Origin: Rhodothermales bacterium | GTDB taxonomy: Bacteria > Bacteroidota > Rhodothermia > Rhodothermales > Bin80 | DNA: 64,000 nt | Direction of reading: 5' to 3' | Assembly (NCBI GenBank): GCA_965207385.1 | Contig: CBDBLZ010000020.1 | Location: 288,932 to 352,931 of the forward strand | Shown here: in pieces, positions 1 through 64,000 of the stretch | Position numbering within the stretch: the stretch's first letter is position 1 | Layout of the letters: every line of letters begins with the position of its first letter | The notes under the pieces: generated by a model | Told to the model about the DNA's origin: nothing | The model's database searches: none | Seen by the model: only the letters and a program-made list of their open reading frames with translations | Position numbers and translations under genes: made by a program

Positions 1-578
1 GCAAATGGCTGCCGGTATGTTGCGTGGTCAAACCTGAGCACCCATTGGCCGGGAGCACGGCGGAGGCCTGCCTGCTCGCGTGAGGAAAGTATGCAAAACG
101 GCGCAGCGCCGCCGAGAATTTCCGTGGAATCCGCACCGGTGTCAGAAACCCGCTCCAGAACAGAATGCATGCCAAAGCTCGCATGCACGAATCGGATGCT
201 GGCGTAGGTCAAGTCGGAAAGTAATGCTCCGGACTCAAAAAGCAGTGCGCGTACCTGGTCTGCATAGTGATCAAAGAACGGGCATCGGCCGTAGTTGCAT
301 AGGAAGGACCTCCAGTGGCGGCGGCGCCAGCCCGGCTCAGCAGCGATGCGGGTGCGGGCGTGGGACAGACCGTGCTGCCCCCGCCGGAGCGGAACCGTGA
401 TCCATTGCCAGCCTTGAGGAGTACGCAGCTTGCTTCTGTTCTGGTAGGACTGCCGGACATACTGCCAGTCATCCGATACGACGAAACGGCCTGCAGCCTG
501 CATGAGAGCGGCATAGCCCAGGCGAGGAAAGTATTCCGGAGCACTTGCGGCAACCACCGGCGCACGGGAACATGGCAT
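1..578 (-). CDS. WbqC-like family protein, N-terminal part (gene runs off the left edge of the window)
   Basis: Absent from the supplied ORF track because no stop codon lies inside the window. My own minus-strand translation from the ATG at 578-576 gives MPCSRAPVVAASAPEYFPRLGYAALMQAAGRFVVSDDWQYVRQSYQNRSKLRTPQGWQWITVPLRRGQHGLSHARTRIAAEPGWRRRHWRSFLCNYGRCPFFDHYADQVRALL... and stays open to position 1. The pattern Y-F-P-x-L-GY ... DD-x-QY ... NR-x-K-L ... G-W-x-W-I-T-V-P is what I recall for WbqC-type proteins of LPS/O-antigen loci. Confidence 0.55.
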   Translation of the reverse strand, partial: MPCSRAPVVAASAPEYFPRLGYAALMQAAGRFVVSDDWQYVRQSYQNRSKLRTPQGWQWITVPLRRGQHGLSHARTRIAAEPGWRRRHWRSFLCNYGRCPFFDHYADQVRALLFESGALLSDLTYASIRFVHASFGMHSVLERVSDTGADSTEILGGAAPFCILSSREQAGLRRAPGQWVLRFDHATYRQPF

Positions 579-1545
579 GTCCCCGGCGCTTCGAGCCGAA
601 ACCCTGGTCATTGCGGTCCCTGTCTTGCCCGCTTCTCCTCTTTCGCCCGGCAGCGCCATCGGCATCATCGCACCCAGCAGTCCGGCTTGGCGCTACGAAC
701 GGCTCGAACGCGGACTGCGTGCACTCGAGGGTGCCGGCTACCGGCCCATTTGGGAGCCTGTAACGCCACGCGGCTACCTTGCCGGCACCGACGCGGAACG
801 GCTAAAGATAATAAACGGCATGCTGCGCCGATCAGATCTGCATGCGTTAATGTGCGTGCGCGGCGGCTACGGAGCATTGCGCATCCTCGGCGGGCTGGAC
901 TATGCCGCGGCGCGGCGGCACCCCAAGCTACTTACGGCCTTCAGCGATGGCACCGCGTTGCAGCTCGCCCTGCTTACAAAGGCCGGCTGGCGAAGCCTGT
1001 CCGGCCCGCTGGTGGTTGAATGGGCAGAAATAAGCGAGCGTACCCGGACCTGCTTTCTGGACCTTGCCCGAGGCGAGGTTCCAGCGTCCCTGGCTGGCCC
1101 GGACAAATCTGAGCTTGTGCCCATGCGCCAGGGTGTGGCAACCGGCCCGCTCGTGGGCGGCAACCTGTCCACCATTGTGCGCATGATCGGCAGCGCCTAC
1201 CTGCCGCCGCTGAGCGGCGCCATCCTCTTCTTGGAGGAAGTGGGCGAGGCGCCGTATCGCATCGATGCCCTGTTCGCACAGCTGCGCCTGGCCGGCATTC
1301 TGGACAGGATTGGCGGGCTGGTCCTGGGCGCCTTCACGGACTGGGAGCCCCGGCACGACCGCCCGGTCCTGTCGCCGTCCGAGATCTGGGCGGACTACCT
1401 GGGGGAGGCCCCCTATCCCGTAGCTACGAACCTTGCATACGGCCACTTTCCGAATCGTGCCACGATGCCTGTCGGCGTCCAGGCCCGCCTCACGGTTACT
1501 GAAACGGACGCCCGGCTGTCAATAATTGAGCCTGTGGCCCAATAG
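577..1545 (+). CDS. ldcA: LD-carboxypeptidase (peptidase S66, muramoyltetrapeptide carboxypeptidase-like)
   Basis: 322-aa ORF with a GIIAPSS N-terminal strand, nucleophile-type AFSDGTAL, FLEEVGE and a C-terminal YGHFP, which is the Ser/Glu/His layout of S66. The ATG at 577 overlaps the divergent ATG at 578-576. An in-frame TTG at 625 (..PASPLSPGSAIGIIAPSS) is a plausible alternative start. Confidence 0.85.
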   Translation: MSPALRAETLVIAVPVLPASPLSPGSAIGIIAPSSPAWRYERLERGLRALEGAGYRPIWEPVTPRGYLAGTDAERLKIINGMLRRSDLHALMCVRGGYGALRILGGLDYAAARRHPKLLTAFSDGTALQLALLTKAGWRSLSGPLVVEWAEISERTRTCFLDLARGEVPASLAGPDKSELVPMRQGVATGPLVGGNLSTIVRMIGSAYLPPLSGAILFLEEVGEAPYRIDALFAQLRLAGILDRIGGLVLGAFTDWEPRHDRPVLSPSEIWADYLGEAPYPVATNLAYGHFPNRATMPVGVQARLTVTETDARLSIIEPVAQ

Positions 1546-1630
1546 TTCGCTGTGATTTCAACTGGGCCCGTTTCGATTTCTGCGGAGGATGAAGTAAAAT
1601 CCCCGGTGCATTTACCTGAATGAGTCCGTC

Positions 1631-2227
1631 GTGCGACTGGCCGTATTTGCTTCCGGGGGCGGGTCAAACCTGCAGGCCATACTAGACAGCGGTGATTTCA
1701 ACGTTGTCCTAGTGCTCAGCAATACGCCACGGGCAGGCGCACTGCAACGCGCCCTGCGGGCGGGCATTGATACGGAAATACTCGATCCCTCCGGCTTTCC
1801 CGGCGAAGACGCGTACGTCGCGGCGCTGATGACCGCCTTGCAGGACAGAAGCGTGGACGCCATAGCGCTGGCCGGGTACCTGCGCAAGATTCCGGCTGCA
1901 GTGGTAGCAGCCTACCGGGGAAGAATGGTCAACATTCACCCTGCCCTGCTGCCGGCCTTCGGTGGCAAGGGCCTTTACGGTCGGCGCGTGCACGAGGCTG
2001 TGATTGAGGCCGGCGTACCGGAAAGCGGAGCAACGGTACACTTTGTGGATGAGGAATACGACACGGGGCCCATCCTGCTGCAGGAGTCCGTCCCGGTATA
2101 CCCGGACGACACACCGGATACGCTCGCCAGCCGCGTACTTGCCGTCGAGCACTCGCTATACCCGAGGGCACTGCGCCTGCTGAAAGACCTGCCACGTCTA
2201 CCTGCCACTCATCAATCATCGCCATGA
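1631..2227 (+). CDS. purN: phosphoribosylglycinamide formyltransferase
   Basis: 198 aa, GTG start. Contains RLAVFASGGGSNLQAILD, MVNIHPALLPAFGG and ATVHFVDEEYDTGPILLQ, which are classic PurN motifs. It lies immediately upstream of purH with a 4-nt overlap. Confidence 0.92.
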   Translation: MRLAVFASGGGSNLQAILDSGDFNVVLVLSNTPRAGALQRALRAGIDTEILDPSGFPGEDAYVAALMTALQDRSVDAIALAGYLRKIPAAVVAAYRGRMVNIHPALLPAFGGKGLYGRRVHEAVIEAGVPESGATVHFVDEEYDTGPILLQESVPVYPDDTPDTLASRVLAVEHSLYPRALRLLKDLPRLPATHQSSP

Positions 2228-3801
2228 TAGAAGCACGAAACCTGCCGGAGGCTCCGGACAAGGTGCGCCTGCGCCGGGCTCTGCTTTCCGCGTACGACAA
2301 GACCGGACTAGTCGAATTTGCACGCATGCTGGCAAATCTTGGCGTCGAAGTCGTTTCCTCCGGAGGCACCGCCCGGCACCTGCGAGAAGCCGGCATCGCG
2401 GTAACGGACGTGGCATCCGTTACGGGATTCCCGGAAATACTGGGCGGTCGCGTCAAGACCCTGCATCCCGGCGTGCATGGCGGCATCCTGGCCCGGAGAG
2501 GCTACCGCCCGGACGAAGCGGACCTCGCCGAACTCGATATCAAGCCCATCGACCTGGTGGTCGTCAACCTCTACCCCTTCTCCGAAGCCGTGGCACAACC
2601 GGGCGTGACCGATGCCGTGGCAGCGGAGAATATCGATATCGGCGGTCCAGCCATGACGCGGGCGGCGGCCAAGAATTTCGCCTACGTGGCCGTGGTGACC
2701 TCGCCCGGAGACTACGACGAGGTTGCCAAGGAGCTGAGCGCCACGGGCGGCAGCCTCTCGCTGGCCACGCGCAGGCGCCTGGCAGCAAGCGCCTTTGCAT
2801 GCACTGCCGATTACGACGCGGCCATACAGGCCTTCCTGGATCCAGGGCAGGAGGATACCCTGCCGAAAGCCCTCCGGATCTCCCTGGCTCCGCAGCTGGG
2901 CCTGCGCTACGGCGAGAATCCCCACCAGGCCGCGGCCTTCTATGGCAGCACCGACGGTCTGTTCGAAAAGATCCACGGCAAGGAGCTTTCCTACAACAAT
3001 TTGCTGGATCTCTCGGCGGCGCTCGCACTGATCGACGAATTCGCGGAGGCCGACCCCGCAGTGGCCATTCTCAAGCATACCAATCCGTGCGGGGTAGCTG
3101 TGGCCGAGACACTGGAGCAGGCCTACGAAGCGGCCTTCGCTACGGATCGCCAGTCTCCCTTCGGTGGCATTGTCATCGTCAACCGCCCGCTGACACTTTC
3201 CGTTGCAGAGGCTATTGACCGCATCTTTACGGAAATCATCATAGCGCCGACGTTCGAAAGTGACGCACTGGAATTGCTGATGCGCAAAAAGAACCGGCGG
3301 CTCATTCGTCAGCAAGACCGGGACCGGTCATTGCCCGGTCTCGAAGCGAGGCTCTTGCTGGGCGGCGCACTCTGCCAGTGGCGCGACCCCGCGTTGCCTG
3401 CCGGAGCCGGCTACCAGTGCGTGACCGAGCGGACGCCGACCAAGCGCGAATGGGAGGATCTGGATTTTGCCTGGCGCGTCGCCAAGCATGTAAAGAGCAA
3501 CGCCATCGTCTATGCGGCAGGCCGCCGTACGCTGGGCATTGGCGCGGGACAGATGAGCAGGATTGACGCTTCGGAAATAGCGGTGACCAAGGGGAGCAAG
3601 TCCGGGCTGTCGCTCGAGGGATCTGTGGTGGCGTCGGATGCATTCTTCCCCTTTGCCGACGGCCTCGTGGCTGCGGCCGAAGCTGGCGCCACGGCTGCCA
3701 TCCAGCCGGGCGGGTCCATCCGGGATTCGGAAGTCATACGCGCAGCCAACGAGCGCGGCATGGCGATGGTGTTTACCGGCAAGAGGCACTTTCGGCATTA
3801 G
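2224..3801 (+). CDS. purH: bifunctional AICAR formyltransferase / IMP cyclohydrolase
   Basis: 525 aa with [61 protein letters not shown] and a C-terminal GKRHFRH. Confidence 0.95.
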
Positions 3802-3901
3802 TGCAGGTTCGTTACCTTCGCTTATCAGGTTTGCCGCACATGGGGATTGGCCTGCTCATCGGTCGGTTCGCAGCGGAAAACCAGACGCGCCAGAACGCTC
3901 C

Positions 3902-4912
3902 ATGAGCTTTTTCCAGTTTTCGTCCGACGTTGCCATAGATCTCGGCACGGCCAATACGCTCATATATATAAAGGGCCGTGGAATTGCACTCAACGAGCCG
4001 AGCATCGTGGCGGTACACCGAAATTCCCGCCAACAGATCGCGATCGGCCACGAGGCGCTCCAGATGCACGAGCGCACGCACCGTGACATCGAGACGATTC
4101 GGCCCCTGAAGGACGGTGTCATTGCCGATTTCGAGGTCGCGGAGCAATTGATTCGCGGTCTCATTCAGAAGGTCCAGAAGAGCTGGCTCGCCTCCATCCG
4201 GCAAATGGTGGTTTGCATACCCAGCGGCATTACGGAGGTAGAAAAGCGCGCCGTGCGGGACAGCGCCGAGCACGCCGGAGCAAAGAAGGTCCACCTGATT
4301 GCGGAGCCGATGGCAGCCGCCATCGGCATAGGCCTCAATGTGGAAGAGCCCGTAGGCAACATGATCGTGGATATCGGGGGAGGCACCACGGAAATTGCCG
4401 TGATCGCCCTTAGCGGGATTGTGATTGACGAATCGATCCGGGTTGGAGGCAACGAGATAGACGATTCGATACTGCGGTATTTCAAGCGGTACCACAACCT
4501 GCTGATCGGGCACCGTACTGCGGAACGCATCAAGCGGGAGATCGGCAGCGCCGTAAAGCTGTCGCCCGAGCTCGAGATCTCGGTCAGGGGACGGGACCTC
4601 GTCAGCGGCATCCCCAAAGTGCGCACCATTTCCTCCGAAGATGTGCGCGAGGCGCTGGGCAACGCCGTGGGCCAGATTACCGCTGCCGTACAGCGGTGCC
4701 TGGAGCAGACTCCGCCTGAGCTGGGCGCGGACGTACTGGAGCGCGGCATCATGCTCACGGGCGGCGGCGCGCTGCTGAAGGGCCTTGACGACGTGCTCCG
4801 TGACCGGGTGGAAATCCCGGTGTACGTCGCCGAGGATCCCCTGACGGCCGTGGTTCGCGGCACCGGGAAGGTCCTCGAAAACGTGGATGCCTTTCGCCGA
4901 GTGCTGATCTAG
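3902..4912 (+). CDS. mreB: rod shape-determining actin-like protein MreB
   Basis: The track ORF 3638..4912 begins inside purH. An internal ATG at 3902 gives MSFFQFSSDVAIDLGTANTLIYIKGRGIALNEPS, a typical MreB N-terminus. VDIGGGTTEIAVI and MLTGGGALLKGLD are also present. Confidence 0.95.
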   Translation: MSFFQFSSDVAIDLGTANTLIYIKGRGIALNEPSIVAVHRNSRQQIAIGHEALQMHERTHRDIETIRPLKDGVIADFEVAEQLIRGLIQKVQKSWLASIRQMVVCIPSGITEVEKRAVRDSAEHAGAKKVHLIAEPMAAAIGIGLNVEEPVGNMIVDIGGGTTEIAVIALSGIVIDESIRVGGNEIDDSILRYFKRYHNLLIGHRTAERIKREIGSAVKLSPELEISVRGRDLVSGIPKVRTISSEDVREALGNAVGQITAAVQRCLEQTPPELGADVLERGIMLTGGGALLKGLDDVLRDRVEIPVYVAEDPLTAVVRGTGKVLENVDAFRRVLI

Positions 4913-4934
4913 TGGTCCGGGAGGCGATCGTCAC

Positions 4935-5756
4935 GTGCGATTCTGGCTGCGCATACGGGACTGGCTCTTTCTCTTCGGCGTGCTGACGTCCGCCTTCGTG
5001 ATCATGATATCCAGCAACGATCCCGTCCTGTACGGTCTGCGCAAGGCTTCTCTCACGCTCACGGGCGCAGTGGAGCAGCGCATCGCCTGGGCCGGGCATT
5101 TCCTGCGGGCCCAAAGCGACAACCGCGCGCTTCGCCGCGAAAACGTCGAACTGAGCAGCCAGGTGCTACTGCTGCGCGAGGCCGGGCTGGAAAACGAGCG
5201 CATGGCGGAGGCTATGGGATTTCAGCGCTCCGCACCATACGAAATGGTAGCCGCCCGTGTGGTGACCAAGGATATATTCGGACTGCACAACTTCCTGACG
5301 CTCGACGTGGGCCGCACAAGCGGCGTCGACATTGACATGCCCGTCGTCACGGAGCACGGGGTCGTCGGCCGTGTCGTGGCGGTAACCGAACACTACTGCC
5401 GCGTAATGCCCTTTCTCAACACCGAATTCTACGTTCCCGCCAAGATTCTGCCCAACCTCGCGGTCGGCATGATAAACTGGCCAGGCACCAGTTCGGAGTT
5501 CCTGGCTCTTTACGGCGTGGTCAAGACGGAGGCCGTGGAGATCGGGCAGACAGTGGTGACAAGCCAGGAAAGCGGCATTTTTCCGCCCGGCTTCACGGTA
5601 GGAAGTATTGCATCAGTTGCGACAGCTCCGGGAGAGAACTCCTACGCCATCACGGTAACCCCCGCCGTTTCGCTGCCGGCAATTCAGCACGCGTTCGTAC
5701 TTCTTCACAGGGTGGACTCGGAGCGCAGGAGCCTGGAGGAGCTCCCGCTGCCATGA
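4935..5756 (+). CDS. mreC: rod shape-determining protein MreC
   Basis: 273 aa, GTG start 22 nt after mreB. It has an N-terminal TM helix, a coiled-coil region (LRRENVELSSQVLLLREAGLENERM) and beta-rich domains (VVTEHGVVGRVV, TSQESGIFPPGFTVG). Confidence 0.85.
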   Translation: MRFWLRIRDWLFLFGVLTSAFVIMISSNDPVLYGLRKASLTLTGAVEQRIAWAGHFLRAQSDNRALRRENVELSSQVLLLREAGLENERMAEAMGFQRSAPYEMVAARVVTKDIFGLHNFLTLDVGRTSGVDIDMPVVTEHGVVGRVVAVTEHYCRVMPFLNTEFYVPAKILPNLAVGMINWPGTSSEFLALYGVVKTEAVEIGQTVVTSQESGIFPPGFTVGSIASVATAPGENSYAITVTPAVSLPAIQHAFVLLHRVDSERRSLEELPLP

Positions 5757-7234
5757 CCTGTCGGATTTGGTGCCTTGTGCTCCTGATTGCCGGATCCGGG
5801 CTGGCGGCACAGTCTGCCGAATCCCAAACGGATCCTGCGCTGGCACGAGCCATTGAGGAGGTGCTCCTTTCGACTCCGCTGGCAAATGCCTGGTGGGGCG
5901 CATTGGCGGTCGACGCGGAAACCGGGCAGGTCCTGTACGAAATGAACGCCGACCGGAGTTTCGTGCCGGCCTCGGTAACGAAACTTTTCACCACAGCCGC
6001 TGCCCTGCACGTGCTCGGTCCGTCCTTTGCCTACCGCACGTCGCTGTATGCATCAGGTCCGCTGGAGGACAGCACACTCCAGGGCGATCTTATAATCCGC
6101 GGAGCCGGAGACCCCTCCTTCGGAGATGCCGGGCCGGAGGCCGATGCCCTCGCCACGTTCCGTGCCTGGGCCGATTCACTTCGCTCGCTCGGCATACGGC
6201 ACATCGCCGGCGACATTGTTGGCGACGACGATGTCTTCGATGATGTGCCGCTGGGGGACAGCTGGAGCTGGGACGATCTGCAATACGGATATGCCGCCGA
6301 AATCAGCGGCCTTTCCTTCCACGGCAATGTGGTGAAGCTCCGCATAGATCCGACCCTTCAGGGCAGTCCGGGAACGGTTTCCTGGCAGCCGGACAACACG
6401 GACTACGTCAGCATTTCCAATCGCAGCGTAACCGTCCCCCGAGGCTCTCGCCTCGTCGAGGGCTACGAAAGAGTGCCGGGCACCAACCGATTCGAGGTCA
6501 CCTCCGAAGTACCGGCCAACAGAGCCGAGGAAGAGGAGCTTAGCGTGCACAATCCGACGCTCTTTTCTGCACACGTCCTCCGGGACGTGCTGCGAGCGGA
6601 AGGCATCGCCGTGGACGGCATGCCGATAGATGTCGACGACCTGGCCGACAAACCGGATTACGACTTCCCGGATCTCCGGATCGTTGCCCGCCACACTTCG
6701 GCGCCGCTGTCCGAACTGGCTAGCGAAATCAACAAGGAAAGCAACAACCTGTGGGCCGAACAGGTGCTGCGCACGCTGGCAGCGGAAACCGGCGATGTCG
6801 GAACGGCTGAAAGTGGTCACCAGCTGGCCAAGGCCGTTTTCTCGGAAGCCGGCATCGACACCAGCCGCATACAGCTCATGGACGGGTCCGGACTTTCCAG
6901 AAAGAACCTCGTTACGCCGCGAATGGCAACGGACCTGCTCCGCTTCATGGCCCATCACGAGAACCGCGGAGTCCGGATCGCATTTATGAATTCCCTTGCC
7001 GTAGGGGGCCACGACGGCACGCTTGAGTACCGCTTCCGGGGAGGCACGCCCAAGGTCATGGCCAAGACCGGGTCCCTGGGAAACGTGAGCGCCCTGAGCG
7101 GCTTCGTGAGGACCGGTGAAGGCCGGCTGCTTGCCTTCGCGCTGGTCTGCAACCATTACACGACACGGTCTGCCCTTGTGCGATCGGCGCAGGACGCGGT
7201 TGTAACGATCCTGGCCTCACATTCCCCGAGGTAA
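5753..7234 (+). CDS. dacB: D-alanyl-D-alanine carboxypeptidase/endopeptidase, PBP4 family (peptidase S13)
   Basis: 493 aa with a signal peptide, the active-site motif SVTKLFTTAAAL (SxxK), a DGSGLSR(K)N motif and a late KTGSL (KTG box). There is an ATGA overlap with the mreC stop. Confidence 0.85.
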   Translation: MTCRIWCLVLLIAGSGLAAQSAESQTDPALARAIEEVLLSTPLANAWWGALAVDAETGQVLYEMNADRSFVPASVTKLFTTAAALHVLGPSFAYRTSLYASGPLEDSTLQGDLIIRGAGDPSFGDAGPEADALATFRAWADSLRSLGIRHIAGDIVGDDDVFDDVPLGDSWSWDDLQYGYAAEISGLSFHGNVVKLRIDPTLQGSPGTVSWQPDNTDYVSISNRSVTVPRGSRLVEGYERVPGTNRFEVTSEVPANRAEEEELSVHNPTLFSAHVLRDVLRAEGIAVDGMPIDVDDLADKPDYDFPDLRIVARHTSAPLSELASEINKESNNLWAEQVLRTLAAETGDVGTAESGHQLAKAVFSEAGIDTSRIQLMDGSGLSRKNLVTPRMATDLLRFMAHHENRGVRIAFMNSLAVGGHDGTLEYRFRGGTPKVMAKTGSLGNVSALSGFVRTGEGRLLAFALVCNHYTTRSALVRSAQDAVVTILASHSPR

Positions 7235-7422
7235 CCTGCTCTCAAGCTGGCCGGTCGTCTTCGCGAAAGCGCCCCCTCCGGGACTGAGGCCGCCACCTTT
7301 ACGGCACCTCTGATTGCGTCCTGGCGCGTTCGATTTGCACTTCGCTACGGCGCGCCCGAACAGGAACACAACCCCTGCCGCGACGTTACGAGAGCATTAT
7401 TTGATTAGGATATAGTTGATAA

Positions 7423-7992
7423 ATGAATCAGTCGGTGTCACCACTTTTGCATGCTACGACGGTCGTGGGTGTGCGAAAGTCCGGCAAGGTTGTGCTGGGC
7501 TCGGACGGACAGGCCACGATAGGCACAACCGTCATGAAGCATCGTGCCAAGAAGGTTCGCACGTTGTTTAACGGGAGCATTCTTGCCGGCTTTGCCGGCG
7601 CTACGGCGGATGCATTCACACTGTTTGAACGATTCGAGGAAAAGCTCCAGCAGTATGCGGGCAACGTGATGAGATCCGCAGTCGAACTGGCAAAGGACTG
7701 GCGAACGGACCGGTACCTGCGGCGGCTTGAGGCGCTCCTCGCGGTGGCGGCGCCGGGCAAACTGCTACTAATAAGCGGCAGCGGGGATGTCCTCGAGCCG
7801 GACGACGACGTTATTGCCATAGGTTCCGGAGGACCCTTTGCGCTCGCGGCGGCTCGAGCGCTGCTCCAGCATGCCGGCAACCTGTCCGCCCGGCAGATAG
7901 TGGAAGAGGCCCTGTCCGTGGCTGCGGAGATATGCATCTACACAAATAGCCATACTACGGTACTCGAAATAGAGGACTCGCCCCAGAATTAG
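7423..7992 (+). CDS. hslV: ATP-dependent protease HslVU, peptidase subunit HslV
   Basis: 189 aa containing ..[60 protein letters not shown]. The catalytic TT is preceded by an 11-residue extension and no in-frame start would give Met-Thr. Confidence 0.95.
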
Positions 7993-8041
7993 GGACCGAG
8001 ACCGGTACTGATTGCTTCGTTCACCCGGCACGGTTATATCC

Positions 8042-9094
8042 ATGCATTTCTCAAAATCCGGCAAGGCACCGAACCGCGCGGCAGTATTTGTCGACTACGA
8101 AAATCTGTTCAGTCATTTGTATGGACGAACGGGTACGCGCATGCGGCCCGACAACGTAATCTCGGAATTGCTGCAGGCGCTCAAGCGCTACCTCATGGAG
8201 CAACTGCATACCTCGACCGTCATGGCCGCTGCATACGCCGATTTCTCGGAAATGCAGGGCGGCGGTCAGCAGGTCCAGCGGGGACTCTATTTGCACGGCG
8301 TCGAGCCACGCTTCGTGCCGGCCTCCATGCAGCGCAACGCCGCGGAAATACAGCTTACCGTGGACGCCGTAGAAACACTCTACACACGCAACGATGTTAC
8401 GACGCTTGCCATCGTGTCGGGAGACCGCCACTACCTCCCGCTGGTGCAGCACTGCCTCCGCAACGGCTCAAGAGCGCTGGTATTGACCTTCAAGCGGCCG
8501 GAGACAACGGGCTCACACGTAGACGAGGACCTCTTTCTGAATGCCCATACGCTGCTGAGCGAATCCAGCCGGCGTACCGTAGCGGCGCCGCAGGCCGCGC
8601 AGCGTGCGGCGCCGGCCGACCGTCCCGAACGGACGGCAAGCCGGACCGAGGACGTTGAATACCGGTCATTAACGCATGAAGGCGCACTCCAGGCACTGGA
8701 GATCATTGACGAGCACTTCGGCCACTACGCTGAGATTTACCTGACGCCTTGCCTGCGCAAGCTGTCCGAGATCCTGGACGACAGCGAGTACGACCCCAAG
8801 TCGCTCATCAGCGAGATCGAGAACGCGGGAGCAGTGTGGCTTGAAAAGCGTCGGGGCTTCCCCTACGACTACACGGTGCTGCTTATCGATTCCGAGCATC
8901 CGGACGTGGTAGCCATCAGGGGCGACGCGTACCCCGCAGAAGCCGGAGATGAATACGGAATTCCGTATGCCACGGAAAATGATGAGGAGTATGACGCGGG
9001 AGAGTTTGAAAAATACCAGGACGGATATGAAGAGGAGGGGTATGAGGAGGATGCGCCCGAAGGTCATGGAGATGAGGACAGCATGCGCTACTAG
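8042..9094 (+). CDS. NYN (LabA-like, PIN-fold) domain protein with an OST-HTH/LOTUS-like middle region and an acidic Tyr-rich tail
   Basis: The track ORF starts at TTG 8012. ATG 8042 gives MHFSKSGKAPNRAAVFVDYENL. NYN hallmarks are present: FVDYEN, the DA/SGDRHY acidic positions and LAIVSGDRHYLPLV. The C-terminal tail is ...DEYGIPYATENDEEYDAGEFEKYQDGYEEEGYEEDAPEGHGDEDSMRY. Confidence 0.7.
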   Translation: MHFSKSGKAPNRAAVFVDYENLFSHLYGRTGTRMRPDNVISELLQALKRYLMEQLHTSTVMAAAYADFSEMQGGGQQVQRGLYLHGVEPRFVPASMQRNAAEIQLTVDAVETLYTRNDVTTLAIVSGDRHYLPLVQHCLRNGSRALVLTFKRPETTGSHVDEDLFLNAHTLLSESSRRTVAAPQAAQRAAPADRPERTASRTEDVEYRSLTHEGALQALEIIDEHFGHYAEIYLTPCLRKLSEILDDSEYDPKSLISEIENAGAVWLEKRRGFPYDYTVLLIDSEHPDVVAIRGDAYPAEAGDEYGIPYATENDEEYDAGEFEKYQDGYEEEGYEEDAPEGHGDEDSMRY

Positions 9095-9121
9095 GCGCGC
9101 AGGCCCAATACATTTGACAAT

Positions 9122-10498
9122 ATGGCTGCCGAATTGACGCCTCGCGAAATCGTCGCGGAGCTGGATCACTATGTCATCGGGCAAACCGACGCCAAGCGTA
9201 CGGTCGCCATTGCCCTGCGAAACCGCTGGCGTCGCAGGAATGCGCCGGAGGACATGCGCGAGGAGATCATGCCGAGCAACATCGTCATGATCGGCCCTAC
9301 GGGCGTGGGCAAGACCGAGATTGCCCGCAGGCTTGCACGCCTGGCTCATGCACCCTTCATGAAGGTCGAGGCCACCAAATTCACCGAAGTGGGCTATGTT
9401 GGAAGGGACGTGGACAGCATGATCCGGGACCTTGCCGACATTGCTGTCAACATGGTGCGCGAAGAGCATCAGGACCGCGTCACGGGCCGTGCCAGGGAGC
9501 TTGCCGAGGACCGTGTGCTGGAACTGCTACTTCCCGAGACTCCGGTGACGGCCGTGGCGGCTACCGGCCCCGAAGACGACCGTGTCGCGGGCGCCGATGG
9601 CGAGGCGCGCAGGGCGCGTACCAGGGACCGGTTTCGTGCCATGCTGCGAAGCGGCAAGCTTGACGAGCGCGAAATAGAAATAGAAGTGGCCTCCGACGGA
9701 GCCCCCATGCTGCAGGTTTTCGGCCCCATGGGACTGGAAGAGATGGGCATGAACATCCAGGAGCTCTTCGGCAACATGGGCGGACGCCGCAGAAAGAAGC
9801 GGCGAGTCACGGTGGCAGACGCCCTTGAGCTGCTCGCCAAGGAGGAGGCCCAGAAGCTGATTGACATGGACAAGGTCACGGGCGAGGCCCTTGACCGCGT
9901 GCAGCAAACCGGAATTGTATTCATCGACGAGATCGACAAGGTGGCAAGCCGCAGTGCGGGCGGCCGCAGCGGACCCGATGTCTCGCGAGAGGGCGTGCAG
10001 CGGGACCTGCTTCCCATTGTGGAGGGCTCCAACGTTACCACCAAGTACGGCATGGTTCGCACGGACCATATCCTTTTCATTGCCAGCGGCGCCTTTAACG
10101 TGGCCAAACCCAGCGACCTGATCCCGGAGCTGCAGGGTCGCTTCCCTATTCGTGTAGAACTGCGGAGCCTTACGGAAGAGGACTTCTATCTCATCCTTAC
10201 GCAGCCCAGAAATGCCCTGCTGAAGCAGTACGAAGCGCTACTGGCCAGCGAGAGCGTGGCCATAGAATTCACGGACGATGCCGTCCGCCGGATTGCCCAC
10301 ACAGCAGCGCAGGTTAACAGCGACGTCGAGAACATCGGGGCAAGGCGCCTTCACACCATTCTGACGACACTCCTAGAAGACATCCTGTTCGAGGCCGATG
10401 GCAGCGGGCCCGAACGTCTCCGGATCGACGGCGCCACCGTCGACCGGAAGCTGCAGGACATTGTCGAAAACCGCGACCTGAGCCAGTACATCCTGTAG
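9122..10498 (+). CDS. hslU: ATP-dependent protease HslVU, AAA+ ATPase subunit HslU
   Basis: 458 aa with [17 protein letters not shown], Walker [16 protein letters not shown], Walker [21 protein letters not shown] and a C-terminal DLSQYIL. Confidence 0.96.
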
Positions 10499-10502
10499 CG
10501 GC

Positions 10503-11450
10503 GTGGAGTTCGAATCGGGCGCGTACCCTCTGACGGACAGCGATGCACGTGCGCGCTGGAATGGTCTGTGGAAGCACTCGCCGCAGCGCTCCGCGTTCAC
10601 GTCTCTGGCATTTGCCGAACATTCCGCGGCGGCATTCGGCATGCGGAGCAAAATGCACCTCGTCCGGGCGAAAGGGCGGGACGAGGCCGGCATCATTGTG
10701 CTGTACCGAGGCAAGGGAGCATTCCGGGATTCCCGGCCCGTTCCCTTTTCGCAGTACTCGTGCCTGCTCCTTCGCCAGTCTTGTGACGAAGCGGCTATCC
10801 ATCAGCGGCGCTCGGCGCTTGAGGCGCTGCTGTCCGCCGTGGAGCCACATTACAGGCACCTTCTGCTTCTCGTGTCCCTGCGGGATCCCCGGCCAGCCCA
10901 GTGGCGCGGATGGGATGTCCGGCCCCTGTTCACGTACCGTCTTCGCCCGACGGAGGGCATGGCGGCATGGTCCGAAGCCACGCGCCGGGCCTACAAGAAA
11001 CACGCCCACGCCTACCGCATCGAGGAGGACGCGGACAGTGCGTCCGACATCGTGCGCTGCTGCCGGCAGAGCTACGCCCGCCACGGGCGCCGCCTGCCCG
11101 CGGAACCGGAAGCGCTTACGCGCCTTGTGACCCGGCTCCGTGCATCAGGCTGCGTCCGGCTGTTTACCGCGCGCCGCGACGGACAGCTCGAAGGGGGACT
11201 AGCTATTCTGCACGACGGCCAAACGGCCCACTACTGGATCGCAGGCAGTCAGCCGGGCCGTGCCATGACCGTGCTGGTGGGACGCGTGCTGCAGACGCTG
11301 GCCACTGGCCGAGTGGCCCAGTTCGACTTCGTGGGCGCCAACACGCCATCCATTGCGGAGTTCAAGCGGCATTTTGGTCCGCGGCTGACGGCTTATTACC
11401 GACTGGAATACCGGGCCTCCATACTGGGCCGCAGCAAGGCCGGAATATGA
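10503..11450 (+). CDS. FemAB-like / BioF2-like GNAT-fold acyl(aminoacyl)transferase family protein
   Basis: 315 aa, GTG start 4 nt after the hslU stop. Its overall pattern (..SAFTSLAF.., YKKHAHAYRIEED, AHYWIAGSQPG, NTPSIAEFKRHFGPRL) matches what I recall of Acetyltransf_6/FemAB-type proteins in polysaccharide loci. The assignment is from memory only. Confidence 0.5.
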   Translation: MEFESGAYPLTDSDARARWNGLWKHSPQRSAFTSLAFAEHSAAAFGMRSKMHLVRAKGRDEAGIIVLYRGKGAFRDSRPVPFSQYSCLLLRQSCDEAAIHQRRSALEALLSAVEPHYRHLLLLVSLRDPRPAQWRGWDVRPLFTYRLRPTEGMAAWSEATRRAYKKHAHAYRIEEDADSASDIVRCCRQSYARHGRRLPAEPEALTRLVTRLRASGCVRLFTARRDGQLEGGLAILHDGQTAHYWIAGSQPGRAMTVLVGRVLQTLATGRVAQFDFVGANTPSIAEFKRHFGPRLTAYYRLEYRASILGRSKAGI

Positions 11451-13042
11451 CCCAGAACCCTCACGCAGGTCATCTTGCGGAGATTCATCGCCGATTCGGA
11501 GCCCTCCGCCAGGGGATTCCGTTTTTCGTGCCGGTTGCGTCGCTTCTGATTTTCTTGTTGCGAAGAGACTACGGCTTCGGATTCAGCGATCAGGACGAGG
11601 TTATTCCCTACCTCCTGCAGCTGCTAGACTCCTCGCTCTTCGCCACAGACTGGTTTGTCACGTACCAGACCAGTTCGTTCGGTCCGCGAACGGGCTTTGT
11701 ATGGCTCATTCTCCCGATCGCCAAGATTTTGGGGGTGCACGGCGCGTTCCTGCTGGTCTTTCTGGCATCCTGGACTGCCAGCGCCTGCGCAATCTATGCG
11801 CTCGCCCACGAACTGCTGCGGGACAAGGTAGCTGCCGCCGCCAGCGTTGCGGCCGTGATGCTGCTTACACCGAAATTCACGCTTGGCGGCAACGACCTCG
11901 TCGCCTCCATGCTGACTCCGAGCGTGGCGGCCTGGAGCCTGGCGCTGTGGAGTCTCGTGCTTTTCGTGCGCGGCCGCACCGTCCGCAGCGCAGCGCTGGC
12001 CGGGCTTGCCACTTGGCTCCAGGCCCTGGTAGGGCTTCAAATGGCCATGCTCATAGGCGTGCTGCTGCTCTGGTCCGGCTTCCGGTCCCGCTCGCCCTAC
12101 ATCTACGCGCTTGCATATGCGGCCGTTGCGCTGCCTGCACTGGCGCCCATAGCCGTGCAGCAACTGGCACCAGCGGCATCTGCGGACGGACCCGGTCTCT
12201 TCTACATTCTCTTCGAGTTCCGGGCACCCCACCACTACCTTCCCATGTCCTTCACGCGTATCTCCGCAGCGGGCTTCGGTTTTCTGTCTGTACTGGGCCT
12301 GATCGGATACCGGCTTCTCCGGACACATATGCGCGCAGATCACCGCAGATTTGTTCTGCGGACGCTCCTCGTCGTTGTCGCCGCCGGAGGGCTAAGCTTT
12401 GTGGGTACGGAAATCGTCCCGCTTTCCGCCGTCGCCAAGCTGCAGCTGTTCAAGATGACGGTGACCGCAAAAGTGATCCTGGCGGTGCTCCTTTGCGGCG
12501 CAGTAGCGCGTGGATTGCCCAGGCGGCTTCGCGCTGTGGGCGACGCAATTATGGACCACTCGCACTATGCGTCCGCCGCCACTTTCCTGGCGGCCGCGAC
12601 GCTGCTACTGGCAAGCCCTACGGTCCTGGGGCTGCGGGCCGAGCCCATTTCCCCGCTGGAGTCCTGGGCCCGAAGCGCCACGCCGCAGGATGCCATCTTT
12701 GCCGTTCCTCCTTCGTGGGACGGCTTCCGCAGCAGGGCGCACCGCGCAATCCTCATCAACTACAAGGCGTTCCCCTTTAAGCCCGGCCTGGAAGCCGAAT
12801 GGCTGGAGCGCCTGACAACTGCCGCACCCATCACGCTTCCTGACCGGGGCTACTTCGGCATCCAGGACAGTCTTGACCAGGCCTTCCTTCGTCTTCCGGC
12901 TTCCGATCTCAAGGCGCTCTGGAGGCGCTACGGCGCGCAGTATTTCGTGCGGGATCAGGAGCTCGTTTCAGCGGACTTTGAGGTGGCGTTCGAGGACGGG
13001 CCCTGGCAAGTTTATCGCATAAAGACAGTAGACCGGCCTTGA
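11447..13042 (+). CDS. polytopic inner-membrane protein, GT-C / O-antigen-polymerase-like (DUF6798-like)
   Basis: The track ORF 10901..13042 overlaps the previous gene. An in-frame ATG at 11447 (ATGA overlap with the upstream stop) gives MTQNPHAGHL... followed by at least 10 hydrophobic helices and a soluble C-terminal domain (FAVPPSWDGFRSRAHRAILINYKAFPFKPGLEAEW). The function is inferred from topology and neighbours. Confidence 0.55.
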   Translation: MTQNPHAGHLAEIHRRFGALRQGIPFFVPVASLLIFLLRRDYGFGFSDQDEVIPYLLQLLDSSLFATDWFVTYQTSSFGPRTGFVWLILPIAKILGVHGAFLLVFLASWTASACAIYALAHELLRDKVAAAASVAAVMLLTPKFTLGGNDLVASMLTPSVAAWSLALWSLVLFVRGRTVRSAALAGLATWLQALVGLQMAMLIGVLLLWSGFRSRSPYIYALAYAAVALPALAPIAVQQLAPAASADGPGLFYILFEFRAPHHYLPMSFTRISAAGFGFLSVLGLIGYRLLRTHMRADHRRFVLRTLLVVVAAGGLSFVGTEIVPLSAVAKLQLFKMTVTAKVILAVLLCGAVARGLPRRLRAVGDAIMDHSHYASAATFLAAATLLLASPTVLGLRAEPISPLESWARSATPQDAIFAVPPSWDGFRSRAHRAILINYKAFPFKPGLEAEWLERLTTAAPITLPDRGYFGIQDSLDQAFLRLPASDLKALWRRYGAQYFVRDQELVSADFEVAFEDGPWQVYRIKTVDRP

Positions 13043-14544
13043 CCCTTCGTGGACTGAGAGCCTTCCTTGCCCGCCTCTACACCACGGAGGGCTTCAGGGG
13101 GCCGGTGCTGACCCTCTTTACAGGCTCAAGTGCGGCGCTGCTGCTCGCCTACCTGTGCGAGCCGATTCTCACGCGCCTGTACACGGCGGATCAATACGGC
13201 GTGATGGGCTACTTCTCGGCCGTGGTGGCGACGCTGTTTGCGGTTTCGTCCCTGCGCTACGATGATGCCCTGATGCTGCAAGAAAAGGATGAAGACGCGG
13301 CAACGGTGGTGTGGCTGGCCGGTGGTGTGCTGGCCGTGCTTCTTGCGGTCTCTGCGCTGGCGCTCGTCTGGCGCCATGACCTCGCGCGGCTCGCCAACAT
13401 GCCGGAATTGGCCCCGTTCCTGATACTGGTGCCTGCGACGCTTCTGGCGATGCGGATGGCCAGGACAAGCGAGCTATGGCTGATGCGTTCCAAGGCCTAC
13501 CGCCACGTCACGGCTGGGCAAATTGCCAATACCACGACCGTGGTTACCTCTCGCATCGCCGTGGGGATACCGCCTCTCAGCGTCGGCGCGGCCGGGCTCA
13601 GCGCTGGTGCGGCAGGCCTGGTTGGGGGCTTTCTGGCCGGCAACGTCGCCTCGGCAGCCTTCAACGTCACATCCTCGCTGCGTCGCAGCGGCCGGGTATT
13701 GCTGCGCCGGCCCGGCATCACCGCCGTCCTTCACATGGCCAGGCGGTACAAGAGGTTCTTCCTCTTTTCGACACCTTCCAGCCTGGTCGCGACTCTCGTC
13801 TACCGCCTGCCGATTTTCCTGATTCCGGTCTACTTCGCCGATGACGAGCTCGGATACTATGTCAAGGCCTTCGCTGCTCTGGCCATACCGCTCAGCTACG
13901 CCGGCAATGCCGTCTCGCGCGTCTTCTTCGTCCATGCAGCCGAAGCCCGGCTTGCCCAGCTCCGTGGCAGACTCACCGACATCAGCACCATGGTGCATCG
14001 GCGCCTTGTAATGATTGGCCTGTTCCCTACCCTGGTTCTGATGGTGGCCGGGCCCGACATATTTGCCGTCGTCTTCGGAGAGGATGTCGGACAGAACTGG
14101 CGCACTGCCGGCATCTACGTGCAATATATCGCGCCGTGGCTGTTCTTCGGCTCTATAGTAAGTCCCCTGACCCGCATCTTTGATGTGCTGGAGCGCCAGC
14201 GCCTGGACCTGGCCACTAGCCTCGTCGCTTGCACGTGCATGATTGCTGCCCTGATTATAGGTGGTCGGACCCAGGACGTGCGACTGCTGCTCTTGGCTGT
14301 TGGAATTACGGGCTCGGCGGCGCGCCTCATGCAGCTGGCCATTCTCATGAGGCTGGCACGCAGCAACCTCAGCCAAATCCTGGGCGCCTATGGGCACTAT
14401 GGCCTCTACTCCGCTCCGGGCCTGATGATAATCGCGGGCGCGCTTGCGCTTGGCATCCCCTGGCTTACAACCGTCGCAGCCGTCGTCGCAGGCCTCATCT
14501 TCGCCGGACTCGTGCTGCGCGAGGAAAAGCTGCTCAGCGTATAG
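13039..14544 (+). CDS. Wzx-like oligosaccharide/polysaccharide flippase (MOP superfamily)
   Basis: 501 aa, TTG start with a TTGA overlap on the upstream stop. It has about 12-14 TM helices. The N-terminus ..GSSAALLLAYLCEPILTRLYTADQYGVMGYFSAVVATLFAVSSLRYDDAL is typical of Wzx/RfbX. Confidence 0.72.
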   Translation: MTLRGLRAFLARLYTTEGFRGPVLTLFTGSSAALLLAYLCEPILTRLYTADQYGVMGYFSAVVATLFAVSSLRYDDALMLQEKDEDAATVVWLAGGVLAVLLAVSALALVWRHDLARLANMPELAPFLILVPATLLAMRMARTSELWLMRSKAYRHVTAGQIANTTTVVTSRIAVGIPPLSVGAAGLSAGAAGLVGGFLAGNVASAAFNVTSSLRRSGRVLLRRPGITAVLHMARRYKRFFLFSTPSSLVATLVYRLPIFLIPVYFADDELGYYVKAFAALAIPLSYAGNAVSRVFFVHAAEARLAQLRGRLTDISTMVHRRLVMIGLFPTLVLMVAGPDIFAVVFGEDVGQNWRTAGIYVQYIAPWLFFGSIVSPLTRIFDVLERQRLDLATSLVACTCMIAALIIGGRTQDVRLLLLAVGITGSAARLMQLAILMRLARSNLSQILGAYGHYGLYSAPGLMIIAGALALGIPWLTTVAAVVAGLIFAGLVLREEKLLSV

Positions 14545-15049
14545 GCCGGAAAGTCGGCGGCAGATGCGGGGAAAACGTCGACGCTTCCGGACTTGACGGA
14601 CCGTCGCCCGCTTCGACCTCCGTGCCGCAATACGTATCGAAGGCCTGCACCAGATCGGCCGCGATGACCTGGGCGCTGCGCCCCTCGATATGTCGCCGCT
14701 CAATCACGTAAGCCACCTCACCATTCTTGAAGAGCGCAATGAAGGGCGAGGAAGGAGGAATTCCTGCCAGGTATGCGCGTGCCCGCGCCGTCGCCTCCAT
14801 GTCCTGACCGGCAAAAACCGTGCAGTACAGGTCTGGCTGCTGGCCGTGCTGCTGGCCCAGACCGATGGCAGGGCGCGCCATGGCGGCGGCGCAGCCGCAC
14901 ACAGAATTGATGACGAGCACCATCGTACCGCCAGCCGTCTCGGAGAAAGCCTTGTCGACCTCGGCGGCCGTGCGCAACTCGCGCACGCCAAGTCGCGCCA
15001 GCTCCTGGCGCATAGGCATTACCAGTGCTTCGGGATACGGCATGTTCAC
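14534..15049 (-). CDS. bacilliredoxin (BrxA/BrxB, YphP/YqiW family, DUF1094)
   Basis: 171 aa that aligns by eye with B. subtilis YphP along the whole core: VMPMRQEL, the redox motif VINSVCGCAA, TVFAGQD.EAT and PSSPFIALFKNGE. It carries about 28 extra C-terminal residues that overlap the convergent flippase gene by 11 nt. Confidence 0.85.
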   Translation of the reverse strand: MNMPYPEALVMPMRQELARLGVRELRTAAEVDKAFSETAGGTMVLVINSVCGCAAAMARPAIGLGQQHGQQPDLYCTVFAGQDMEATARARAYLAGIPPSSPFIALFKNGEVAYVIERRHIEGRSAQVIAADLVQAFDTYCGTEVEAGDGPSSPEASTFSPHLPPTFRPIR

Positions 15050-15137
15050 CCCGGATCTAATATGATGTGCAGATTGGAATTAGACACGGACCTTGCGTAG
15101 TTTGATCCACTAGTCTTCCCGCCACTGCCAGCGGATA

Positions 15138-15695
15138 ATGCACGCCAGGTCTTGCCTCGCCTTCCCTCTCATGCTCCTCGGAGCAGTTCTTCTGGCATCC
15201 GGTTGCGCCTCCTCGGCTCCGGCCCTCCTGGCGGGAATCGAAGACCTGGACCAGGCTGAGCAAAGCATCCGCGAAGTGGAAGACAGGTGGCACGGCACCC
15301 CGTTTTTGCTCGGGTCCCGGAGCTCAGACGGAATAGATTGCTCAAACTTTGTTTCCCAGGTCTACGAGGAGGCATTTGGCGTAAGAATCCCGGCCACCAC
15401 GCTAGAATTGCTCGACCTGGGAACACCGGTCGAGCAGCGCTCCTTGCAGGCCGGCGATCTGGTCTTCTTCCAGCCGCCGGGCGCGGCCCGGCACGTGGGA
15501 GTCTATCTCGGCGGCGGAGAATTTGCGCACGCTTCCACCAGCCGCGGCGTGATGATTTCCCGCCTGGAGGAGAATTACTGGACCCGGGCGTACTGGACCG
15601 CCCGCCGGCTGGTCGCAGAGGATGCCGAAGAGACCGTCGAGCCTGTTCCAGTTACCAGGGTGCAACCTGCGCCTGGCCGCAGGGTCGGGTGGTAG
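15138..15695 (+). CDS. NlpC/P60 (C40) family cell-wall peptidase lipoprotein
   Basis: Has a lipobox (LLASGC) and the catalytic-Cys motif GIDCSNFVSQVY. The His region is DLVFF...ARHVGVYLGGGEFAHAST. Confidence 0.85.
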   Translation: MHARSCLAFPLMLLGAVLLASGCASSAPALLAGIEDLDQAEQSIREVEDRWHGTPFLLGSRSSDGIDCSNFVSQVYEEAFGVRIPATTLELLDLGTPVEQRSLQAGDLVFFQPPGAARHVGVYLGGGEFAHASTSRGVMISRLEENYWTRAYWTARRLVAEDAEETVEPVPVTRVQPAPGRRVGW

Positions 15696-15699
15696 ACCG

Positions 15700-16176
15700 A
15701 TGTCCATAGTATACCTTACCAGCGAAGCGCTGGAACGCCTGAAGGGCGATTTGCGCCGCGCACGCACGGTCGAGCGCGCGCGCATTTCCCGCGAGATTGC
15801 GGAAGCGCGGGCTCACGGAGATTTGTCCGAAAATGCCGAATACGACGCGGCAAAGGACGCGCAGGGGAAACTTGAAGCGCGCATTGCCCACATGGAAGGA
15901 GTGCTGAGCAACGCCCGCGTCGTCGACGAATCCCGGGTGGACACCTCCCGCGCCTTTATCCTGTCCCATGTACAGGTGCGCAACCATACCACGGGATCCG
16001 AACACCGGTTCAAGCTTGTCTCGGCACAGGAAGCGGACCTGCGGCTGGGCCGTATCTCCATTTCAAGCCCCATCGGAAAAGCACTTCTCGGAAAAGCGCC
16101 CGGGGACGTCGTGGATGTTGCTGTGCCGAGCGGCACCATGCGGCTGGAAGTCCTCGACATTTCGCGCGAGGCATAG
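15700..16176 (+). CDS. greA: transcription elongation factor GreA
   Basis: An internal ATG at 15700 gives MSIVYLTSEALERLKGDL...EARAHGDLSENAEYDAAKDAQ...ISISSPIGKALLGK. Confidence 0.95.
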   Translation: MSIVYLTSEALERLKGDLRRARTVERARISREIAEARAHGDLSENAEYDAAKDAQGKLEARIAHMEGVLSNARVVDESRVDTSRAFILSHVQVRNHTTGSEHRFKLVSAQEADLRLGRISISSPIGKALLGKAPGDVVDVAVPSGTMRLEVLDISREA

Positions 16177-16182
16177 CGCCAT

Positions 16183-17205
16183 ATGATCGACCTCAGAAGC
16201 GACACGGTCACGCGGCCGTGCGCGGGCATGCGGCGGGCCATGTACAACGCCGAAGTCGGCGATGATGTATTCGGCGAGGACCCTACCGTCAACCGGCTCC
16301 AGGAAGAAGTGGCCGATCTCCTGGGCAAGGAAGCGGCCCTCTTCGTGCCCTCCGGCATGATGGGCAATCAGCTGGGCGTGGGTATCCAGACGAGTCCGGG
16401 AGACGAAGTCATTGTCGAACGCAGCTGCCACATCTTCAATTACGAATCCGGTGCTGCGGGCGCGTTGTCCGGCGTGGTCCTGCATCCGCTGGACGGCGAC
16501 CGCGGCGTCCTGGGAGTGGACCAGCTGCGCAGAGCCCTCAGATCCGGCCAGTACTGGGAGTCGGCCTCGCGGCTGCTGTGCCTGGAGAATACGCTTAACC
16601 GGGCAGGCGGACGCGTATATCCCTTCCAGCGACTGAGAGAGTTGACGGACGTGGCGCGGGATGCGGGCCTTTCCCTTCACCTGGACGGCGCCCGCCTGTG
16701 GAATGCATCGGCCGCCAGCGGCACCTCCGAGCGCGACTATGCCTCGCTGTTCGATACGGTCACGGTCTGCCTTTCGAAGGGCCTTGGTGCTCCCGTGGGC
16801 TCGGTATTCTGCGGTACAAGGGAGCTTGTCCGCGCGGCGCACCGCATGCGCAAGCTTCTTGGCGCAGGCATGCGCCAGGTGGGCATACTGGCGGCGGCCG
16901 GACTCTACGCGCTCGCGCACCACCGCAAGGAGCTGGCTGATGACCACGCTAAGGCCAGGCATCTTGCCGACGGGCTTGCCGGGATCGATTCGCTTCGGGT
17001 GGAATTGCCCGAAACCAATATCGTGCTCATACACCTGTTGCGACACGATGTGGAAGCTTCATCCGCGGCGCTGGAAGCGGCCGGCGTGGCCGTCGTGCCG
17101 TTCGGTGCATCCACCATCAGGGCCACCACGCACCGGGACGTTTCCATGGAGGACATGGAGCAGGCCGCAGGTGCGATGCGACACCAATTCGAAGCCGCGC
17201 GATAA
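16183..17205 (+). CDS. ltaE: low-specificity L-threonine aldolase (PLP-dependent)
   Basis: 340 aa with [38 protein letters not shown] and [12 protein letters not shown] (the PLP lysine). Confidence 0.9.
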
Positions 17206-17296
17206 CACCAGAGCAACTCGACACATTCGCGGCCAAGAGCATAGGCACCCACAAGCCACAATAGCGATTCCCGAGAACCAGTAGATACAAGAATTT

Positions 17297-18547
17297 ATGA
17301 CCGCCGAAGTTGCCGTAATGAATCGCAAGGCAGTTGCATTGGCTGCAGATAGCGCGATGAGCATTGGTCATCCCGGAAAGACCTATCCGGTGAACAAGTT
17401 GTTTGCTCTTTCGAAGCGCCATCCGATAGGAGTGATGATATATCACAATGCAGAATTTATGGGTGTGCCGTGGGAAACACTGGTGAAGATGCATAGGCAA
17501 GCCATCAAACCCATAGGCAAGGCAACGGTAGGCGAATACGCCAACTCGTTTCTGGACTTCATTAAATCCGATACAATCTGCACAGAGCAGGCGAAAGCTG
17601 TTAACGTGGTTCGCATAGCCCATGGGCTATTCGGGAGAATCGCTCGAAAAGTCAAGGACCAGGCTGTCGACGGAGCCGAGCAGCAAGGCGCCTCTGTCGT
17701 CGATATCATTCAAGAGCACACCGACACACTTGAGAGCGCCGGCGTCTTGCCATGCATGGAGGAATTCGACGCCGAAGGACTGGTAAGCGCACATGAAGCC
17801 GAATTGGACGAAACGATACGTTCCTGCTTTCGCGGCTTGCGTATTGGTCCCACCGAGCGTCAGGCTCTGCACAATTGCCTTGCTGCCGCCATCAAGAGTG
17901 CCCGGCTGTCGGGAGGGTCTTCCGGGCTCGTTTTCGCCGGATTCGGTGAAGAGGAAATCTTCCCGAGCCTGGTTGAAATAGTAACGGACGGAGTATTTGG
18001 AGATGTCGTCAAGGCATATACCAAGAAACACGTTGACATAGACCGCGCCGGAATCGGAGCGGCAGTCATTTCTTTTGCGCAAAGTGAAATGGTCGGTCGC
18101 TTCATGAACGGAATTGACCCGGAATTCATGGCATACCTACGCCAATTCTTTGAAGACTCTCTGGTTAAAGTAGTCAGCGAATTACTCGGTACCGATTCTC
18201 AAGCCGACCAATTGTCGGAACAAGAGCTGCCCCAACGCCTTGAAATCGTGCGGGGCAACCTTGCAGATTTTGAGGAGGCCACCAATGCGTTTCGCTGGCA
18301 GCGGTATAACGAGCCGATCCTGGACATTGTTAATCTCCTTCCCAAGGAAGAGTTGGCAGGTATGGCGGAAGCGCTCGTGAGCCTGACATCGCTCAAGCGG
18401 AGAGTCTCAACCGAAGAGGAATCTGTCGGAGGCCCTGTCGACGTGGCCGTTATCTCCAAAGGCGATGGTTTCGTTTGGATCAAGCGGAAGCACTACTTTG
18501 ATCCCTCCCTTAATCGGGATTACCTGGCCAGACAATCCTTGACTTAG
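17297..18547 (+). CDS. proteasome-beta-like Ntn-hydrolase family protein with large insertions (function unknown)
   Basis: 416-aa ORF with an ATG start, in a clearly AT-richer stretch. The N-terminus is M-TAEVAVMNRKAVALAADSAMSIGHPGKTYPVNKLF. After Met removal this gives T1, D17 and K33, the same register as the HslV in this window. The C-terminus is ..STEEESVGGPVDVAVISKGDGFVWIKRK. Confidence is high that this is a real CDS and moderate for the fold assignment. Confidence 0.65.
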   Translation: MTAEVAVMNRKAVALAADSAMSIGHPGKTYPVNKLFALSKRHPIGVMIYHNAEFMGVPWETLVKMHRQAIKPIGKATVGEYANSFLDFIKSDTICTEQAKAVNVVRIAHGLFGRIARKVKDQAVDGAEQQGASVVDIIQEHTDTLESAGVLPCMEEFDAEGLVSAHEAELDETIRSCFRGLRIGPTERQALHNCLAAAIKSARLSGGSSGLVFAGFGEEEIFPSLVEIVTDGVFGDVVKAYTKKHVDIDRAGIGAAVISFAQSEMVGRFMNGIDPEFMAYLRQFFEDSLVKVVSELLGTDSQADQLSEQELPQRLEIVRGNLADFEEATNAFRWQRYNEPILDIVNLLPKEELAGMAEALVSLTSLKRRVSTEEESVGGPVDVAVISKGDGFVWIKRKHYFDPSLNRDYLARQSLT

Positions 18548-18561
18548 GCCAATCCACTCGT

Positions 18562-18759
18562 ATGCCCATGAAGCCGATAATACTCGACCCTCCGGACGAT
18601 CCCACCGGCGAAATCACTGACCCCCGCAAAGCCAGGCGACTCGAAGAAATTCGCAGGCAGGCGACGGAAGACGCAGAGCGGGCATTCAGAAAAATCCAGC
18701 CGGCCCTGCGAGAGCTGGCAAGGCAAGTGCGGGAGCAAGGATCAGGCAAGAGCGGATGA
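18562..18759 (+). CDS. small charged hypothetical protein (65 aa), possible partner of the upstream gene
   Basis: ATG 14 nt after the upstream stop, on the same strand. The sequence is MPMKPIILDPPDDPTGEITDPRKARRLEEIRRQATEDAERAFRKIQPALRELARQVREQGSGKSG, which looks helical and charged. I recognise no homolog. Confidence 0.35.
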   Translation: MPMKPIILDPPDDPTGEITDPRKARRLEEIRRQATEDAERAFRKIQPALRELARQVREQGSGKSG

Positions 18760-18825
18760 GGGCCGTCTTGTCTGCCCGGCGCCCCTCCCTGCCGACACTG
18801 TAGGCCGACACCGTAACCTTCGCCG

Positions 18826-19530
18826 CTACGATTCGCCTCGCACGCGCACCGCTAGCGGCGCCATGTGCGTGCACCGGGCTTGCAGCACATCGCCATCGCG
18901 CACGGGACCCACGCCGGCAGGCGTGCCGGTAAAGAGCAGGTCGCCAGGCTCCAGCGTGAATACGGAAGAGCAGTACGCGACCAGCGCCGCAACAGAAAAG
19001 AGCATCAGCGCCGTCGTGCCGCGCTGGCGCTCGACTCCGTTGACATGAAGGCTCAATTCGAGGTTCTGCACATTGGCTACGGAACTGGCCGGTGCAAGCG
19101 GCCCCATCGGAGCGAACGTATCAAATCCCTTGGCGACCGACCACGGAAGCCCCCCCCTCTTGGCCTCCGCCTGCAGGTCACGTGCCGTCATGTCCAGGCC
19201 AACAGCGTAGGCTGCCACGTGGGAGAGCGCCTCCGGCTCCGCAATGTGCCGACCGCCACGGCCGATTACGGCGACCAGCTCCACTTCGTGGTGGACATCG
19301 TGCGACTGCTTCGGAAGCACGATTTCCTGTCCGCTGCCAATGAGCGCCGACGCCGGCTTCAGGAACACGACCGGGCGCTCGGGTACCGGGCTGTCCATTT
19401 CAGCGGCATGCGCCGCATAGTTGCGACCTATGCACAGCAGCTTGCCGGCACGCACCTTCGCGCCTGATCCCGGAAGCACCAGATCCATTTCTTCGACGCC
19501 TCTTAACGCTTCGCGCGGGATCCAACCCAT
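18826..19530 (-). CDS. fumarylacetoacetate hydrolase (FAH) family protein
   Basis: The track ORF extends to 19680. An internal ATG at 19530 gives MGWIPREALRG... The sequence contains KLLCIGRNYAAHAAEM, RPVVFLKP, HHEVELVAVIG, DMTARDLQ and GDLLFTGTPAGVGPV. Confidence 0.85.
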   Translation of the reverse strand: MGWIPREALRGVEEMDLVLPGSGAKVRAGKLLCIGRNYAAHAAEMDSPVPERPVVFLKPASALIGSGQEIVLPKQSHDVHHEVELVAVIGRGGRHIAEPEALSHVAAYAVGLDMTARDLQAEAKRGGLPWSVAKGFDTFAPMGPLAPASSVANVQNLELSLHVNGVERQRGTTALMLFSVAALVAYCSSVFTLEPGDLLFTGTPAGVGPVRDGDVLQARCTHMAPLAVRVRGES

Positions 19531-19610
19531 GCGCCACGTGTAACACAATGCTACCCTTGTTGCACTCTCGCTCCGGTACAAACCCGGTGCCCCAAAGAAG
19601 AGATCACAGG

Positions 19611-19952
19611 ATGTATGCCATTGTCGAGATAAAGGGAAAGCAGTACAAGGTGCGCGAGCAAGATACGCTGTTCGTGCCACTGTATGCAGAGCACGCCGAG
19701 GGTGATACGATCGAGTTGCCCCGTGTACTGCTTCTGGTCAACGAGGAAACCACTATTGTCGGCCGCCCCCACGTCGAAAGGGCCTCGGTGCAGGCCACGG
19801 TGCTCGGACATGTCAGGGCGGACAAGATCATTGTCTTCAAGAAGAAGCGCCGCAAGCGGTACCGCGTGCGGCGGGGGCACAGGCAGCGCTACACACAATT
19901 GCGGGTGGATGCGCTGAAGGTCCTGCAAGAAGAAGACGAACAGTCAACGTAG
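19611..19952 (+). CDS. rplU: 50S ribosomal protein L21
   Basis: An internal ATG at 19611 gives MYAIVEIKGKQYKVREQDTLFVP...KIIVFKKKRRKRYRVRRGHRQRYTQLRV. Confidence 0.95.
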   Translation: MYAIVEIKGKQYKVREQDTLFVPLYAEHAEGDTIELPRVLLLVNEETTIVGRPHVERASVQATVLGHVRADKIIVFKKKRRKRYRVRRGHRQRYTQLRVDALKVLQEEDEQST

Positions 19953-19964
19953 CCGGAAAGAGTC

Positions 19965-20219
19965 ATGGCGCACAAGAAGGGAGTAGGCTCCACCAAGAAC
20001 GGGCGCGATTCGAACCCCAAGATGCTGGGCGTAAAGATCTTCAGTGGCCAGGCAGTGCCTGCCGGTGGCATCATCGTGCGGCAGCGCGGCACGCGGTTTC
20101 ATCCGGGAGACAACGTGGGCCGTGGAGGTGACGACACCCTGTTCGCGAAGACAAGCGGCAAGGTCCGATTCAGCGCCACACGCGGCAATCGGCGATTTGT
20201 GCACGTGGATCCGTCCTAG
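19965..20219 (+). CDS. rpmA: 50S ribosomal protein L27
   Basis: [61 protein letters not shown]. Confidence 0.97.
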
Positions 20220-20251
20220 GCCGGGGTTCGATCTAGACTTGGAGGTGCCAT

Positions 20252-22342
20252 ATGGGCACGATGAACAGAATGCGGGAAAACACGGGGATTATCCTGTGGA
20301 TTCTCGTGATTTCGTTCGGAGGCCTTTGGGTATTGCAGGACTCGGGTGTATTTGACACCATCGGGGCAAACCCGCTTGGCGAGATCATCATCGTAAACGG
20401 TGATCCCATCACGCTCGAAGAGTACAACCGTCAGCTTGAGGCCCAGCTGGAGCAGATACGCCAGGTGACAGGCGAGGCCGTACCGCCGCAGCAACTGGAG
20501 CTGCAGCGCGACCGTGCCTACAACCTTCTGGTCAACAACAAGCTGCGTGAACAGGAAATGGATCGCCTCGGCATCACCGTGAGCAATGCGGAAATCCGCG
20601 ATCTCATTCTCGGTGACAGCCCGCATGAGATTATCCGCGTCAATTTTTCCAATCCCGACGGTCAGCTGAACCGCGAGCTGCTGCAGAACTTCATTGACAA
20701 TCCGGAACAGGCTGCGACGTGGATCCAGATCGAGGACTTCATTCGAATCGACCGCAGAAGCCAGAAATTCGACAGGCTGATAACGGCCACGGCCCGCGTG
20801 TCCGAAAGTGACATAGAGCAGGCTCACCGCCGGCAGGCCATCACGGCCGACGCGGAATTTTTCTTTTTGCGGTATGCGGCCGTGCCGGATGACTCCGTGG
20901 TCGTGACCGACGCCGATATGGAGCGATACTACGAGGAAAACAAGGACGAGGACTACCGGCGCGAGCGCCGCTATTCCATCGAGCTGGCCTCCATTCCCAA
21001 GGTGCCTTCCCGTGAGGATACGCTGGCGTTTCTGCGAGAGGGAGAGATGATCCTGGCCGAATTCGCTGAGGCCCCCGACGACTCGACGTTTCTTGTCCAG
21101 AACGGATCCGAAGAGGCGTATTCGGACGCCTTCCTGGGCGCGGGTGACGTAGCCCCTGAAATTGCTGAAATTATTTTTGAAGGCGCGCAGCCTATCGAAC
21201 CCGGAATGATGGCAGGGCCGGTTGTGGCCGGCGGCGCGGTGCATGTAGTCAAGGTGACGGGCACGCGCCCCGCACAGGAAACTCATGTGCGGGCCCGGCA
21301 CATTCTGGCATCGGGATCGGATGACGAGGCCAGGGAGAAGATCCTGGCACTTCGCGACCGCCTGCGGGCAGGCGAGGACTTTGGCGCTCTCGCCCGCGAG
21401 TCCTCGGACGACCCGGGCAGTGGAAGCCTCGGCGGAGACCTGGGATGGTTTACGGATGGCCGGATGGTCCCCGAGTTTCAGGATGCTGCATTCAGCGCGG
21501 CCGTCGGCGACCTGGTGGGGCCGGTTGAGACCAGCTTCGGACTGCATCTGATTGAGGTTACGCACAAGGCGGACCTGGAGGTGCAGCTTGCCGACTTTGC
21601 GACTACAATTACGCCGTCCGTAGGTACGCTAACGGCTATTCAGGACGAGCTTGAGGACCTGGCGTTCTACGCAGAGGAGACTGGTGATTTTGCCGGCGAG
21701 GCAGAGCGACGAGGCGTCGCTCTTCAGTCCATGGACCTGGAACAGGACCAGGTCTCCATTCCCGGCTTCGGGCCCAGCCGGGCCCTCGCCCAGTTCCTGG
21801 ACGGATCCGCACGCGATGACATCGGCCCGGTAATCGAGTTGGACGAGGCGACCATCCTGGCCCATGTGGTAGCCATAGAGGAAGAGGGTTTTCGCCCGCT
21901 TGCGGAAGTGGAGGCAGAAGTGCGCTCGCGGGTGTTGCTCAATGCCAAGAAGGCGTTTCAGGTTAACCGCCTGACGCGCGGCTACGCCGGGCCCGGGTTT
22001 GACGGCCTTGCCGCCGACCTCGGATTTCCGCCGGAGACGGCCTCGGGCGTCAGCTTTGCCAACCAGATAGTTCCCGGTCTGGGCCGCGACCCGGTATTTG
22101 CCGGCAGCGTACTGGCCCTTTCCGAGGGCGAGGACACAGGAGTCGTTGAGGGTCGCAGTGCGGCATTCGTGGCTCGCGTAACGCGCATTTCCGACCCCGG
22201 CACCGTCACCGATGGCGAGCGTGAGCGCCTTCGCTCTGAGCTGACCCGAGAACTGGAAGATCGCCTCCGCGCGGAATGGATAACCGCCTTGCGTGACGAG
22301 GCAGACATCCAGGATCTGCGCAGCACCATGCTGCAGCAGTAG
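20252..22342 (+). CDS. ppiD: periplasmic chaperone / peptidyl-prolyl isomerase, PpiD-like (SurA-N plus parvulin domain)
   Basis: 696 aa with an N-terminal membrane anchor (TGIILWILVISFGGLWVL). The parvulin domain is HVRARHIL...ALARESSDDPGSGSLGGDLGWFTDGRMVPEFQDAAF...GPVETSFGLHLIEV. Confidence 0.78.
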   Translation: MGTMNRMRENTGIILWILVISFGGLWVLQDSGVFDTIGANPLGEIIIVNGDPITLEEYNRQLEAQLEQIRQVTGEAVPPQQLELQRDRAYNLLVNNKLREQEMDRLGITVSNAEIRDLILGDSPHEIIRVNFSNPDGQLNRELLQNFIDNPEQAATWIQIEDFIRIDRRSQKFDRLITATARVSESDIEQAHRRQAITADAEFFFLRYAAVPDDSVVVTDADMERYYEENKDEDYRRERRYSIELASIPKVPSREDTLAFLREGEMILAEFAEAPDDSTFLVQNGSEEAYSDAFLGAGDVAPEIAEIIFEGAQPIEPGMMAGPVVAGGAVHVVKVTGTRPAQETHVRARHILASGSDDEAREKILALRDRLRAGEDFGALARESSDDPGSGSLGGDLGWFTDGRMVPEFQDAAFSAAVGDLVGPVETSFGLHLIEVTHKADLEVQLADFATTITPSVGTLTAIQDELEDLAFYAEETGDFAGEAERRGVALQSMDLEQDQVSIPGFGPSRALAQFLDGSARDDIGPVIELDEATILAHVVAIEEEGFRPLAEVEAEVRSRVLLNAKKAFQVNRLTRGYAGPGFDGLAADLGFPPETASGVSFANQIVPGLGRDPVFAGSVLALSEGEDTGVVEGRSAAFVARVTRISDPGTVTDGERERLRSELTRELEDRLRAEWITALRDEADIQDLRSTMLQQ

Positions 22343-22406
22343 GAGGACATTCGCCGGTTAGAGGGGCCGCATCCTGTGCCGGCCGGCACATGCGCCGACT
22401 TCCCCT

Positions 22407-23243
22407 TCAAACGGCAAGCTCGAACGTACCGCGGTAGATCGCTTCGGCCGGGCCGTCGAGCGCAATGCGCCCTCCCGTGCGACCTACCCGCAGCGTCCCG
22501 CCAGGCATCTCTATTTGCGCCCTGGCATTCGAATTGATCCGCTGGAGCCGCCACGCCGCCGCGGCCGATGCCACCGCACCCGTACCACACGCCAGCGTCT
22601 CGGCCTCCACACCTTTTTCATAGGTCCGCACCCGCAGGACGCGCCCAGAGCGTACCTCGACGAAATTTACGTTTGCCCCTGACGGAGCAAGCGCCGGATC
22701 ATGCCGAATCTCTCGTCCCCAGCGCTCGACGGGGGCCTCTCCTACTTCCTCCAGAAAACAAACTACGTGCTCCGTCCCGGTCCATATGTAATGCAGATCC
22801 GAAAGCGGCACGGCAGAGGCTGCTGCAAGCGCCAGATCCGGACGCCAATCCGCTGGCTGCTGCATGTAGAGCCGCACATCCGCGTCCAAATCCGCCGGCA
22901 GCTCGGCCTCGTAGATGCCGGAGTCGGTCTGAAGCCTGAGCCGCCTGCTATTAATCCCCGCCTGCTGCGCGTAGCGCACCAGGCACCGGGCGCCGTTGGC
23001 GCACATGGTACCCAGAGAGCCGTCCGCATTAACGTAGCGCATGCAGAAGTCCGCCTGCTCCACCGTGGCCTCGGCAAAGGCCAATATGCCATCGGCCCCA
23101 ACCCCGTACCGGCGCTGGCACTGCCGCCGCGCTATCCGGACCAATTCCTGATCCGAAAACCGGTAGAAGCGGTTGTCAATGACAATAAAGTCATTGCCGG
23201 CTCCGCTCATTTTCGTAAACTCAACGACAAGTCGAGCGCCCAT
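22407..23243 (-). CDS. dapF: diaminopimelate epimerase
   Basis: An internal ATG at 23243 gives MGARLVVEFTKMSGAGNDFIVIDN. MRYVNADGSLGTMCANGARC and the second catalytic-Cys region ETLACGTGAVA are present. Confidence 0.9.
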   Translation of the reverse strand: MGARLVVEFTKMSGAGNDFIVIDNRFYRFSDQELVRIARRQCQRRYGVGADGILAFAEATVEQADFCMRYVNADGSLGTMCANGARCLVRYAQQAGINSRRLRLQTDSGIYEAELPADLDADVRLYMQQPADWRPDLALAAASAVPLSDLHYIWTGTEHVVCFLEEVGEAPVERWGREIRHDPALAPSGANVNFVEVRSGRVLRVRTYEKGVEAETLACGTGAVASAAAAWRLQRINSNARAQIEMPGGTLRVGRTGGRIALDGPAEAIYRGTFELAV

Positions 23244-23328
23244 CGCGGCATCATTGGTGCCAGATGCAGGTAAAACGCCCGCAGGTTCATACCGTTCAAC
23301 GCCCTCCAACATCTTTCGACTTCCGTCC

Positions 23329-24288
23329 TTGGCTGAGAAAACCCTCACGATCGATCAGACCAACCCCCTCCTCCTCTTTGGCTCCAACGACAAGCACCTG
23401 CGTCGCATGGAGGCCGCTTTCCCCGACACAGACTTCCTGGCCCGCGGCAATCAGATCAAGCTCCGGGGGCACAAGCGTACGCTTGAAGACATCGAGCGTG
23501 CGCTGCAGGAGCTGACGGTCATTGCCAGCCGCAACGGCAACCTGACGACCGGTGACGTCGAGACCGTACTGGCGCTGGTAACCTCCGATGAAACGCGCCC
23601 ACGTTCCGAAATCGGAGAAGTCATCGCCTATACGCCTTCCGGCGGCCTGGTGCGGACCAAGACCCCTGGCCAGGCCCGGATGATGCAGGCCGCCCGCAGG
23701 AGCGACATAGTCTTTGCCATTGGCCCGGCCGGCACGGGCAAGACGTTCATGGCTGTCGCCATCGCCGTAGCGGCCCTTAAGTCGCGCCAGGTCAAGCGCA
23801 TCGTCCTCTGCCGGCCGGCTGTGGAAGCCGGCGAGCGGCTGGGCTTCCTGCCGGGCGATTTTCGCGACAAGATCGATCCCTACCTGCGGCCGCTGTATGA
23901 TGCGCTGGATGAATTGCTGCCGACCGAGAAGCTGCGCGCACACATGGAGAACCATGTAGTTGAAATCGTGCCCCTGGCCTTCATGCGCGGCCGGACGCTC
24001 AATTCAGCTTTCGTCATCCTCGACGAGGCGCAGAACGCGACATCCACGCAAATGAAGATGTTCCTGACCAGGCTGGGCATCAACAGCCACGCCATTGTAA
24101 CCGGGGACGTGACGCAGATTGATCTCGGCGACCGGACCGCCAGCGGACTTGTGGAAGCCAGAAGCATACTGGAGGGCGTGGACGGCATCTCCTTTATCGA
24201 TTTTGACAGAAGCGATGTGGTGCGCCACAGGCTTGTCAAGGACATTATCGACGCCTACGAGCGTCGCGACGCTACTGGCTCCAGATAA
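23329..24288 (+). CDS. phoH: PhoH-like ATPase
   Basis: Walker A is present (FAIGPAGTGKTFMAVA), along with GFLPGD, FMRGRT, ILDEAQN and TGDVTQIDL. The track start at 23173 would overlap divergent dapF by about 70 nt. An in-frame TTG at 23329 gives a 319-aa product of normal PhoH size. The start is uncertain. Confidence 0.88.
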   Translation: MAEKTLTIDQTNPLLLFGSNDKHLRRMEAAFPDTDFLARGNQIKLRGHKRTLEDIERALQELTVIASRNGNLTTGDVETVLALVTSDETRPRSEIGEVIAYTPSGGLVRTKTPGQARMMQAARRSDIVFAIGPAGTGKTFMAVAIAVAALKSRQVKRIVLCRPAVEAGERLGFLPGDFRDKIDPYLRPLYDALDELLPTEKLRAHMENHVVEIVPLAFMRGRTLNSAFVILDEAQNATSTQMKMFLTRLGINSHAIVTGDVTQIDLGDRTASGLVEARSILEGVDGISFIDFDRSDVVRHRLVKDIIDAYERRDATGSR

Positions 24289-25279
24289 AGGTGCCGCTTG
24301 CATCAATGTAGCCTGACCGGTCCTGCAGCGTCACGAAGGCCAGGCCGCCCTCAAAGGGCCGCGCCCGCTCGTACCGGAGCGGTATCGCTACCACGCCCTC
24401 CGTATCGACATATCCCCACAGTCCACCGCTCTGCACGAGGGCCAAGCCTTCGGAAAAGTCGTCCGCGTGTTCGTACACAGATTCAATGACCATCCTGCCG
24501 CTCCGGTCGATGAAGCCCCACAGATCCTCGGACTGCACCCGCGCACGACCGCCCGAAAACGAGAACACGCTTTGGTGATCGACCTCCAGCACCAGGCTGC
24601 CCTCCGTGTCGATGAACCCCCATTGCGAGCCCTTCCTGACAAGCGCCACTCCTTCCGAGAAGCTCCTTACGGAAGAAAACTGCGGTTCTATCGCCCAGTC
24701 ACCCTTTTCGTCTATGTACCCCCATTCTGACCCGACTCGCACGAACAGCACCTTGCGTACGACCTGTACGGCAGCTAGGCTGTCGGAAAACGGCAGTGCC
24801 CGCACAAACCGGTCTGGTATGGCGAGCCTGCCGCTCCTGTCGACATAGCCCCAGTTCGGCTCCAGTCCCACGACGGTCCCGGCCTGCGTGCGCACCGGGG
24901 CTAGCCCGTGAGAAAAATCCAGCGCACCCGAATAGGGTCTTTCGCTGAGGGCGACGCCCTTGCGGTCGATGAAATTCCAGCTCCGGCCCTGCTGCACCCG
25001 CGCAAGACCCTCCGAGTACGGAAAAACGGCCGAGAATCGAGTGTCGACCACCATGGAGTCGGCCGCATCGACAAATCCCCACCGGCCGTCGATGCGAACG
25101 GCTGCCAGGCCTTCGCTGGAACGCTGCGCGCCATCGTAGTTGGGCTCGACGATCATGCTTCCCGATGCATCAATGAGCCCAAATCGTCCCTGATACGGCA
25201 CCGGGAAAAGATCTTCTGACTGCGCCAGTGCACTGGCAGCAAGGGAAGTACAGACCGTAAGGAGCAAGATTCCTCGCAT
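24272..25279 (-). CDS. secreted WG (KWG) repeat-containing protein
   Basis: An internal ATG at 25279 gives the signal peptide MRGILLLTVCTSLAASALAQ. At least 8 repeats of the x-WG(F/Y)(I/V)D-x-x-G type follow (GRWGFVDAADS, WNFIDRKG, NWGYVDRSG, EWGYIDEKG, QWGFIDTEG, LWGFIDRSG, LWGYVDTEG, RSGYIDASG). Confidence 0.8.
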   Translation of the reverse strand: MRGILLLTVCTSLAASALAQSEDLFPVPYQGRFGLIDASGSMIVEPNYDGAQRSSEGLAAVRIDGRWGFVDAADSMVVDTRFSAVFPYSEGLARVQQGRSWNFIDRKGVALSERPYSGALDFSHGLAPVRTQAGTVVGLEPNWGYVDRSGRLAIPDRFVRALPFSDSLAAVQVVRKVLFVRVGSEWGYIDEKGDWAIEPQFSSVRSFSEGVALVRKGSQWGFIDTEGSLVLEVDHQSVFSFSGGRARVQSEDLWGFIDRSGRMVIESVYEHADDFSEGLALVQSGGLWGYVDTEGVVAIPLRYERARPFEGGLAFVTLQDRSGYIDASGTFIWSQ

Positions 25280-25292
25280 GGCAACAGGCACC

Positions 25293-26183
25293 TCAGTGGC
25301 GGTGCGGGCTAGAAACCACAACGTTGTCTATAAGTCGCGCACGGCCAAGTTGTACCGCAACGGCGGCAAGAACGGTCTGGCCAGGCTCTATGCGGCTTAC
25401 CGGCGTAAGCCGCTCCGTATCCACTACCTCTGCATATTCAGGCCGCACGAGCGGAGCCTGCTGCAGGCAGTCCATCATCGCTTTGACCACGTTACCGGAA
25501 TCACGTTCGCCGCCCTCTACGAGGACACGGGCTGCCGTTACCGCATGGTAAAGTGCCGGCGCCTGCGCACGCTCCTGCTCACTCAAATAGCCATTGCGGG
25601 TGGAGAGTGCCAAGCCGTCGGACTCCCGGACCGTCTCTACGCCCCGCGCAACTATGCCGAATCCCAGGTCTCGCGTCATCCTGCGCAGAATGAAATACTG
25701 CTGCGCGTCCTTCAACCCGAAGACCGCCACATGCGGCTGGCAGCACAGGAAGAGCTTCACTACCACGGTCACCACACCTCTGAAATGGCCGGGGCGGCGC
25801 GGCGCGCAAAGATGCCGCTGCAACTCCGGCGCGTCCACCCACGTCAGCTGGGCCTCCATGCCGTCCGGGTACAGGCCCGCCGCACCCGGAGAAAACACAA
25901 GGTCGACGCCGCCGAGGGATTCAAGCCTCGCCAGGTCCCTGCCGAGGTCTCGCGGATAGGCGTCGTAATCCTCCCCCGGGCCGAATTGCGTGGGATTGAC
26001 AAATACGGAGACGGTGACATGGTCGCCCTCACGCGCAGCCGCGCGCACGAGTGCGTCGTGACCCGCGTGAAGGCCTCCCATCGTGGGCACGAGAACGAGC
26101 CTCCTGCCTTCCGCGCGCAGCGCATCGGATCTGGCCTGCATCTCGGCAGGTTCCACTATGACTTCCAAGCTGCCTCCTTCCAT
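25293..26183 (-). CDS. panC: pantoate--beta-alanine ligase
   Basis: LVPTMGGLHAGHDALV, VSVFVNPTQFGP.EDYD.YPR and a later FGLKDAQQ. Confidence 0.95.
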   Translation of the reverse strand: MEGGSLEVIVEPAEMQARSDALRAEGRRLVLVPTMGGLHAGHDALVRAAAREGDHVTVSVFVNPTQFGPGEDYDAYPRDLGRDLARLESLGGVDLVFSPGAAGLYPDGMEAQLTWVDAPELQRHLCAPRRPGHFRGVVTVVVKLFLCCQPHVAVFGLKDAQQYFILRRMTRDLGFGIVARGVETVRESDGLALSTRNGYLSEQERAQAPALYHAVTAARVLVEGGERDSGNVVKAMMDCLQQAPLVRPEYAEVVDTERLTPVSRIEPGQTVLAAVAVQLGRARLIDNVVVSSPHRH

Positions 26184-26238
26184 TCAACAAACGGCATGAC
26201 GGCCCGTATAATAAGCCTGATCCACCGGATTATTCGAC

Positions 26239-27627
26239 ATGAGCCAATACCGCGTTGAAAGAGATTCGCTCGGTGAGGTTCGCGTGCCTGTCGGCGCGCT
26301 CTACGGAGCTCAGACGCAACGAGCCCGGGACAATTTTCCCATTAGTGGCCAGCGTATGCCGAGGCCCTTTATCGAGGCTCTGGGCATAATCAAGCGAGCC
26401 GCAGCCCTTGCAAATCGGGACCTGGGTCTTCTCTCGGAGGAACGAGCCGCCGCCATTGTCCAGGCGGCGGAGCGGGTAAGTGCCGGAGAATTCGATGAAC
26501 AATTCCCCGTGGACATTTACCAGACCGGCAGCGGCACGTCCACGAACATGAATGCCAATGAGGTTCTCGTCTCCGTAGTCAGACACGAGTCGGGCATGAA
26601 AGACCTCCATCCCAACGACCATGTCAACATGTCGCAGTCGTCGAATGACGTCATTCCGACCGCCATGCACGTCTCCGCCGCCATGCTGCTGGATCGAGCG
26701 CTCCTGCCGGCCTTGCAGGAACTGCACCAGTCACTGCTGACCAAGAGCCACGAGTTTGACGATGTGATAAAGAGCGGCCGTACCCATCTCATGGACGCCA
26801 TCCCGGTGCGTCTGGGGCAGGAATTCGGCGGCTATGCAGCGCAGGTCGATGCAGGCATTCGCCGCACTCGGCTTGCAATGGAAGAACTAAAGGAGGTCGC
26901 CCTCGGGGGCACAGCCACGGGTTCGGGCATAAACCGGCACGAGGACTTTCCTAAACGGGCCTTAGCGCATATTTCGGAAATCACCGGCATTGAATTCCGG
27001 GAGGCCGCGAACCATTTTGAGGCGCAGTCCGCAAAGGACGGCTACGTCATGGCCGGAGGCGCGCTCAACACGCTCGCCGTGTCGCTGATGAAAATCGCCA
27101 ACGACATACGGCTGCTCTCCAGCGGTCCCACGAGCGGGCTATTCGAAATCTCCCTCCCACCCGTCCAGCCGGGAAGCTCCATCATGCCGGGGAAGGTCAA
27201 CCCTGTCCTTTCCGAGGCAATGATGATGGCGTGTGCCCGCGTAATGGGTAACCATACGACGCTGACCGTTTGCGGCCAGCACGGCAACCTCGAACTCAAC
27301 GTTATGATGCCGGTCATGGCGCAGGCCATGCTGGAGAGCATCACGATTCTGGCCGGCGCCTGCCGCGCCTTTACCGACCGCTGCCTCCTCGGCATGCGTG
27401 CCAACCGCGACCGGTGCAGAGAGCTCCTGGAGCGCAATCCCGCAGTTGCGACGGCGCTCAATGCCGCTATCGGCTACGACCGCGCCGCCGAGGTAGCAAA
27501 GGCCGCCGCCAAGAGCGGCCGGACGGTCCGCGAAGTCGTGCTCGAAATGGCTTTGCTCAGCGAGGAGGAGCTCGACACCATGCTAGACGTGCGCGAAATG
27601 ACCGAACCGGGCATTCCTGGCCGGTAG
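26239..27627 (+). CDS. fumC: class II fumarate hydratase
   Basis: 462 aa with ERDSLGEVRVP..LYGAQTQRA, YQTGSGTSTNMN, SQSSNDV.PTAMH and the signature GSSIMPGKVNP. The P-G-K form and QTGSGT favour FumC over AspA. Confidence 0.9.
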   Translation: MSQYRVERDSLGEVRVPVGALYGAQTQRARDNFPISGQRMPRPFIEALGIIKRAAALANRDLGLLSEERAAAIVQAAERVSAGEFDEQFPVDIYQTGSGTSTNMNANEVLVSVVRHESGMKDLHPNDHVNMSQSSNDVIPTAMHVSAAMLLDRALLPALQELHQSLLTKSHEFDDVIKSGRTHLMDAIPVRLGQEFGGYAAQVDAGIRRTRLAMEELKEVALGGTATGSGINRHEDFPKRALAHISEITGIEFREAANHFEAQSAKDGYVMAGGALNTLAVSLMKIANDIRLLSSGPTSGLFEISLPPVQPGSSIMPGKVNPVLSEAMMMACARVMGNHTTLTVCGQHGNLELNVMMPVMAQAMLESITILAGACRAFTDRCLLGMRANRDRCRELLERNPAVATALNAAIGYDRAAEVAKAAAKSGRTVREVVLEMALLSEEELDTMLDVREMTEPGIPGR

Positions 27628-27656
27628 AGGCACGTCTGCCATACTAAAACCTGTTC

Positions 27657-27675
27657 GGGCACGTTTTTTGTGCCC
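27657..27675 (+). terminator. short hairpin after fumC (weak terminator candidate)
   Basis: GGGCAC (27657-27662), loop GTTTTTT, GTGCCC (27670-27675), about 30 nt after the fumC stop. The stem is only 6 bp and no downstream U-tract follows on the plus strand. Confidence 0.3.
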
Positions 27676-27716
27676 TGGTCAAAAAAGGAAATGCCGTCAA
27701 AAAGACACACCCTACC

Positions 27717-29255
<1,539 letters not shown>

Positions 29256-29263
29256 CGCGGCGC

Positions 29264-29656
29264 ATGGACGTCGAACACCTGGTCGGTGCCGTGGCAGCAG
29301 CCCTCGGCGCCGACGCCACGGCCGAGCGCGTCGAAGCCATTGCACAGTCGGTAATGGATGCCACGCTCTCCGAGCGGCGTGCGCAGGACCGCGTCATTAT
29401 CACCGCCTTTGGGTCCGACCAGCCGGGAATACTGGCCGGCGTAACCCGCATCGTGGCCCGGGCCGGCTGCAATATCCTTGATGTGTCCATGAAGATATTG
29501 CAGCAGTACTTCACGCTGATCATGGTCGCAGACATCAGCAGCATGAATATCCCGCTTGCCGAGCTCCAGCATCAGCTGCGCGCGGCAGAATCGGAGCTCG
29601 GGGTTCGCATAGGCGCGCAGCACGAGGATCTGTTCGCTCGCATGCACCGCCCGTAG
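29264..29656 (+). CDS. ACT domain protein, UPF0237 family
   Basis: VIITAFGSDQPGILAGVTRIVARAGCNILDVSMKILQQYFTLIMVADIS is a typical ACT beta-alpha-beta unit. An alternative ATG at 29354 would give the usual size of about 100 aa. It is paired with the UPF0210 gene downstream. Confidence 0.75.
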   Translation: MDVEHLVGAVAAALGADATAERVEAIAQSVMDATLSERRAQDRVIITAFGSDQPGILAGVTRIVARAGCNILDVSMKILQQYFTLIMVADISSMNIPLAELQHQLRAAESELGVRIGAQHEDLFARMHRP

Positions 29657-29667
29657 GAGCTGCATCC

Positions 29668-31050
29668 ATGGCCTACGAGCTGTACGAAGTACTCGATACG
29701 GTCCGGATGACCGAATCCGAGAACTTCGACATCCGCGCCGCCACGCTTGGAATCTCGCTGCTGGATTGCGCGAGCTCGCATGCAGGGCACGTTAGCTCCC
29801 GGGCTTGCGAGAAGATCCGGCGGGTGGCCGGGCACCACGTCGCTGTATCAGAGGAAGTGGAGTCCCTCTTTGGCGTCAGTATTGCCAACAAGCGCGTGGC
29901 CGTTACACCCGTCAGTCTCATAGCCGCGGGACTCGATGCCCGGGGATACATGCGGCTGGCGGCCGCGCTTGACGGCGCCGCCGCCGACATCGGCCTCGAT
30001 TTTCTGGCGGGGTTTTCTGCGCTCGTGGAGCGTGGCATGACCCGAGGCGATCTTGCCTACATGGAGGCCCTGCCGGAGGCACTTGCATCAACCAGGCATC
30101 TTTGTGCGTCCGTCAACTGCGCCTCGACGAGCGCCGGGATAAACGCCGACGCCGTGCTCCGGATGGCGCGAGTAATCAGGAAAGCGGCCGGGCTTACGGC
30201 CCACAGCGACTCATCTGCGTGCACGCGCCTTGTCACTTTCTGCAATGCCGTTGCCGACAATCCGTTCATTGCCGGTGCGTTTCACGGACCGGCATGCGGC
30301 GAAGCGGTTCTGAATGTCGGCATTTCGGGGCCGGGCGTAGTGCTGCGCGCTGTGCGCGACCTGCAGGAGGCCCGTGACCTGGCAACCGTGTGCGAGGCGG
30401 TCAAGCGAACGGCTTTCAAGATCACGAGAGCGGGCGAACTCATTGGTCGCCAGGTGGCGGCACGGCTTACGCAGCGCGCGGGCGTACAGATTGACTTCGG
30501 CATCGTGGATGTGTCGCTGGCGCCGACACCCGCAACCGGCGATTCAGTCGGAGAAATACTCATGGCCATGGGCCTGGAAGAGATCGGCTCGCCGGGAACG
30601 ACCGCCGCACTCGCCATGCTGACCGACTCCGTCAAGAAGGGCGGCACCATGGCGTCCAGCCGGACCGGAGGATTGAGCGGTGCCTTCATTCCAGTCTCGG
30701 AAGATGCCACCCTTGCCAGTGCAGCGGAGCGGGGACACCTGGGCCTCGAAAAGCTGGAGGCGATGACGGCGGTCTGCTCCGTGGGACTGGACATGATTGC
30801 CCTGCCGGGCGACACGCCTGCGGAAACACTCGCAGGCATTATGCTGGACGAGTTTGCCATCGGCATGATGAATAACAAGACCACCGCATGCCGGCTCATA
30901 CCCGTCGCGGGCAAGGAAGCCGGCGAATATGCCGAATGGGGCGGCTTACTCGGGCGGGCACCCGTTATCGAGCCCAGAGCATCTGCCTGCGCGAGACTGG
31001 TCAGGCGCGGCGGCCAGATTCCCGCTCCCGTGCGGAGCCTGACGAATTGA
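29668..31050 (+). CDS. PFL-like UPF0210 family protein (DUF711)
   Basis: 460 aa. The N-terminus is ..VLDTVRMTESENFDIRAATLGISLLDC and the C-terminus is ..GGQIPAPVRSLTN, as I recall for UPF0210. The conserved partnership with an ACT/UPF0237 gene is present. Confidence 0.82.
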   Translation: MAYELYEVLDTVRMTESENFDIRAATLGISLLDCASSHAGHVSSRACEKIRRVAGHHVAVSEEVESLFGVSIANKRVAVTPVSLIAAGLDARGYMRLAAALDGAAADIGLDFLAGFSALVERGMTRGDLAYMEALPEALASTRHLCASVNCASTSAGINADAVLRMARVIRKAAGLTAHSDSSACTRLVTFCNAVADNPFIAGAFHGPACGEAVLNVGISGPGVVLRAVRDLQEARDLATVCEAVKRTAFKITRAGELIGRQVAARLTQRAGVQIDFGIVDVSLAPTPATGDSVGEILMAMGLEEIGSPGTTAALAMLTDSVKKGGTMASSRTGGLSGAFIPVSEDATLASAAERGHLGLEKLEAMTAVCSVGLDMIALPGDTPAETLAGIMLDEFAIGMMNNKTTACRLIPVAGKEAGEYAEWGGLLGRAPVIEPRASACARLVRRGGQIPAPVRSLTN

Positions 31051-31062
31051 CCACGGGACTGT

Positions 31063-31087
31063 GTGCGAGCGCCAGGCGCGCTCGCAC
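31063..31087 (+). terminator. GC-rich hairpin just downstream of the UPF0210 gene (possible intrinsic terminator, no U-tract)
   Basis: GTGCGAGCGC (31063-31072), loop CAGGC, GCGCTCGCAC (31078-31087): a perfect 10-bp stem 13 nt after the stop codon. It is followed by GCTATACCC, so it is not a canonical U-tail. Confidence 0.4.
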
Positions 31088-31487
31088 GCTATACCCTGGA
31101 AGCAGCCTGCCACCGGGCCCCAGGCTCGAAAGCCCGGATTCCTTCAGGAGTCTTGCCAGGCGTGTGAGCGCGATCCGAGGGCGCAGCCGGCCTGCATGGG
31201 AGCAGACCTGGCCACGGTACCTGCCTTGAGCCACGTGCTCCGACACCTGCGCGGGAGCGCGCTGCGGCGCCGATCTGCTGTTTGCGTGCGCGGCGCTGAC
31301 AGCCGCCAAGGCCCTGGAGTGCGGCACGCTCCGCACGACCGTTGCTGCCGGGTCGTGCACCAGATCCGTGCTGCAATCCGTGCCCCTATGTGCGGCAAGC
31401 ATGACAACCGTGCCCGCAATGCCGGTCTTCGATGCCAAGCGGTCCCGCGCACGCGCTGAGTCCCACCCTTGGGCCAAGGCACGTTCG

Positions 31488-32462
31488 CTAGCCCACTACC
31501 AGCACGATCTTGCCGATGTTGCGGCACTGCCGCATGTGCTCATGTGCCGCCTCCACATCCTCCAGATCAAATTCCGAGTCAATCACCGGGCGCAGGCGCC
31601 CGGTGCGAAATAGTGCCAGCTTGTCTTTGGCAAAGCTCTGCGTCAGCGAAATCTTGTATTCCAGGGTACGGTTGCGCAGTGTGGTTGCCACAAGACGGGC
31701 GCGCTTCCTGAACAGCGTCCGAAGATTGAGACCGGCCACGTCCGCCCCCGCAAGCGTGGAAAGAAGTACGAACCGGCCATCCAGGGCCAGCGACCGGAGG
31801 TTCTGCTCAAAGTACGGAGCCCCTATGCAGTCCACGATCAGGTCCACTCCCCTGCCTTCCGTTGCCCGGAGCACTTCCTCCGCAAAATCCTGGCTCTTGT
31901 AATCTATGGCCATCGCCGCCCCCAGGTCCAGGCACGCTGCGTGCTTGCCGCCCGAGGCCGTTACGTACATCTGAGCACCGGCATGCGTGGCCAGCTGAAT
32001 GGCTGCCGTTCCTACGCCGCTGGCGCCGGCATGAAAGAGCACGGTCTCGCCGGAGTCCAGGCCACCCAGCGAGAAAAGCACCTGGTATGCCGTCAAAAAG
32101 ACTTCCGGAATCGCGGCCCCTTCCAGGAAGGTGAGATTGGCAGGCATGGGCATTGCCATGTCTTCATGCAGGACCGCATACTCCGCATAGCCGCCTCCTG
32201 GCAAGAGCCCCATTACCGCGTCTCCCCGCTTCCATCGCGTGACGGCCGAGCCTACGCTCTCCACGACTCCCGCCATTTCCAGGCCCAGGACCGGGCTGGC
32301 TCCGGGCGGAGGAGGGTGCTTTCCTTTCCGCTGAAGAAGGTCTGCGCGATTCAGGGCCGTCGCCTGTACGCTGACGCGTATCTGGCGCGGTCTTGGCTCG
32401 GGCACCAGCACGTCTCGCAGCAGAAGGTTGCCCGCAGTATCACAGAGTACAGCTCGCATCAC
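31488..32462 (-). CDS. NAD(P)H:quinone oxidoreductase, zinc-independent MDR family (PIG3/Qor-like)
   Basis: 324 aa with IRVSVQATALNRADLLQRKGKHPPPPGASPVLGLEMAGVV, GGYAEY and the Rossmann motif HAGASGVGTAAIQLA. Confidence 0.85.
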   Translation of the reverse strand: MMRAVLCDTAGNLLLRDVLVPEPRPRQIRVSVQATALNRADLLQRKGKHPPPPGASPVLGLEMAGVVESVGSAVTRWKRGDAVMGLLPGGGYAEYAVLHEDMAMPMPANLTFLEGAAIPEVFLTAYQVLFSLGGLDSGETVLFHAGASGVGTAAIQLATHAGAQMYVTASGGKHAACLDLGAAMAIDYKSQDFAEEVLRATEGRGVDLIVDCIGAPYFEQNLRSLALDGRFVLLSTLAGADVAGLNLRTLFRKRARLVATTLRNRTLEYKISLTQSFAKDKLALFRTGRLRPVIDSEFDLEDVEAAHEHMRQCRNIGKIVLVVG

Positions 32463-32550
32463 GTCCCGGCACTTGCGAAAGACAGGAGTTGGCCTCCCGG
32501 CGCTCTGAACTGGCCAATGAACGATTACCCGGAACTATCGTTCGAATCCC

Positions 32551-33648
32551 ATGGCAACGGCGGCAACGACGGACGCGATCAAGGTGGCGCTTCCTCACGG
32601 GCGCCACTACTACCTGCATTTCGCCGCGCTTTCGGCTTTGCCCAGGCTCATGCAGGAGCGCGGTTTGCGCCGTGGACCGTGCCTGGTGGTCACCGACAAC
32701 CTGGTTGCAGACCATTACTTGTCCGGACTGGTGCAGTCGCTTGCTGCAGGCGGATGGCAGCCGCACGCGATCGTTGTTGCGCCCGGCGAAGTTTCGAAGG
32801 ACCTGGCTGTCCTTCAGCACCTATACGATGAGGCGTTGGGTCAGGGCATCGACCGGAAGACTCCGATTGTAGCTCTCGGCGGCGGCGTTGTCGGAGACCT
32901 GGCGGGGTTTGCTGCGGCAACATTGCTCAGGGGCCTGCCTTTGGTGCAGGCCCCGACCACGCTTGTCGCTCAGGTAGACAGTGCCATTGGCGGCAAGACG
33001 GGAGTAAACCACACAGTAGGCAAGAACCTGGTCGGCGCCTTCTATCAGCCCGCGCTGACCTGCGCCGACCCCTCCACGCTGGAATCCCTGACAGATCTCG
33101 ACTGGGCAAGCGGGCTCGCGGAGGTCGTCAAGCATGCGCTTATCGCGGACCCAGCATTTGTCGCTTTTCTGGAGCATCACTGGTCCTCTATCCTTTCCCG
33201 GGATCCCGATTCCATTCAAGCCATCGTGCCCTGGGCAGCCTCCATCAAGGCCCGGATCGTCGCAGAAGACGAGCGCGAAGACGGCAGGCGAGCCATACTG
33301 AATTTCGGGCACACATTCGGACACGCCATTGAGCACGTTGCCGGCTACGGATACTTTAGCCATGGGGAAGCTGTTGCGCTTGGCATGCGTGCTGCACTGA
33401 AGCTCTCGCACCTGCTCCACGGCGACTTTCAGATTGAGCGGGCCCTTGAACTCGTGCGGCGCATTCCCGTGCGCGCATCGCTGTCATCCTATTCCGTCAC
33501 CCGGCTCATGGATGCCATGCGCTCGGACAAGAAGGTGCTGGCCGGTCGGCAGCGGCTGATTGTCCTGCGCGACATCGGACAGGCTTACGTCAGCGCCGAC
33601 GCAAGCGCTGCGGAAATCCGAATTGCCTGGGACTGGGCCCGTGCCTAG
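32551..33648 (+). CDS. aroB: 3-dehydroquinate synthase
   Basis: ALGGGVVGDLAGFAAATLLRGLPLVQAPTTLVAQVDSAIGGKTGVNH, ILNFGHTFGHAIE and HGEAVALGM. Confidence 0.92.
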   Translation: MATAATTDAIKVALPHGRHYYLHFAALSALPRLMQERGLRRGPCLVVTDNLVADHYLSGLVQSLAAGGWQPHAIVVAPGEVSKDLAVLQHLYDEALGQGIDRKTPIVALGGGVVGDLAGFAAATLLRGLPLVQAPTTLVAQVDSAIGGKTGVNHTVGKNLVGAFYQPALTCADPSTLESLTDLDWASGLAEVVKHALIADPAFVAFLEHHWSSILSRDPDSIQAIVPWAASIKARIVAEDEREDGRRAILNFGHTFGHAIEHVAGYGYFSHGEAVALGMRAALKLSHLLHGDFQIERALELVRRIPVRASLSSYSVTRLMDAMRSDKKVLAGRQRLIVLRDIGQAYVSADASAAEIRIAWDWARA

Positions 33649-36600
33649 GCTGCTGCGCCGTTCCCCCAATGCCGATTCCATAGCCGTGTCCCGCACGAAG
33701 CAAATCGCCCGGGTTGCCCTGTATGCGAGCGCAGGCCTTCTCGGTGCAGGCGTGCTACTGGTATTCGCCCTCACCAGAACCGAATTCGGCAGGGAGGCGC
33801 TTCGCCAGGAGATTGTCCGCAGTTACGCAAACCGCTACGAGGGCCGACTGCATATCGAAGCCTTGCAGGGCAATTTCCGGCAACAGATTCTCGCCAGCGA
33901 TGTCCGGCTATTAGATCGCAGTGGCAATCCGTGGCTAACAGTGGATTCCCTGGTCACCAGACCCCGCTGGTGGTCCCTTGTCAGAGGCAGGTTTTCGATC
34001 CGGTCCCTGGAAGCGATTCGGCCCGCGTTGGTGCTGCGCACGGACAGCGCTGGAAGCGTCAGTTCTCCCCTGGTGCGCCGACAGGCATCGGGAGGCGCTG
34101 CAGGCACCTGGACGCCGGACCGAATCGAAGTGCAACTCGCAGACGGGACCGTCCGGATGCATCGAATCGGGATTGGCCCGTCGCAGGCCCTTGACAGTCT
34201 GCATGTCCAGGCCGTGTATCACCGCAACCAGGTTTCGAACCTCCTTGATGTCGTGAGTTTCTCGGGACGTCTGCCTGAGATGCCTCTAACCATACACGAT
34301 GCGTCTGCACAATTGGTTACCAACAGGGACCGGATCGTCTTTAACCGCCTCGTAGTGGCTGCAGATCAGGGCAACCTCGACCTGACGGGAATAGTCAGCG
34401 ACTACCGGGAACCGGATTCCCTTTCCATGGACCTGTCACTGCATGTCCGGCAATTGGAGCTCCGCGCCCTGCGCAAGCATATTCCGACGCTCGCGCTGGC
34501 TGATACCCTCGACGGGGCCGTAACAGTCCGTGGCAATGCGTCCCGTCTGACAGCCGATAACCTTCTGCTGGCGTTTGGCACCAGTTCGCTGGTAGGGAAC
34601 GGGAATCTGCTCTTGAACGGAGACTCCCTGGGTTTGCAACTCAATGTGCGCGAGGCACTCTTGCGTGCCTCCGACATCCGTGCGCTGCTGCCCGAGGCAC
34701 GGCTGCCGGAAGCACGGCACCTCGGAATGCTACGACTTCAAGGTGCCGTACAGACGGTCCACACGCCGCAGGCAATCAGGATCCGCACTTCGTTCGATCT
34801 GGAAAGCGAAGGGGGCAGCGCTTCGGGGACGGCGTCCATCGGCCGGCCAGCCGGCGGGCAGTGGGCCTACACGGGCTCTGTGCAGACAAGCGCCCTGGAC
34901 TTCGGCTTTTTTTCCGGCGATACAGCTCTGGAGAGCCGTATTGATGGAAGCTTCAGCCTGGAAGGATCCGGCCTGGGTTTGCACGAACTCGAGGCTTCCA
35001 TCGGAGCAGAACTTGGGCCTTCCAGCCTGGCTCGCAGGCCGTTGGACGGGATGCGTGCGGACGTGACCCTGCGGGGCCGCACCGGCCGGACAGAGGTACA
35101 GGTGTGGAAAGAGGATCAATTCATCGATCTGGCTGCAGACTTCGATTGGACCGGTCAGCGGCCGTCCGTCAACGTTGATTCGCGCATGCGAAACGTAGAC
35201 GTGGGCAGTATCCTGTTTTCAGACTCCCTCTACTCTAGCCTGAACGGCACATGGCATATGTCGGGCTCCGGTCTTCCCGGGCAGGATTTGCAGGGGCGCC
35301 TCTCCCTGCAAGTGGACTCTTCCTCCATGGGCTGGGGCGGTACACGGAGAACCGTCGCGCCGCATGAGTGGATGCTGGCTTTGGGCAGGAGTGCGAATGG
35401 AGGGTTTGCACTGGACGTTGATGGCGATGCCCTTGCCATGCGCCTGGAGAGCAGTCACAGCTTCCGCATCGACGGATCTCTTGCGGCTCTCTGGAGGGTT
35501 GCGCTTGCAGATGCGCTCCAAAGGCAACAAGACAAATATCGGATCGGGCCCGAAGGCCACAGCCATGTGGCCTGGCCGCCCCTTGAGCAGCTGATCTTGC
35601 AGGGTGAGGCAGCCGCCATGCTGGCTGGCTCGGCTGCCCGGGGCCCCGTGAAGATGGAGGGATCGCTCGCGATCAAGCAATCCGAGATTGTCAGCAGCTG
35701 GTTGCCCATGACAGCTTCCTTCGCAACCGACTTTGTAGGCGCGCTTTCTGTCCAGGCAGATGCCGACAGCCTGGCCTTCAGAGCGACAGCCTCGGCTGAT
35801 TCCATCCTCTGGCGTACAACGCAGGTTGCCGGCCTAAAGGCAGCCGCTGACGGGCGCCTCACCCTGGAGGGACCCCTGGAGCATACGGTGACGGCAGAAA
35901 TCGACGCCGAAGCCGATCATTGGCACGTCCGTGGACCGGCTCTTGAGGGCCTTCGGGTCACGGCTTCGCTGGAGGATGCGGCAGCGGACGTAGCCCTTTC
36001 CACGGAAGGAGCGGTCACCGCGCGGGTCCAGGCAAGACTAATGGAGATGGGAGACCGCTACCGTCTGCGTTTCGGCCAGCTGGCCTTTTCATCCGGCGCA
36101 TACCGATGGAATCAGGCTGAGGATGCCATCATCGACGTATTTGCCGATGCCCTGGAATTTGTTCAGTTCCGTCTGGAGAGCGCAGCATCGCACGGAATGC
36201 GACCCCAAGGCGTCGACGTGACCGGCGTTCTTTCTTCGTCCGTAGAGGACACGCTAAGCGTGGGAATTCGGTCTCTGGCGCTGCGCCAGCTGTCGGATTT
36301 TGTGGAGGCTCGACGGAGCTTCGGAGGCACGCTCGATGGGCGTCTCCGGTGGACAGGCCTGGAGCGCCCCGAGGTATCCGGCGACGTAGTGGTAACCGAC
36401 TTGCGGCTGGAGAATCATGTCCTGGGACGACTGGAAGCCAGCAGCCGCTTCGACCCGGGGAGCCCGGATATTGCCGTTGTGGCATCGCTCGGTCCCGCGC
36501 CGGGCGAGAACTCAGGGGAAGGCGACACGCTTCGCTTCGTCGAGAACAATCTGACGATTGCCGGGACGGTCCGTCTTCCGGGCCGCGATAATGACGGTGC

Positions 36601-38260
36601 CCTGGACCTGGATCTGGATGTGAGGCGCGCCGATGCGTTCTTCTTCGAATACCTGGTCCGCGGTTTTCATGACGTATCGGGCGCCTTTGTAGGCGGAGGC
36701 ACCATCGGAGGTACTTTTGGATATCCGGTCTTTGATGCCGGACTGACACTGCGGGAAGGCAGCTTCCGCATTCCGGATCACGGGATGCGCTACGCGGCCG
36801 AGGCAGACACCCGAATTACACGCGAAGGCATTGCGATTGACAGGCTCGCACTCTCTGACTCGACAGGCGGCAGAGCCGAGATTGCCGGGATGATGCACTT
36901 CAACGACTATCGCTATTTCTCATTCGATGTCGCGGGAAACCTGGATGAATTGCAGATCATGAACATCGATGCGTTCACGCGCCAGATCCCGTTCTACGGT
37001 CTGATATGGGTTTCCGGGGATGCTACGCTGACAGGTCCCCTCAATAATGCATTCCTGCGCTCCGTAAACCTGCAATTCCTGCCTCGCAGCGACTTGTACA
37101 TTCCGATCGTAGAGGCAGACGCGGCCGTGGATCCGGGCTTCATTATCTACGCCGATTCCACGGGTCGAATCCCCGAGACCGCCATCCGGCCGCAACGGGA
37201 AACCATCCTGGACAGGCGTCAGGAAGGCGAACGGGACTTCGCCGCAGGCCTCCAGATGGACCTTAATATCCTGGCACCTGAGGGCTCCTCCATCCATCTG
37301 GTGATTGATCCGCTGCTCGGTGATGTCATCAACGGCACGGGCAGCGGCCGTGTGCAGCTGCAACTGCGTGAAGGAGACCTGGCCACGTACGGCATCTTTG
37401 CCGTGGAATCCGGCGATTACCTTTTTACGGCCGGAGAGCTCTTCGTGCGCCGCTTCCTAATAAACGAAGGAACGATTGCGTGGACCGGCGATCCCCTTAA
37501 CCCGCAACTCGACATCAGCGCCGATTACCGAACGCGCGCGTCCAGGAACGGACTTCCGGCAGAGGTGGGCGGAGCGTTGCAGACCAGCCTGCCGCTCATC
37601 GTGGGCCTGCAGATCTCCGGCGAGCTCAACGCTGTACAGATTGCGCCGAGCCTGGCCGTGGACCAGCGCCAGGAGGCCATCAGCGATACTCCGCTTCTGG
37701 AGGCGTACCTGAATCAGCCCGACCGGGCTGCACAACATGCCACCAGCGTCCTGATAACCAATTCCTTTCTGCTCTCTGCGGAAGGTGGCAGCAGTGATGT
37801 CCTTGCCGGATCGGCCTTTAACAGTGTTTCGAATCTGGTGGCCAGTCAGCTCAACCGCTACATCAGCCAGGTCATACCCAATGCCGATCTAACGCTCGGG
37901 GTGCTGAGTGATGAATCAGCGGAAGAACTTGATGTCTCCGCCGGCATCGCGCTCCGGCTCCTGGACGAGCGCCTGGTCATCCGGGGCCAGGGCGTGTACC
38001 GAGGACTCCGGAGCCAGCCGGAAGCACCGGTCAACGAAGGACTGGAGGGCGAACTGCTCGTGGAAATACAGCTTTCTCCGAGCATTTCGGTCGAGGTCTT
38101 CTATCGGCGGGAGGGTGACGTTCTGAGCGAAACCCTCATAACAAGCGAAACCGGTGCGGGAATCAATTACCACGCCGAGTTCACCAGCTGGAGATCGCTG
38201 ATCAGGCGAATATTCGGGCGCAGAAGAGCGGACGAGGAAGGAGCTCTTGGCACCCGCTGA
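33641..38260 (+). CDS. tamB: TamB-like translocation and assembly module protein (AsmA-like, C-terminal DUF490)
   Basis: An ORF of about 1540 aa. GTG 33641 (8-nt overlap with the aroB stop) gives an N-terminal anchor ARVALYASAGLLGAGVLLVFAL. A long beta-rich repetitive body follows, with a C-terminal segment ..LDISADYRT...GELLVEIQLSPSISVEVFYRREGD typical of TamB/DUF490. The track start at 33560 would overlap aroB by 89 nt. Confidence 0.8.
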   Translation: MPRLLRRSPNADSIAVSRTKQIARVALYASAGLLGAGVLLVFALTRTEFGREALRQEIVRSYANRYEGRLHIEALQGNFRQQILASDVRLLDRSGNPWLTVDSLVTRPRWWSLVRGRFSIRSLEAIRPALVLRTDSAGSVSSPLVRRQASGGAAGTWTPDRIEVQLADGTVRMHRIGIGPSQALDSLHVQAVYHRNQVSNLLDVVSFSGRLPEMPLTIHDASAQLVTNRDRIVFNRLVVAADQGNLDLTGIVSDYREPDSLSMDLSLHVRQLELRALRKHIPTLALADTLDGAVTVRGNASRLTADNLLLAFGTSSLVGNGNLLLNGDSLGLQLNVREALLRASDIRALLPEARLPEARHLGMLRLQGAVQTVHTPQAIRIRTSFDLESEGGSASGTASIGRPAGGQWAYTGSVQTSALDFGFFSGDTALESRIDGSFSLEGSGLGLHELEASIGAELGPSSLARRPLDGMRADVTLRGRTGRTEVQVWKEDQFIDLAADFDWTGQRPSVNVDSRMRNVDVGSILFSDSLYSSLNGTWHMSGSGLPGQDLQGRLSLQVDSSSMGWGGTRRTVAPHEWMLALGRSANGGFALDVDGDALAMRLESSHSFRIDGSLAALWRVALADALQRQQDKYRIGPEGHSHVAWPPLEQLILQGEAAAMLAGSAARGPVKMEGSLAIKQSEIVSSWLPMTASFATDFVGALSVQADADSLAFRATASADSILWRTTQVAGLKAAADGRLTLEGPLEHTVTAEIDAEADHWHVRGPALEGLRVTASLEDAAADVALSTEGAVTARVQARLMEMGDRYRLRFGQLAFSSGAYRWNQAEDAIIDVFADALEFVQFRLESAASHGMRPQGVDVTGVLSSSVEDTLSVGIRSLALRQLSDFVEARRSFGGTLDGRLRWTGLERPEVSGDVVVTDLRLENHVLGRLEASSRFDPGSPDIAVVASLGPAPGENSGEGDTLRFVENNLTIAGTVRLPGRDNDGALDLDLDVRRADAFFFEYLVRGFHDVSGAFVGGGTIGGTFGYPVFDAGLTLREGSFRIPDHGMRYAAEADTRITREGIAIDRLALSDSTGGRAEIAGMMHFNDYRYFSFDVAGNLDELQIMNIDAFTRQIPFYGLIWVSGDATLTGPLNNAFLRSVNLQFLPRSDLYIPIVEADAAVDPGFIIYADSTGRIPETAIRPQRETILDRRQEGERDFAAGLQMDLNILAPEGSSIHLVIDPLLGDVINGTGSGRVQLQLREGDLATYGIFAVESGDYLFTAGELFVRRFLINEGTIAWTGDPLNPQLDISADYRTRASRNGLPAEVGGALQTSLPLIVGLQISGELNAVQIAPSLAVDQRQEAISDTPLLEAYLNQPDRAAQHATSVLITNSFLLSAEGGSSDVLAGSAFNSVSNLVASQLNRYISQVIPNADLTLGVLSDESAEELDVSAGIALRLLDERLVIRGQGVYRGLRSQPEAPVNEGLEGELLVEIQLSPSISVEVFYRREGDVLSETLITSETGAGINYHAEFTSWRSLIRRIFGRRRADEEGALGTR

Positions 38261-38273
38261 CAGAGCCGGTACA

Positions 38274-38298
38274 GGGGGCCGGCGCAAGTCCGGCCCCC
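38274..38298. terminator. bidirectional stem-loop between convergent genes
   Basis: GGGGGCCGG (38274-38282), loop CGCAAGT, CCGGCCCCC (38290-38298): a perfect 9-bp GC stem followed by TT. It lies between the tamB-like stop (38260) and the stop of the minus-strand gene at 38306. Confidence 0.6.
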
Positions 38299-38305
38299 TT
38301 GCCCG

Positions 38306-38761
38306 CTAGCTGGCTTCCATTACAGGGTCGCGACCGGAGCGGGACTCGTAGAGCTCGCTCAGTACGGACGTGATAAGCTTCCTTCCAGCCTCGGCCTCGG
38401 CCTCGCTTACGCTTCGGGCGAGGTATTCCACCGCCCTGCCGCTGCCGATGGCCTGGAGGGCCGCTATGGCCAACTGCCGATTCGCCTGGCTGGGAGAGCT
38501 ATCGGCGACGCCCCGCAGAACGCGTACGTGGTGCTGCATGCGGATCTTGTCCCGATATAGGGTGGCGAAGACAATGGCGTTCTTGAGCGCCTGCGGTTGC
38601 ACCGCCGCGTCAGCAGCGCCAAGTGAAGCCCCAAGCTGTGCAGAGACCAGCGTCCAGTAGTGATCCCGGACCGGGGAATCTTCCGCCTTGCTCTGCGCCA
38701 GGGCCGGCGCAGCCAGTGACAGCAAGAGCAAGAAAGCAGGTAGTGTTCTTAGGATGTTCAT
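38306..38761 (-). CDS. small secreted hypothetical protein (helical, HEAT-like)
   Basis: Has a signal peptide, MNILRTLPAFLLLLSLAAPALAQ. The rest is helical with an ..AIAALQAIGSGRAVEYLARSV.. HEAT-like segment. I recognise no specific family. Confidence 0.5.
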   Translation of the reverse strand: MNILRTLPAFLLLLSLAAPALAQSKAEDSPVRDHYWTLVSAQLGASLGAADAAVQPQALKNAIVFATLYRDKIRMQHHVRVLRGVADSSPSQANRQLAIAALQAIGSGRAVEYLARSVSEAEAEAGRKLITSVLSELYESRSGRDPVMEAS

Positions 38762-39255
38762 GGCTCCAAAACGAGAATAGGTGAGTGATGGCGTGGATCG
38801 TCTACACCTGCGCTTTACGTAGCCCGGTGGCGACGGTTACACGGTGGCGGGATTTTTTGGAAGCGCTTTCAAGCATCCTTTACCGAGGCCGCGAGTGGCC
38901 GGAATCTGCACGCAACGTTTCACGAGCAATGGGCGAACTCGGCGAGCCGCGCCCGCGGGCCACACGCGTTCGCAAGGCGGAACGTTGGCCGCATCCCGCG
39001 CGCCTGTGGTGGTCATGGCAACGGGCATTCGTCAGCCGCGGGTTCTGGCGGACTGTGCGCTCCGGGCCGAGGCGCCTGCGCGCGAATCTGGGCCCGCAAT
39101 TTGCCAGGTAGGGGCCGCACCGCGAGCCGCGATCCCGCCCAAAACCCGCGAGGGCAGAGCAAGCCTGCACCCCCGGCGGCCAGCGCACACGTAGGCGCGA
39201 AAAAGGCGATCAGCGGAGCGACCTACCAGCTTGCAATAGGCTCCCCCTCAAGACC

Positions 39256-42200
39256 TCACGCGCGCTGGCTTGCCACGCGAGAAGGGCTGTTGGCGCGGAG
39301 GTAAACGGCCATCATGGCCGGCACGAGCACCACCAGGAGGGCGGTGGCAATCATTATGCCAATCCCCAGGGATGCCGCGAAGGGAACCAGGAACTGCGCT
39401 TGTATGGCCCGCTCAAGGATGAGAGGCGTGAAGCAGAGAAAAGTGGTTACCGAGGTCAGGAATATCGGCCGGAACCGCCCTTTTGCGCCGCTGATGATGG
39501 CCGTCTTCGGATCGGCACCTTCCCTGAGTCGCTGATCAATAAAATCCATCATGACCAGGGAGTCGTTTACAACCACGCCGCTTAGCCCAAAGAACCCCAG
39601 AAACGAAACGGCGCCGATGGCTACGCCCAGCACCAGATGCCCCAGAACCACGCCGATGAGCCCGAACGGCACTATGGCCATGATGATAAACGGCTTGAGA
39701 TACGACTTCAGTGGAATAGCCAGCAGCGCGAAAATTGCGAGCATGGCCAGAAGGAAGCCGCGATACAGGGCATCCAGCGAATCCAGCTGCTGTTGCTGTT
39801 CGCCGCCGAAGGAATAGGTGAGCTCCGGGTTGGTTGCCAGAAGCTGTGCCAGGATGGTGTTCTCCAGGATACCGTTCGCCTGTCCTCCGGAAATCACGGT
39901 CACGTCGACATCGGCGGTCACATTCACAACCCGCTGCCCGTCCTGGCGCCTGATGGAAGGTGGCGACGTGCCCATGGTCATGGACGCCGCCTGGCTTATC
40001 GGCACATCTCTTCCCTCCCTGGTACGAATCAGGTATCCCTCGACATCGGTTATCGCCTGGCGCTCTTCGCCGGGAAGCCGGGCATAGACCCGCACCTCCT
40101 CCCGGTCGCGCTGCAGCCTTGTCGCCTCCACGCCAAAGAACGCCGCCCGCACCTGTCGAGCCAATTCCTCTACCGTAATCCCCAGCGTCCGTGCCTCCGG
40201 TCGCAACTCCAGCTGGATCTCTCCCACTCCCGGCGCGTGGTCGGACCGGACGTCGAATACGCCGGCCACACTGCGAAGACCTTCAACGACCGAATCGGCG
40301 ATGGAGACCAGGCGCTCCGGATCCGGATGGGACAGCACGACCGCAACCGGGCTGCCCAAATCGATCACTTCACCGGTGAATTCGATTCCCCGCACGTAGG
40401 GGAGTACGCCGACCTCTTCCCGCCACTGTTGCACCACAGCGATCGTGGACAGATTCCGCTGCTGGGCCCCCAGCAACTTGAACTCGATGGTGGCAATATT
40501 GGACTCCGGATTCGCGGTAGGCTTCGGCTCAAGGCCACCCCCCTCAATGTGAGGCCGCTGACCGACCGTGACAAGCACGCCCCTCAGCAAGGACGGAGCA
40601 TCACCCGGCCTCTGCTGATCCAGGCGCTCCAGGACACGCCTTCCCGCCTGCTCAATCTCCGTGGCCACCTCGTGGGTCCGATCCGCAGGCGTGCCGTCCG
40701 GCATCTCCAGCGTCGCTGTAACGAAATCACCTTCCACCACGCCGGCGAACGATGTCGGAATGATCCCGGCCGGTACCAGGGAAAGGCTGAGCACGAAAAG
40801 ACCAATCACACCCACCACCGTGATGCCGGGGTAATCGACCGAGAATCGCAGCACTCGATCGAGCGGACCCTCCAGAAACCTGTTCAGCCATCGATCCACA
40901 GCTCCACGTGTGCGAGAGAGCAACCGGTCCAGGACGTTGGTCGGCTCCCAATCCGGCCCCGGCAAGTGGGCAAGGTGCCTTGGCAGAACAAAGAGTGATT
41001 CAACCAGCGAGATCAGCAGCATGCCGATGATTATGACCGGCAGCGCCTTCCATACCTCACCAATGCCCCCTGGTACGAAGAGCAAGGGCACGAATGCCGC
41101 CACGGAAGTAAGCACGGCAAACGTAAGGGCTTTCTTGATGCGCCGCGTGCCCCGGATCGCGGCCGCGATGCCGGGTAAGCCCCGCATGCGCTCCAGGTGG
41201 ATATGCTCTGAAACGACGATGGCATCGTCTACAATGATGCCGATCGCCAGCACAAACGCGAACAGCGATATCGTGTTGATTGCCAGGTCCATGGCCAGCA
41301 TGACGGCCAGCGCACCGATGCCCGAGGTAACAAGGCCTACGATAACCCATAGTGCAAGCCGAATCTCGAGAAACAGGGCCAGCGAAACGAACACCAGCAA
41401 GAGTCCCAGAAGACCACTACGGGCCAGGAGGTCCAGCCGCTCCGAATAGGTTTGGGAGTCGTCGTTCCAGATCGTAACGCCGACGCCCTCAGGCAGCGAC
41501 GGCGCAATCACCCCGGCTATGTGGTCGTGCACGGCGCGCGCGACATCCATCACCTGCTCCCCTTCACCGCGATATACCTCCACAAAGACCGCCGGCCGAC
41601 CCTGATGCCGAAGGATCAGGTCCGCATCCTGAAAGGCATCGCGCACACTGGCGATTTCACCGAGGCGGATAGCCGTGCCATCGGTCTGGGCAATGACCAC
41701 AATCTCCTCGAAGTCCAGCTGATCGTAGCTCTGGCCGATGGTTCGAACGCGGACTTCGGCACTGCGCGTCTCGATGCTACCGGCAGACAGGTCAAGCGAG
41801 CTGCGGCGGACCGCCTGCGCGACGTCCTCCAGGGTCAGTCCCAGAGCACGCAGCCGAGCAAGCGGCACTTCAATCGAGATCTCGTACGCCCTGGTACCGG
41901 TAGTTACGACCTGCGACACGCTGGGCAGTGATCCCAGTTCGTCTTCAATCTGGTAGGCCAGTTCCTTTAGGGAGCGCTCGGGGATGTCGCCATAGACTAT
42001 CAGGCGGATCATGCTGGTGCGGTTGTCCATCTCCCGGAACTGGGGACGCTCGGCCACACTGGGAAACGACTGGATGCGCGCTACCGCTGACTGTACCTCG
42101 TCCATGGCCTCGCTTATATCCGTGCCCGACTTCAGCTCAACCCGCACCGAAGCCAGTCCCGGCGCCGCAATGGACTTGACCGCCTTTACGTCTGCGAGCG

Positions 42201-42450
42201 CCTCAACCTGCTCCTCGATCTTGACTATGACCGACTCCTCCACCTCCTCGGGTACTGCACCCGGATACACGATTGAGATCTCTATGGTATTGAACGGAAC
42301 AACGGGCCATGACTGTCGCTCCAGCCCTCCCAATGCCACGAGGCCTGCGGCCAGTATGCCGAACATCAGCAGGTTGGCGGCCACGCGGTTGCTCGCCATG
42401 TAGGCAATGGGCCCGCCGGGCTCCCCGTGATGGGCGTCAGTTCGATTCAT
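39256..42450 (-). CDS. RND efflux transporter permease (AcrB/CzcA superfamily)
   Basis: An internal ATG at 42450 gives MNRTDAHHGEPGGPIAYMASNRVAANLLMFGILAAGL. The protein is about 1060 aa with the 12-TM, two-large-loop architecture, including IGIIVDDAIVVSEHI and GVVVNDSLVMMDFI. Confidence 0.92.
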   Translation of the reverse strand: MNRTDAHHGEPGGPIAYMASNRVAANLLMFGILAAGLVALGGLERQSWPVVPFNTIEISIVYPGAVPEEVEESVIVKIEEQVEALADVKAVKSIAAPGLASVRVELKSGTDISEAMDEVQSAVARIQSFPSVAERPQFREMDNRTSMIRLIVYGDIPERSLKELAYQIEDELGSLPSVSQVVTTGTRAYEISIEVPLARLRALGLTLEDVAQAVRRSSLDLSAGSIETRSAEVRVRTIGQSYDQLDFEEIVVIAQTDGTAIRLGEIASVRDAFQDADLILRHQGRPAVFVEVYRGEGEQVMDVARAVHDHIAGVIAPSLPEGVGVTIWNDDSQTYSERLDLLARSGLLGLLLVFVSLALFLEIRLALWVIVGLVTSGIGALAVMLAMDLAINTISLFAFVLAIGIIVDDAIVVSEHIHLERMRGLPGIAAAIRGTRRIKKALTFAVLTSVAAFVPLLFVPGGIGEVWKALPVIIIGMLLISLVESLFVLPRHLAHLPGPDWEPTNVLDRLLSRTRGAVDRWLNRFLEGPLDRVLRFSVDYPGITVVGVIGLFVLSLSLVPAGIIPTSFAGVVEGDFVTATLEMPDGTPADRTHEVATEIEQAGRRVLERLDQQRPGDAPSLLRGVLVTVGQRPHIEGGGLEPKPTANPESNIATIEFKLLGAQQRNLSTIAVVQQWREEVGVLPYVRGIEFTGEVIDLGSPVAVVLSHPDPERLVSIADSVVEGLRSVAGVFDVRSDHAPGVGEIQLELRPEARTLGITVEELARQVRAAFFGVEATRLQRDREEVRVYARLPGEERQAITDVEGYLIRTREGRDVPISQAASMTMGTSPPSIRRQDGQRVVNVTADVDVTVISGGQANGILENTILAQLLATNPELTYSFGGEQQQQLDSLDALYRGFLLAMLAIFALLAIPLKSYLKPFIIMAIVPFGLIGVVLGHLVLGVAIGAVSFLGFFGLSGVVVNDSLVMMDFIDQRLREGADPKTAIISGAKGRFRPIFLTSVTTFLCFTPLILERAIQAQFLVPFAASLGIGIMIATALLVVLVPAMMAVYLRANSPSRVASQRA

Positions 42451-42673
42451 CGCGCGCACGCTGTACTCTTTCGAATCCGCGCCGGCGATGCAAGAGCAGC
42501 ACGCCGGCATTGCGGACGGGCGTCGACGGCTCTCTCATTCGGAGTTGCCGTCCGGGGGCCGGCCGGATCAAACCCAAGTGGCCCTTCGGGCCCGGCCAGG
42601 GGACCGGCTCCGCCGCCGGTAGGCATGCGCCTTCTGCCAGAAGCTGCCGGGTGCACACAAGGGCGGCCCCGGC

Positions 42674-43897
42674 TCATGGTCCGCTACCGGATCCAGTCCG
42701 CACGGGCATGCCCTGAACGGCCACCTGAATCCCTCCGATAATGGCCTGTTCGCCTCCTTCCAGCGCACCCGTCAGGAAAGCTTCGTCGTCCGAGCGATGC
42801 AAGACGCGCACGGGAACAATGTGGACGGTGCCATTGCGCACAACCCATACTTCGTTTCCCGGCCGCAGCGCAGGCCGCCGTACCCTGAAGTAGGTATCGG
42901 AGGCAACTCCGTCAATCTCCACCTCCACGAACTTGCCTACAAGAAGGGGCGGGCCGCCCTGATCTGCGGCGGGGCTGCCGGCATCCGCATACACGGGCAC
43001 GCCCGGGCCAAACGGATTCGGCACTCGCACGACCACCTCTACGGTGCGTGTACGCTCGTCCAGTGCCGCTTCTGCCCTGTCCACGTAGCCTTGCCAACCG
43101 AACCGCGCATCGGCGTAGGTGGCCACCACGCGAGCCCCCAGGCTCCTGTCGGAGCCTCCCGCCTCCAGCTGCCACAGACCCGGGATGAGCGCCATGCCGG
43201 GATCCGTCAGCGACACCACTACTTCGACCTCATCGGAAGCGTACATCCGTCCCACGCTGCGGCCGGCCGCCACGAACTGGCCTACGGCAACGGATTCATC
43301 CAGCACGACACCCGCAAACGGGGCATGGACGCTGGTGCGCGCAAGCTGCAGCTCGGCTGCCGCAAGCGTAGCCTGGTCCCGGGCCAGCGCAGCTGTGGCG
43401 GCCTCCATTTGCGGCCCCCATAGCGCCAGAGGACCGGTATCTTCGCCGGTCTCACCGCCTTGTCGCAAGGCACTGAACCGATCATACTGGGAACGCGCAA
43501 TTCGCGCCTCCTCCGTAACCCGAAGCAGCTCGACCTCCTGATAGGCTACGCTTGCGCGCGCCTGCTCGACCCTTGTGCGATAGTCGGCGTCATCGATGCG
43601 AAAGAGCAGCTCGCCCGACCGCACCTTCCCTCCACTCTGGAATGCCTGAGCAACCCAAACTACCCTGCCCGCAACCTCGGCCGTGACATCTACCTCGGCC
43701 CGCGGGCGGACCGTGCCCGCTCCGTGCACGGTTATGGATCCCGTACCGGCAACCAGCGGGGCCGTCTCGGCAAACGGAACAGGCGACGGGGCGGGGCGCC
43801 GTGCAGGTTCGGGCCTTCGGGCAACCAGAACCACGGCCACAACTACGGATCCGATCAGGATGCCACCGCCGATGGCGAAGCGCTTAAGTCTGCTCAT
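42674..43897 (-). CDS. RND efflux periplasmic adaptor (membrane fusion protein, HlyD family)
   Basis: An internal ATG at 43897 gives MSRLKRFAIGGGILIGSVVVAVVLVA (anchor). A coiled-coil hairpin (YRTRVEQARASVAYQEVELLR...AAELQLARTSVHAPFAGVV) and beta-barrel segments follow. Confidence 0.85.
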   Translation of the reverse strand: MSRLKRFAIGGGILIGSVVVAVVLVARRPEPARRPAPSPVPFAETAPLVAGTGSITVHGAGTVRPRAEVDVTAEVAGRVVWVAQAFQSGGKVRSGELLFRIDDADYRTRVEQARASVAYQEVELLRVTEEARIARSQYDRFSALRQGGETGEDTGPLALWGPQMEAATAALARDQATLAAAELQLARTSVHAPFAGVVLDESVAVGQFVAAGRSVGRMYASDEVEVVVSLTDPGMALIPGLWQLEAGGSDRSLGARVVATYADARFGWQGYVDRAEAALDERTRTVEVVVRVPNPFGPGVPVYADAGSPAADQGGPPLLVGKFVEVEIDGVASDTYFRVRRPALRPGNEVWVVRNGTVHIVPVRVLHRSDDEAFLTGALEGGEQAIIGGIQVAVQGMPVRTGSGSGP

Positions 43898-44920
43898 ATG
43901 TTCCGCGATTGCGCGGCCTGCCTTTCGATTTGTCTGTGCTTGGGCTACATACCACCAGATCCCGCAAGCGGGCGCAAGACCGTAGGCACCGCGCCTTCTG
44001 TGCGACGATTCGAGGCAGCCGCCGCGCGCCATGAATGCATCTGTGGACCAGTCGCCGGCGCGACGCGCGTCAAGGGCCGTGTTTTGAATGTACGCATGCT
44101 CGCCGCGGTTCTAACGAATGCCGGTTTTGCCGGGGCGGGCTGTTGTGTGTACAGGGCCCTTGCGGGTCCGGGCATCGTCAACGGGCCAGGGATCGCCAAG
44201 AGAAGGGGGCTGGCCTTCCAGGCGGCAAATCGGCTCGGATGACGCAGCGAAACAGGTCCGGCCAACGTACGGCTTCCAGATCTGTCGCAGCACCATAGGG
44301 AATCATTCCCGGAGGCCTCGCTGGAGCCGCATCCGCGCGCTTCCATCCCAGGCGGGAGTATTTCGGCGCTGGAGTTCAGCAACGCGGGCGGGTATCCGAA
44401 GCTCATGGACAGTCTGTAGACCAGGGACAATTATCAAATCCCAGCCGCCTCGCGGGCCGGGCATCCCGAAGCGGAATATGGCAGTTAGACGGTGCATTCC
44501 GCAGCGGCATCCGCCCAGTTCGAACTAACGGCATGCAGTTTTCTCAATGCCCTAATATAATTGTAGCCCGGTCAGAATTGCATTCGCCGCCGCGACATCA
44601 GCAGGTAGTCTCCTGCATTCCCGCCTGTTCTCCCGAAGTCAAGGATCTGCGGGCCTGGGGGCATGATGCAATCATAAGATTTCGACGATATCCCTGTGCG
44701 AATCGCTGCTGACCGCGCCCAATCGCCTCTCGCAAGACCACGGCCTGGCAGGAGTGCCAGCCAGTGGCCCGGTTCATTCTCCGCTCCGCGGATACAGGGC
44801 CTGACTTAGCATGATATGTGTTTGCGCTGCGGCATAGTGGTGAGGGCACGTAGCGAGCCTATTGCTTCGCTGATTCCGCCTTCTGCACGATTGCCGAGCG
44901 TCTGCGTCGGCGATCCCGGC

Positions 44921-45982
44921 TTATCCGGGCTTGCGGGCCAGGAAGCAATAGAGCGGGGTGAATACTCCTGTCTTGCCGCCTGCGACATAGGCATCGGCTG
45001 TTCGATCCATCAGCCGGACGACCGCCGTGGAACCCCTCGGAAATACCTTGAATACCTCCGCCATCCGCAATCCGCCGATCATCGCCTTGCGGCCCAGTGG
45101 CGTCCTGCGAAACGCATTACGCAATGTCCCGCTTTGTCCCTCCATGGGCTGGTACCATGGCGTACCCGTGCCGTCCCGGGCTCCCCGGTCCAACGCTTCG
45201 ACAACCTGGAACCCGACAGCCTCCAGCGCGCGATTCACCTCCGCGAATGTGGCGATGCGATTCAGGGCGATTCCAAGCATGAGTTCATCCTTTACGGCCT
45301 GGTGATGGCTGTTGTCGGGATCAAACTTGTTCGTCATGCACATTTCCTGGCCCCAGAAAAGGGCTCCGGGCTTTAGTACGCGAAAAATCTCGGCAAACGC
45401 GCCTTGCTTGTCGGGCGCGTGGCATGTCGACTCGATCGCGTAACCCGCATCGCACGAGCTGTCCTCAAGGGTGCTCATGTCCATGAAGTTGCACTTCACG
45501 TATTCGGCCAGGCGGTCGAGTCCCGCCTCGACGTTCCGTCGCCTGGCTTTCTCCAGTTGCTGTTCGTTGTTGTTGACGCAAACAACGCTGGCACCGGACT
45601 CGCGAGCGACGCGCCGCATCGGACCGCCCACGCCGCAGCCCACATCAACGACCCGCATCCCCTCGCACAACTCCAGCTTTTCGATCATCAGGCGCTGATG
45701 GCGGATGATAGATTCCTCCAGCGTCTCTGCCGGCGTCAGTGGCGCGAAATGCAGCGACTCGTTCCACCCGTATTCCATGAACTCGCCACACAGATCGTAA
45801 TAATTGTTGACCGTGTCGGCGTGGTCGTAGGCACTGCCGTCGGCCCCGGCCCGCTTTTTGCTCTCGATCCAGTTGCCAAATCGTGCCACACGAGCCGTGA
45901 CATTCCAGCCCCTGTATGAATTCCACAGGGACTTGGACAGGTTGGACAGGTTGGACTGCTCCGTGCCGCGAGTATGTCTCAT
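44921..45982 (-). CDS. sterol C-24 methyltransferase family protein (ERG6/SMT-type, SAM-dependent, with Sterol_MT_C region)
   Basis: 353 aa that aligns by eye with yeast ERG6 along its full length: YYDLCGEFMEYGWNESLHFAP, VDVGCGVGGP, YAIESTCHAP, VLKPGALF, TPWYQP and a C-terminal VAGGKTGVFTPLYCFLARKP. Confidence 0.85.
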   Translation of the reverse strand: MRHTRGTEQSNLSNLSKSLWNSYRGWNVTARVARFGNWIESKKRAGADGSAYDHADTVNNYYDLCGEFMEYGWNESLHFAPLTPAETLEESIIRHQRLMIEKLELCEGMRVVDVGCGVGGPMRRVARESGASVVCVNNNEQQLEKARRRNVEAGLDRLAEYVKCNFMDMSTLEDSSCDAGYAIESTCHAPDKQGAFAEIFRVLKPGALFWGQEMCMTNKFDPDNSHHQAVKDELMLGIALNRIATFAEVNRALEAVGFQVVEALDRGARDGTGTPWYQPMEGQSGTLRNAFRRTPLGRKAMIGGLRMAEVFKVFPRGSTAVVRLMDRTADAYVAGGKTGVFTPLYCFLARKPG

Positions 45983-47069
45983 CGGTTTTTCAGACCTGCT
46001 TCAGATTCGGGACTGAGAACTAATTCTAAGCGATACGCACCACGAGGGTGAATAGAGGGGCCGACAACATCGCCAGCGCAGGCATGTTTGCAGCCGGGCC
46101 AGATTCAGTCGGTATCCGGCGCTGGGACGGGTTTGAGCTGGACTCAAGATACTGCTTCGCAGCACAGTCTGACAGGCCCTGCTGGAGCTTTGGCAGGTGC
46201 TCTGCGCACCGTTGAGCCCATAACCAGGGATCGGTCTCCCAGGTGGCCATCGCGACCCGCCGTCGAAGCTGGTCCTTTGCTTGATCCGGCGCGTTCTCTT
46301 TCCGAGGTAGCAATGGAGGTACCAGGTATCGTTGGTGGCTGCAGACGGCGTCCCATCCGGCCCGTTGCGTCCACTGGAGCCTTGCCTGCGGCAAGTGATA
46401 GCTGTGCAGCTCTTGCCTCCGTGCCGGCCGGCTCCGCGTGCGGCTCCCGCTGGACATTGGAATCCAGGCTGCACGACGGGTTCTGAGCCAGCCGGTTGAA
46501 GTTCTCCGGGATTTGGCATTACAGCAGACGACCGCAGGGGCTCGCCTCGCAGAGTCCCGGATCGAGCTGCGCAAGATCATCTGACAAATCCATGGGCGCT
46601 AATCGACGGCTCGCGCGAGAGGTTCAGAAAACCCCGAATCGATTACGATGCACTATCGCCGGATTTCAACTGAATCCGGCGCCACGCCGGCCTGGAATCC
46701 ACCCAGGAGATGAAGCGGGCATTCACTTACATGAAGGCGGCCAGAAGTACTTTCTCTCACACGTTGGTGCAGCGTAATCGTGACGCGAACTTATTGAAGA
46801 ACCAATTTTTACATTGCAGTGCCGCGCATTCCAAATAGCGGCTCAATGGCCTGGCGCAGCACTGAGAGTACTCTCGCGTGGAGAGGCCGCGACAGCGTAG
46901 GAACTGGGATGCTTCGTCGTTTCCGCATAATGCTGCCCACTTTCTCCGGGAAGAATCTGCCGCCACCTACCCCGGGACCTGGATCCGCACAGGATTGGTT
47001 GCAATGCTGCATCCAATCGTAAATCCACTACCTTGAACGGGTACGCAAATCATTCTCGGCCACCAGTCC

Positions 47070-48134
47070 ATGGAATCCAGCAACGATACTCCCTCCGCAG
47101 TTTCCGATTCGCGTTCCCGGCGCATGCCTCAATCGACGCTCCCTCCGTTTCCGGAGGGCTGGTATTTCGTAACCAGCCACAAGTCCTTGCTAAAGAAAAG
47201 AATCATCCAGAAGACCTGGATGGGAGAGAACATTGTCATCTGGTGCAACGACGAAGGTCGCGTTTGCGTGGCGGAGGCCACCTGTCCGCACATGGGTGCC
47301 GACTTGAGTCCTTCCTCGGGAGGTACGGTTCAGGACGGCTGCCTCGTCTGCCCTTTTCACGGCTTCGAATTCGATGTAAACGGAACCTGTGTTGCCACCC
47401 CATATGCTCCTGCACCAAAAGCCACGCGGCTTCGCGTGTTTGAGACCCGGCACGTCCTGGACATGGTATTCGCCTGGTGGGGAATCGGCGGACGTCCGCC
47501 ACAGTGGAGTCTTCCTGAGGATCCTGAGACTGGTGAAGAATGGACAGAACTGGGCTTTCGGACCCTCCGTTTTGCGGGACACCCCCAGGAAACGACCGAG
47601 AATTCCGTGGACCTGGCGCATCTCAGATACGTGCACGGATACGACAGCGTCAACAGGACCGATCCGTTGACCATTGATGGCGCGCACCTCAAGAGCAGCT
47701 TCCTGTTCACGCGTCCCCAGAGCATCGCCGGCATCAGGAAAATCGTGTTCGATGTCGCCGCATGCGCGCATATTCACGGGTTGGGGTATTCGTATGTGGA
47801 GATACACGATCGCTATATAGGCATGCACGCGCGGCTGTGGGTGCTGGCTACGCCTGTCGATGGCAAAGAAATCAACATGGTGCTGGCAAGCCAGGTCAAG
47901 CTGATTCGCCGCCCGCAGCGGGCCATCGTCGGAATGAAGTTTCTCCCCGTCAGGCTCCGGACCAATCTCATGCGCAACATCATCCTGAATTATCAAAAGC
48001 ATGACGTAGTCCAGGATGTGGTAATCTGGAAGTATAAGCGCTACGTGCCCCAGCCGAGACTGTGCCGATCTGACGGTGAAATAGGGCGATTCCGTCGCTA
48101 CTGCCGGCAGTTTTATCCGGAGCCCCCTGGCTGA
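47070..48134 (+). CDS. Rieske [2Fe-2S] non-heme-iron oxygenase, KshA/Neverland-like class
   Basis: The Rieske motif is CPHMGADLSPSSGGTVQDGCLVCPFHG. The mononuclear iron motif is ENSVDLAHLRYVHG (D-x2-H-x4-H). The C-terminus is DVVIWKYKRYVPQPRLCRSDGEIGRFRRYCRQFY. Confidence 0.82.
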   Translation: MESSNDTPSAVSDSRSRRMPQSTLPPFPEGWYFVTSHKSLLKKRIIQKTWMGENIVIWCNDEGRVCVAEATCPHMGADLSPSSGGTVQDGCLVCPFHGFEFDVNGTCVATPYAPAPKATRLRVFETRHVLDMVFAWWGIGGRPPQWSLPEDPETGEEWTELGFRTLRFAGHPQETTENSVDLAHLRYVHGYDSVNRTDPLTIDGAHLKSSFLFTRPQSIAGIRKIVFDVAACAHIHGLGYSYVEIHDRYIGMHARLWVLATPVDGKEINMVLASQVKLIRRPQRAIVGMKFLPVRLRTNLMRNIILNYQKHDVVQDVVIWKYKRYVPQPRLCRSDGEIGRFRRYCRQFYPEPPG

Positions 48135-48222
48135 GTAATAAGCTCGGCAGCCCTCGCGCGCCGGGCATCGCTCCGGGGACGGACCGACCGCCCTGTTGAG
48201 TTACACACTTGCGCAGGCGCCC

Positions 48223-49635
48223 ATGGCTAGAGCGGGATCCCAGAGCCCCGGCCAGGGAGTGAGGCCGCGTGCATCACGGCCCAGGAGGGTGGCCATTATC
48301 GGCGGCGGCGTATCGGGACTCGCCACGGCCTGGGCACTGGCTCGCCATCCGGACCGATTCGATTTTCGGCTGTACGAAGCCCAGCCTCGAGTTGGCGGCA
48401 ATGCTATTACCGCCGATATGCCGCAAGCCGACGGTACCCAGATACCGTTCGACGTTTCGGTGACCGCGTGCATCCCGTCGGTCTACCATCATATCCTTCT
48501 GTTCATGCAGCGCCACGGCATTGACCTGGTCGATACCAGGTTCAGCTATAGCGTACGGTACCGAGGCCAGATATACGCGCACGATCTCGACTCAGAGATC
48601 CGAAGGCAGCTGCAGCCGGAAATCGCAAGATTCCAGAAGCTCCTTCGCCGTCTCCAGTGGTTCGGGCGACTGAATCATACCCGGTCAACCCTGCTCAATG
48701 CGCTTAACCCGTTCAATTACCTCACCATGGGCACCGTGCTCAATCTGGGCAGGTTTTCGGGGGCCTTCCGGTACAAGGTGCTGAAGCCCATGTTCGTCAA
48801 CTTCCTTATGGCGACGAACGTCTTTGACATGCCGGCGTCCCTCTTTTGCCGGTACCTGGAGTTCTTTGACATCGAGCGCGCCACGCCGATGCAGACCTGG
48901 GATCGGGGCACGCGGCGCATATACGAAAAGATGACGGAGCCATTTCGGGACCGGATTTACCTGAGCCGACCCGTGCGCAGCGTACATCGAAGCAAGAGCG
49001 AGGTACTGGTCGAGGACGAAGAGGGAACGACCCAATCGTACGATGAAGTGGTATTTGCGTGCACGGCGAACCAGACGCTGATGATGCTGGACAGGCCGAC
49101 CTTCCTGGAGAGCTGGATCCTGTCGTCAGTGCGCTACGAGAGCGAGCTGCACAACCACGCAGTCGTGCATTCGGACGGCTCCATTGTGCCAGACAACGAG
49201 GCCAGGCCCCTGGCGACGCGAAGCACCTACATGGAGCAGTACGGCGTCCGGCCCGACAACTACGAGATCACTTACATCATGCACAACCAGCAGCCTTGGG
49301 CGGCCAGCTCGGACAGACCGTGCCTTGTAACCTATAACCCGAACCACACAATCGACGAGGACAAGATCATCCAGAAATGGTGGTTTCAGCACATCGTCCA
49401 CAATGTTCGCCACGTTGCGATACTTGTACCTCTGTTCCGCTATATCCAGGGCAAGAGGCGCTCGCGGCACTGCGGAGCCCACACGCTGATCAACAGCCAG
49501 GAGACCTGCTTCGTATCCGGCCTCGTAACGGCGCGGCAGATGGGAGCGGATTACCCGTTCAAGGATTCTGAAGCCCGAAAGTGGTTCAACTTCTATGGAC
49601 GCATGATGTACGGATTGCGCTTCAAGAGGGCTTGA
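48223..49635 (+). CDS. FAD/NAD(P)-binding oxidoreductase, amine-oxidase/CrtI-like fold
   Basis: The dinucleotide fold is RVAIIGGGVSGLATAWALA...LYEAQPRVGGN. An ATG at 48223 is chosen; the track ORF begins at TTG 48196. The substrate is unknown. Confidence 0.72.
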   Translation: MARAGSQSPGQGVRPRASRPRRVAIIGGGVSGLATAWALARHPDRFDFRLYEAQPRVGGNAITADMPQADGTQIPFDVSVTACIPSVYHHILLFMQRHGIDLVDTRFSYSVRYRGQIYAHDLDSEIRRQLQPEIARFQKLLRRLQWFGRLNHTRSTLLNALNPFNYLTMGTVLNLGRFSGAFRYKVLKPMFVNFLMATNVFDMPASLFCRYLEFFDIERATPMQTWDRGTRRIYEKMTEPFRDRIYLSRPVRSVHRSKSEVLVEDEEGTTQSYDEVVFACTANQTLMMLDRPTFLESWILSSVRYESELHNHAVVHSDGSIVPDNEARPLATRSTYMEQYGVRPDNYEITYIMHNQQPWAASSDRPCLVTYNPNHTIDEDKIIQKWWFQHIVHNVRHVAILVPLFRYIQGKRRSRHCGAHTLINSQETCFVSGLVTARQMGADYPFKDSEARKWFNFYGRMMYGLRFKRA

Positions 49636-49757
49636 ACCGTCGTCGCACAGGGGCGTAAAGAGGTAATAGCTGAGTAATGGCTCACTAGGGCTGTGACTCC
49701 CGTCGCCGTACAGCGCTTTTTCCGCGACGAATACGTTAGCCACAAGCCGAGGTTGAC

Positions 49758-51782
49758 ATGGAGACCCTAATCGCGCAGCAACCGATCCGCATCGCCGAAG
49801 AGCTTGTCCTCCTTCTGCTTGACGAACAGAGCGGATACCTGGAGATGGTTCCGGGGTGGAATTTCTCGTGCGTCATGGCCGGGGCCGTTATTGCTGACCT
49901 GGCGCTCGCGGATCGCATCGATACCGACCTGGAGACCCTGTACGTAGTGGATTCGTCGCCAACGCGCGACGATTTGCTGGATGCAACTCTCCGGGAGCTC
50001 GTCGAATCCGAAGAGACGGCCGACGCCCAATACTGGATTGAGCGCAACGCCAGGCGCGCCGACGAAATAGTTGAAGCGACGCTCGAGCGACTCGTAGAGC
50101 GGAAGATCCTGGACTACCACATGGGAGGATTCTGGGGCCATTCCCGCTCGGTATCGCGCTCCGGCACCTATCCGGCCTCCGACGTGGAGACCCGCCGGGA
50201 AGCCAAGGCCCGGATCCTGGACGTGGTCCTGAATGACGTTATCCCGGATCCGCATGATGCCATTCTTATTGCCTTGATGCACACATGCGGCGGCTTCAAG
50301 CTGATTCTCTCGCAGGAAGACTATGACGAGAAGCTCGAATGGATTGAAACCATCGCCAAGCTGGAACTGATAGGCCGAACCGTGGCCACCGCGGTAAGAG
50401 AAAGCACGGCAACGCCGAAGACCCGGCAGGTTATACAGCGGAAGCCTATCCCAAAGCTGCGGATCATTGATGTCCTGCGACAGCCTGAATTCCGCACCTG
50501 TAATATCCCCGAGGCGATGTTTGGCCTCATGCAGAAGCACGGACCGGTGCTTCAATTGCCGGTCAAGATGGACGGGCTCCCTGCAGTTGCGCTCATGGGA
50601 GTGGAAACCAATCAGTGGGTCAACAAGCGCGGGCGCTTTTACCTTCGGTCAAAGGATTACATCAAGCATTTCGAGGCCGCATTTGGTGCCTCCCGGACCC
50701 TGCCTGGGATGGATGGCGCAGAGCATTACAGGATGCGCAAGTCCTTGCGCAGCGTCTACTCGCGCAGCACAATCGCGCGGCGGCTGCAGGAAATCTTCAA
50801 TTACTGCAGGCAATCCCTTGGCACATGGAAGGAAGGCGACCTGCTAGGGGCAACGGAGACGTTTCAGCATCACATCAGCAGCCAGATTTCGAACCTTGCG
50901 ATTGGAGTGGACTGCAGCCACTATGTCCAGGAATTACTGGAGTTTCAGCACCGCGCACTCGTTACCCACGTGCAGGGAGCGTTACCGCGATTCATGCTTC
51001 GTACGCCCAAAATGAGGCGGTATGCGCGGCGCGTGCAGGAGCTGCAGGAATCGGTGCACGCATCGCACACACCGGCGCAAAGAAAAGGCAAGCCGCAGGA
51101 CATTGCAGACGCATTGCTTGAGCTTCACAGGAGCGACCCGCAGTTCCTGCCGGAGACAGATATGACGTTTCCCTTCGTTGCTTCGATGGTCGCGAGCATC
51201 TACATGGGAAGCGCCCTCAGCTTTGCCATGTATTCCCTGGTTCGCAATCCGGACCTGTACGAGAGAGTTCATCGAGAGGCTGCAGCGCTGTTCGGAGGCG
51301 GACGGGACCCGGATGCAAAGGACTTTACGCTGGAGAACATCGATGTCACGCACCGATTCTGCCTGGAGTCCGCCCGCCTGCACCCGGTGATTCCCTGGCA
51401 AATGAGGACGGTCATGAATCAGTGCGTTATCAACGGCTACGAGGTGCCGGCGCAAACCCGCCTCGTGATATGCCAGACCGCTACCCACTATGACGACGAT
51501 TTCTTCAAGGATCCGCTCAAGTTCGACATTGACCGGTACCTGCCAGAACGTGCGGAGCACAAGGTACCAGGCGCCTACGCGCCGTACGGACTAGGAACGC
51601 ACACATGCCTGGGAAGCCGCTGGGTAGAACTCCAGATGGCCGTCAATATCCTGCTCATTGCATACCATTTCAGGCTGGAACCGGTATCCACCAATGGCAA
51701 GCTTCGGATTAATCCGTTCCCGACGGCCGCCCCGACCAGGAAATTCAAGCTTCGCGTCACCGAAATCACGCATCCGATCTGA
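49758..51782 (+). CDS. fusion protein: N-terminal GPP34/GOLPH3-like domain plus C-terminal cytochrome P450
   Basis: Residues 1 to about 220 (IAEELVLLLLDEQSGYLE..AGAVIADLALADRID..LERLVERKIL..RILDVVLNDVIPDPHDAILIALMHTCG) follow the bacterial GPP34 pattern. Residues from about 240 to 674 are a P450, with ExxR (ESARLHP) and the heme loop YAPYGLGTHTCLGSRW. Confidence 0.8.
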   Translation: METLIAQQPIRIAEELVLLLLDEQSGYLEMVPGWNFSCVMAGAVIADLALADRIDTDLETLYVVDSSPTRDDLLDATLRELVESEETADAQYWIERNARRADEIVEATLERLVERKILDYHMGGFWGHSRSVSRSGTYPASDVETRREAKARILDVVLNDVIPDPHDAILIALMHTCGGFKLILSQEDYDEKLEWIETIAKLELIGRTVATAVRESTATPKTRQVIQRKPIPKLRIIDVLRQPEFRTCNIPEAMFGLMQKHGPVLQLPVKMDGLPAVALMGVETNQWVNKRGRFYLRSKDYIKHFEAAFGASRTLPGMDGAEHYRMRKSLRSVYSRSTIARRLQEIFNYCRQSLGTWKEGDLLGATETFQHHISSQISNLAIGVDCSHYVQELLEFQHRALVTHVQGALPRFMLRTPKMRRYARRVQELQESVHASHTPAQRKGKPQDIADALLELHRSDPQFLPETDMTFPFVASMVASIYMGSALSFAMYSLVRNPDLYERVHREAAALFGGGRDPDAKDFTLENIDVTHRFCLESARLHPVIPWQMRTVMNQCVINGYEVPAQTRLVICQTATHYDDDFFKDPLKFDIDRYLPERAEHKVPGAYAPYGLGTHTCLGSRWVELQMAVNILLIAYHFRLEPVSTNGKLRINPFPTAAPTRKFKLRVTEITHPI

Positions 51783-52405
51783 TTCGTGCTGTCTGTGTGG
51801 ACCGCTTTGACCAGCCAGTCAAGAGGGTCAGTCCGGTACTTGTTTTCGCTGGGTCCTTGCCGGACCGAGAAGTGGCAAGTTGGCGCATCGCTGGACCCGA
51901 CAGCGTATTCAGGCCGGCACTTCAGGAACCCGCCTGTTAACGCGATCAGCATCCTGGCGAATTGCTCACGCACGCCTGATCATTTGTACAGCGGCGGACC
52001 CGATTTGGCGGCGCCAGATTCACGCAGGTTGTTCGAACAGATTTGGCGTTTGATTCTGCCGGATTATCCAGCTGCGCCCGGTAGACAGTCTCGCAGGGCG
52101 TCGACATATTCGGTACACTGAAGGAGCCCATCCAGACAATCCGGGCCCTATGTAGGCGTGTAGTTGGTGCGCAGCGGAAACCCCGCTTGCTGCACCATAT
52201 GGACCCCGGCATCGATGGACGTAGAACGGCTTCCTGATTCGCCAGCCAGGCTGTACCGGAGCGCGTGCGCATGAACAAGGAACTGTATCTGGCCCGGTCC
52301 GCGGCGTTCGAGACCCTGTAGCCGCAAGGTTGCATCGCAACGTCCTTAATCCGACCTTCCCCGCGCACTCCTATTAGCCAATTGCCCATCATCCATTCCC
52401 GCGTC

Positions 52406-53026
52406 ATGCTGCCGTATGATCCAGAAGAGGCCGTCCGGTTTCTGCGAGCCGCCGATCCGGATATCTCGAGTCTAATCGACGCTGTAGGAGCATTTCAGCT
52501 GCCACCTACGCCAGATATCAGCCCTTTCCAGTCGCTGATGAATGCGGTGCTTGCGCAGCAGATTTCGCGGCACGCGGCGAATGCCATAAGGGGCCGCCTG
52601 TATGCGCTGTTTCCCGACTCCGGCGTACCTACACACGAGGATATTCTCTCATGCCCGGAAGAGACGCTTCGCGGGGTCGGCATTTCGCGAAACAAGATTG
52701 CCACTATCAGGAACCTGGCCTCGAAAGCCAGTGAAGGGTACCTGCCGGACCGGCAGGTACTGGATAGCATGGAGACGTCCGCTATCGTAGATCGGCTGAC
52801 CGCGCTGCGAGGCATCGGGCAATGGACTGCAGAGATGCTTCTCATCTTCTATTTGGGTCGTCCCGATATCCTGCCTGTTGCCGATCTGGGCATTCGGCGA
52901 GGGTTCAAGATTGCCTTTGAACTGAAAGAGATGCCGAAGCCTCGCGAACTGGCCGAATACGGCAGGCGGTGGAAGCCGTACCGGTCCGTAGCAAGCTGGT
53001 ACCTGTGGCGCGCAAACGACCTGTAG
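52406..53026 (+). CDS. alkA: DNA-3-methyladenine glycosylase II-like HhH-GPD base-excision enzyme
   Basis: ATG at 52406; the track ORF begins at TTG 52382. The sequence contains LMNAVLAQQISRHAANAI, LRGVGISRNKIATIRNLA, LTALRGIGQWTAEMLLIF and the catalytic Asp region PVADLGIRRG. Confidence 0.8.
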   Translation: MLPYDPEEAVRFLRAADPDISSLIDAVGAFQLPPTPDISPFQSLMNAVLAQQISRHAANAIRGRLYALFPDSGVPTHEDILSCPEETLRGVGISRNKIATIRNLASKASEGYLPDRQVLDSMETSAIVDRLTALRGIGQWTAEMLLIFYLGRPDILPVADLGIRRGFKIAFELKEMPKPRELAEYGRRWKPYRSVASWYLWRANDL

Positions 53027-53055
53027 CGCGGGGTCGTACGCCAAACGCCTCGCCG

Positions 53056-53769
53056 TTAGTCTCCTGGCGGTGCGTCGGCACGCATTAGTATGCGCGGCAC
53101 CTGATGGGCCTTGCCCAGATGGGGCATCCATGAGGCTGGAAGCGAAGCCACGAGCTCCAGTGGCTGCTCCCGAACCGGATGCGGTGCCACCAGACGGAAG
53201 CAATGCAGAGCGAGATTTCGCCCATCGAATATCCTCAGGGCGCCGTAGCGCACATCGCCCAGCAGCGGATGACCCCGGCGGGCAAACTGGGCGCGAATCT
53301 GGTGAGGCCGACCTGTGTGCATGCATATCTCCACGAGGCTTAGTTCCTCTTCGCATCCACGCGCCTTCCACTGGAGTCGGGCATGCTTTGCTCCGGGATC
53401 GCCCGCCCTCACCACGCGCACGTGGCGCGAGTCCTTAACCAGGTAATCCTCCCAGGTGCCCTCTCCTTGGATGGATCCGGTAACAAGCGCCAGGTACCGC
53501 TTCTGCACCTGCCGAGCCCGGAAAGCTGCGCTGAGGCGGCGGGCGGCCTTGGATGTTCTGGCCAGAACCATGGCACCGGACACGGGCCGGTCCAGCCGGT
53601 GTACCGGAGCCAGGTATACGTTCCCCGGTTTATTGTACTTCTCACGCAGATAGGCCTTGCCCAGTGCGGCAGCAGTCGGGTCACCCGTGCGGTCTTCCTG
53701 CGAAAGCAAGCCGGCCGGCTTGTCAATTCCCAACACATGATTATCCTCGTACAGGATCCGGAAATGCAC
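53056..53769 (-). CDS. RluA-family pseudouridine synthase
   Basis: LYEDNHVLGIDKPAGLLS, the catalytic-Asp motif VHRLDRPVSGAMVLA, KRYLALV and HTGRPHQIRAQF. Confidence 0.9.
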   Translation of the reverse strand: MHFRILYEDNHVLGIDKPAGLLSQEDRTGDPTAAALGKAYLREKYNKPGNVYLAPVHRLDRPVSGAMVLARTSKAARRLSAAFRARQVQKRYLALVTGSIQGEGTWEDYLVKDSRHVRVVRAGDPGAKHARLQWKARGCEEELSLVEICMHTGRPHQIRAQFARRGHPLLGDVRYGALRIFDGRNLALHCFRLVAPHPVREQPLELVASLPASWMPHLGKAHQVPRILMRADAPPGD

Positions 53770-53828
53770 TAGCCCGCCATTCTTCGGAAAACGCTACTTC
53801 TAGCCCATGTGCCGCAGTTAATGATCCC

Positions 53829-54431
53829 GTGAAGATTTCCTACACGGCAGAGCTCCTGCGAAAATCCATCCATCTGTGCACGGCCATGGTGCCGTTGTGC
53901 ATACTGGCGGTCGGCAAATGGCCCGCGGCCCTGGCCTTCGCGCTTCTGGCCGCTGTCGCGCTGGTCTACGACGTGCTTAGGGCTCGGTCCCTGAGGGTTG
54001 CCCGTTGGGTGCACAATAGTGTTGGCTTTATGCTCCGTAAATCGGAATGGTCCGGTGGCCGCATCGTTGTAAGCGGCGCTACCTGGGTTCTCATCTCCCT
54101 GTTGGTAGTGACCACACTGTTTCCGGCTCGGATTGCCGTGCCGGCCCTGGTCGTGTCGCTTGCAAGCGATGCGGTGGCAGCCATATTGGGCAGGCAGATC
54201 GGCCGCAACAGGTGGCCTGGCAGCCGTCGTACGGTGGAAGGGACAATCGCTTTCGTCGCATCCGGCCTCGCCATCATGGCATTCTTTCCCGGAATTGCCT
54301 TTTGGGCTGGTGCGGGCGCCGTCGTGGCAGCAGCGCTGGCGGAAATCCCGACACGGCCACTGGACGACAACCTCCGCGTACCGCTTGCGGCTGCAACTGC
54401 ACTTTTTTTCCTGGACCTGCTTGTTACCTGA
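53829..54431 (+). CDS. CTP-dependent polyprenol/phytol/diacylglycerol kinase-like membrane protein (CTP_transf_1 family)
   Basis: In-frame GTG at 53829; the track ORF 53553 overlaps the RluA-family gene. The protein is about 200 aa with 5-6 TM helices, RKSIHL near the N-terminus, SLASDAVAAILGRQIGRNRW...RTVEGTIAFVASG and DDNLRVPL. Confidence 0.6.
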   Translation: MKISYTAELLRKSIHLCTAMVPLCILAVGKWPAALAFALLAAVALVYDVLRARSLRVARWVHNSVGFMLRKSEWSGGRIVVSGATWVLISLLVVTTLFPARIAVPALVVSLASDAVAAILGRQIGRNRWPGSRRTVEGTIAFVASGLAIMAFFPGIAFWAGAGAVVAAALAEIPTRPLDDNLRVPLAAATALFFLDLLVT

Positions 54432-54444
54432 AGCGCGCCCACAT

Positions 54445-56712
54445 TCATGGCAGGCGGCTCAGGCCGAGACCCACGAACAGACCCGGCCGGTCCAGCCTGT
54501 ATGTGAGGTCCAGCTGCACCGGACTCCCCCAAATCCCGGCGAGCGAAATCGTCAGTTCGTGGTGTCCGCCCCCCACGGCGACGTGACCACCGGATATCCT
54601 GATACCGGTACCCCGATCCACCAGCTGCCTGAGCCCAAGCAGCTCAAATGCCGATGTCTGGAAATCGTGTTCCCAGAAGAGCCCCAATACACGCTCACCG
54701 ACGTACGCTGTGGCCCTGGCTGCCCGCAGCATTCCGAATGAAGAGACAGGACCGGGTGTGCCGTCGATTGCTGATCTGCGCACTGCGGGCAGGGCACCGG
54801 TTGCTGTTGCGGCAAACAGCCGAACGGACAGACGATGAGAAATCGGCCTGTGACGAAAGAACGTCCGCGCATATCCGTCTACGCGAGCTGCGGCACGGAA
54901 GAACTTGCGATCACTGCCCGGATTGGCAAGGCTGCCGCGCTCGACTTCCACGCCGATTCCTCGCACGGGTCCGAGCCGAAAGGGTGTGCGAGGATCACCC
55001 GCTGATACTGCAATCGATACGGATTGCAAGCCCTCCTCAAGGACCTTTGGGTTTGGTCGCAGCTCTTTCCGGAAAGGCCATGCGCGTGCCAGTACGGCCT
55101 CCATCGATTCAAACCGCTCCAGATGCCCGGCCAGTGACAGCCGAATCCACCGGGTTGCGTATCCCGCGCGGACCTGGCCTGTCTGCGCCGATACGTAATC
55201 GAAGTAATCGCGGCCCCCGAGCAGCGTATAGAGCGAGCTAAGTGCAGGCGTGACTACGGGGCTGATCCACTGCTGCGCCGTAGCGCGCCCGTAAGAGGCA
55301 TGGGTTGAAAATCCCCGAACCCATCTGCGGCTGGCCTGCACTTGAAAGCGTGTCCGGCCCCCGGCTGTCGGCTGACCTACCCTGCTCCGAAACCGGCTTC
55401 GACGGTCGAATTGCAGTGTCCGGCTTGCTCCGAGGAGGAATCCTTCCACGCGATTGAAGCCGAGCCAGGGCTCCTGCCCCCGGACGGAAGGCCACGAAAA
55501 CTGGGGCTCATCCCACGGAAGTAACGCCGGGCGTCGCTTGCCAACCGTGGGCAGGGCCGTAAGCAACGTCAGACCCCGTCGCGGGAGAATGTCCCACGCC
55601 TCCGCCTCTGCAGGTGTCAAAGCTACGAATCCCCGTCCCAGCAGGAACAGGTCATCCTCGAAGACGGACGCGCTGTCGACAATCGTTCGGTCCTTCTCGG
55701 CATACAAGCTCTCGGGCACACTGATATTCAGGCGGTGGTCAGAAAGCTGGGATACCTGGTGCAAGACCGCCTGAACGGGCTCCCTGCCCGCAGAAATCCG
55801 GCCCTCGAGCCGTATGCTGAGCGGAAGCCAAAGGGAGTCCACTGCCAGGAATTGTTGTCGGTAGAACACGTCCCACCGCTGAATGGGAGGATGCCAGTGC
55901 ACATGCCGGGCTGGCCGCAGTTCTGCAGCTACGAGCGCATACGTGCTGTCCATTACCGAAATCCGCCCCGTGAACGTAGCCTCCAGACTCGTCTTCGGGG
56001 CTACATAAATGTCATACACGGTCCCCTCGTCCATCCTTCGATGCCCCGCAAACGTGAAATGGTAGTGCACGAGGGCATCCGGATGCGTCGGGCCCATAAA
56101 GCGTTGTGACTGTATCTGAATGTGGTTTGCCGACAGGTCGACCACGGTGTGATCCAAGCCAAGGTCGCGGTAAAAGTCTGCCGTCTCGCGCCGCGAGAGT
56201 ATCACGTCCCTGCTGCCGCGGCCGCGATCCCAGAAGCTGTCAAATACCGCCTCGCTCACCAGGACGATTTGTTCGCGGCCCTCCAGCGTGATGCGCGTGT
56301 ATCCCCGCATCTTTCTGGTCAGAAGCCTCGCGCGTCGCGCCGCCTTGCGCTCTATGGCCTTTCGCATCACGTTGTCGGCAAAATCCTCTCCCGTGACCAA
56401 GACTTCATCCAGCGTGTACACGGCGGGCTGCAGATCCACAACCAGGTCTCGATTGTCATTGGGCTCCAGCGCCACGCGGTGGGTCTGATAGCCCACGTGC
56501 CGCACCAGGATCACCTGCGGCAGCGTCTGCAGCACAAGCTCGAAGCGGCCGTCCCGGTTGGTAATGGTCCCGCCGGACTCAGCCACCACGTGCGCAGCCG
56601 CAAGCGGAAGGCCCGAGCGCGCCTCCCGCACTAGTCCTCGCACGAGGATCTGGGCAGGCACGGCATTGGGCAATGCCAGACCCAGGACGACGAGCAAGGC
56701 TGCGCGAGACAC
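54445..56712 (-). CDS. CarboxypepD_reg-like plus DUF5686 outer-membrane protein (paralog B)
   Basis: GTG at 56712, 16 nt after the upstream stop, gives the signal peptide VSRAALLVVLGLALPNAVPAQ. The N-terminal Ig-like domain is ILVRGLVREARSGLPLAAAHVV..GGTITNRDGRFEL. It aligns with the upstream paralog over its full length and has a beta-barrel-like C-terminus. Confidence 0.75.
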   Translation of the reverse strand: MSRAALLVVLGLALPNAVPAQILVRGLVREARSGLPLAAAHVVAESGGTITNRDGRFELVLQTLPQVILVRHVGYQTHRVALEPNDNRDLVVDLQPAVYTLDEVLVTGEDFADNVMRKAIERKAARRARLLTRKMRGYTRITLEGREQIVLVSEAVFDSFWDRGRGSRDVILSRRETADFYRDLGLDHTVVDLSANHIQIQSQRFMGPTHPDALVHYHFTFAGHRRMDEGTVYDIYVAPKTSLEATFTGRISVMDSTYALVAAELRPARHVHWHPPIQRWDVFYRQQFLAVDSLWLPLSIRLEGRISAGREPVQAVLHQVSQLSDHRLNISVPESLYAEKDRTIVDSASVFEDDLFLLGRGFVALTPAEAEAWDILPRRGLTLLTALPTVGKRRPALLPWDEPQFSWPSVRGQEPWLGFNRVEGFLLGASRTLQFDRRSRFRSRVGQPTAGGRTRFQVQASRRWVRGFSTHASYGRATAQQWISPVVTPALSSLYTLLGGRDYFDYVSAQTGQVRAGYATRWIRLSLAGHLERFESMEAVLARAWPFRKELRPNPKVLEEGLQSVSIAVSAGDPRTPFRLGPVRGIGVEVERGSLANPGSDRKFFRAAARVDGYARTFFRHRPISHRLSVRLFAATATGALPAVRRSAIDGTPGPVSSFGMLRAARATAYVGERVLGLFWEHDFQTSAFELLGLRQLVDRGTGIRISGGHVAVGGGHHELTISLAGIWGSPVQLDLTYRLDRPGLFVGLGLSRLP

Positions 56713-56728
56713 GAGTAGCGGCGCGTGG

Positions 56729-59041
56729 CTAGAAGATCCGGGCCATCCCGTATCCAAGCGCGAAGGCTTCGCCGGGATGCCACGCCAAATCAAGCCTCAA
56801 AAAGCCCAGTATCCCGCTAAGAGACATACCCACTTCGTGGTGCCCCGCCGCAGCCCTGAGATCCGCCAAGGCCCACGTGCGGGCATGTGCGCCGAAAACC
56901 AGAATGCTGTAACCCCTTTCAACCAGCGGCCGCAGCCCGAGTACCTCAAAAGGCATCGTGCGGAAATTGTGCTCCCAGAAGAATGCGACGGCGTGCTGGC
57001 CCTCGTACGGCCGACCTTGCAATGTGCGCAGCGAGCCGAAAGGCCGCAATCCTGCCGCCCCGCCCTCCACCAGAAACGACCTCTGCAGGGGCAGCATGCC
57101 GGAGCTTGTGCCGGCCAGGAGGCGGACATGCGCCATCGCCGGCAGCAGCCGCCGCCGTGCGACCGTCTTCAACGCCCACTCTGCAGACAGCTCGTAGCGC
57201 CCATAGCTGTAGTCGCTACCGGCCACGCTGTGCTCTGCTGAAACGCGCACGAATTTCTGTCCGGTCAGCCCTAGAGAGGATTCCGGACCCGAATTGATGA
57301 CGGCGCCCAGGCGAACAGCCCTGAGCCTGGCCGACCGGATGGCGGGATTGGGCCGCTGCACGGCGGCATTGCCCAACAGATCGTAGCTGGTGCTCCGGCG
57401 CTGGGAAGAGTGGTCTTCGTTGCGAATCGAAGCCGTAATCCGGGCCCTGCCGCCCCCGACACGAAGCTCCGTCGCTAGACGATAGCCCTCGCTGCGGTAG
57501 TAGTCAAAATAGTCCTCGCCGCCCAGCAGCATCTCGATGCTGTTCAGCCCACGAGGCACCTGCGAGGATTCATGCCGGATGGCCGTACCTTCGCGGTAGC
57601 TGCCTGTTAGCCTCACGCTCAGCGGCTTGCGGAAGCTCAGGCGAGCCCTGGTCTCGTATGACCACCGCTCCGGACCCGACAGCCCATGGCTCCAGCCACC
57701 GCTGCCGACGAGCCTTAGATGCTCTCCGGCATCCACCGTGGCTGCTGCGCCGGCGTGCAGGGCTTCAACCCGGTTGTACCAGACTTTGGGTGCCAGATTA
57801 AGCCAATCCGGAAGCCGGTCCCCGCCGGCCTCCCTTCCCTCGGACTCCGAAAAATCTACACGAGACATGCGCGCCGCCGCTCCCCTGGGCTCAAACGCCT
57901 CCAGAATGGAGACGGTCGTATCCGTGCGGGCGTAGGCAAGCTGCTCCGCCGGAAGCAGGGGCACAGCCAGGCCCTCTCGATGTAGTGCACTGTCTGCCGC
58001 TACCGCCGCGGAGTCCACGCGCATATACTCCTCGCTCTCAAACAGGTCCTCCGGGACGTCGGCATTCACCTGGTAGTCAGTAAGGCGCGATACCTGCGCA
58101 AGGTTCATGGGCGGAAAGCGAAAAAGCCGGCTAATGCTCAACTGCATGGAACCCTCGAAGCGAAAATCCACGGGAAGCCAGAACTGTCCTCCAAAGGACG
58201 AAAACTGCTGCCGGTACGTCACGGACAGAGAGCGAATCGGGTACGGAAAGAGGAACGCATCCCCGGGCTGCAGCTCTGCCTCCAAAAGGGCATACTCGTC
58301 GCCGTGCACCGACACCCGGCCCCGAAACCCGCTGGTAAGCCGCGTCCTCGGTTCTACGGAGATATCGTATACCTCCGTGTCGTCGATCCTGCGCGTTGCC
58401 TCGAGACTGAACCGGTAATGGGACAGTGCATCGGGATGGGTAACGCCGATGAGTCGGTGTCCGGCCACGGAGACATTGTCGTCATACAGGTTGGCCACCG
58501 TGCCGGCCGCGGGTATCAGATCATCCCCCAGTTCCGCACCTACTGTCTTCCTGGTGCCGACAATCTCCTCCCGCATTCCGCGCTCCCGGTCCCAGAATGC
58601 ATCCGAGACGGACTCGAGAATGAACACGATGCCCGTATCGTTGGAAACCGTATAGCGGCTGTACGCGACGGCTTCAAAGGTCTCCAGCGCCGCCCGCCAC
58701 TCCTTCTTGCGCTTGATCACTTCCCGCATGATCTCGATGGCGGGATCCTCCCCGGTGACGACAATCTCCTGCATGACCATGGCGACCGGAGCCAACTCCA
58801 CGAGCAGCTCTTCGCCGGATGCGGTCACTACCTCCAGACGTCGCGTGGCATATCCGATATGCCGGATCAGCAGGGTGGCGGGCACAGCGTCCAGGTCCAG
58901 CTCGAAGCTGCCTGCAGCGTTGGTGATTGTGCCCCTGTACGTGCCCTCTACCTGGATGGTGGCGGCGGCGAGGGGCTCCAGCGATCGCTCATCCACGATC
59001 CGTCCGCGTATCGGCTGGGCGTTTGCCGTCAGGCTGCCCAC
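56729..59041 (-). CDS. CarboxypepD_reg-like plus DUF5686 outer-membrane protein (paralog A)
   Basis: The track ORF starts at GTG 59041 (..GSLTANAQPIRGRIVDERSLEPLAAATIQVEGTYRGTITNAAGSFEL). The reading frame stays open upstream to 59110 and encodes a good signal peptide (LKLKSALAARPQLLVLFLWVV) with only CTG codons available as starts. The true start is uncertain (59041 to 59101). Confidence 0.72.
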   Translation of the reverse strand: MGSLTANAQPIRGRIVDERSLEPLAAATIQVEGTYRGTITNAAGSFELDLDAVPATLLIRHIGYATRRLEVVTASGEELLVELAPVAMVMQEIVVTGEDPAIEIMREVIKRKKEWRAALETFEAVAYSRYTVSNDTGIVFILESVSDAFWDRERGMREEIVGTRKTVGAELGDDLIPAAGTVANLYDDNVSVAGHRLIGVTHPDALSHYRFSLEATRRIDDTEVYDISVEPRTRLTSGFRGRVSVHGDEYALLEAELQPGDAFLFPYPIRSLSVTYRQQFSSFGGQFWLPVDFRFEGSMQLSISRLFRFPPMNLAQVSRLTDYQVNADVPEDLFESEEYMRVDSAAVAADSALHREGLAVPLLPAEQLAYARTDTTVSILEAFEPRGAAARMSRVDFSESEGREAGGDRLPDWLNLAPKVWYNRVEALHAGAAATVDAGEHLRLVGSGGWSHGLSGPERWSYETRARLSFRKPLSVRLTGSYREGTAIRHESSQVPRGLNSIEMLLGGEDYFDYYRSEGYRLATELRVGGGRARITASIRNEDHSSQRRSTSYDLLGNAAVQRPNPAIRSARLRAVRLGAVINSGPESSLGLTGQKFVRVSAEHSVAGSDYSYGRYELSAEWALKTVARRRLLPAMAHVRLLAGTSSGMLPLQRSFLVEGGAAGLRPFGSLRTLQGRPYEGQHAVAFFWEHNFRTMPFEVLGLRPLVERGYSILVFGAHARTWALADLRAAAGHHEVGMSLSGILGFLRLDLAWHPGEAFALGYGMARIF

Positions 59042-59110
59042 GACCCACAGGAACAGGACCAGCAGTTGCGGTCGAGCCGCCAGGGCGCTCTTCAGTTTCA
59101 GGCTCCGCCG

Positions 59111-60286
59111 CTATACGGCTGCACGTTCGAGGAATGCGTCGATTTGACCCTGTTGACTACGCGCGTCTTCCCATCCCAGTTGCATGATGGTATGCACGTA
59201 ATCGCGGTTGAACAGCAGCATGCTGAGCCAGTCAGGGCTCCGGGTCTGGTCAGTGCCAAGTCCCCGGGTGATCAGTCTCAGGGCCCCGCCGCTGGCAAAG
59301 TCGTAGTTGGCGGCAAGCTTCGCCAGGTCGACAGACGGTCTGAGAAGCAGCAGGTTGACGGGCCTGAAGCGGCTTGGCGTGCCCGGGGCGTGGCCCTCCA
59401 GGAGCTCGTTGATGGTCTCCAGTGTGGTGGCATCCTGCTCAAGCGCATCCAGAAAGATGGCATTCAGCATAATGCCGATGATCTGCGCCAGCGGCGGCGC
59501 ACCGTCCACGGCCGGCGTGTCCGCCTCCCGCCGGGATCGGCCGTAGCGCGTGGAAATGGCCAGAATGCTGGTGGCTCCCAGCTGGATGGCCGGCGCCAGT
59601 GGCGTGGTCAGCCGAATGCCCCCGTCGCCGTACCAGGCATCGCCAATGCGCACGGCGGGGAACAGTACGGGCAGGGATGTCGAGGCCATTACATGGTCAA
59701 GCGTAAGCTGCGCGTTGCGTCCGACATGGTTGGGGTGCTTCCAGTCGGAGACTTCGCGGCCCTGTATCCATGTCACGGTCTGGCCCGTCGTGTAGCTTGT
59801 CGTTGTAATGCAGGCTGCCTTCAGCCTCCCTGCATCCACGTTGTCGGCAATGCCCGAAAGTAATGCCCGATCGGGGTCCATGTGCCGGCTCAGAAAATGC
59901 TCCAGCGGCTTCGTATCCAGGAGCGAGCCTCCCGATCCCAGGTGCCGGAAGACGTTGGCTACGCGGCGAGCTGCCGGAAGCGTTCCCAGAATGCGGTGGT
60001 ATAGTGACAGGGCCGACTGCGCCGCGAAGACCTGATCGCTCGATATATCCAGCCAGCACTGCAGCAGGTCTTCGGCCGCCCGGGAAATATGTCCGGGGTG
60101 ATTGGCCAGGTACGACGTGTTGATGGCGCCCGCAGAAACGCCGCTCAAGATCGGAAAAGACAATGCCGGCCGGGTCTCCGTAATGTAGCGAAGCACGCCG
60201 GCCTGGTATGCCGCGCGCGCACCGCCACCGCCGAGTACAAGGGCCGTTGACCGGTTCGTTGCGGCGCCATCTACACGCGTTGCCAT
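59111..60286 (-). CDS. patatin-like phospholipase
   Basis: The oxyanion motif is ALVLGGGGARAAYQAGVL and the nucleophile elbow is GVSAGAIN (GxSxG). The catalytic Asp is in a later DGG context (WYGDGGIRL). Confidence 0.9.
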   Translation of the reverse strand: MATRVDGAATNRSTALVLGGGGARAAYQAGVLRYITETRPALSFPILSGVSAGAINTSYLANHPGHISRAAEDLLQCWLDISSDQVFAAQSALSLYHRILGTLPAARRVANVFRHLGSGGSLLDTKPLEHFLSRHMDPDRALLSGIADNVDAGRLKAACITTTSYTTGQTVTWIQGREVSDWKHPNHVGRNAQLTLDHVMASTSLPVLFPAVRIGDAWYGDGGIRLTTPLAPAIQLGATSILAISTRYGRSRREADTPAVDGAPPLAQIIGIMLNAIFLDALEQDATTLETINELLEGHAPGTPSRFRPVNLLLLRPSVDLAKLAANYDFASGGALRLITRGLGTDQTRSPDWLSMLLFNRDYVHTIMQLGWEDARSQQGQIDAFLERAAV

Positions 60287-60363
60287 CTTCGAGCCCTTGT
60301 CCAGCTTGCGTTTGACACCCTATAGTACGTTTCCTCTTGAGAATTGGTTGAAATCCCGGCACC

Positions 60364-61215
60364 TTGGATCACGCAGCTACCTTTGCCCTTGCACTGCAGA
60401 GCATGAACGGGGTAGGGCGCGTAACCGCGTCCCGGCTTCTTCATGCATTTCGTACTTACGAGGCGCTGGCCGGCTATCCCAGGGAACAGGTGCTGCTCCG
60501 CATCAAGCGAACGCCAAACGCGAATGCCATCGTAGCGGCGCTGTTCGACAGACCATCCATGCAAACCCTGCTATGCACGGCAAGTGAAGAGATCGCCTCC
60601 TTGCGGACCAAGGGCATCCACGTTTTGTCGGCCTTTGACGACAACTGGCCTGTTTCGCTTGACAGCCTTCCGCCGGCCAGCCGACCTCTTCTGCTGTATG
60701 CGTACGGGCAAGCCGAAGTGCTGAATTCCGATTTCGTCTCCGTCTACTGCGGAAACTCCCGGGAGGCGGATCTTGTCCGCGCGCTGCTCGACAGGATTCT
60801 CAGGCGCGGGTATGCCGCCTTGATCACCGATTCCGCCGCCGCATTCCCCTTGCCATCCCGCGGCGGAGCCATGGCACTTGTGTTGCCCATGGGCCTTGGC
60901 AAGGCTCCCGCCGACATCCGCCCTGTGATGCTCGAAATCGTGCGCCGCGGCGGCCTGCTGCTGTCTCCGTTTCCGATGCAGCACGGTCCCTATCGTCACG
61001 ATCAAAGGGAGGCGTCGCTGCTCATGGCCGCGCTGGCTCGCGCCTGCGTGCTGGTTCGCTGCGCCTCGTCCTTGCCCGCATTGGCCGCCGCAGAGTGGGC
61101 CGGGGGCGCTGGCCGGACCGTCTGCGCTATCCAGACCGAGGCGGCTCTGCTGCCACGCAACACGACTATGTTAGAGACCGAATCGGACCTGGATACCGTT
61201 CTGAGCCAGGCCTGA
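60364..61215 (+). CDS. divergent DprA/Smf-like (SLOG-fold) protein
   Basis: 283 aa, TTG start, with an alternative ATG at 60406. The N-terminal HhH-like segment (LQSMNGVGRVTASRLL), ..IHVLSAFDDNWPVSL.....PLLLYAYGQAEVL..DFVSVYCG and ..GGLLLSPFP....P....F..R resemble the DprA layout. The usual G-x-A-x-GID and RNR motifs are degenerate. Confidence 0.45.
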   Translation: MDHAATFALALQSMNGVGRVTASRLLHAFRTYEALAGYPREQVLLRIKRTPNANAIVAALFDRPSMQTLLCTASEEIASLRTKGIHVLSAFDDNWPVSLDSLPPASRPLLLYAYGQAEVLNSDFVSVYCGNSREADLVRALLDRILRRGYAALITDSAAAFPLPSRGGAMALVLPMGLGKAPADIRPVMLEIVRRGGLLLSPFPMQHGPYRHDQREASLLMAALARACVLVRCASSLPALAAAEWAGGAGRTVCAIQTEAALLPRNTTMLETESDLDTVLSQA

Positions 61216-61237
61216 AGGCACGCTGTGCGGACGCGGG

Positions 61238-63508
61238 TTACTCGGACCGCAGCTCGCGCACGATTCGATCCGCCCCGTAGATGTGTTCCAACGCCTCCAG
61301 CATGCCCCGCGAATCCACCGACACGGTTCGCGCCGTGCTGTCGGTGTAGAGATACGTGTTGGGGAGCGATTCGATATTGCCGTCGAAGACCAGGCCCACG
61401 ATTTCCAGGTCGCTGTTCAGCAGCGGCGAACCCGAATTGCCGCCGGCGATGTCATTCGTGCTTACCAGGTTAAGCGGAGTGGCCAGGTCGAATGCAGGCG
61501 GCGGCTCCTTCCAGCGACCGGGAAGCTGCCACGCCTCGCTCAGTTCCCCGTATGAAACGTGGTGATCATACAGGCCATAGAATGTTGTGAAGGCAGGTGC
61601 AAGCGTGCCGTTGTAGGCATAGCCGCGTATGGTGCCGTCCGAGATGCGCAGCGTCGAGTTGGCATCAGGAGGAGCCGCTGACCCGTACAGGGCGAAGCGT
61701 GCCAGCACCATCTGGCTGTTCAGAAGCTCCTCGCGATTGACAAAGCTCCGGTCCTGGTCCTGCGCGGCAAAATACAGTGGGGCCAAGGCGTTAATGACCT
61801 CGACTGTGATATCCCCGCTTCCCAGATAGCCCGCACTTAGCAGCTCGGCATAGCCTGCGGAATCTGCCAGCGCCGTTTCCTCGGCTATGCGCGCGGCGAC
61901 ACTGTCTATCGCCTGTCCCTGCGTAATCCGCGTTACGGTCGGGTCCGTCTCTCCCAGGGCACTGCTGATCTCCTTCAGCCGAAGCGCTATCAGCCTCTTT
62001 TCAACTTCAACCGGGAAGTCCTCCACGCCCAGCGCCTCCTCCCTGATCTCGGCCAGTTCTTCTTCCGACACGTAACCCCTCCGCCGTAGCGTGTCAAGGT
62101 AGTAGCCGTACAGAGCCCGTGTCAGGATGTGCGAACCGATGGCCGTGCCAAAAAACACGAAGGCGCGGGATCTCTGGAATCCGGACCGCTTGGACAGCTG
62201 GAGCTCCTGCAGGTCCTGGAAGAGTCCGCCGTAAGCCACCCTTAGGGAATCGACCGCCTGAATGTCGCGGCGGAGCATGAGCTCGCTCGCGCGGCGACGG
62301 AGCATCAGATCCTCGTCTTGCAGTCCCGCTAGCTGACCGGTCTGCGCCTTGAGCGTATTGTTGAGCGAAAACAGCGCGTTCTGCAGTGCTGCATCCTGCG
62401 CCCCGCCAATGTGCTCGACAAGAACATCCGCTCGGGCCTCCAGGGCCTCGATCCTTGCGGGAGCCACAAAGTCCCGAACATGCTCCAGTCCGGCTACTGA
62501 GCCAAGTCGACTCGTCGATCCCGGAAAGCCCACCGTAAAGACTACTTCCCCCTCCCTGCTGCCGGATGTACTCCATCGGAAGTAGTTATCTGTCTCAAGC
62601 GGCGCACCGTCTTCCGCATATACTCGGAAGAAGGCCATGTCCAGCGCGTAACGCGGGTAGGTAAAATTGTCAGCGTCTCCGCCAAAGTACCCAAGTTGCT
62701 TTTCGGGCGCCATGACCAGGCGGACGTCCTCGTATCGACGGTAGGTATGTGCAGCATACCGCCCGCCGTCGTAGTACTCCACCACCTCCACGCGCAGCGT
62801 AGAATCCCTGGCCTTGGCGGCCGTGGTCAACTCCTCTTCAATGTCGCTCGCCTTGGCAGCGCGCGCCCGCACCTGCTCGTTGTCTCCGCGAACGACGCGG
62901 CTAGCGGACCGGACCCTGTCGGTTACGTCCTGAATCTCGACGAGCTGGTCAAGGTGCAGGTCCCCCACCCTGCGTTCGGCGTGCGCGGAGTCGGCGTAAT
63001 AACCATCGTTGAACAGATCTTCGCCTACGCGGCTCAGTTTCGTGATGCTCTCTCGCGCACAGTGGTGATTGGTCAATACAAGTCCTCGCCGCGAGACGAA
63101 CGATGCCGAGCAGAAATCCGAAAACCGCAGCGCGCCAAGTCTCGCGCGCTTAAACCAGGACGTATCCAGTTGCACGTCGTATTCCTGCACCAAGTAATCG
63201 AACGGCGGATCACTGAACGTCCACATCTTGCCGCCATCGAATCGGCCGAGCTCCACGTCCGGAACGCTGATGGTCAGGGAGTCCGCCTCTGCACCTTGCG
63301 AAGGAAGGCGGACCTCCTCTACCGCGGCAGGGCGCTCAAGGACCAGTGCCACCTCCCTGGGCGCCGTGCAGCCCGCAAGAGCCAGAATCGAGGCCACCAG
63401 GACGCGTCTCGCACGCGCAGTCCGCGGCAACTTTGAGACGACCACCCGGGCGTGCCCGGCCCGAGTCCAGACTCCCTGCATAACCCGATTCGGTCCAGAT
63501 CCTGTCAT
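61238..63508 (-). CDS. S46 family dipeptidyl-peptidase (DPP7/DPP11-like)
   Basis: 756 aa. The catalytic His context is FCSASFVSRRGLVLTNHHCA and the catalytic Ser context is DIAGGNSGSPLLNSDLEIVGLVFDGNIESL. A lipoprotein-like signal (LVASILALAGC) is present. The start could be the second Met, at 63481. Confidence 0.9.
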   Translation of the reverse strand: MTGSGPNRVMQGVWTRAGHARVVVSKLPRTARARRVLVASILALAGCTAPREVALVLERPAAVEEVRLPSQGAEADSLTISVPDVELGRFDGGKMWTFSDPPFDYLVQEYDVQLDTSWFKRARLGALRFSDFCSASFVSRRGLVLTNHHCARESITKLSRVGEDLFNDGYYADSAHAERRVGDLHLDQLVEIQDVTDRVRSASRVVRGDNEQVRARAAKASDIEEELTTAAKARDSTLRVEVVEYYDGGRYAAHTYRRYEDVRLVMAPEKQLGYFGGDADNFTYPRYALDMAFFRVYAEDGAPLETDNYFRWSTSGSREGEVVFTVGFPGSTSRLGSVAGLEHVRDFVAPARIEALEARADVLVEHIGGAQDAALQNALFSLNNTLKAQTGQLAGLQDEDLMLRRRASELMLRRDIQAVDSLRVAYGGLFQDLQELQLSKRSGFQRSRAFVFFGTAIGSHILTRALYGYYLDTLRRRGYVSEEELAEIREEALGVEDFPVEVEKRLIALRLKEISSALGETDPTVTRITQGQAIDSVAARIAEETALADSAGYAELLSAGYLGSGDITVEVINALAPLYFAAQDQDRSFVNREELLNSQMVLARFALYGSAAPPDANSTLRISDGTIRGYAYNGTLAPAFTTFYGLYDHHVSYGELSEAWQLPGRWKEPPPAFDLATPLNLVSTNDIAGGNSGSPLLNSDLEIVGLVFDGNIESLPNTYLYTDSTARTVSVDSRGMLEALEHIYGADRIVRELRSE

Positions 63509-63927
63509 AATGATCGAGCGTGCGGCAGGGCTTGCATGGTTGTCTTAACCGGCTGAACCCGGAATTTACGTCCCAGCGGCGCAGGAATCTGCCTCCGCAG
63601 CATGCCTGCGCGCCGCATGAGCGTGCCCGGGCAGAAGCCTTGCCGGACGATCTGGCCAGGCTCCGGGGTCAGGCTCGGGCAATTCCGTGCCGTCCGTGGC
63701 ATGAACGCGGTAGTGTACCCGGATCGGGACGAAGCAGGCGTAAGCGAAGTCGTGCCGCGGGCCTTGAGGCGGCTCCGCAGGTTAACGGAATTGGGGATGG
63801 GCAGGCAACCACGAACTCGCGGCGGCAGCCTTTGCCCGAGGCGCCCGCGAGCAAGCTGAGGGGTTTGCCAAAGGGAGTGGCGCTCCGTAGCTTGCCTTGC
63901 AGCTTCCAGCACAATGCTTTCGAATCC

Positions 63928-64000
63928 ATGAGCACCCGCCACTTTGTCTGCCTCTTGTCCTTGCTACTTTGCGCGGCCGTGCCCGCATTCCCGGTCCGCG
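63928..64000 (+). CDS. 5' end of a secreted protein gene running off the right edge
   Basis: My own translation from ATG 63928 gives MSTRHFVCLLSLLLCAAVPAFPVR..., a signal-peptide-like sequence that stays open to the window end. Only 24 codons are visible, so the call is weak. Confidence 0.3.
   Translation, partial: MSTRHFVCLLSLLLCAAVPAFPVR

Follow-up and report, generated by a model that had tools for sequence, protein, structure and literature searches.

A proteasome-like protein with two helical insertions and a small downstream partner encoded as a mobile two-gene cassette in a Rhodothermales genome

Known proteasome homologs and the protein of the islet

Proteasome-family proteases are textbook self-compartmentalising machines. 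A catalogue published in 2021 (Fuchs, Alva & Lupas, Bioinformatics 2021, PMC8665760) described 22 new homolog families, all left without function or context; the PMI families (“Proteasome homolog with Multiple Insertions”) are reported to have very low sequence similarity and are placed in a “group II” near Anbu and WPH. PMI-4 is abundant and occurs in Proteobacteria, Firmicutes, Actinobacteria, Bacteroidetes, PVC, Cyanobacteria, other bacteria, Euryarchaeota and phages (Table 1 in PMC8665760), with no function assigned and no conserved gene context reported, while PMI-3 (for example OGZ26396.1) is a rare family of 28 sequences with a narrow taxonomic range. The insertion site between H3 and H4 is found in PMI-2 to PMI-6 and is predicted to hinder ring stacking; the published models predict a steric conflict of both insertion sites with the assembly and stacking of rings, and the pore-loop insertion could face outwards as a regulatory cap (PMC8665760). 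Another relative, the archaeal Connectase (DUF2121), shows that a proteasome homolog can be monomeric and act as a sequence-specific protein ligase (PMC7980362).

In the window, i.e. the whole stretch of 64,000 nucleotides of Rhodothermales DNA that was analysed, a putative peptidase of this kind is encoded in a low-GC islet whose only cargo is a two-gene cassette, the protease gene and the gene of a 65-aa partner. The features are the following:

17206..18825, no strand: low-GC islet, the gap between ltaE (16183..17205, + strand) and a FAH-family gene (18826..19680, - strand)
17297..18547, + strand: protease gene with ATG start, putative 416-aa proteasome-like (Ntn, Thr1) peptidase, probably of PMI type, without propeptide (ORF list, AlphaFold2 model, Foldseek, phrog_5990)
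17300..17398, + strand: predicted catalytic N-terminal segment, with the codons of Thr2 (17300-17302), Asp18 (17348-17350) and Lys34 (17396-17398)
17573..17911, + strand: insertion 1, residues about 93-205, five-helix module after H1/H2 at the “pore loop” site (model secondary structure)
18113..18337, + strand: insertion 2, residues about 273-347, long helical hairpin between core H3 and H4 (model secondary structure)
18419..18472, + strand: C-terminal core motif E375-[ST]-V-G-G-P-x-D-V-A-x-I-[ST]-K-G-D-G-F, strands S10/S11
18562..18759, + strand: partner gene, 65-aa highly charged small protein, type A (homologs directly downstream of the protease gene)

The 416-aa reading frame with its Met-Thr start is present as the initial annotation described it, and this N-terminus is forced because an in-frame TAG lies upstream (17282-17284) and the interval up to the ATG contains no start codon. 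After removal of Met, Thr2, Asp18 and Lys34 fall in the T1/D17/K33 register, which the HslV of the same window (7423..7992) shares, as had been claimed, after an 11-residue extension. These three positions were said to be intact, and they are also conserved: in a set of 416 distinct homologs, Thr2 and Asp18 are never substituted (truncations only) and Lys34 is substituted once, while 357 of the 416 have only one residue, Met, ahead of Thr. Given the forced Met-Thr start and the invariance of Thr, Thr1 is predicted to be an exposed N-terminal nucleophile; the near-invariance of Thr1, Asp17 and Lys33 together with the retained start would be hard to explain without catalysis. Position G45 (93.8% Gly and 3.6% Ala across homologs) may be the equivalent of the Gly47 oxyanion position, as judged from its place in the strand and not from superposition. 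The C-terminal motif is likewise conserved among homologs (E375 97%, [TS]376 98.5%, V377 99%, D382 99%, G391 99%). When the family profile was compared with PDB sequences, the C-terminal VGGPVDVAVISKGDGFV aligned with SGGMIDVAVITRKDGYV of the Thermoplasma 20S beta subunit (1pma_B), and in the same alignment the family Thr2 paired with the mature Thr1 of 1pma_B.

The AlphaFold2 model of the protein, built on an alignment of 150 sequences, has a pLDDT of 92.6 and a pTM of 0.90; an alignment of 35 close homologs gave a pLDDT below 50 in the conserved core and was set aside. In a Foldseek search against the PDB, 20S beta subunits and Anbu account for all of the top 50 matches (E 4e-5 to 1e-3, probability 0.99-1.0), and in BFVD a “proteasome beta type-2 subunit” from a phage matches best (E 2.4e-6). 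On the model, the protein almost certainly adopts the proteasome-like fold (alpha-beta-beta-alpha sandwich), and the Foldseek matches agree with its earlier description as a proteasome-beta-like Ntn hydrolase. In terms of sequence, neither Pfam (PF00227 included) nor NCBIfam gave a match for the protease even at E<=10, and the top match of the family HMM against PDB sequences was the Thermoplasma beta subunit at E=0.037. A comparison with the HslV profile by hhalign found the correct register and was not significant (probability 1%, full-length and core-only segments alike), hence a profile-profile link to HslV was dropped as evidence. It is thus the model-based fold comparison, not a sequence match, that carries the proteasome assignment. 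The proposed closeness to 20S beta is not supported at the sequence level, where it is only marginal, given the E value of 0.037, the lack of a PF00227 match and the non-significant comparison with HslV.

Two large helical insertions had also been proposed, at residues 60-200 and 265-385. Their existence is borne out by the model and their boundaries are not, being refined to about 93-205 and 273-347. Indeed, residues 59-69 and 78-89 form the core helices H1 and H2 in the model, and insertion 1 (helices 97-124, 134-147, 159-165, 167-177 and 185-200) lies between H1/H2 (59-89) and the strand at 209-215, its mapping onto the canonical fold being deduced from the order of the elements. Insertion 2 consists of helices 275-300 and 310-345, flanked by those at 264-271 and 350-370. 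Between S3 and S4 (residues 20-37) the model shows only a short segment without an insertion.

This order of elements fits PMI-3 and PMI-4 only among the families described in PMC8665760. With PMI-4 the protein shares a core with Thr1/Asp17/Lys33, the absence of a propeptide and of a linked AAA+ unfoldase, a long insertion after H1/H2, another between H3 and H4, and none between S3 and S4. Moreover, the taxa in which the family was seen agree with those that Table 1 of PMC8665760 gives for PMI-4, namely all major bacterial phyla, Euryarchaeota and phages. Compared by architecture and distribution, and not with the sequence of the representative HDY66466.1, the protease is probably a PMI-4 member. 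The idea of a new kind of protein was thus not upheld, since the PMI-3/PMI-4 architecture had already been published in 2021 (PMC8665760). Two differences from the published description concern gene context: the paper reports no conserved context, whereas here practically all loci have a small downstream partner, and copies of the cassette are located at moron sites of prophages, at the ends of satellites and on plasmids.

Archaeal and actinobacterial 20S beta subunits (PF00227, MEROPS T1) resemble the protease in fold (target-normalised TM 0.45-0.52 at the Foldseek E values given above), in catalytic register and in the matched GG-x-(I/V)DVAVI-x-K-DG-(F/Y)-V strand. In contrast, the protease is about twice as large owing to its two helical insertions, has no Pfam match, lacks an alpha subunit, a propeptide and an unfoldase, and is mobile and patchy; a heptameric barrel is doubtful for it. 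Anbu, with the 5nyg chains at E about 1.5e-4, belongs to the best structural matches, which fits the “group II” placement, but it lacks the two large insertions, and the neighbourhoods here contain none of the partners from its operon (ATP-grasp, alpha-E, transglutaminase). The HslV of the window belongs to the same superfamily and shares the register; it differs in being a vertically inherited housekeeping protein, whereas the protease is islet-borne and without an HslU-type partner, and the profile comparison of the two is not significant. Connectase offers a possible functional analogy, being a proteasome homolog without a barrel that has a Met-Thr start and a specific partner protein. However, Connectase lacks H1/H2 and carries a lid of two helices between S3 and S4 (PMC8665760), whereas the protease keeps H1/H2 and has its insertions elsewhere. 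Connectase is also limited to methanogens.

A small partner gene downstream of the protease gene

The partner reading frame begins 14 nt past the stop codon of the protease gene; it had been pointed out as the only companion, and it is real and conserved with the protease. Homologs of this type-A partner, which has a Pro-rich N-terminal part and a predicted amphipathic C-terminal helix, were found immediately downstream of the protease gene in 13/13 near-clade loci and nowhere else. Across the family, a same-strand ORF of 40-110 aa comes next after the family gene in 159 of 161 cases, compared to 41% for control ORFs. The partners supported by profiles (type A in 13 loci and type B in 44) are adjacent to the protease gene in 57/57 loci, with no occurrence elsewhere among 26,346 ORFs, and the partner start overlaps the protease stop codon in 34 of 55. 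The partner is annotated in phage records and is present without annotation in E. coli, where in ETEC-2265 it is a 49-aa ORF at NZ_CP023346.1 1793133..1793282. Together, these observations make it very probable that the partner is functionally linked to the protease, and the conserved operonic downstream partner looks like a new result.

The partners are basic proteins of about 60 aa which evolve fast and are hypervariable in sequence across the family. Between the window and a syntenic relative (L169) the partners are 70% identical over 46 aa, and their genes show 13 synonymous-only codon changes among 63 aligned codons. Type B has a conserved block, YxSxxEFExxFFP, several types end in aromatic tails, and a hydrophobic-hydrophobic-Pro motif is present in the N-terminal third of many types (41% vs 15% in shuffles), largely driven by one homologous group. 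Homology between types A and B was not demonstrated (hhalign probability 17%), nor was a common motif. The partner matched no family in Pfam, NCBIfam or PADLOC and showed no homology to known antitoxins. An identity with Trypco1 (PF19493) was considered for the 65-aa protein on one weak match (E=0.033) and rejected, as only 2 of 39 partners matched, at E>=0.03. Finally, no fusions of the partner were found, the partner-profile search returning only 12 standalone small proteins.

Composition of the islet and spread of the family

The composition of the islet is foreign. The GC dip noted initially is confirmed by the windowed GC, which is 0.49-0.57 across 17200-18600 against 0.63-0.67 on either side, and by the GC3, which is 0.58 in the protease gene and 0.64 in the partner gene compared to 0.76 in ltaE. 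The absence of flanking tRNA and integrase genes was likewise correctly described: there is no tRNA in 10-26 kb of the window and no integrase adjoining the islet. No convincing flanking repeats, no sigma-70-type promoter for the cassette (a pattern which may not suit Bacteroidota/Rhodothermota) and no terminator downstream of it were found. Rfam gave no match in 16-20.5 kb, and an RNA partner was rejected. The syntenic relative carries the same cassette in the same ltaE-FAH gap, together with further cargo of low GC. Identity to the window is 89% and 86% for its flanking genes and just 69-70% for the cassette, so that the cassette has diverged faster than its flanks. A metagenome scan with LtaE recovered no empty ltaE-FAH junction because it gave only relatives at <=59% identity.

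The protein had been called an orphan, which is not the case, as the family comprises 5,025 representative clusters at 50% identity (E<=1e-3) with members in bacteria, archaea, phages, satellites and plasmids, and the protease matches phrog_5990 over its full length (E 7e-96). A literature search found nothing on PMI function or on phrog_5990. At least 251 relatives are present in IMG/VR. Most family copies occupy non-phage chromosomal sites and the distribution is patchy and horizontally spread: in E. coli, only 22 of 5,426 genomes carry the family, every copy being in a prophage. The E. coli prophage copy, as exemplified by WP_000123148.1 in ETEC-2265, sits directly after a cI-like repressor gene; other phage sites are the 3' ends of Streptococcus satellite phages and a Q-holin moron site.

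One Porphyromonas phage has the family gene among morphogenesis genes. A capsid or prohead-protease role in this phage was ruled out, both functions being annotated elsewhere in its genome.

No alpha subunit, AAA+ or Pup system was found in the islet, in the gene-called contexts or among the 137 nearest neighbours, and the Anbu-type genes (ATP-grasp, alpha-E, transglutaminase) were absent from the neighbour scans, in accordance with the isolation first attributed to the gene. At 80 chromosomal loci the nearest neighbours are mostly housekeeping genes. There is no conserved third gene, since none of 173 Pfam families occurs in more than 3 of the 137 nearest neighbours, and no extra maturation or export genes were found near the cassette in the neighbour scan. 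Because the neighbours are mostly housekeeping genes without a recurrent family, a general defence-island enrichment is not shown, and it was rejected as a rule, the PADLOC matches among the 137 nearest neighbours being few and generic. Copies of the near clade adjoin the PADLOC candidate systems PDC-M38, HEC-03B and PDC-S20, and a defence association for this clade is only suggestive. PADLOC-DB 2.0 has no model matching the protease or the partner even at E<=10.

Possible roles of the cassette

We propose a self-contained, horizontally mobile two-gene cassette. Its first gene would encode a cytoplasmic threonine peptidase of the proteasome family, in which removal of the initiator Met would expose Thr1 with no need of a propeptide. 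The second would encode a basic partner of about 60 aa which may bind the protease as a cognate regulator and would most likely keep it inactive or set its specificity. The pair would act in conflicts between mobile elements and hosts, through prophage or satellite exclusion, abortive infection or toxin-antitoxin-like addiction, and release of the protease would lead to the cleavage of specific cellular or viral proteins. As a whole, this mobile cassette of a protease and its cognate regulator with a role in conflict is our best explanation, with a probability of roughly 45%. Taken separately, the chances of a role in conflict are evenly balanced, and an inhibitory action of the partner on the protease is put forward tentatively, as a somewhat unlikely option.

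Such a conflict or toxin-antitoxin-like role is suggested by the location of copies behind prophage cI, behind Q and at the ends of satellites. In phage lambda, rexAB is an example of a prophage moron located downstream of cI. With toxin-antitoxin and abortive-infection morons the cassette shares a compact two-gene operon with overlapping frames, a small and fast-evolving partner, a foreign composition and scattered sites; the two-gene operon, the small partner and the mobile, patchy distribution are those of a type II-like toxin-antitoxin module. It differs from them in having no homolog among known toxins, antitoxins or PADLOC models, and in its gene order, with the enzyme gene ahead of that of the small partner. 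A toxin-first order is the less common arrangement in toxin-antitoxin modules. Of the three roles envisaged in the initial annotation, the conflict-system effector fits the contexts best and the self-compartmentalising barrel fits them least.

The small protein could instead be a substrate or precursor which the Thr1 enzyme cleaves at a defined site or ligates like Connectase, the product being a mature peptide or a tag, loosely Pup-like. The Connectase precedent of a monomeric, sequence-specific ligase (PMC7980362) speaks for it, together with the hydrophobic-hydrophobic-Pro motif, the type B block, the aromatic tails and a partner that is always co-encoded in an apparent 1:1 operon. However, the partner is hypervariable while the active-site region of the enzyme is nearly invariant, types A and B have no demonstrable common motif, the Pro motif comes largely from one homologous group, and neither fusions nor extra maturation or export genes were found. 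Furthermore, the Connectase signature is missing, as H1/H2 are present and the S3/S4 insertion is not, and we consider a substrate role unlikely.

A housekeeping or stress protease of the self-compartmentalising kind, like HslV, BPH or Anbu, would make the small protein an Ump1-like assembly chaperone, a gate or a cap. Ump1/POMP is likewise a small, largely disordered protein. The fold and the catalytic residues are those of compartmentalised proteases, and the pore-loop insertion could form an outward regulatory cap (PMC8665760), but the same published models predict clashes of the insertion sites with ring formation and stacking. This assignment is moreover rendered improbable by the patchy horizontal spread, with the few E. 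coli copies all in prophages, by the carriage on phages, satellites and plasmids, by the foreign composition, and by a host which already has HslV and offers no linked AAA+ partner. Lastly, the protein might be a catalytically inert scaffold with the proteasome fold, e.g. a phage structural or assembly protein whose conserved N-terminus is non-catalytic. The fold does exist without catalysis, as in proteasome alpha subunits, and the Porphyromonas phage gene lies among morphogenesis genes. However, the prohead protease and the capsid of that phage are encoded by separate genes in another part of its genome, and the majority of family copies sit at chromosomal sites outside phages. Across the 416 sequences Thr1, Asp17 and Lys33 are each substituted at most once and the Met-Thr start is retained, which argues against inertness, and a scaffold is very improbable.

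The most abundant insertion-bearing type of proteasome homolog thus appears as a fixed two-gene cassette, with a small and often unannotated partner, riding prophages, satellites and plasmids. More speculatively, and with the odds against it, the family could constitute a widespread unrecognised conflict system, in which a non-compartmentalised proteasome-family protease would be restrained or targeted by a hypervariable 60-aa partner. If so, this would be the first case of a proteasome homolog serving as an effector of abortive infection, of exclusion or of toxin type, and the largest family among the “new proteasome homologs” would gain a function. A role in conflict would then add a new enzymatic class to phage-host warfare, a barrel protease fold having been turned into a regulated free-standing effector. 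Otherwise, the pair would still be a clean system in which to study a non-canonical proteasome homolog and its cofactor. The partner and the mobile carriage give a concrete, testable handle on the function of the family, with tractable copies in E. coli prophages.

Cassette genes, low-GC islet and the HslV of the window

The proteasome-like protein and its small partner are encoded in the window by two ORFs.

17297..18547, + strand: protease ORF, 416 aa, ATG start
18562..18759: partner ORF, 65 aa, beginning 14 nt past the protease ORF

The Met-Thr N-terminus of the protease is forced, since an in-frame TAG lies at 17282-17284 and no start codon occurs between this TAG and the ATG. Windowed GC is 0.49-0.57 across ~ 17200-18600 compared to 0.63-0.67 on either side, and third-position GC is 0.58 in the protease gene compared to 0.76 in ltaE upstream. 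The compositional dip noticed in the initial annotation is thus real, as is the absence of a flanking tRNA, none being found within 10-26 kb of the islet. Furthermore, neither an Rfam match nor a sigma-70-like promoter was found in the islet, and no flanking repeats were convincing. Opposite-strand ORFs at 16063-17046 (-), 17117-17623 (-) and 17627-18082 (-), of 327, 168 and 151 aa, run across ltaE and the protease gene; they resemble the shadow ORFs that high-GC DNA typically contains, and nothing was seen in their support.

The HslV of the same window (7423..7992) is genuine, as had been supposed: it matches PF00227, is named HslV by the sources and is 81% identical to HslV of Rhodocaloribacter litoris, which places the host among the Rhodothermales. 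Eleven residues precede its TTVVG nucleophile motif, an extension common to close relatives in their consensus, which is either a propeptide needing removal or a systematically early start call.

Fold, catalytic residues and family assignment of the protease

The 416-aa protein gave nothing in Pfam, NCBIfam, PADLOC or a single-sequence PDB search. It is not the orphan first described: a word-indexed search returned more than 6,658 matches, and an exhaustive search 5,025 clusters at 50% identity with E ≤ 1e-3, 2,291 of them at E ≤ 1e-30. Family members are nearly all 400-450 aa long, are all unnamed or "hypothetical" and carry no Pfam domain.

The AlphaFold model was built from 150 diverse sequences (pLDDT 92.6, pTM 0.90). 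The top 50 Foldseek matches of this model in the PDB were 20S beta subunits and Anbu only (E 4e-5 to 1e-3, probability 0.99-1.0, target-normalised TM 0.39-0.52), hence the structural reading as a proteasome-like Ntn hydrolase was correct; the best viral structure match was a phage "proteasome beta type-2 subunit" (E 2.4e-6, TM 0.58). Searched against PDB sequences, the family HMM ranked Thermoplasma 20S beta first, though at an E of just 0.037; family Thr2 aligned with its mature Thr1 and VGGPIDVAVISKGDGFV with SGGMIDVAVITRKDGYV. An hhalign comparison to an HslV profile gave the T1/D17/K33 register again, in a match that was not significant. Going by the predicted model, the proteasome assignment is carried by the fold and not by the sequence.

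The prediction that homologs keep the catalytic Thr, Asp and Lys was put to the family and held: among 416 distinct sequences no substitution occurs at Thr2 or Asp18 and a single one at Lys34. Met alone stands ahead of the Thr in 357 of them, and E375, [TS]376, G378/G379, D382 and G391 are 94-99% conserved. In this proteasome-fold enzyme the catalytic set is strictly conserved, and loss of the Met would suffice to expose the nucleophile.

Elements of the AlphaFold model, mapped onto the proteasome fold by their order and not by superposition
S1-S5: residues 3-8, 12-18, 20-23, 28-37, 44-50; strands
Core H1/H2: residues 59-69, 78-89; helices
Insertion 1: residues ~93-205; five-helix module
S6-S9: residues 209-261; strands
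H3: residues 264-271; helix
Insertion 2: residues 275-345; long helical hairpin
H4: residues 350-370; helix
S10/S11: residues 381-396; strands, followed by a short C-terminal helix

Twenty-two new proteasome-like families, none with a propeptide, were described by Fuchs, Alva & Lupas 2021 (PMC8665760), including the "proteasome homologs with multiple insertions" (PMI). An insertion between H3 and H4 is found in PMI-2 to PMI-6, with an additional one between S3 and S4 in PMI-5 and PMI-6; PMI-4 is abundant (501 sequences at nr90, in all major bacterial phyla, Euryarchaeota and phages) while PMI-3 counts 28 sequences in few taxa. According to these authors both insertion sites may block ring formation and ring stacking, and no genomic context, co-occurrence pattern or AAA+ partner was found (PMC8665760). 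Set against this description, only PMI-3 and PMI-4 combine both insertion sites of the 416-aa protein, one behind H1/H2 and one between H3 and H4. The protein bears two conserved helical modules at the sites predicted there to be incompatible with closed rings. The present family spans Gemmatimonadota, Proteobacteria, Acidobacteriota, Nitrospirota, Cyanobacteria, Planctomycetota, Chloroflexota, Bacteroidota, Bacillota, Actinomycetota, Spirochaetota, several archaeal lineages and phages. Given the two insertion sites and this wide taxonomic spread, it is most likely PMI-4, matched to the published description rather than to sequences. The protein, initially considered as possibly of a new kind, joins a family that a bioinformatic catalogue already listed in 2021; no later characterisation of PMI families was found in the literature.

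One 468-aa homolog (P0049) contains a ~37-residue internal tandem duplication over the PWETLIK...H1/H2 region (alignment A1 columns ~60-140), so that GVPWETLIKKYRSSIGSESKETIRQYVAHFMGGINT is present twice. At three loci (L009, L074 and L080) a frameshift or stop codon divides the family gene into a pair of neighbouring ORFs; such splits reflect occasional pseudogenisation or errors in the assembly.

The small downstream partner

A 61-72 aa gene lies directly downstream in the gene-called contexts of each of three unrelated homologs. Among family genes with enough downstream sequence, from genomes, IMG/VR and phage records, 159/161 are followed, ≤60 nt from the protease stop codon, by the start of an ORF of 40-110 aa on the same strand. 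Since control long ORFs in the same loci have such an ORF at the high rate of 41%, the case for the partner was rested on HMMs. An iterated HMM of type A, the window's type, matched 13 loci and one of type B, with the motif YxSxxEFExxFFP...P..FG..LA.E.L..IR..L, matched 44; in 26,346 ORFs every match is immediately downstream of a protease gene and none elsewhere. The early suspicion about the companion ORF was borne out, all 57 HMM-supported partners being adjacent. At least 12 more sequence clusters cover most remaining loci. Homology between types A and B was not demonstrable, and no partner fusions were found. A hint of Trypco1 as partner identity was not reproduced.

The partner start overlaps the protease stop codon in 34 of 55 HMM-supported cases (13 being 4-nt overlaps) and lies within 35 nt in 20 more. 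Partners have a median length of 60 aa, 34% charged residues and a basic net charge. The window partner is 70% identical over 46 aa to that of L169, a Rhodothermales contig syntenic with the window; 13 codons differ by synonymous changes only, in keeping with a protein-coding ORF. Three GenBank phage records annotate the partner. RefSeq annotation of E. coli omits it; nonetheless, an ETEC-2265 prophage has an unannotated 49-aa ORF directly after WP_000123148.1 (L254:7264-7413, NZ_CP023346.1 1793133..1793282; MSLKQAYERTQPKSINDFFQLS...SNFFTKLNK...), and as this ORF is of the type found in Streptococcus satellite phages, RefSeq annotation misses the partner. The partner is an obligatory, co-translated and rapidly diversifying small protein.

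A hydrophobic-hydrophobic-Pro motif about one third into partners of different types (e.g. L051:10566-10748, L167:6299-6475, L113, L125) occurs in 41% compared to 15% in shuffles, driven largely by one homologous group. Several types have aromatic C-terminal tails (NSFFxxLL, SYFC, NYFSG), and many type A and type B partners a D/E-P dipeptide shortly before the C-terminal helix. At L171, the locus of a 62%-identical protease homolog (P0004), no small partner was gene-called and a 1.1-kb gap lies 3' of the gene.

Genomic context, mobility and possible role

Nearest neighbours at 80 chromosomal loci are heterogeneous and mostly housekeeping, with 173 Pfam families, each seen in at most 3 of 137 neighbours; hence there is no conserved third gene, and general defence-island enrichment is not supported. 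The context in the window's own subclade is more suggestive of defence. L169 shares the order greA-ltaE-[cassette]-...-FAH-L21-L27-SurA, and its ltaE-FAH gap holds beside the cassette a low-GC gene pair (7646-9410) corresponding to the PADLOC candidate PDC-M38 (PDC-M38A, AAA_15/AAA_21 ATPase, E 3e-74; PDC-M38B, DUF3226, E 2e-34), so that this site acts as a variable cargo hotspot in the lineage. Other near-clade copies adjoin HEC-03B and transposases, PDC-S20 (KAP NTPase) or a DUF499/DUF1156/SNF2 cluster. DDE and rve transposase genes, along with a HEC-03B-like ATPase, flank the P0004 gene (L171:3865-5238 and 8369-8944). Between window and L169, LtaE is 89% and FAH 86% identical, compared to 69% for the protease and ~ 70% for the partner, meaning either much faster evolution of the cassette than of its flanks or different alleles installed at one hotspot.

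The cassette is mobile. The family corresponds to phrog_5990 (E 7e-96; listed function unknown) and has at least 251 relatives in IMG/VR. Streptococcus satellite phages have its gene at their 3' end, and one Streptococcus prophage has it at its end. It also lies between Q/Dam and holin in a Providencia phage and one E. coli prophage and, in a Porphyromonas phage with prohead protease and capsid genes of its own, among methyltransferase morons. A further E. coli prophage (L255:5786-7189, NZ_CP062811.1, WP_231531568.1) carries it immediately behind a cI-like HTH repressor gene, the slot that rexAB occupies in lambda. For this copy the start is annotated 33 codons ahead of the family N-terminus (internal MTAEIVVINN...); such a start would leave the Thr1 nucleophile buried and was probably mis-called. 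Plasmid carriers are rhizobial, Pantoea, Ruegeria and Enterococcus, and the family occurs in just 22 of 5,426 complete E. coli genomes.

The protease may be a free-standing, substrate-selective peptidase. The partner would bind to it as its cognate regulator, an inhibitor or specificity factor being the most plausible option, and the pair would act in conflicts between mobile elements and hosts through exclusion, abortive infection or addiction. The boldest form of this reading, in which a proteasome-family protease is the conflict effector, we put tentatively at a probability of about 0.3. The partner could instead be what a connectase-like enzyme processes or ligates, as its substrate or precursor; the hypervariable partner sequences count weakly against this. 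A housekeeping barrel protease with the partner as assembly or cap factor fits poorly with the patchy, mobile distribution and with the HslV already in the same genome, while the invariance of Thr1/Asp17/Lys33 speaks against an inert scaffold.

To our knowledge, a universal small partner and carriage by prophages, satellites and plasmids have not been reported before, and together they make the PMI-4-like family experimentally approachable.

Follow-up and report, generated by a model that had tools for sequence, protein, structure and literature searches.

A six-gene island joining a divergent SMT-family methyltransferase, oxidative enzymes and an RND pump, a candidate sterol-tailoring and export module of sponge-associated bacteria

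The window analysed here is the whole 64-kb stretch of DNA. All four open reading frames (ORFs) that the initial annotation had grouped into a lipid-tailoring block were confirmed with their coordinates and strands, and the divergent spacing of about 1.1 kb described between the methyltransferase and Rieske genes was measured as 1087 bp. The block is conserved in other genomes; the unit is, however, larger than proposed and consists of six genes at 39256-51782 (Table 1), as an RND permease and membrane-fusion protein (MFP) pair at 39256-44032 also belongs to it. The remaining large ORFs of the window are housekeeping genes. Public assemblies contain identical or near-identical proteins, and all six island genes are under purifying selection (dN/dS 0.07-0.18 against the closest relative, L001). 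The permease shares 97% identity with its L001 counterpart (dN/dS 0.07), and its true start is probably the internal methionine in MNRTD... rather than the first codon of the longest ORF.

Table 1. Genes and features of the island (window coordinates).
Feature	Coordinates	Strand	Remarks
AcrB-type RND permease	39256..42510	-	1084 aa (longest ORF)
RND membrane-fusion protein (periplasmic adaptor)	42674..44032	-	TIGR01730 + HlyD_3
SMT-family SAM-dependent C-methyltransferase	44921..45982	-	353 aa; divergent M81/L89/I249 clade
Divergent intergenic region, SMT to Rieske operon	45983..47069	.	presumed promoters
KshA-type Rieske non-heme-iron oxygenase	47070..48134	+	354 aa; oxygenase subunit only
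Amine-oxidase-fold FAD oxidoreductase	48196..49635	+	479 aa; candidate lipid dehydrogenase/desaturase
GPP34-cytochrome P450 fusion ('GPP34_L')	49758..51782	+	674 aa

Within the divergent intergenic region no ORF was kept beyond L001 and no Rfam match was found, the stretch 46340-46990 was not conserved even against L001, and promoter-like matches were no more numerous than expected from shuffled sequence. No redox partner, either a KshB-like reductase or a ferredoxin, was found among the island genes.

Among GTDB species genomes 287 relatives of the window SMT were detected. We compared 80 SMT-homolog loci, 63 of them species-level loci with full flanks of +/-10 kb. A GPP34-P450 gene was located near the SMT homolog in 47 of the 63 full-flank loci (75%; 53/80 overall), a Rieske gene in 38 (60%; 44/80 overall), a flavoprotein gene in 18 (29%; 20/80 overall) and an RND-superfamily transporter gene in 50 (79%). 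At least one partner was nearby in 51 full-flank loci and none in the remaining 12. All other neighbour families were unrelated housekeeping genes found in at most 7 of the 80 loci, and the outer flanks were unrelated. Gene content was retained despite gene order and orientation varying among lineages, and divergence of the SMT correlated with that of its partners (r = 0.57-0.73). Maximum inter-phylum identity was 65-85% for the SMT, 73-81% for the FAD enzyme and up to 72% for the P450, with a maximum of 68% for the RND protein between Bacteroidota and Pseudomonadota. Several loci are on complete-chromosome MAGs, and MAG taxon labels are partly unreliable, with identical genes present in L027 and L007. 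Overall, uncultured bacteria from five or more phyla share the island; most are sponge-associated, as are the carriers whose source is known, and the carrier in the window is a Rhodothermaceae-type member of the Bacteroidota. The four-gene observation is far beyond chance; the initial annotation had staked its proposal on co-occurrence in related genomes, and the four genes were found together elsewhere.

Domain analysis of the methyltransferase identified Methyltransf_11 (69 bits) and Sterol_MT_C (59 bits; cutoff 21.7), the latter representing the sterol-methyltransferase C-terminal region previously recognised by eye, and the ERG6-like motifs quoted at that time are present in the translation. 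The protein has 36.6% identity to ERG6 over 306 aa (BLASTP, E 1.5e-61), using an ERG6 sequence that agreed with the published numbering at 28 positions. Regions II-IV, E195, G217, W286 and the C-terminal motif are intact. Region I, which binds the sterol, instead carries M81, N86 and L89 where ERG6 has Y, G and F. Agreement extends to 20 of the 25 functional residues common to all SMTs active in vitro, the departures being T78G, G86N, F89L, G147C and L341M, with Y81M and an Ile at 249 (ERG6 numbering) as further differences. The M81/L89/I249 proteins, which also have a non-Thr residue at 78, were monophyletic in a neighbour-joining tree of 182 SMT-family proteins and separate from the canonical SMTs. 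Membership of the SMT family, as first claimed, is upheld by the domains, but the specific call of an ERG6-type sterol C-24 methyltransferase is not: C-24 methylation is not a safe call because Region I is not ERG6-like and only 20 of the 25 residues agree.

Position 81 controls side-chain chemistry in SMTs, and of 11 SMTs that did not act on desmosterol and 24-methylenecholesterol, 7 depart from at least one of the residues conserved in active SMTs (Brown & Welander 2025 preprint). Judging from its residues, the window SMT may not use the usual delta-24 sterols, or any sterol. SMTs of uncultured and sponge-symbiont bacteria (Brown et al. 2023, PMC10070321; Brown & Welander 2025 preprint) belong to the same family, combine the same two domains, come from the same sponge-symbiont MAG guild and likewise keep SAM-binding Region II, E195, G217, W286 and the C-terminal motif. 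By contrast, the window SMT falls in a separate clade, fails at 5 of the 25 residues and is surrounded by oxidases and efflux pumps rather than by OSC, CYP51, ERG24 and SdmAB. It could nevertheless be an ordinary sterol C-24 methyltransferase of ERG6 type with which the bacterium completes a sterol pathway of its own, accompanied by three oxidative tailoring enzymes, which would agree with the Sterol_MT_C domain, the intact Regions II-IV, E195 and W286, the JGI/IMG label of one clade member ('sterol 24-C-methyltransferase') and the LSS-CYP51-ERG24 clusters reported in sponge-symbiont Rhodothermia (PMC9531527). We consider this rather unlikely given the alterations at 78, 81, 86, 89 and 249, the separate clade and the linkage to efflux pumps instead of cyclase clusters. 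Furthermore, four loci have canonical SMT paralogs beside the divergent SMT, an argument that the two are not redundant in function.

The types first proposed for the three divergent genes agreed with Pfam and PDB matches. The Rieske protein contains Rieske (63 bits) and KshA_C (87 bits) domains, has KshA as its best PDB matches (4qdf/2zyl, ~90 bits) and, by sequence inspection, retains the CPH...CPFH cluster ligands and the D-x2-H-x4-H iron motif. Its nearest known counterparts are the 3-ketosteroid 9-alpha-hydroxylase KshA and the related sterol oxygenases Neverland and SdmA, but the similarity amounts to only ~90 bits, and SdmA identity was clearly rejected (41 bits; cutoff 600). The gene has no KshB-type reductase or other catabolic genes close by. 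The flavoprotein matched Amino_oxidase (68 bits) and also NAD_binding_8, with LkcE as its best PDB match (76 bits, full length), and its homologs are 76-87% identical in Bacteroidetes, Proteobacteria and Acidobacteriota MAGs. A similar logic is used by UfaM/UfaD in furan fatty-acid synthesis (PMC7380195), where an olefin C-methyltransferase acting on a phospholipid acyl chain is paired with an NAD/FAD-binding flavoprotein, UfaD, that desaturates beside the SAM-installed methyl branch and specifically takes the methyl-branched product; the parallel to the window flavoprotein would be one of functional analogy only.

The fusion ORF contains GPP34 (115 bits, residues 12-215) and p450 (131 bits, residues 248-663) domains and is 66-83% identical to a large two-domain family; its best 120 homologs were all 635-704 aa long with both domains. 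The heme Cys and the ExxR motif are invariant in the family, and the P450 I-helix lacks the usual acid-threonine pair. The best PDB sequence matches of the P450 were CYP51, CYP24A1 and CYP46A1, all weak at ~60-70 bits, and CYP51 identity was rejected (69 bits to M. capsulatus CYP51, with I-helix AGHHTS replaced by SIYMGS). Structural neighbours included fatty-acid and retinoid P450s, from a mediocre model and a non-discriminating fold search.

GPP34-P450 proteins were described in 2025 as sponge-symbiont-specific, found in 96% of Rhodothermia genomes from sponges but in no free-living genome, and as expressed in Aplysina aerophoba metatranscriptomes (PMC11706023). The GPP34_L class of that paper, whose reported taxa include Rhodothermia, is identical to the window fusion in architecture and length class; rare GPP34-Rieske fusions also exist, and from the gene flanks examined there only a nearby cytP450 is reported (GPP34_S in Actinobacteriota). 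PI4P binding and phagosome evasion were proposed, with no mention of sterols or methyltransferases (PMC11706023). Under that proposal the fusion would be a PI4P-binding effector blocking phagosome maturation in sponge cells, with functionally unrelated neighbours, for which the confinement to sponge symbionts, the expression in the host and the confidently detected GPP34 domain would speak. Compared with the PI4P-pocket residues of Vps74 (W88, R97, K178 and R181; PMC2806290), however, three of the four are missing from the fusion: the Trp alone is kept, an almost invariant Ala takes the place of R97, and the segment with K178 and R181 has been lost. No N-terminal signal peptide was obvious by eye in the translation and no secretion system was found near the gene. 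Unlike the published picture, the window fusion belongs to an island for lipid tailoring and export, and most loci across phyla place it together with the SMT, Rieske, flavoprotein and lipid-pump genes; we consider the effector explanation very improbable.

The RND permease matched Pfam ACR_tran (509.6 bits) and NCBIfam RND_permease_2 (398 bits, below the equivalog cutoff), and the MFP matched TIGR01730 RND_mfp (137.9 bits; cutoff 94.9) and Pfam HlyD_3. Permease orthologs of 64-70% identity adjoin the SMT homolog in 19-21 of the 80 loci, mostly in Gammaproteobacteria, the MFP is co-located in 21 of the 80, and six Gammaproteobacterial loci have the SMT inserted between the RND and MFP genes. 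In other phyla the AcrB/MFP pair is replaced by MMPL/HAE3 transporters carrying Pfam Sterol-sensing and Patched SSD domains. These domains are a likeness to HpnN and BstA, RND-superfamily transporters of hopanoids and sterols, respectively, and here too the transporters are encoded beside putative triterpenoid-modifying genes. The MMPL partners were ruled out as HpnN (105 against 752 bits) or BstA (34-39 against 1400 bits), and the window pump, an HAE1 permease of AcrB type paired with an MFP, is an ortholog of neither.

Such tight interleaving with AcrB/MFP/OMF efflux genes would also be expected of a detoxification module, in which toxic steroids or terpenoids of the host or of neighbours are hydroxylated, dehydrogenated or methylated and then removed by RND efflux. 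Bioactive sterols and terpenoids are abundant in sponge tissue, sponge metagenomes reportedly contain steroid-degradation genes, and steroid transformation typically uses KshA-type Rieske enzymes and P450s. SMT-family C-methylation is, however, anabolic chemistry that is not known from any detoxification system, downstream catabolic genes do not recur at the loci, and the very high cross-phylum sequence conservation suggests one defined substrate instead of broad xenobiotic handling. Detoxification appears unlikely.

A motif scan found no OSC or SHC in the whole 64-kb window, in agreement with the initial statement that squalene epoxidase and oxidosqualene cyclase are absent from it, and genes for a cyclase, epoxidase, CYP51 or SdmAB were absent both from the window and from the 10 kb around each of the 80 homologs. 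An ERG4/ERG24 sterol reductase gene is adjacent in two loci (L003, L062), an ERG3/ERG25-superfamily gene is located between the P450 and SMT genes in L082-L085, and a polyprenyl synthetase gene is adjacent in three Gammaproteobacterial loci. Sponge symbionts of 10 phyla, including Rhodothermia, contain transferred LSS-CYP51-ERG24 clusters, with ERG6 homologs enriched in these genomes and scattered elsewhere in them (Kelly et al. 2022, PMC9531527), so the short list of sterol-producing bacterial lineages in the initial annotation is out of date. Those clusters share with the window island the cross-phylum horizontal sharing, purifying selection and sponge-symbiont guild, but gene content is wholly different, the island having no cyclase, CYP51 or C-14 reductase.

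As in the triterpene methyltransferases of Botryococcus, the SMT fold could have been recruited for an olefinic lipid other than a sterol; candidates would be squalene and other polyprenoids, hopanoids and unusual fatty acids. The altered Region I and separate clade, the lack of a nearby cyclase, the polyprenyl synthetase genes, the fatty-acid and retinoid P450s among the structural neighbours, the fatty-acid substrates of UfaM/UfaD and transporters of HAE3/MMPL type in place of BstA or HpnN orthologs all fit such a substrate. The presence in subsets of loci of ERG4/ERG24 reductases, canonical SMT paralogs, ERG3/ERG25-like genes and sterol-sensing-domain transporters, together with the KshA-like Rieske protein and the enrichment of sterol genes in the same guild, points the other way, and a non-sterol substrate seems about as improbable as detoxification.

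Our best reading is that the island is a mobile sterol-tailoring and export module with sterol as the candidate substrate, to which, taken as a whole, we assign a probability of roughly 0.55. The substrate would be an inner-membrane sterol that is supplied by the host or that the bacterium makes itself through a horizontally acquired cyclase cluster at another place in its genome. The divergent SMT would C-methylate it at a side-chain double bond with SAM as donor, after which the KshA-like Rieske enzyme may hydroxylate or desaturate it. By analogy with UfaD, the FAD dehydrogenase could introduce a double bond beside the new branch, and the P450 would be a third oxidative remodelling enzyme. 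Its N-terminal GPP34 domain would serve for docking to membranes or lipids and not as a PI4P-specific effector. The product would be passed to an RND-superfamily pump (AcrB/MFP in the window, an MMPL protein with a sterol-sensing domain in Chloroflexota) for transfer to the envelope or the cell exterior.

The initial annotation knew of no described pathway with this enzyme set. Parts of it have been published, including bacterial SMTs in sponge symbionts (PMC10070321), the sterol clusters (PMC9531527) and the GPP34-P450 fusion (PMC11706023); we found no published description of the linkage of the SMT, GPP34-P450 and other parts into one island. The island ties a divergent SMT relative to a P450 fusion that has so far been reported from sponge symbionts only.

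All four genes of the initial annotation were recovered at identical coordinates and on identical strands, and Pfam bore out the enzyme types it had given to the Rieske oxygenase, the amine-oxidase-fold flavoprotein and the GPP34-P450 fusion (see the table). No NCBIfam equivalog was matched by any of the four proteins. The window outside the island was ordinary chromosomal housekeeping of a Bacteroidota flavour, including purH, mreBC, dacB, fumC, htrA, aroB, TamB, HhH-GPD, RluA, DUF5686 paralogs, DprA and a peptidase S46. The TamB/DUF748 gene, whose family has been linked to the transport of lipids between membranes, lies directly upstream of the island RND gene in convergent orientation; it is syntenic in the closest relative, an uncultured Rhodothermaceae MAG (L001), but does not belong to the island in other phyla. 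Two tandem CarboxypepD_reg and DUF5686 paralogs are of a type typical of Bacteroidota, with a 65-bp overlap between their longest ORFs that makes an internal start probable for the downstream gene.

Coordinates of island genes and other features in the window, and of additional genes at homologous loci (L numbers denote SMT homolog loci with their flanks).
Locus	Feature	Position	Strand	Length	Domains
Window	TamB/DUF748 protein	33560-38260	+	1566 aa	
Window	RND permease and MFP	39256-44032			
Window	SMT-family protein	44921-45982	-	353 aa	Methyltransf_11 69 bits; Sterol_MT_C 59 bits (cutoff 21.7)
Window	Divergent intergenic region	45983-47069		1087 bp	
Window	Unconserved part of intergenic region	46340-46990		~650 bp	
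Window	Rieske oxygenase	47070-48134	+	354 aa	Rieske 63 bits; KshA_C 87 bits
Window	Flavoprotein	48196-49635	+	479 aa	Amino_oxidase (Pfam)
Window	GPP34-P450	49758-51782	+	674 aa	GPP34 12-215 and p450 248-663, single polypeptide
Window	DUF5686 paralog (downstream gene)	54445-56793	-		CarboxypepD_reg; DUF5686
Window	DUF5686 paralog	56729-59041	-		CarboxypepD_reg; DUF5686
L082	FA_hydroxylase gene	4505-5413	+		PF04116
L084	FA_hydroxylase gene	2889-3797	+		PF04116
L085	FA_hydroxylase gene	193-1101	+		PF04116
L003	Canonical SMT paralog	11237-12238	-		
L029	Canonical SMT paralog	2498-3553	+		
L039	Canonical SMT paralog	2844-3881	-		
L052	Canonical SMT paralog	17250-18278	-		

Judged by its sequence, the window methyltransferase is probably a divergent sterol methyltransferase (SMT) that may methylate a sterol side chain. 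It had been described as an ERG6-type SMT, and the architecture agrees with this, as both a SAM-methyltransferase domain and a Sterol_MT_C domain (PF08498, residues 290-352) are present, but Region I differs, as do five of the 25 residues that are common to all SMTs active in vitro (Brown & Welander 2025 preprint). Residues are numbered here after an ERG6 reference sequence that agreed with the published numbering at each of the 28 positions open to comparison. The Region II motif (D-x-G-x-G-x-x-G-P) reads VDVGCGVGGP in the window protein, with D125, G127, G129 and P133 kept in 82 of 82 members of its clade and G132 in 81. The C-terminal G333 and G352 were likewise present in all 82, F357 in 81 and P359 in 80, and E195, G217 and W286 were invariant. 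The canonical Region I (Y81-E-Y/F-G-W-G-x-x-F-H-F) is absent from the window SMT and is replaced by M-E-Y-G-W-N-E-S-L-H-F. The protein retains 20 of the 25 active-SMT residues, the changes being T78G, G86N, F89L, G147C and L341M; in the same preprint at least one of the 25 was altered in 7 of 11 inactive SMTs. Positions 81, 83 and 249 were reported there to govern sequential methylation and, in models, to lie within 5 Å of the docked sterol. At position 81 the window SMT carries Met and at 249 it carries Ile; together with Leu at 89, these states mark its clade (M81 in 78 of 82 members, L89 in 78, I249 in 75).

A search of 1.84 billion cluster representatives returned 264 SMT relatives at E <= 1e-30. 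In a neighbour-joining tree of 182 sequences (midpoint-rooted, without outgroup or support values), the M81/L89 proteins formed a single clade of 83 sequences apart from 99 canonical SMT-family representatives, the ERG6 reference among them, all of which carry a motif of the F-Y-E-Y-G-W-G-x-S-F-H-F type. Recognition of this clade was not found in the literature searched, and the names of its JGI-sourced contigs (PetF_10007551, Ga0101551_1000466, Ga0101663_*, JGI24796J26693_1022035) did not match the gene IDs of the SMTs assayed by the Welander lab. Canonical SMT paralogs adjoin the divergent SMT in four loci (see the table), which argues for distinct functions; the paralog in L052 has Gly at 249, a residue reported as necessary for 24-isopropyl formation. 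A plain ERG6-type role for the window enzyme would be in keeping with its Region II and C-terminal domain, and we consider it unlikely given the altered Region I and these adjoining paralogs.

To assess conservation of the neighbourhood, the window proteins were used in tblastn searches and the ORFs around the SMT homologs were clustered all against all. The SMT partners recurred around homologs among 80 loci, so the four genes do co-occur in other genomes, a point on which the initial annotation had asked for a check, and only eight families recurred: the GPP34-P450 (53 of 80 loci), the Rieske oxygenase (44), the flavoprotein (20), an AcrB-type RND permease (19), the MFP (21), an outer-membrane factor (15, Gammaproteobacterial) and two kinds of MMPL/HAE3 transporter (29 and 7). 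All remaining neighbour families occurred at 7 loci or fewer each and were unrelated housekeeping. Among the 63 loci with complete flanks of +/-10 kb, a P450 was present in 75%, a Rieske oxygenase in 60%, a flavoprotein in 29% and a transporter in 79%. Gene order and orientation were shuffled between lineages while content was kept: the window and L001 share the order P450< FAD< Rieske< SMT> MFP> RND>, most Chloroflexota have MMPL> SMT> P450< Rieske> FAD< and one Gammaproteobacterial type has the SMT between the RND and MFP genes. This conservation of content despite shuffled order indicates that the window RND and MFP genes are part of the unit; the four-gene block first proposed is thus conserved across phyla but was drawn too small. 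Of the parts of a tripartite HAE1-type RND efflux system, the window encodes the AcrB-family permease and the MFP adaptor, whereas no outer-membrane factor was present in the window or L001. Two GPP34-P450 copies occurred within one neighbourhood in L003, L032 and L049.

In L082-L085, which belong to one lineage, an FA_hydroxylase-superfamily gene (ERG3/ERG25 family) separates the GPP34-P450 from the SMT; it was absent from the 80 GTDB loci and from the window, is lineage-specific and was rejected as a core member. No ferredoxin or other small conserved ORF was found in the island gaps. The divergent intergenic region upstream of the SMT is unusually long, contains no conserved ORF, and over more than half its length is unconserved even with L001, which is 91-92% identical to and syntenic with the window. 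No Rfam match was obtained in this region or elsewhere in the window, and promoter and terminator scans did not exceed shuffled expectation.

The window GPP34-P450 shares the architecture of the GPP34_L proteins, an N-terminal GPP34 and a C-terminal P450 domain within ~670 aa, and both domains were found in all 120 of its closest homologs (635-704 aa). GPP34_L is monophyletic and has been reported only from sponge symbionts, where 96% of the Rhodothermia genomes carry it; fusions of GPP34 with a Rieske domain also occur, though rarely (PMC11706023). That paper proposed PI4P binding and phagosome evasion; its main text mentions neither sterols nor methyltransferases, and its flank analysis covered only the short form, in Actinobacteriota. 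The PI4P pocket consists of W81/R90/R171/R174 in GOLPH3, equivalent to W88/R97/K178/R181 in Vps74 (Wood et al., 2009; PMC2806290), whereas just one of the four, the Trp (W34, aligned to Vps74 W88), is kept in the window domain. Vps74 R97 aligns to A41, an Ala at least 90% conserved in the GPP34-P450 family, and K178 and R181 fall within a 10-residue deletion; the alignment to Vps74 has a weak E-value (5e-4), with high posterior confidence around W34-A41. The published effector hypothesis, under which the neighbours would be coincidental, draws on the restriction of the family to symbionts, and we hold it to be very improbable in view of the pocket residues and the recurrence of the fusion beside the SMT.

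The heme Cys and ExxR of the P450 domain were invariant in the family. Its closest solved sequences were CYP51, CYP24A1 and CYP46A1 (about 60-70 bits), and identity as CYP51 was rejected because the best match reached 69-71 bits and the I-helix reads S-I-Y-M-G-S against A-G-H/Q-H-T-S. The I-helix (residues 475-490) lacks the canonical acid-threonine pair, and Y482, G484 and S485 within it are invariant in the family; I-helices without this pair are seen in non-canonical P450s, for example peroxide-rearranging or substrate-assisted enzymes. Two P450 subtypes were seen across loci, one 64-67% identical to the window protein, in some Gammaproteobacteria, and one 40-48% identical elsewhere. An AlphaFold2 model of the fusion was of moderate quality (pLDDT 66.5, pTM 0.48) and a PDB fold search with it gave a flat, non-discriminating list of class-II-like P450s, so no substrate was derived from structure.

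The Rieske protein carries CPH...CPFH cluster ligands and a DLAHLRYVH iron motif in its translation. Its best solved relative was KshA (~90 bits), with which it shares the Rieske and KshA_C domains and these ligands; no KshB-like partner reductase or steroid-catabolic genes were found in the window or among the recurrent neighbours. Identity as SdmA was rejected (41 bits against an equivalog cutoff of 600, with the match confined to the Rieske domain). The flavoprotein, whose family was 76-87% identical across phyla, matched the amine oxidase LkcE over its full length as best solved relative (76 bits). UfaD, a flavoprotein whose desaturation is restricted to the product methyl-branched by the SAM methylase UfaM (PMC7380195), may serve by analogy as a functional precedent for it.

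As the initial annotation had noted, no cyclase is encoded in the window: the oxidosqualene cyclase motifs V.DCT[AS]E and D.DDT[AS] were absent from its 64 kb, and they were also absent within +/-10 kb in all 80 loci. The gene set of a bacterial de novo sterol cluster (OSC with or without squalene epoxidase, CYP51, ERG24 and SdmAB) was not found within the window. An ERG4/ERG24-family gene occurred in three of the 80 loci (L003, where it adjoins the SMT; L062; and L029, a weak match of 33% identity) and not in the window. Horizontally transferred ERG24-CYP51-LSS clusters have been described in sponge-symbiont MAGs that span 10 phyla, with Rhodothermia, Dehalococcoidia, Gamma- and Alphaproteobacteria represented, and ERG6 homologs were noted to be enriched and 'scattered' in the cluster-bearing genomes (Kelly et al., 2022; PMC9531527). 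The occurrence of such clusters in sponge-symbiont Rhodothermia makes an endogenous sterol supply plausible for the island host. The MMPL partner transporters carry sterol-sensing domains; the commoner kind scored above the Pfam Sterol-sensing cutoff and below the Patched SSD cutoff, and the rarer passed only the Sterol-sensing cutoff, weakly. Orthology of the transporters to HpnN or BstA was rejected on NCBIfam scores. A non-sterol olefinic substrate would be compatible with the missing cyclase and with the UfaD precedent; set beside the KshA-like Rieske oxygenase and the sterol-sensing partners, it appears rather improbable. Detoxification coupled to efflux would make sense of oxidases encoded with an RND permease and MFP; we regard it as quite unlikely, since C-methylation by an SMT-family enzyme would be an anabolic step, catabolic genes do not recur among the neighbours and the proteins are highly conserved between phyla.

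At least 2905 SMT homologs were present in the protein collection, the best 120 being 69-85% identical and nearly all metagenomic. A genome scan in which each GTDB species was represented once yielded 287 relatives, and the best 80 came from Rhodothermaceae, Gamma- and Alphaproteobacteria, Thermodesulfobacteriota, Dadabacteria, Chloroflexota, Dehalococcoidia and SAR202. Many homologs bear isolate names from sponge MAG series, of which SB06xx and PNGco were confirmed as sponge-associated, and a contig from Petrosia ficiformis (PetF) was among the sources. Several loci sit on complete-chromosome MAGs (OZ241964, OY761822, OZ250180, OZ220701, OZ243931), so the spread across phyla is not a binning artefact. 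In one case the LolA-like gene of L027 (RHO2_bin_60, binned as Chloroflexota) was 100% identical to that of L007 (RHO3_bin_58, Rhodospirillales), with the same architecture; this is probably mis-binning and calls for caution with the taxon labels of short-contig MAGs.

Maximum inter-phylum identity was 65-85% for the SMT, 73-81% for the flavoprotein, up to 72% for the P450, 58-78% for the Rieske oxygenase and 68% for the RND permease (Bacteroidota vs Pseudomonadota), and SMT divergence correlated with partner divergence (r = 0.57-0.73). All six island genes had dN/dS values of 0.07-0.18 against L001. There was no compositional signal of recent transfer, island GC3 (0.68-0.76) equalling that of flanking genes; the island is compositionally ameliorated in the window genome. 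The dS of the Rieske gene against L001 was 0.70, compared to 0.16-0.28 for the other five island genes and one flanking gene, which suggests an allele replaced by recombination or a separate history.

On the best-supported reading, the island is a mobile, symbiosis-associated module that would C-methylate and oxidatively remodel a lipid of the membrane, in all likelihood a sterol, and hand the product to an RND-superfamily pump. We consider it highly probable (about 85%) that the six genes are linked in function as one unit of lipid tailoring and transport, and we put the sterol substrate, with the scheme working as described, at slightly better than even odds. All component classes had been described before, and of the three key facts two were published recently; in the literature searched, no physical linkage was found between GPP34_L and an SMT-family enzyme, a KshA-like Rieske oxygenase, a flavoprotein and lipid pumps. 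The island joins three published threads, namely bacterial SMTs, horizontally spreading sterol genes and the symbiont-exclusive GPP34-P450. For the GPP34-P450 family it provides a testable context, lipid or sterol tailoring and export, that competes with the phagosome-evasion hypothesis.

The SMT clade differs from canonical enzymes at positions that reportedly line the pocket for the sterol side chain, and it has thousands of relatives in metagenomes; an enzyme of this kind could be the origin of sponge sterol side chains that lack an explanation. 'Unconventional' sterols have long been regarded as sponge-specific. At long odds, the M81/L89/I249 clade, with the flavoprotein desaturase, the Rieske oxygenase and the GPP34-tethered P450, would make these sterols by a side-chain alkylation foreign to canonical SMTs, for example methylation at C-26 or C-27 or cyclopropanation, and the RND pump would deliver them to the host. 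If this were true, the sponge-exclusive GPP34-P450 family would act on sterols and not as a phagosome effector, and symbiotic bacteria would be among the producers of the sterane biomarkers on which the dating of early animals relies. Evidence for the earliest animals is drawn from steranes with alkylated side chains, 24-isopropylcholestane and 26-methylstigmastane among them, so any additional bacterial alkylation chemistry bears directly on that debate. Should the substrate be a host sterol, the island would exemplify a symbiont editing the membrane lipids of its host.

Follow-up and report, generated by a model that had tools for sequence, protein, structure and literature searches.

A GPP34-cytochrome P450 fusion with a one-residue I-helix deletion, set in a putative sterol-modification and efflux island of apparently sponge-associated bacteria

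The closest described counterpart of the protein considered here is GPP34_L, a family of 656 proteins that join a GPP34 domain to a cytochrome P450 and that were described as confined to sponge symbionts (Ferreira et al. 2025, Microbiome 13:4, PMC11706023). The family is expressed in situ in the sponge, and a role as secreted, PI4P-binding effectors was proposed for GPP34 proteins (PMC11706023). Few gene families have been reported to occur in sponge symbionts and nowhere else; GPP34_L is one of them, and manipulation of host phagosomes is the only functional idea published for the fusion family. The text of that paper (PMC11706023) contains no occurrence of sterol, methyltransferase, RND or efflux, nor does it mention the I-helix, and a search of the literature for any tie between GPP34 and sterols or efflux found nothing relevant.

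Two other systems bear on the comparison. Sponge symbionts have been described with "steroid cassettes" or de novo sterol clusters, which carry an oxidosqualene cyclase (OSC), a true CYP51, ERG24 and sdmA/sdmB (PMC10070321; bioRxiv 10.1101/2020.08.31.276493), and sterol methyltransferases (SMTs) of sponge symbionts methylate sterols in vitro (PMC10070321). None of the taxa or bins that I looked for appears in the supplements of that study (Brown et al. 2023, PMC10070321). The CYP51 of M. capsulatus (PDB 6mcw, 7jj1) is, like the protein described below, a bacterial P450 with a fused accessory domain, in its case a C-terminal ferredoxin rather than an N-terminal GOLPH3-like domain.

In the window, by which I mean the whole 64-kb stretch of DNA that was analyzed, both domains of the fusion lie within a single open reading frame, whose parts are as follows.

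49758..51782, + strand: open reading frame of the GPP34-P450 fusion (GPP34_L family), ATG start, 674 aa plus stop
49791..50402, + strand: GPP34/GOLPH3-like domain, residues 12-215 (Pfam PF05719, GOLPH3/Vps74 profiles, secondary structure)
50403..50498, + strand: conserved inter-domain linker, residues 216-247, without stop or frameshift
50499..51746, + strand: cytochrome P450 domain, residues 248-663 (Pfam PF00067, PDB profile, Foldseek)
51153..51242, + strand: I-helix, residues 466-495 (DSSP on the AF2 model)
51192..51209, + strand: altered oxygen-groove motif A479-S-I-Y482-M-G484, one residue short of A-G-x-(D/E/H)-T
51366..51377, + strand: K-helix ExxR, E537-S-A-R540, invariant in 56 sequences
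51585..51614, + strand: haem-ligand loop Y610-GLGTHT-C617-LG619, a Cys loop of the F/YxxGxxxCxG type

All of the peptides quoted in the original prediction are found in the translation of this frame. The Pfam matches to both domains are well above the cut-offs, PF05719 over residues 12-215 (E = 6.7e-33, 114.9 bits against a cut-off of 29.1) and PF00067 over residues 248-663 (E = 8.4e-38, 130.7 bits against a cut-off of 22.8), while an NCBIfam search of the fusion gave matches only far under the cut-offs. The full-length architecture is common to at least 120 clusters (formed at 90% identity) that are 66-83% identical to the query. Beyond these close clusters lie dozens of divergent fusions, representatives at 50% identity, and the 56 fusion representatives, with identities down to 25%, can be aligned end to end. 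In the clade to which the query belongs (26 sequences), linker residues P220, P230, I231 and P232 are invariant. The AF2 model covers both domains with a mean pLDDT of 90.5 and a pTM of 0.86.

The frame thus encodes a genuine, intact fusion, as had been predicted. The contrary reading, in which a sequencing error joined two adjacent genes, draws on nothing but the general prior that metagenome assemblies hold frameshifts, and I give it a negligible probability. The same full-length architecture recurs in those independent clusters and in 79 loci of several phyla, some of them on closed chromosomes, and the confidence of the two-domain model is high. Given this recurrence and the conserved linker, neither a frameshift nor a lost stop is needed as an explanation, and the artefact was rejected. 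The fusion, called unusual in the original prediction, turns out to be neither rare nor new: it has been known since 2025 as GPP34_L, with which it shares both Pfam domains and their order, a similar length and a spread over phyla, with no structural difference. What appears to be new is the mobile island of sterol modification and efflux described below, together with the deletion of one residue from the I-helix; nor, it appears, does the literature on the family hold the profile kinship to CYP51 or the lack of conservation of the PI4P contacts.

Helices make up the GPP34 domain, apart from a beta-hairpin at residues 118-128 (secondary structure and AF2 model). Its profile matches that of GOLPH3 (3kn1/9qpq) at E values of about 1e-13 to 4.5e-14 and that of Vps74 at about 5e-12 (4.5e-12), and so the N-terminal part is a true GPP34/GOLPH3 homologue. 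It shares with GOLPH3/Vps74 (PDB 3kn1, 9qpq, 2zii) the helical core and the beta-hairpin that follows the "RLVxxGIL" helix, but the long inserts of the eukaryotic proteins are absent from it, and a covalent link joins it to an enzyme. The residues of GOLPH3 in contact with PI4P are W81, R90, R171 and R174 (PMC3596250). By sequence alignment only, three of these four are replaced (R90 by A41, R171 by D102, R174 by V105), and in the profile alignment W81 falls on P32, with W34 two residues away. Judged by these alignments, the PI4P-contact set of GOLPH3 is not conserved. The sequence of the fusion has no segment resembling a transmembrane helix and no signal-like N-terminus, and the window has no further, stand-alone GPP34 gene.

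The P450 domain is complete, with both the ExxR motif and the Cys loop in place. E537, R540 and C617 are invariant in the 56 fusion representatives, as are G611 and H615 of the Cys loop, and G613 and G619 are conserved in at least 90% of them. Foldseek assigns the domain to the P450 fold, with TM scores (target) of about 0.8 and E values of about 1e-17 to many P450 structures, but it does not separate the P450 families, and CYP51 is not favored over BM3 or CYP184A1. For the family profile, compared to the PDB, the best match is M. capsulatus CYP51 (236 bits, E = 4e-69, over the whole P450 domain), CYP51 accounts for 14 of the top 20 matches, and the second family is the retinoid-acting CYP120A1 (206 bits). 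In both the query and M. capsulatus CYP51, moreover, the second residue ahead of the Cys is a His (G-x-H-x-C).

Under the P450 nomenclature rule, membership of a family requires at least 40% identity to its members. Identity of the fusion to CYP51 is about 19-25% (19% in the Foldseek alignment to 6mcw), the phmmer score is 70 bits, and the I-helix signature A-G-(Q/H)-H-T-S is absent, as the original prediction had noted; the aligned segment reads A-S-I-Y-M-G-S or V-A-S-I-Y-M, according to register. Membership was rejected on these grounds. Going by the profile, CYP51 is the nearest characterized family, and yet the P450 of the fusion is not a CYP51.

An acid-alcohol pair in the I-helix is usual in the P450 superfamily, though dispensable. 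The superfamily pattern, (A/G)-G-x-(D/E)-T-(T/S), is not found in the query. Single-sequence and profile alignments to CYP51 differ by one position in their register, and both versions are given above. In either one, the acidic residue and the Thr/Ser are missing at the positions of the pair, and so the absence of the pair, first seen by eye, holds up in proper alignments, while the register V-A-S-I-Y-M proposed at that time, though defensible, is one of two that are equally good. Throughout the clade of the query the motif is A-S-I-Y-M/L-G, with the Tyr invariant and with neither acid nor Thr. Other fusion clades retain the canonical A-G-x-(D/E/H)-T, among them one that reads A-G-L-D-T and a sister clade with A-G-H-Y-T, which resembles the A-G-H-H-T of CYP51. 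The anomaly is explained by a deletion of one residue within A-G-x-(D/E)-T, by which the helix is shorter than in both the canonical fusion relatives and CYP51.

There are P450s that do without the acid-alcohol pair: the CYP74 allene oxide synthases, CYP8A1, CYP5A1, the CYP152 peroxygenases, P450 EryF and XplA. Like them, the query has no conserved Thr and no acid at the site of oxygen activation. Its Cys loop is apparently of ordinary length, unlike that of CYP74, and I know of none among them with a one-residue deletion combined with an invariant Tyr. No member of CYP74, CYP8A, CYP5A or CYP152 is found among the top PDB matches, and CYP152 reaches only 16 bits (E = 0.003) in the NCBIfam search. 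The original prediction likened the missing pair to that of atypical P450s that act as isomerases, dehydratases or peroxygenases, but the lack of the pair is no proof of such chemistry. The invariant Tyr at the oxygen groove could provide a hydroxyl. Because the groove has lost one residue and bears this Tyr, the reaction carried out by the clade is probably something other than textbook Thr-assisted monooxygenation. The deletion, confined as it is to one clade, amounts to a clean natural experiment on P450 mechanism.

The genes that accompany the fusion are these.

39256..42510, - strand: RND efflux permease of the AcrB family (Pfam ACR_tran, 509.6 bits)
42674..44032, - strand: RND periplasmic adaptor, or membrane-fusion protein (Pfam HlyD_3; NCBIfam TIGR01730)
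44921..45982, - strand: homologue of sterol C-24 methyltransferase (SMT), divergently transcribed (Pfam Methyltransf_11 plus Sterol_MT_C, 59 bits)
47070..48134, + strand: KshA-type Rieske non-haem-iron oxygenase (Pfam Rieske plus KshA_C)
48196..49635, + strand: FAD oxidoreductase of the amine-oxidase family, directly upstream of the fusion (Pfam Amino_oxidase/NAD_binding_8)

The FAD oxidoreductase, whose closest PDB structure is LkcE (E = 2e-20), apparently shares an operon with the fusion. The closest structure to the Rieske protein is the 3-ketosteroid 9alpha-hydroxylase KshA (E = 1e-24). Its weak match to SdmA, at 41 bits where the cut-off is 600, does not make it a member of that family. 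The SMT has NCBIfam matches only far under the cut-offs. The adaptor exceeds the cut-off of TIGR01730 (137.9 bits), and the permease, at 397 bits to RND_permease_2, falls under the cut-off of that NCBIfam subfamily; from these scores the pump would be classed as a generic multidrug type. The island has a GC fraction of 0.586, as compared to 0.619 for the rest of the window, which consists of housekeeping genes. Open reading frames in the gap between the SMT and Rieske genes have no Pfam match, and Rfam has no match within 38-53 kb of the window.

The SMT and, apparently, the ecological setting are shared with the published sterol clusters of sponge symbionts, but in place of their OSC, CYP51, ERG24 and sdmA/sdmB the island has the GPP34-P450 fusion, a KshA-like Rieske protein, the FAD oxidase and an RND pump. 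Neither oxidosqualene cyclase nor squalene epoxidase nor CYP51 is found anywhere in the window, and a sterol substrate would therefore need to be imported.

I surveyed the neighborhoods of the fusion gene in 79 related loci, 54 of them with full flanks. These come from uncultured MAGs of several phyla, closed chromosomes among them. A pump or adaptor of the RND type is present in 53 of the 54 loci with full flanks (the adaptor in 50, the permease in 47), and 51 of the 54 have an SMT, a KshA-like Rieske protein or an FAD oxidase. Over all 79 loci, the Rieske gene is found in 51, an outer-membrane factor (PF02321) likewise in 51, the SMT in 35 (29 of the 54 with full flanks), and the FAD oxidoreductase in 20, at 75-94% identity. 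The original prediction that the fusion gene belongs with its methyltransferase neighbor is supported. The island occurs in Rhodothermales, Acidobacteriota, Gammaproteobacteria and Latescibacterota, with its gene order shuffled, for which horizontal mobility among sponge-associated bacteria of several phyla is the best reading. In two loci (L080 and L081) a fragment of a squalene/oxidosqualene-cyclase gene adjoins the fusion. Fusion clades with a canonical I-helix likewise have conjugating enzymes and pumps as neighbors: Sulfotransfer_1 in some loci, an EcKL kinase plus an MFS/TRI12 pump in others, and in L088 and L109 an SMT. TetR genes and genes of the metallo-beta-lactamase fold occur in some islands. 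No gene for a ferredoxin or a reductase was found in the islands inspected.

Taken together, the census of neighborhoods, the kinship to CYP51 and the unconserved PI4P pocket point to lipid chemistry coupled to export, with a sterol the most likely lipid. The function I favor, by a little over even chances, is that of a membrane-docked P450 that tailors sterols or lipids like them, encoded in an island for modification and export that has spread horizontally. The GPP34_L protein would be a soluble or peripheral two-domain enzyme, its GOLPH3/Vps74-like domain rigidly joined to the haem-thiolate P450. By docking on the cytoplasmic face of the membrane, in the role that an N-terminal anchor has in the sterol P450s of eukaryotes, the GPP34 domain may let a membrane-embedded sterol or sterol-like lipid reach the active site. 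Tethering of this kind, with a membrane lipid as substrate, is plausible by analogy with GOLPH3/Vps74 and in keeping with the context. A sterol derived from the host or the community would be oxidized or otherwise tailored, then methylated and then exported, the tailoring enzymes (P450, KshA-like Rieske protein, FAD oxidoreductase and SMT) working along with an efflux pump of the tripartite RND kind. The chemistry might be an activation of O2 assisted by the Tyr or by the substrate, or else a rearrangement of a sterol already oxygenated. Architecture, conservation, nearest families, island composition and the I-helix deletion are demonstrated here, and the docking, the identity of the substrate, the direction of transport and the type of reaction are what I infer. 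Three separate enzymes appear from their relatives to lean towards sterols: the P450 (CYP51), the Rieske protein (KshA) and the methyltransferase (Sterol_MT_C). On the other side of the ledger stand CYP120A1 as the second-best match, the indifference of Foldseek to CYP51, the presence of the SMT in no more than 29 of 54 loci, islands with neither ferredoxin nor reductase among those inspected, a window that has no oxidosqualene cyclase, squalene epoxidase or CYP51, and the generic nature of the pump.

Some of these same facts fit a general defense against xenobiotics, which I regard as unlikely. The locus would then be a phase I/II/III detoxification island, whose steps are oxidation, conjugation or methylation, and expulsion by the pump. 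Its targets would be not sterols but lipophilic toxins of the sponge or of co-symbionts (e.g., terpenoids, brominated alkaloids or polyketides), and GPP34 would only place the P450 near the pump. An efflux pump or adaptor does accompany the fusion almost without exception, and it is of the multidrug type; the sulfotransferase, EcKL kinase and MFS/TRI12 pumps of other clades and the TetR and metallo-beta-lactamase-fold genes are what such an island might contain, and the SMT is missing in about half of the loci. This reading does not account well for three independent enzymes whose closest relatives act on steroids or sterols, nor for the cyclase remnant within the island. Moreover, Sterol_MT_C methyltransferases are specific to sterol-type olefins, and those of sponge symbionts act on sterols (PMC10070321). 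Turning to catabolism, a KshA-like oxygenase and a P450 might open or hydroxylate host steroids as a point of entry to their use as a carbon source. KshA is after all a catabolic enzyme, and in actinobacteria P450s initiate the degradation of the cholesterol side chain. I find this very improbable, for the island contains no genes for beta-oxidation and none of the KstD, Hsa or Mce type, the partner SMT is anabolic, the constant companion is an efflux pump rather than an importer, and the P450 is nearer to CYP51 than to CYP125/CYP142.

The proposal of Ferreira et al. is that GPP34 proteins, the long form included, are secreted and bind host PI4P on phagosomes, stopping their maturation, to which the P450 would contribute in some way. 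The confinement of the family to sponge symbionts, the eukaryote-like domain and the expression in the sponge (PMC11706023) all suit an effector. With three of the four PI4P contacts replaced (A41, D102, V105) and W81 falling on P32, two residues from a Trp, according to the alignments, and with neither signal-like N-terminus nor transmembrane segment, I consider it improbable for the fusion. A haem enzyme of 674 aa, dependent on electrons or co-substrates, makes an unlikely translocated effector, its gene is constantly linked to those of cytoplasmic tailoring enzymes and RND/MFS pumps, and secretion-system genes were not seen in the loci inspected.

Returning to the tailoring of sterols for export, there is a more specific form of it, one that I hold to be doubtful. 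The P450, the Rieske protein and the FAD enzyme may be the missing partners of the symbiont SMTs, remodeling the side chains of host sterols (for example, by desaturation or rearrangement that enables extra methylations, as in the 26-methyl/aplysterol-type and 24-isopropyl sterols of sponges), with the RND pump returning the products to the sponge. If so, the "sponge biomarker" sterols would owe their form to bacteria and not to the animal. The island bears in any event on two open questions: the means by which symbionts from many phyla become adapted to a sponge, and the source of the unusual sterols with alkylated side chains that serve as the oldest biomarkers of animals.

Regarding the origin of the related loci, isolate labels such as "lac_sponge" (L067), APA_bin and SB0661_bin agree with those of the sponge data sets in the paper on the family (PMC11706023), and the prefix Plut_ may denote a coral host.

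The open reading frame at 49758..51782 (+), referred to here as the fusion or the query, starts with ATG and runs uninterrupted for 674 codons. Every peptide quoted in the original prediction occurs in its translation, and the claim that a GPP34 domain is joined to a P450 within one reading frame was borne out, both Pfam domains lying above their cut-offs. The features of the protein are:

Residues 12-215, GPP34 domain (PF05719), E = 6.7e-33, 114.9 bits (cut-off 29.1)
Residues 248-663, p450 domain (PF00067), E = 8.4e-38, 130.7 bits (cut-off 22.8)
Residues 466-495, I-helix in the AlphaFold2 model
E537-S-A-R540, ExxR motif
FDIDRYL segment, occupying the position of the PERF motif
Y610-GLGTHT-C617-LG, haem loop

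E537, R540 and C617 do not vary among 56 fusion representatives (alignment A2), with identities down to 25%. Neither a TM-like window nor a signal-like N-terminus was found in the protein. A search among 5.8 billion proteins gave at least 120 clusters with 66-83% identity to the query, all of 671-704 aa save one of 635 aa, and both Pfam domains were pre-annotated in every one. When 50%-identity representatives were searched exhaustively, 339 proteins reached E ≤ 1e-30; dozens of these are full-length fusions with identities of 25-59%. The inter-domain linker is conserved (P220, P230, I231 and P232 are invariant), and the AlphaFold2 model made from the 56-sequence alignment (whole-chain mean pLDDT 90.5, pTM 0.86) suggests a defined mutual arrangement of the two domains. 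The clusters, the linker and the model exclude a frameshift or lost stop and leave the idea of an artefact with a negligible probability: the fusion is genuine and conserved.

The fusion itself is not new. Besides the clusters sharing both domains, exactly this architecture was published by Ferreira et al. 2025 (Microbiome 13:4, PMC11706023) as GPP34_L, a monophyletic set of 656 proteins found only in sponge symbionts, of many phyla, with expression seen in Aplysina aerophoba; rare GPP34+Rieske and GPP34+ABC-ATPase fusions are also mentioned. The original prediction stands as an observation and only in part as an interpretation.

I found 109 relatives in GTDB (one genome per species) and fetched 79 loci with flanking DNA, numbered from L001. 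All 79 come from uncultured MAGs. These belong to Rhodothermales, Bryobacterales and other Acidobacteriota, Latescibacterota and several Gammaproteobacteria, and a good many of their isolate labels (APA_bin, SB066x_bin, RHO, COS, IRC, 'lac_sponge') correspond to sponge-symbiont data sets. The nearest locus, L001, is 97% identical and belongs to an uncultured Rhodothermaceae bacterium, an origin that agrees with other window genes (DUF5686, CarboxypepD_reg). Fusions from different phyla are 56-72% identical, which points to horizontal spread. The label of one related MAG, L040 (isolate Plut_88867), hints at a non-sponge host, possibly coral; if true, the 'sponge-only' distribution in the literature needs widening. 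The taxonomic label of L017, Bifidobacteriaceae, is implausible.

In the window the fusion is preceded by:

39256-42510 (-), RND permease
42674-44032 (-), RND adaptor
44921-45982 (-), sterol C-24 methyltransferase homologue (SMT) with Sterol_MT_C
47070-48134 (+), Rieske oxygenase with KshA_C
48196-49635 (+), FAD amine-oxidase-family protein, with the fusion next in order

Among solved structures, the Rieske protein is closest to KshA steroid 9alpha-hydroxylases (E = 1e-24) and the flavoprotein to LkcE. The GC content from SMT to fusion is 0.586, as against 0.619 elsewhere in the window, and together with the RND genes this set is a mobile island. Outside the island the window consists of housekeeping genes (purH, mreBC, dacB, surA, dapF, fumC, htrA, aroB, tamB). 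Directly upstream of the pump genes lies a TamB-family (translocation and assembly module) protein of 1566 aa (33560-38260, +), probably a housekeeping gene unconnected with the island. Two neighbouring CarboxypepD_reg + DUF5686 paralogues of 782 and 770 aa (54445-59041, -), a pair typical of the Bacteroidota/Rhodothermota lineage, are followed by a patatin-like phospholipase (59111-60286, -). The SMT and Rieske genes, which are divergent, stand unusually far apart (gap 45983-47069, 1.1 kb). Only about the first 550 nt of this gap align with L001, whose counterpart has an insertion of roughly 170 bp, after which the two diverge; the ORFs in the gap have no Pfam matches, nor does the gap match Rfam families.

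Neighbours were counted by tblastn on the 79 loci and by unbiased ORF clustering. The gene set recurs with order and orientation shuffled. Counts near the fusion are for the 54 loci with full 10-kb flanks, except the last, for all 79:

RND permease, 47/54
RND adaptor, 50/54
RND permease or adaptor, 53/54
Rieske, 39/54
SMT, 29/54
FAD oxidase, 15/54
SMT, Rieske or FAD oxidase, 51/54
Outer-membrane efflux factor (PF02321), 51/79

Pre-annotated contigs confirmed the same set and added a TetR regulator and a metallo-beta-lactamase-fold gene; no ferredoxin or reductase was present in the islands inspected there. The island, which joins sterol-type tailoring enzymes to a tripartite RND pump, is thus conserved and horizontally mobile. 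Several genomes have two fusion genes in or near it: copies 64-70% identical in L011 and L025, divergent paralogues (44-47% identity, I-helix A-G-H-Y-[LV]-G) in L042, L057, L061 and L077, and a second copy broken into two ORFs in L008.

No OSC, squalene epoxidase or CYP51 was found within the 64-kb window, whereas OSC and CYP51 belong to the sponge-symbiont sterol cassettes, along with ERG24 and sdmAB (PMC10070321; bioRxiv 10.1101/2020.08.31.276493). In two loci (L080 12065-13249, L081 5038-6183), short pieces of an RND permease gene (199-213 aa) and of a squalene/oxidosqualene cyclase gene (163-173 aa) lie between fusion and SMT. Apparently these are remnants of genes, and they suggest that a triterpenoid cyclase gene was at one time part of the island or recombined with it.

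The closest solved relatives of the P450 domain are CYP51s, weakly by single-sequence search (70 bits). With a fusion-family profile, Methylococcus capsulatus CYP51 scores 236 bits (E = 4e-69, covering the whole domain), CYP120A1 follows with 206 bits, and CYP51 chains make up 14 of the top 20 matches. Foldseek confirmed the P450 fold (TM about 0.8) and did not discriminate among P450 families. Identity to CYP51 is about 19-25%, and alignment upheld the earlier reading that the CYP51 I-helix signature is missing; the domain, though a relative of CYP51, is therefore not itself a CYP51.

The canonical P450 I-helix is distorted at its [A/V]-G-x-[D/E/H]-T motif, forming the O2 groove. That motif is found in 31 of the 56 representatives, with 15 residues between an N-terminal 'PETD' cap and the Thr and 16 from the Thr to the helix-ending Pro, the spacing of M. 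capsulatus CYP51. The other 25 (the query clade, a sister clade and two outliers) have one residue fewer, the gap falling inside the motif, which in the query reads A479-S-I-(gap)-Y482-M/L-G. Y482 takes the Thr position if the helix is anchored C-terminally, as in the profile alignment to CYP51, and the acid position if anchored N-terminally, as in the single-sequence alignment. Neither register holds an acidic residue or a Thr/Ser, so the acid-alcohol pair is indeed missing, as predicted. Among 86 fusion genes at the 79 loci, 74 have VAS[IL]Y[LM]GS and paralogous second copies have IAGHY[LVT]GS; the Tyr is retained in 85, the lone exception being a disrupted fragment, and the residue after it varies. 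The deletion is a derived feature specific to the query clade. It probably regularises the helix, and it may but need not mean O2-independent chemistry, because a hydroxyl of the Tyr or of a substrate could stand in for the Thr.

A profile built from 19 fusion N-termini finds both GOLPH3 (E = 4.5e-14) and Vps74 (E = 4.5e-12). GOLPH3 contacts PI4P through W81, R90, R171 and R174 (PMC3596250). In alignment to full-length GOLPH3 these become P32 (W34, two residues further along, is conserved), A41, D102 and V105, so that conservation does not extend to the basic pocket, where one position is acidic, whereas the beta-hairpin behind the 'RLVxxGIL' helix is retained (residues 118-128). By analogy, the domain may dock a membrane or lipid, with a ligand other than PI4P.

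The canonical I-helix is seen in a second large fusion clade, which shares about 35% identity with the query and has members in Gemmatimonadota, among others. Canonical-clade fusions adjoin Sulfotransfer_1 genes (L084, L085, L087), accompanied in some cases by a CysQ-like Inositol_P gene, a PhyH dioxygenase and an acyltransferase; an EcKL-family kinase and/or MFS/TRI12-type pump (L086, L088, L091, L092, L094, L095); and occasionally SMT (L088, L109). The sulfotransferases are eukaryote-type and the kinases ecdysteroid-kinase-like. Two FGE-sulfatase (formylglycine-generating-enzyme-like) genes lie near one such fusion (L110 6366-8765). These flanking genes hint at sulfated or phosphorylated lipid products. 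What stays constant across the family is the combination of a P450, an enzyme that conjugates or alkylates, and an exporter, a pattern that marks small-lipophilic-molecule tailoring rather than a secreted effector.

I propose that the fusion enzyme would work at the cytoplasmic membrane, its substrate being a sterol-like lipid that is either imported or resident there, by a chemistry departing from Thr-assisted monooxygenation, and that its product would be further modified, methylated by the SMT and then exported. That the island is instead a general xenobiotic detoxification module is the strongest competitor, though an unlikely one. An effector role has been proposed for GPP34 proteins, which would be secreted, bind host PI4P and stop phagosomes from maturing (PMC11706023); both the unconserved PI4P pocket and the tailoring signature of the neighbourhoods speak against this for the fusion, and I consider it improbable. 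A role in steroid catabolism is less probable still. The text of PMC11706023 nowhere mentions sterols, methyltransferases, RND or efflux, and the bacterial SMT papers (PMC10070321; bioRxiv 10.1101/2020.08.31.276493) do not describe the fusion or its pump; no earlier report seems to exist of the genomic context, the affinity to CYP51 or the way the I-helix has changed. Together these make the sterol-like lipid reading a concrete, testable alternative to the effector hypothesis.

Stand-alone P450 relatives, whose fetched flanks showed no GPP34 gene, are 34-53% identical to the P450 domain of the canonical clade, and stand-alone GPP34 genes exist too (stand-alone P450 and GPP34 loci: L101-L105, L111-L112, L116-L117, L124-L147; L163, L166).
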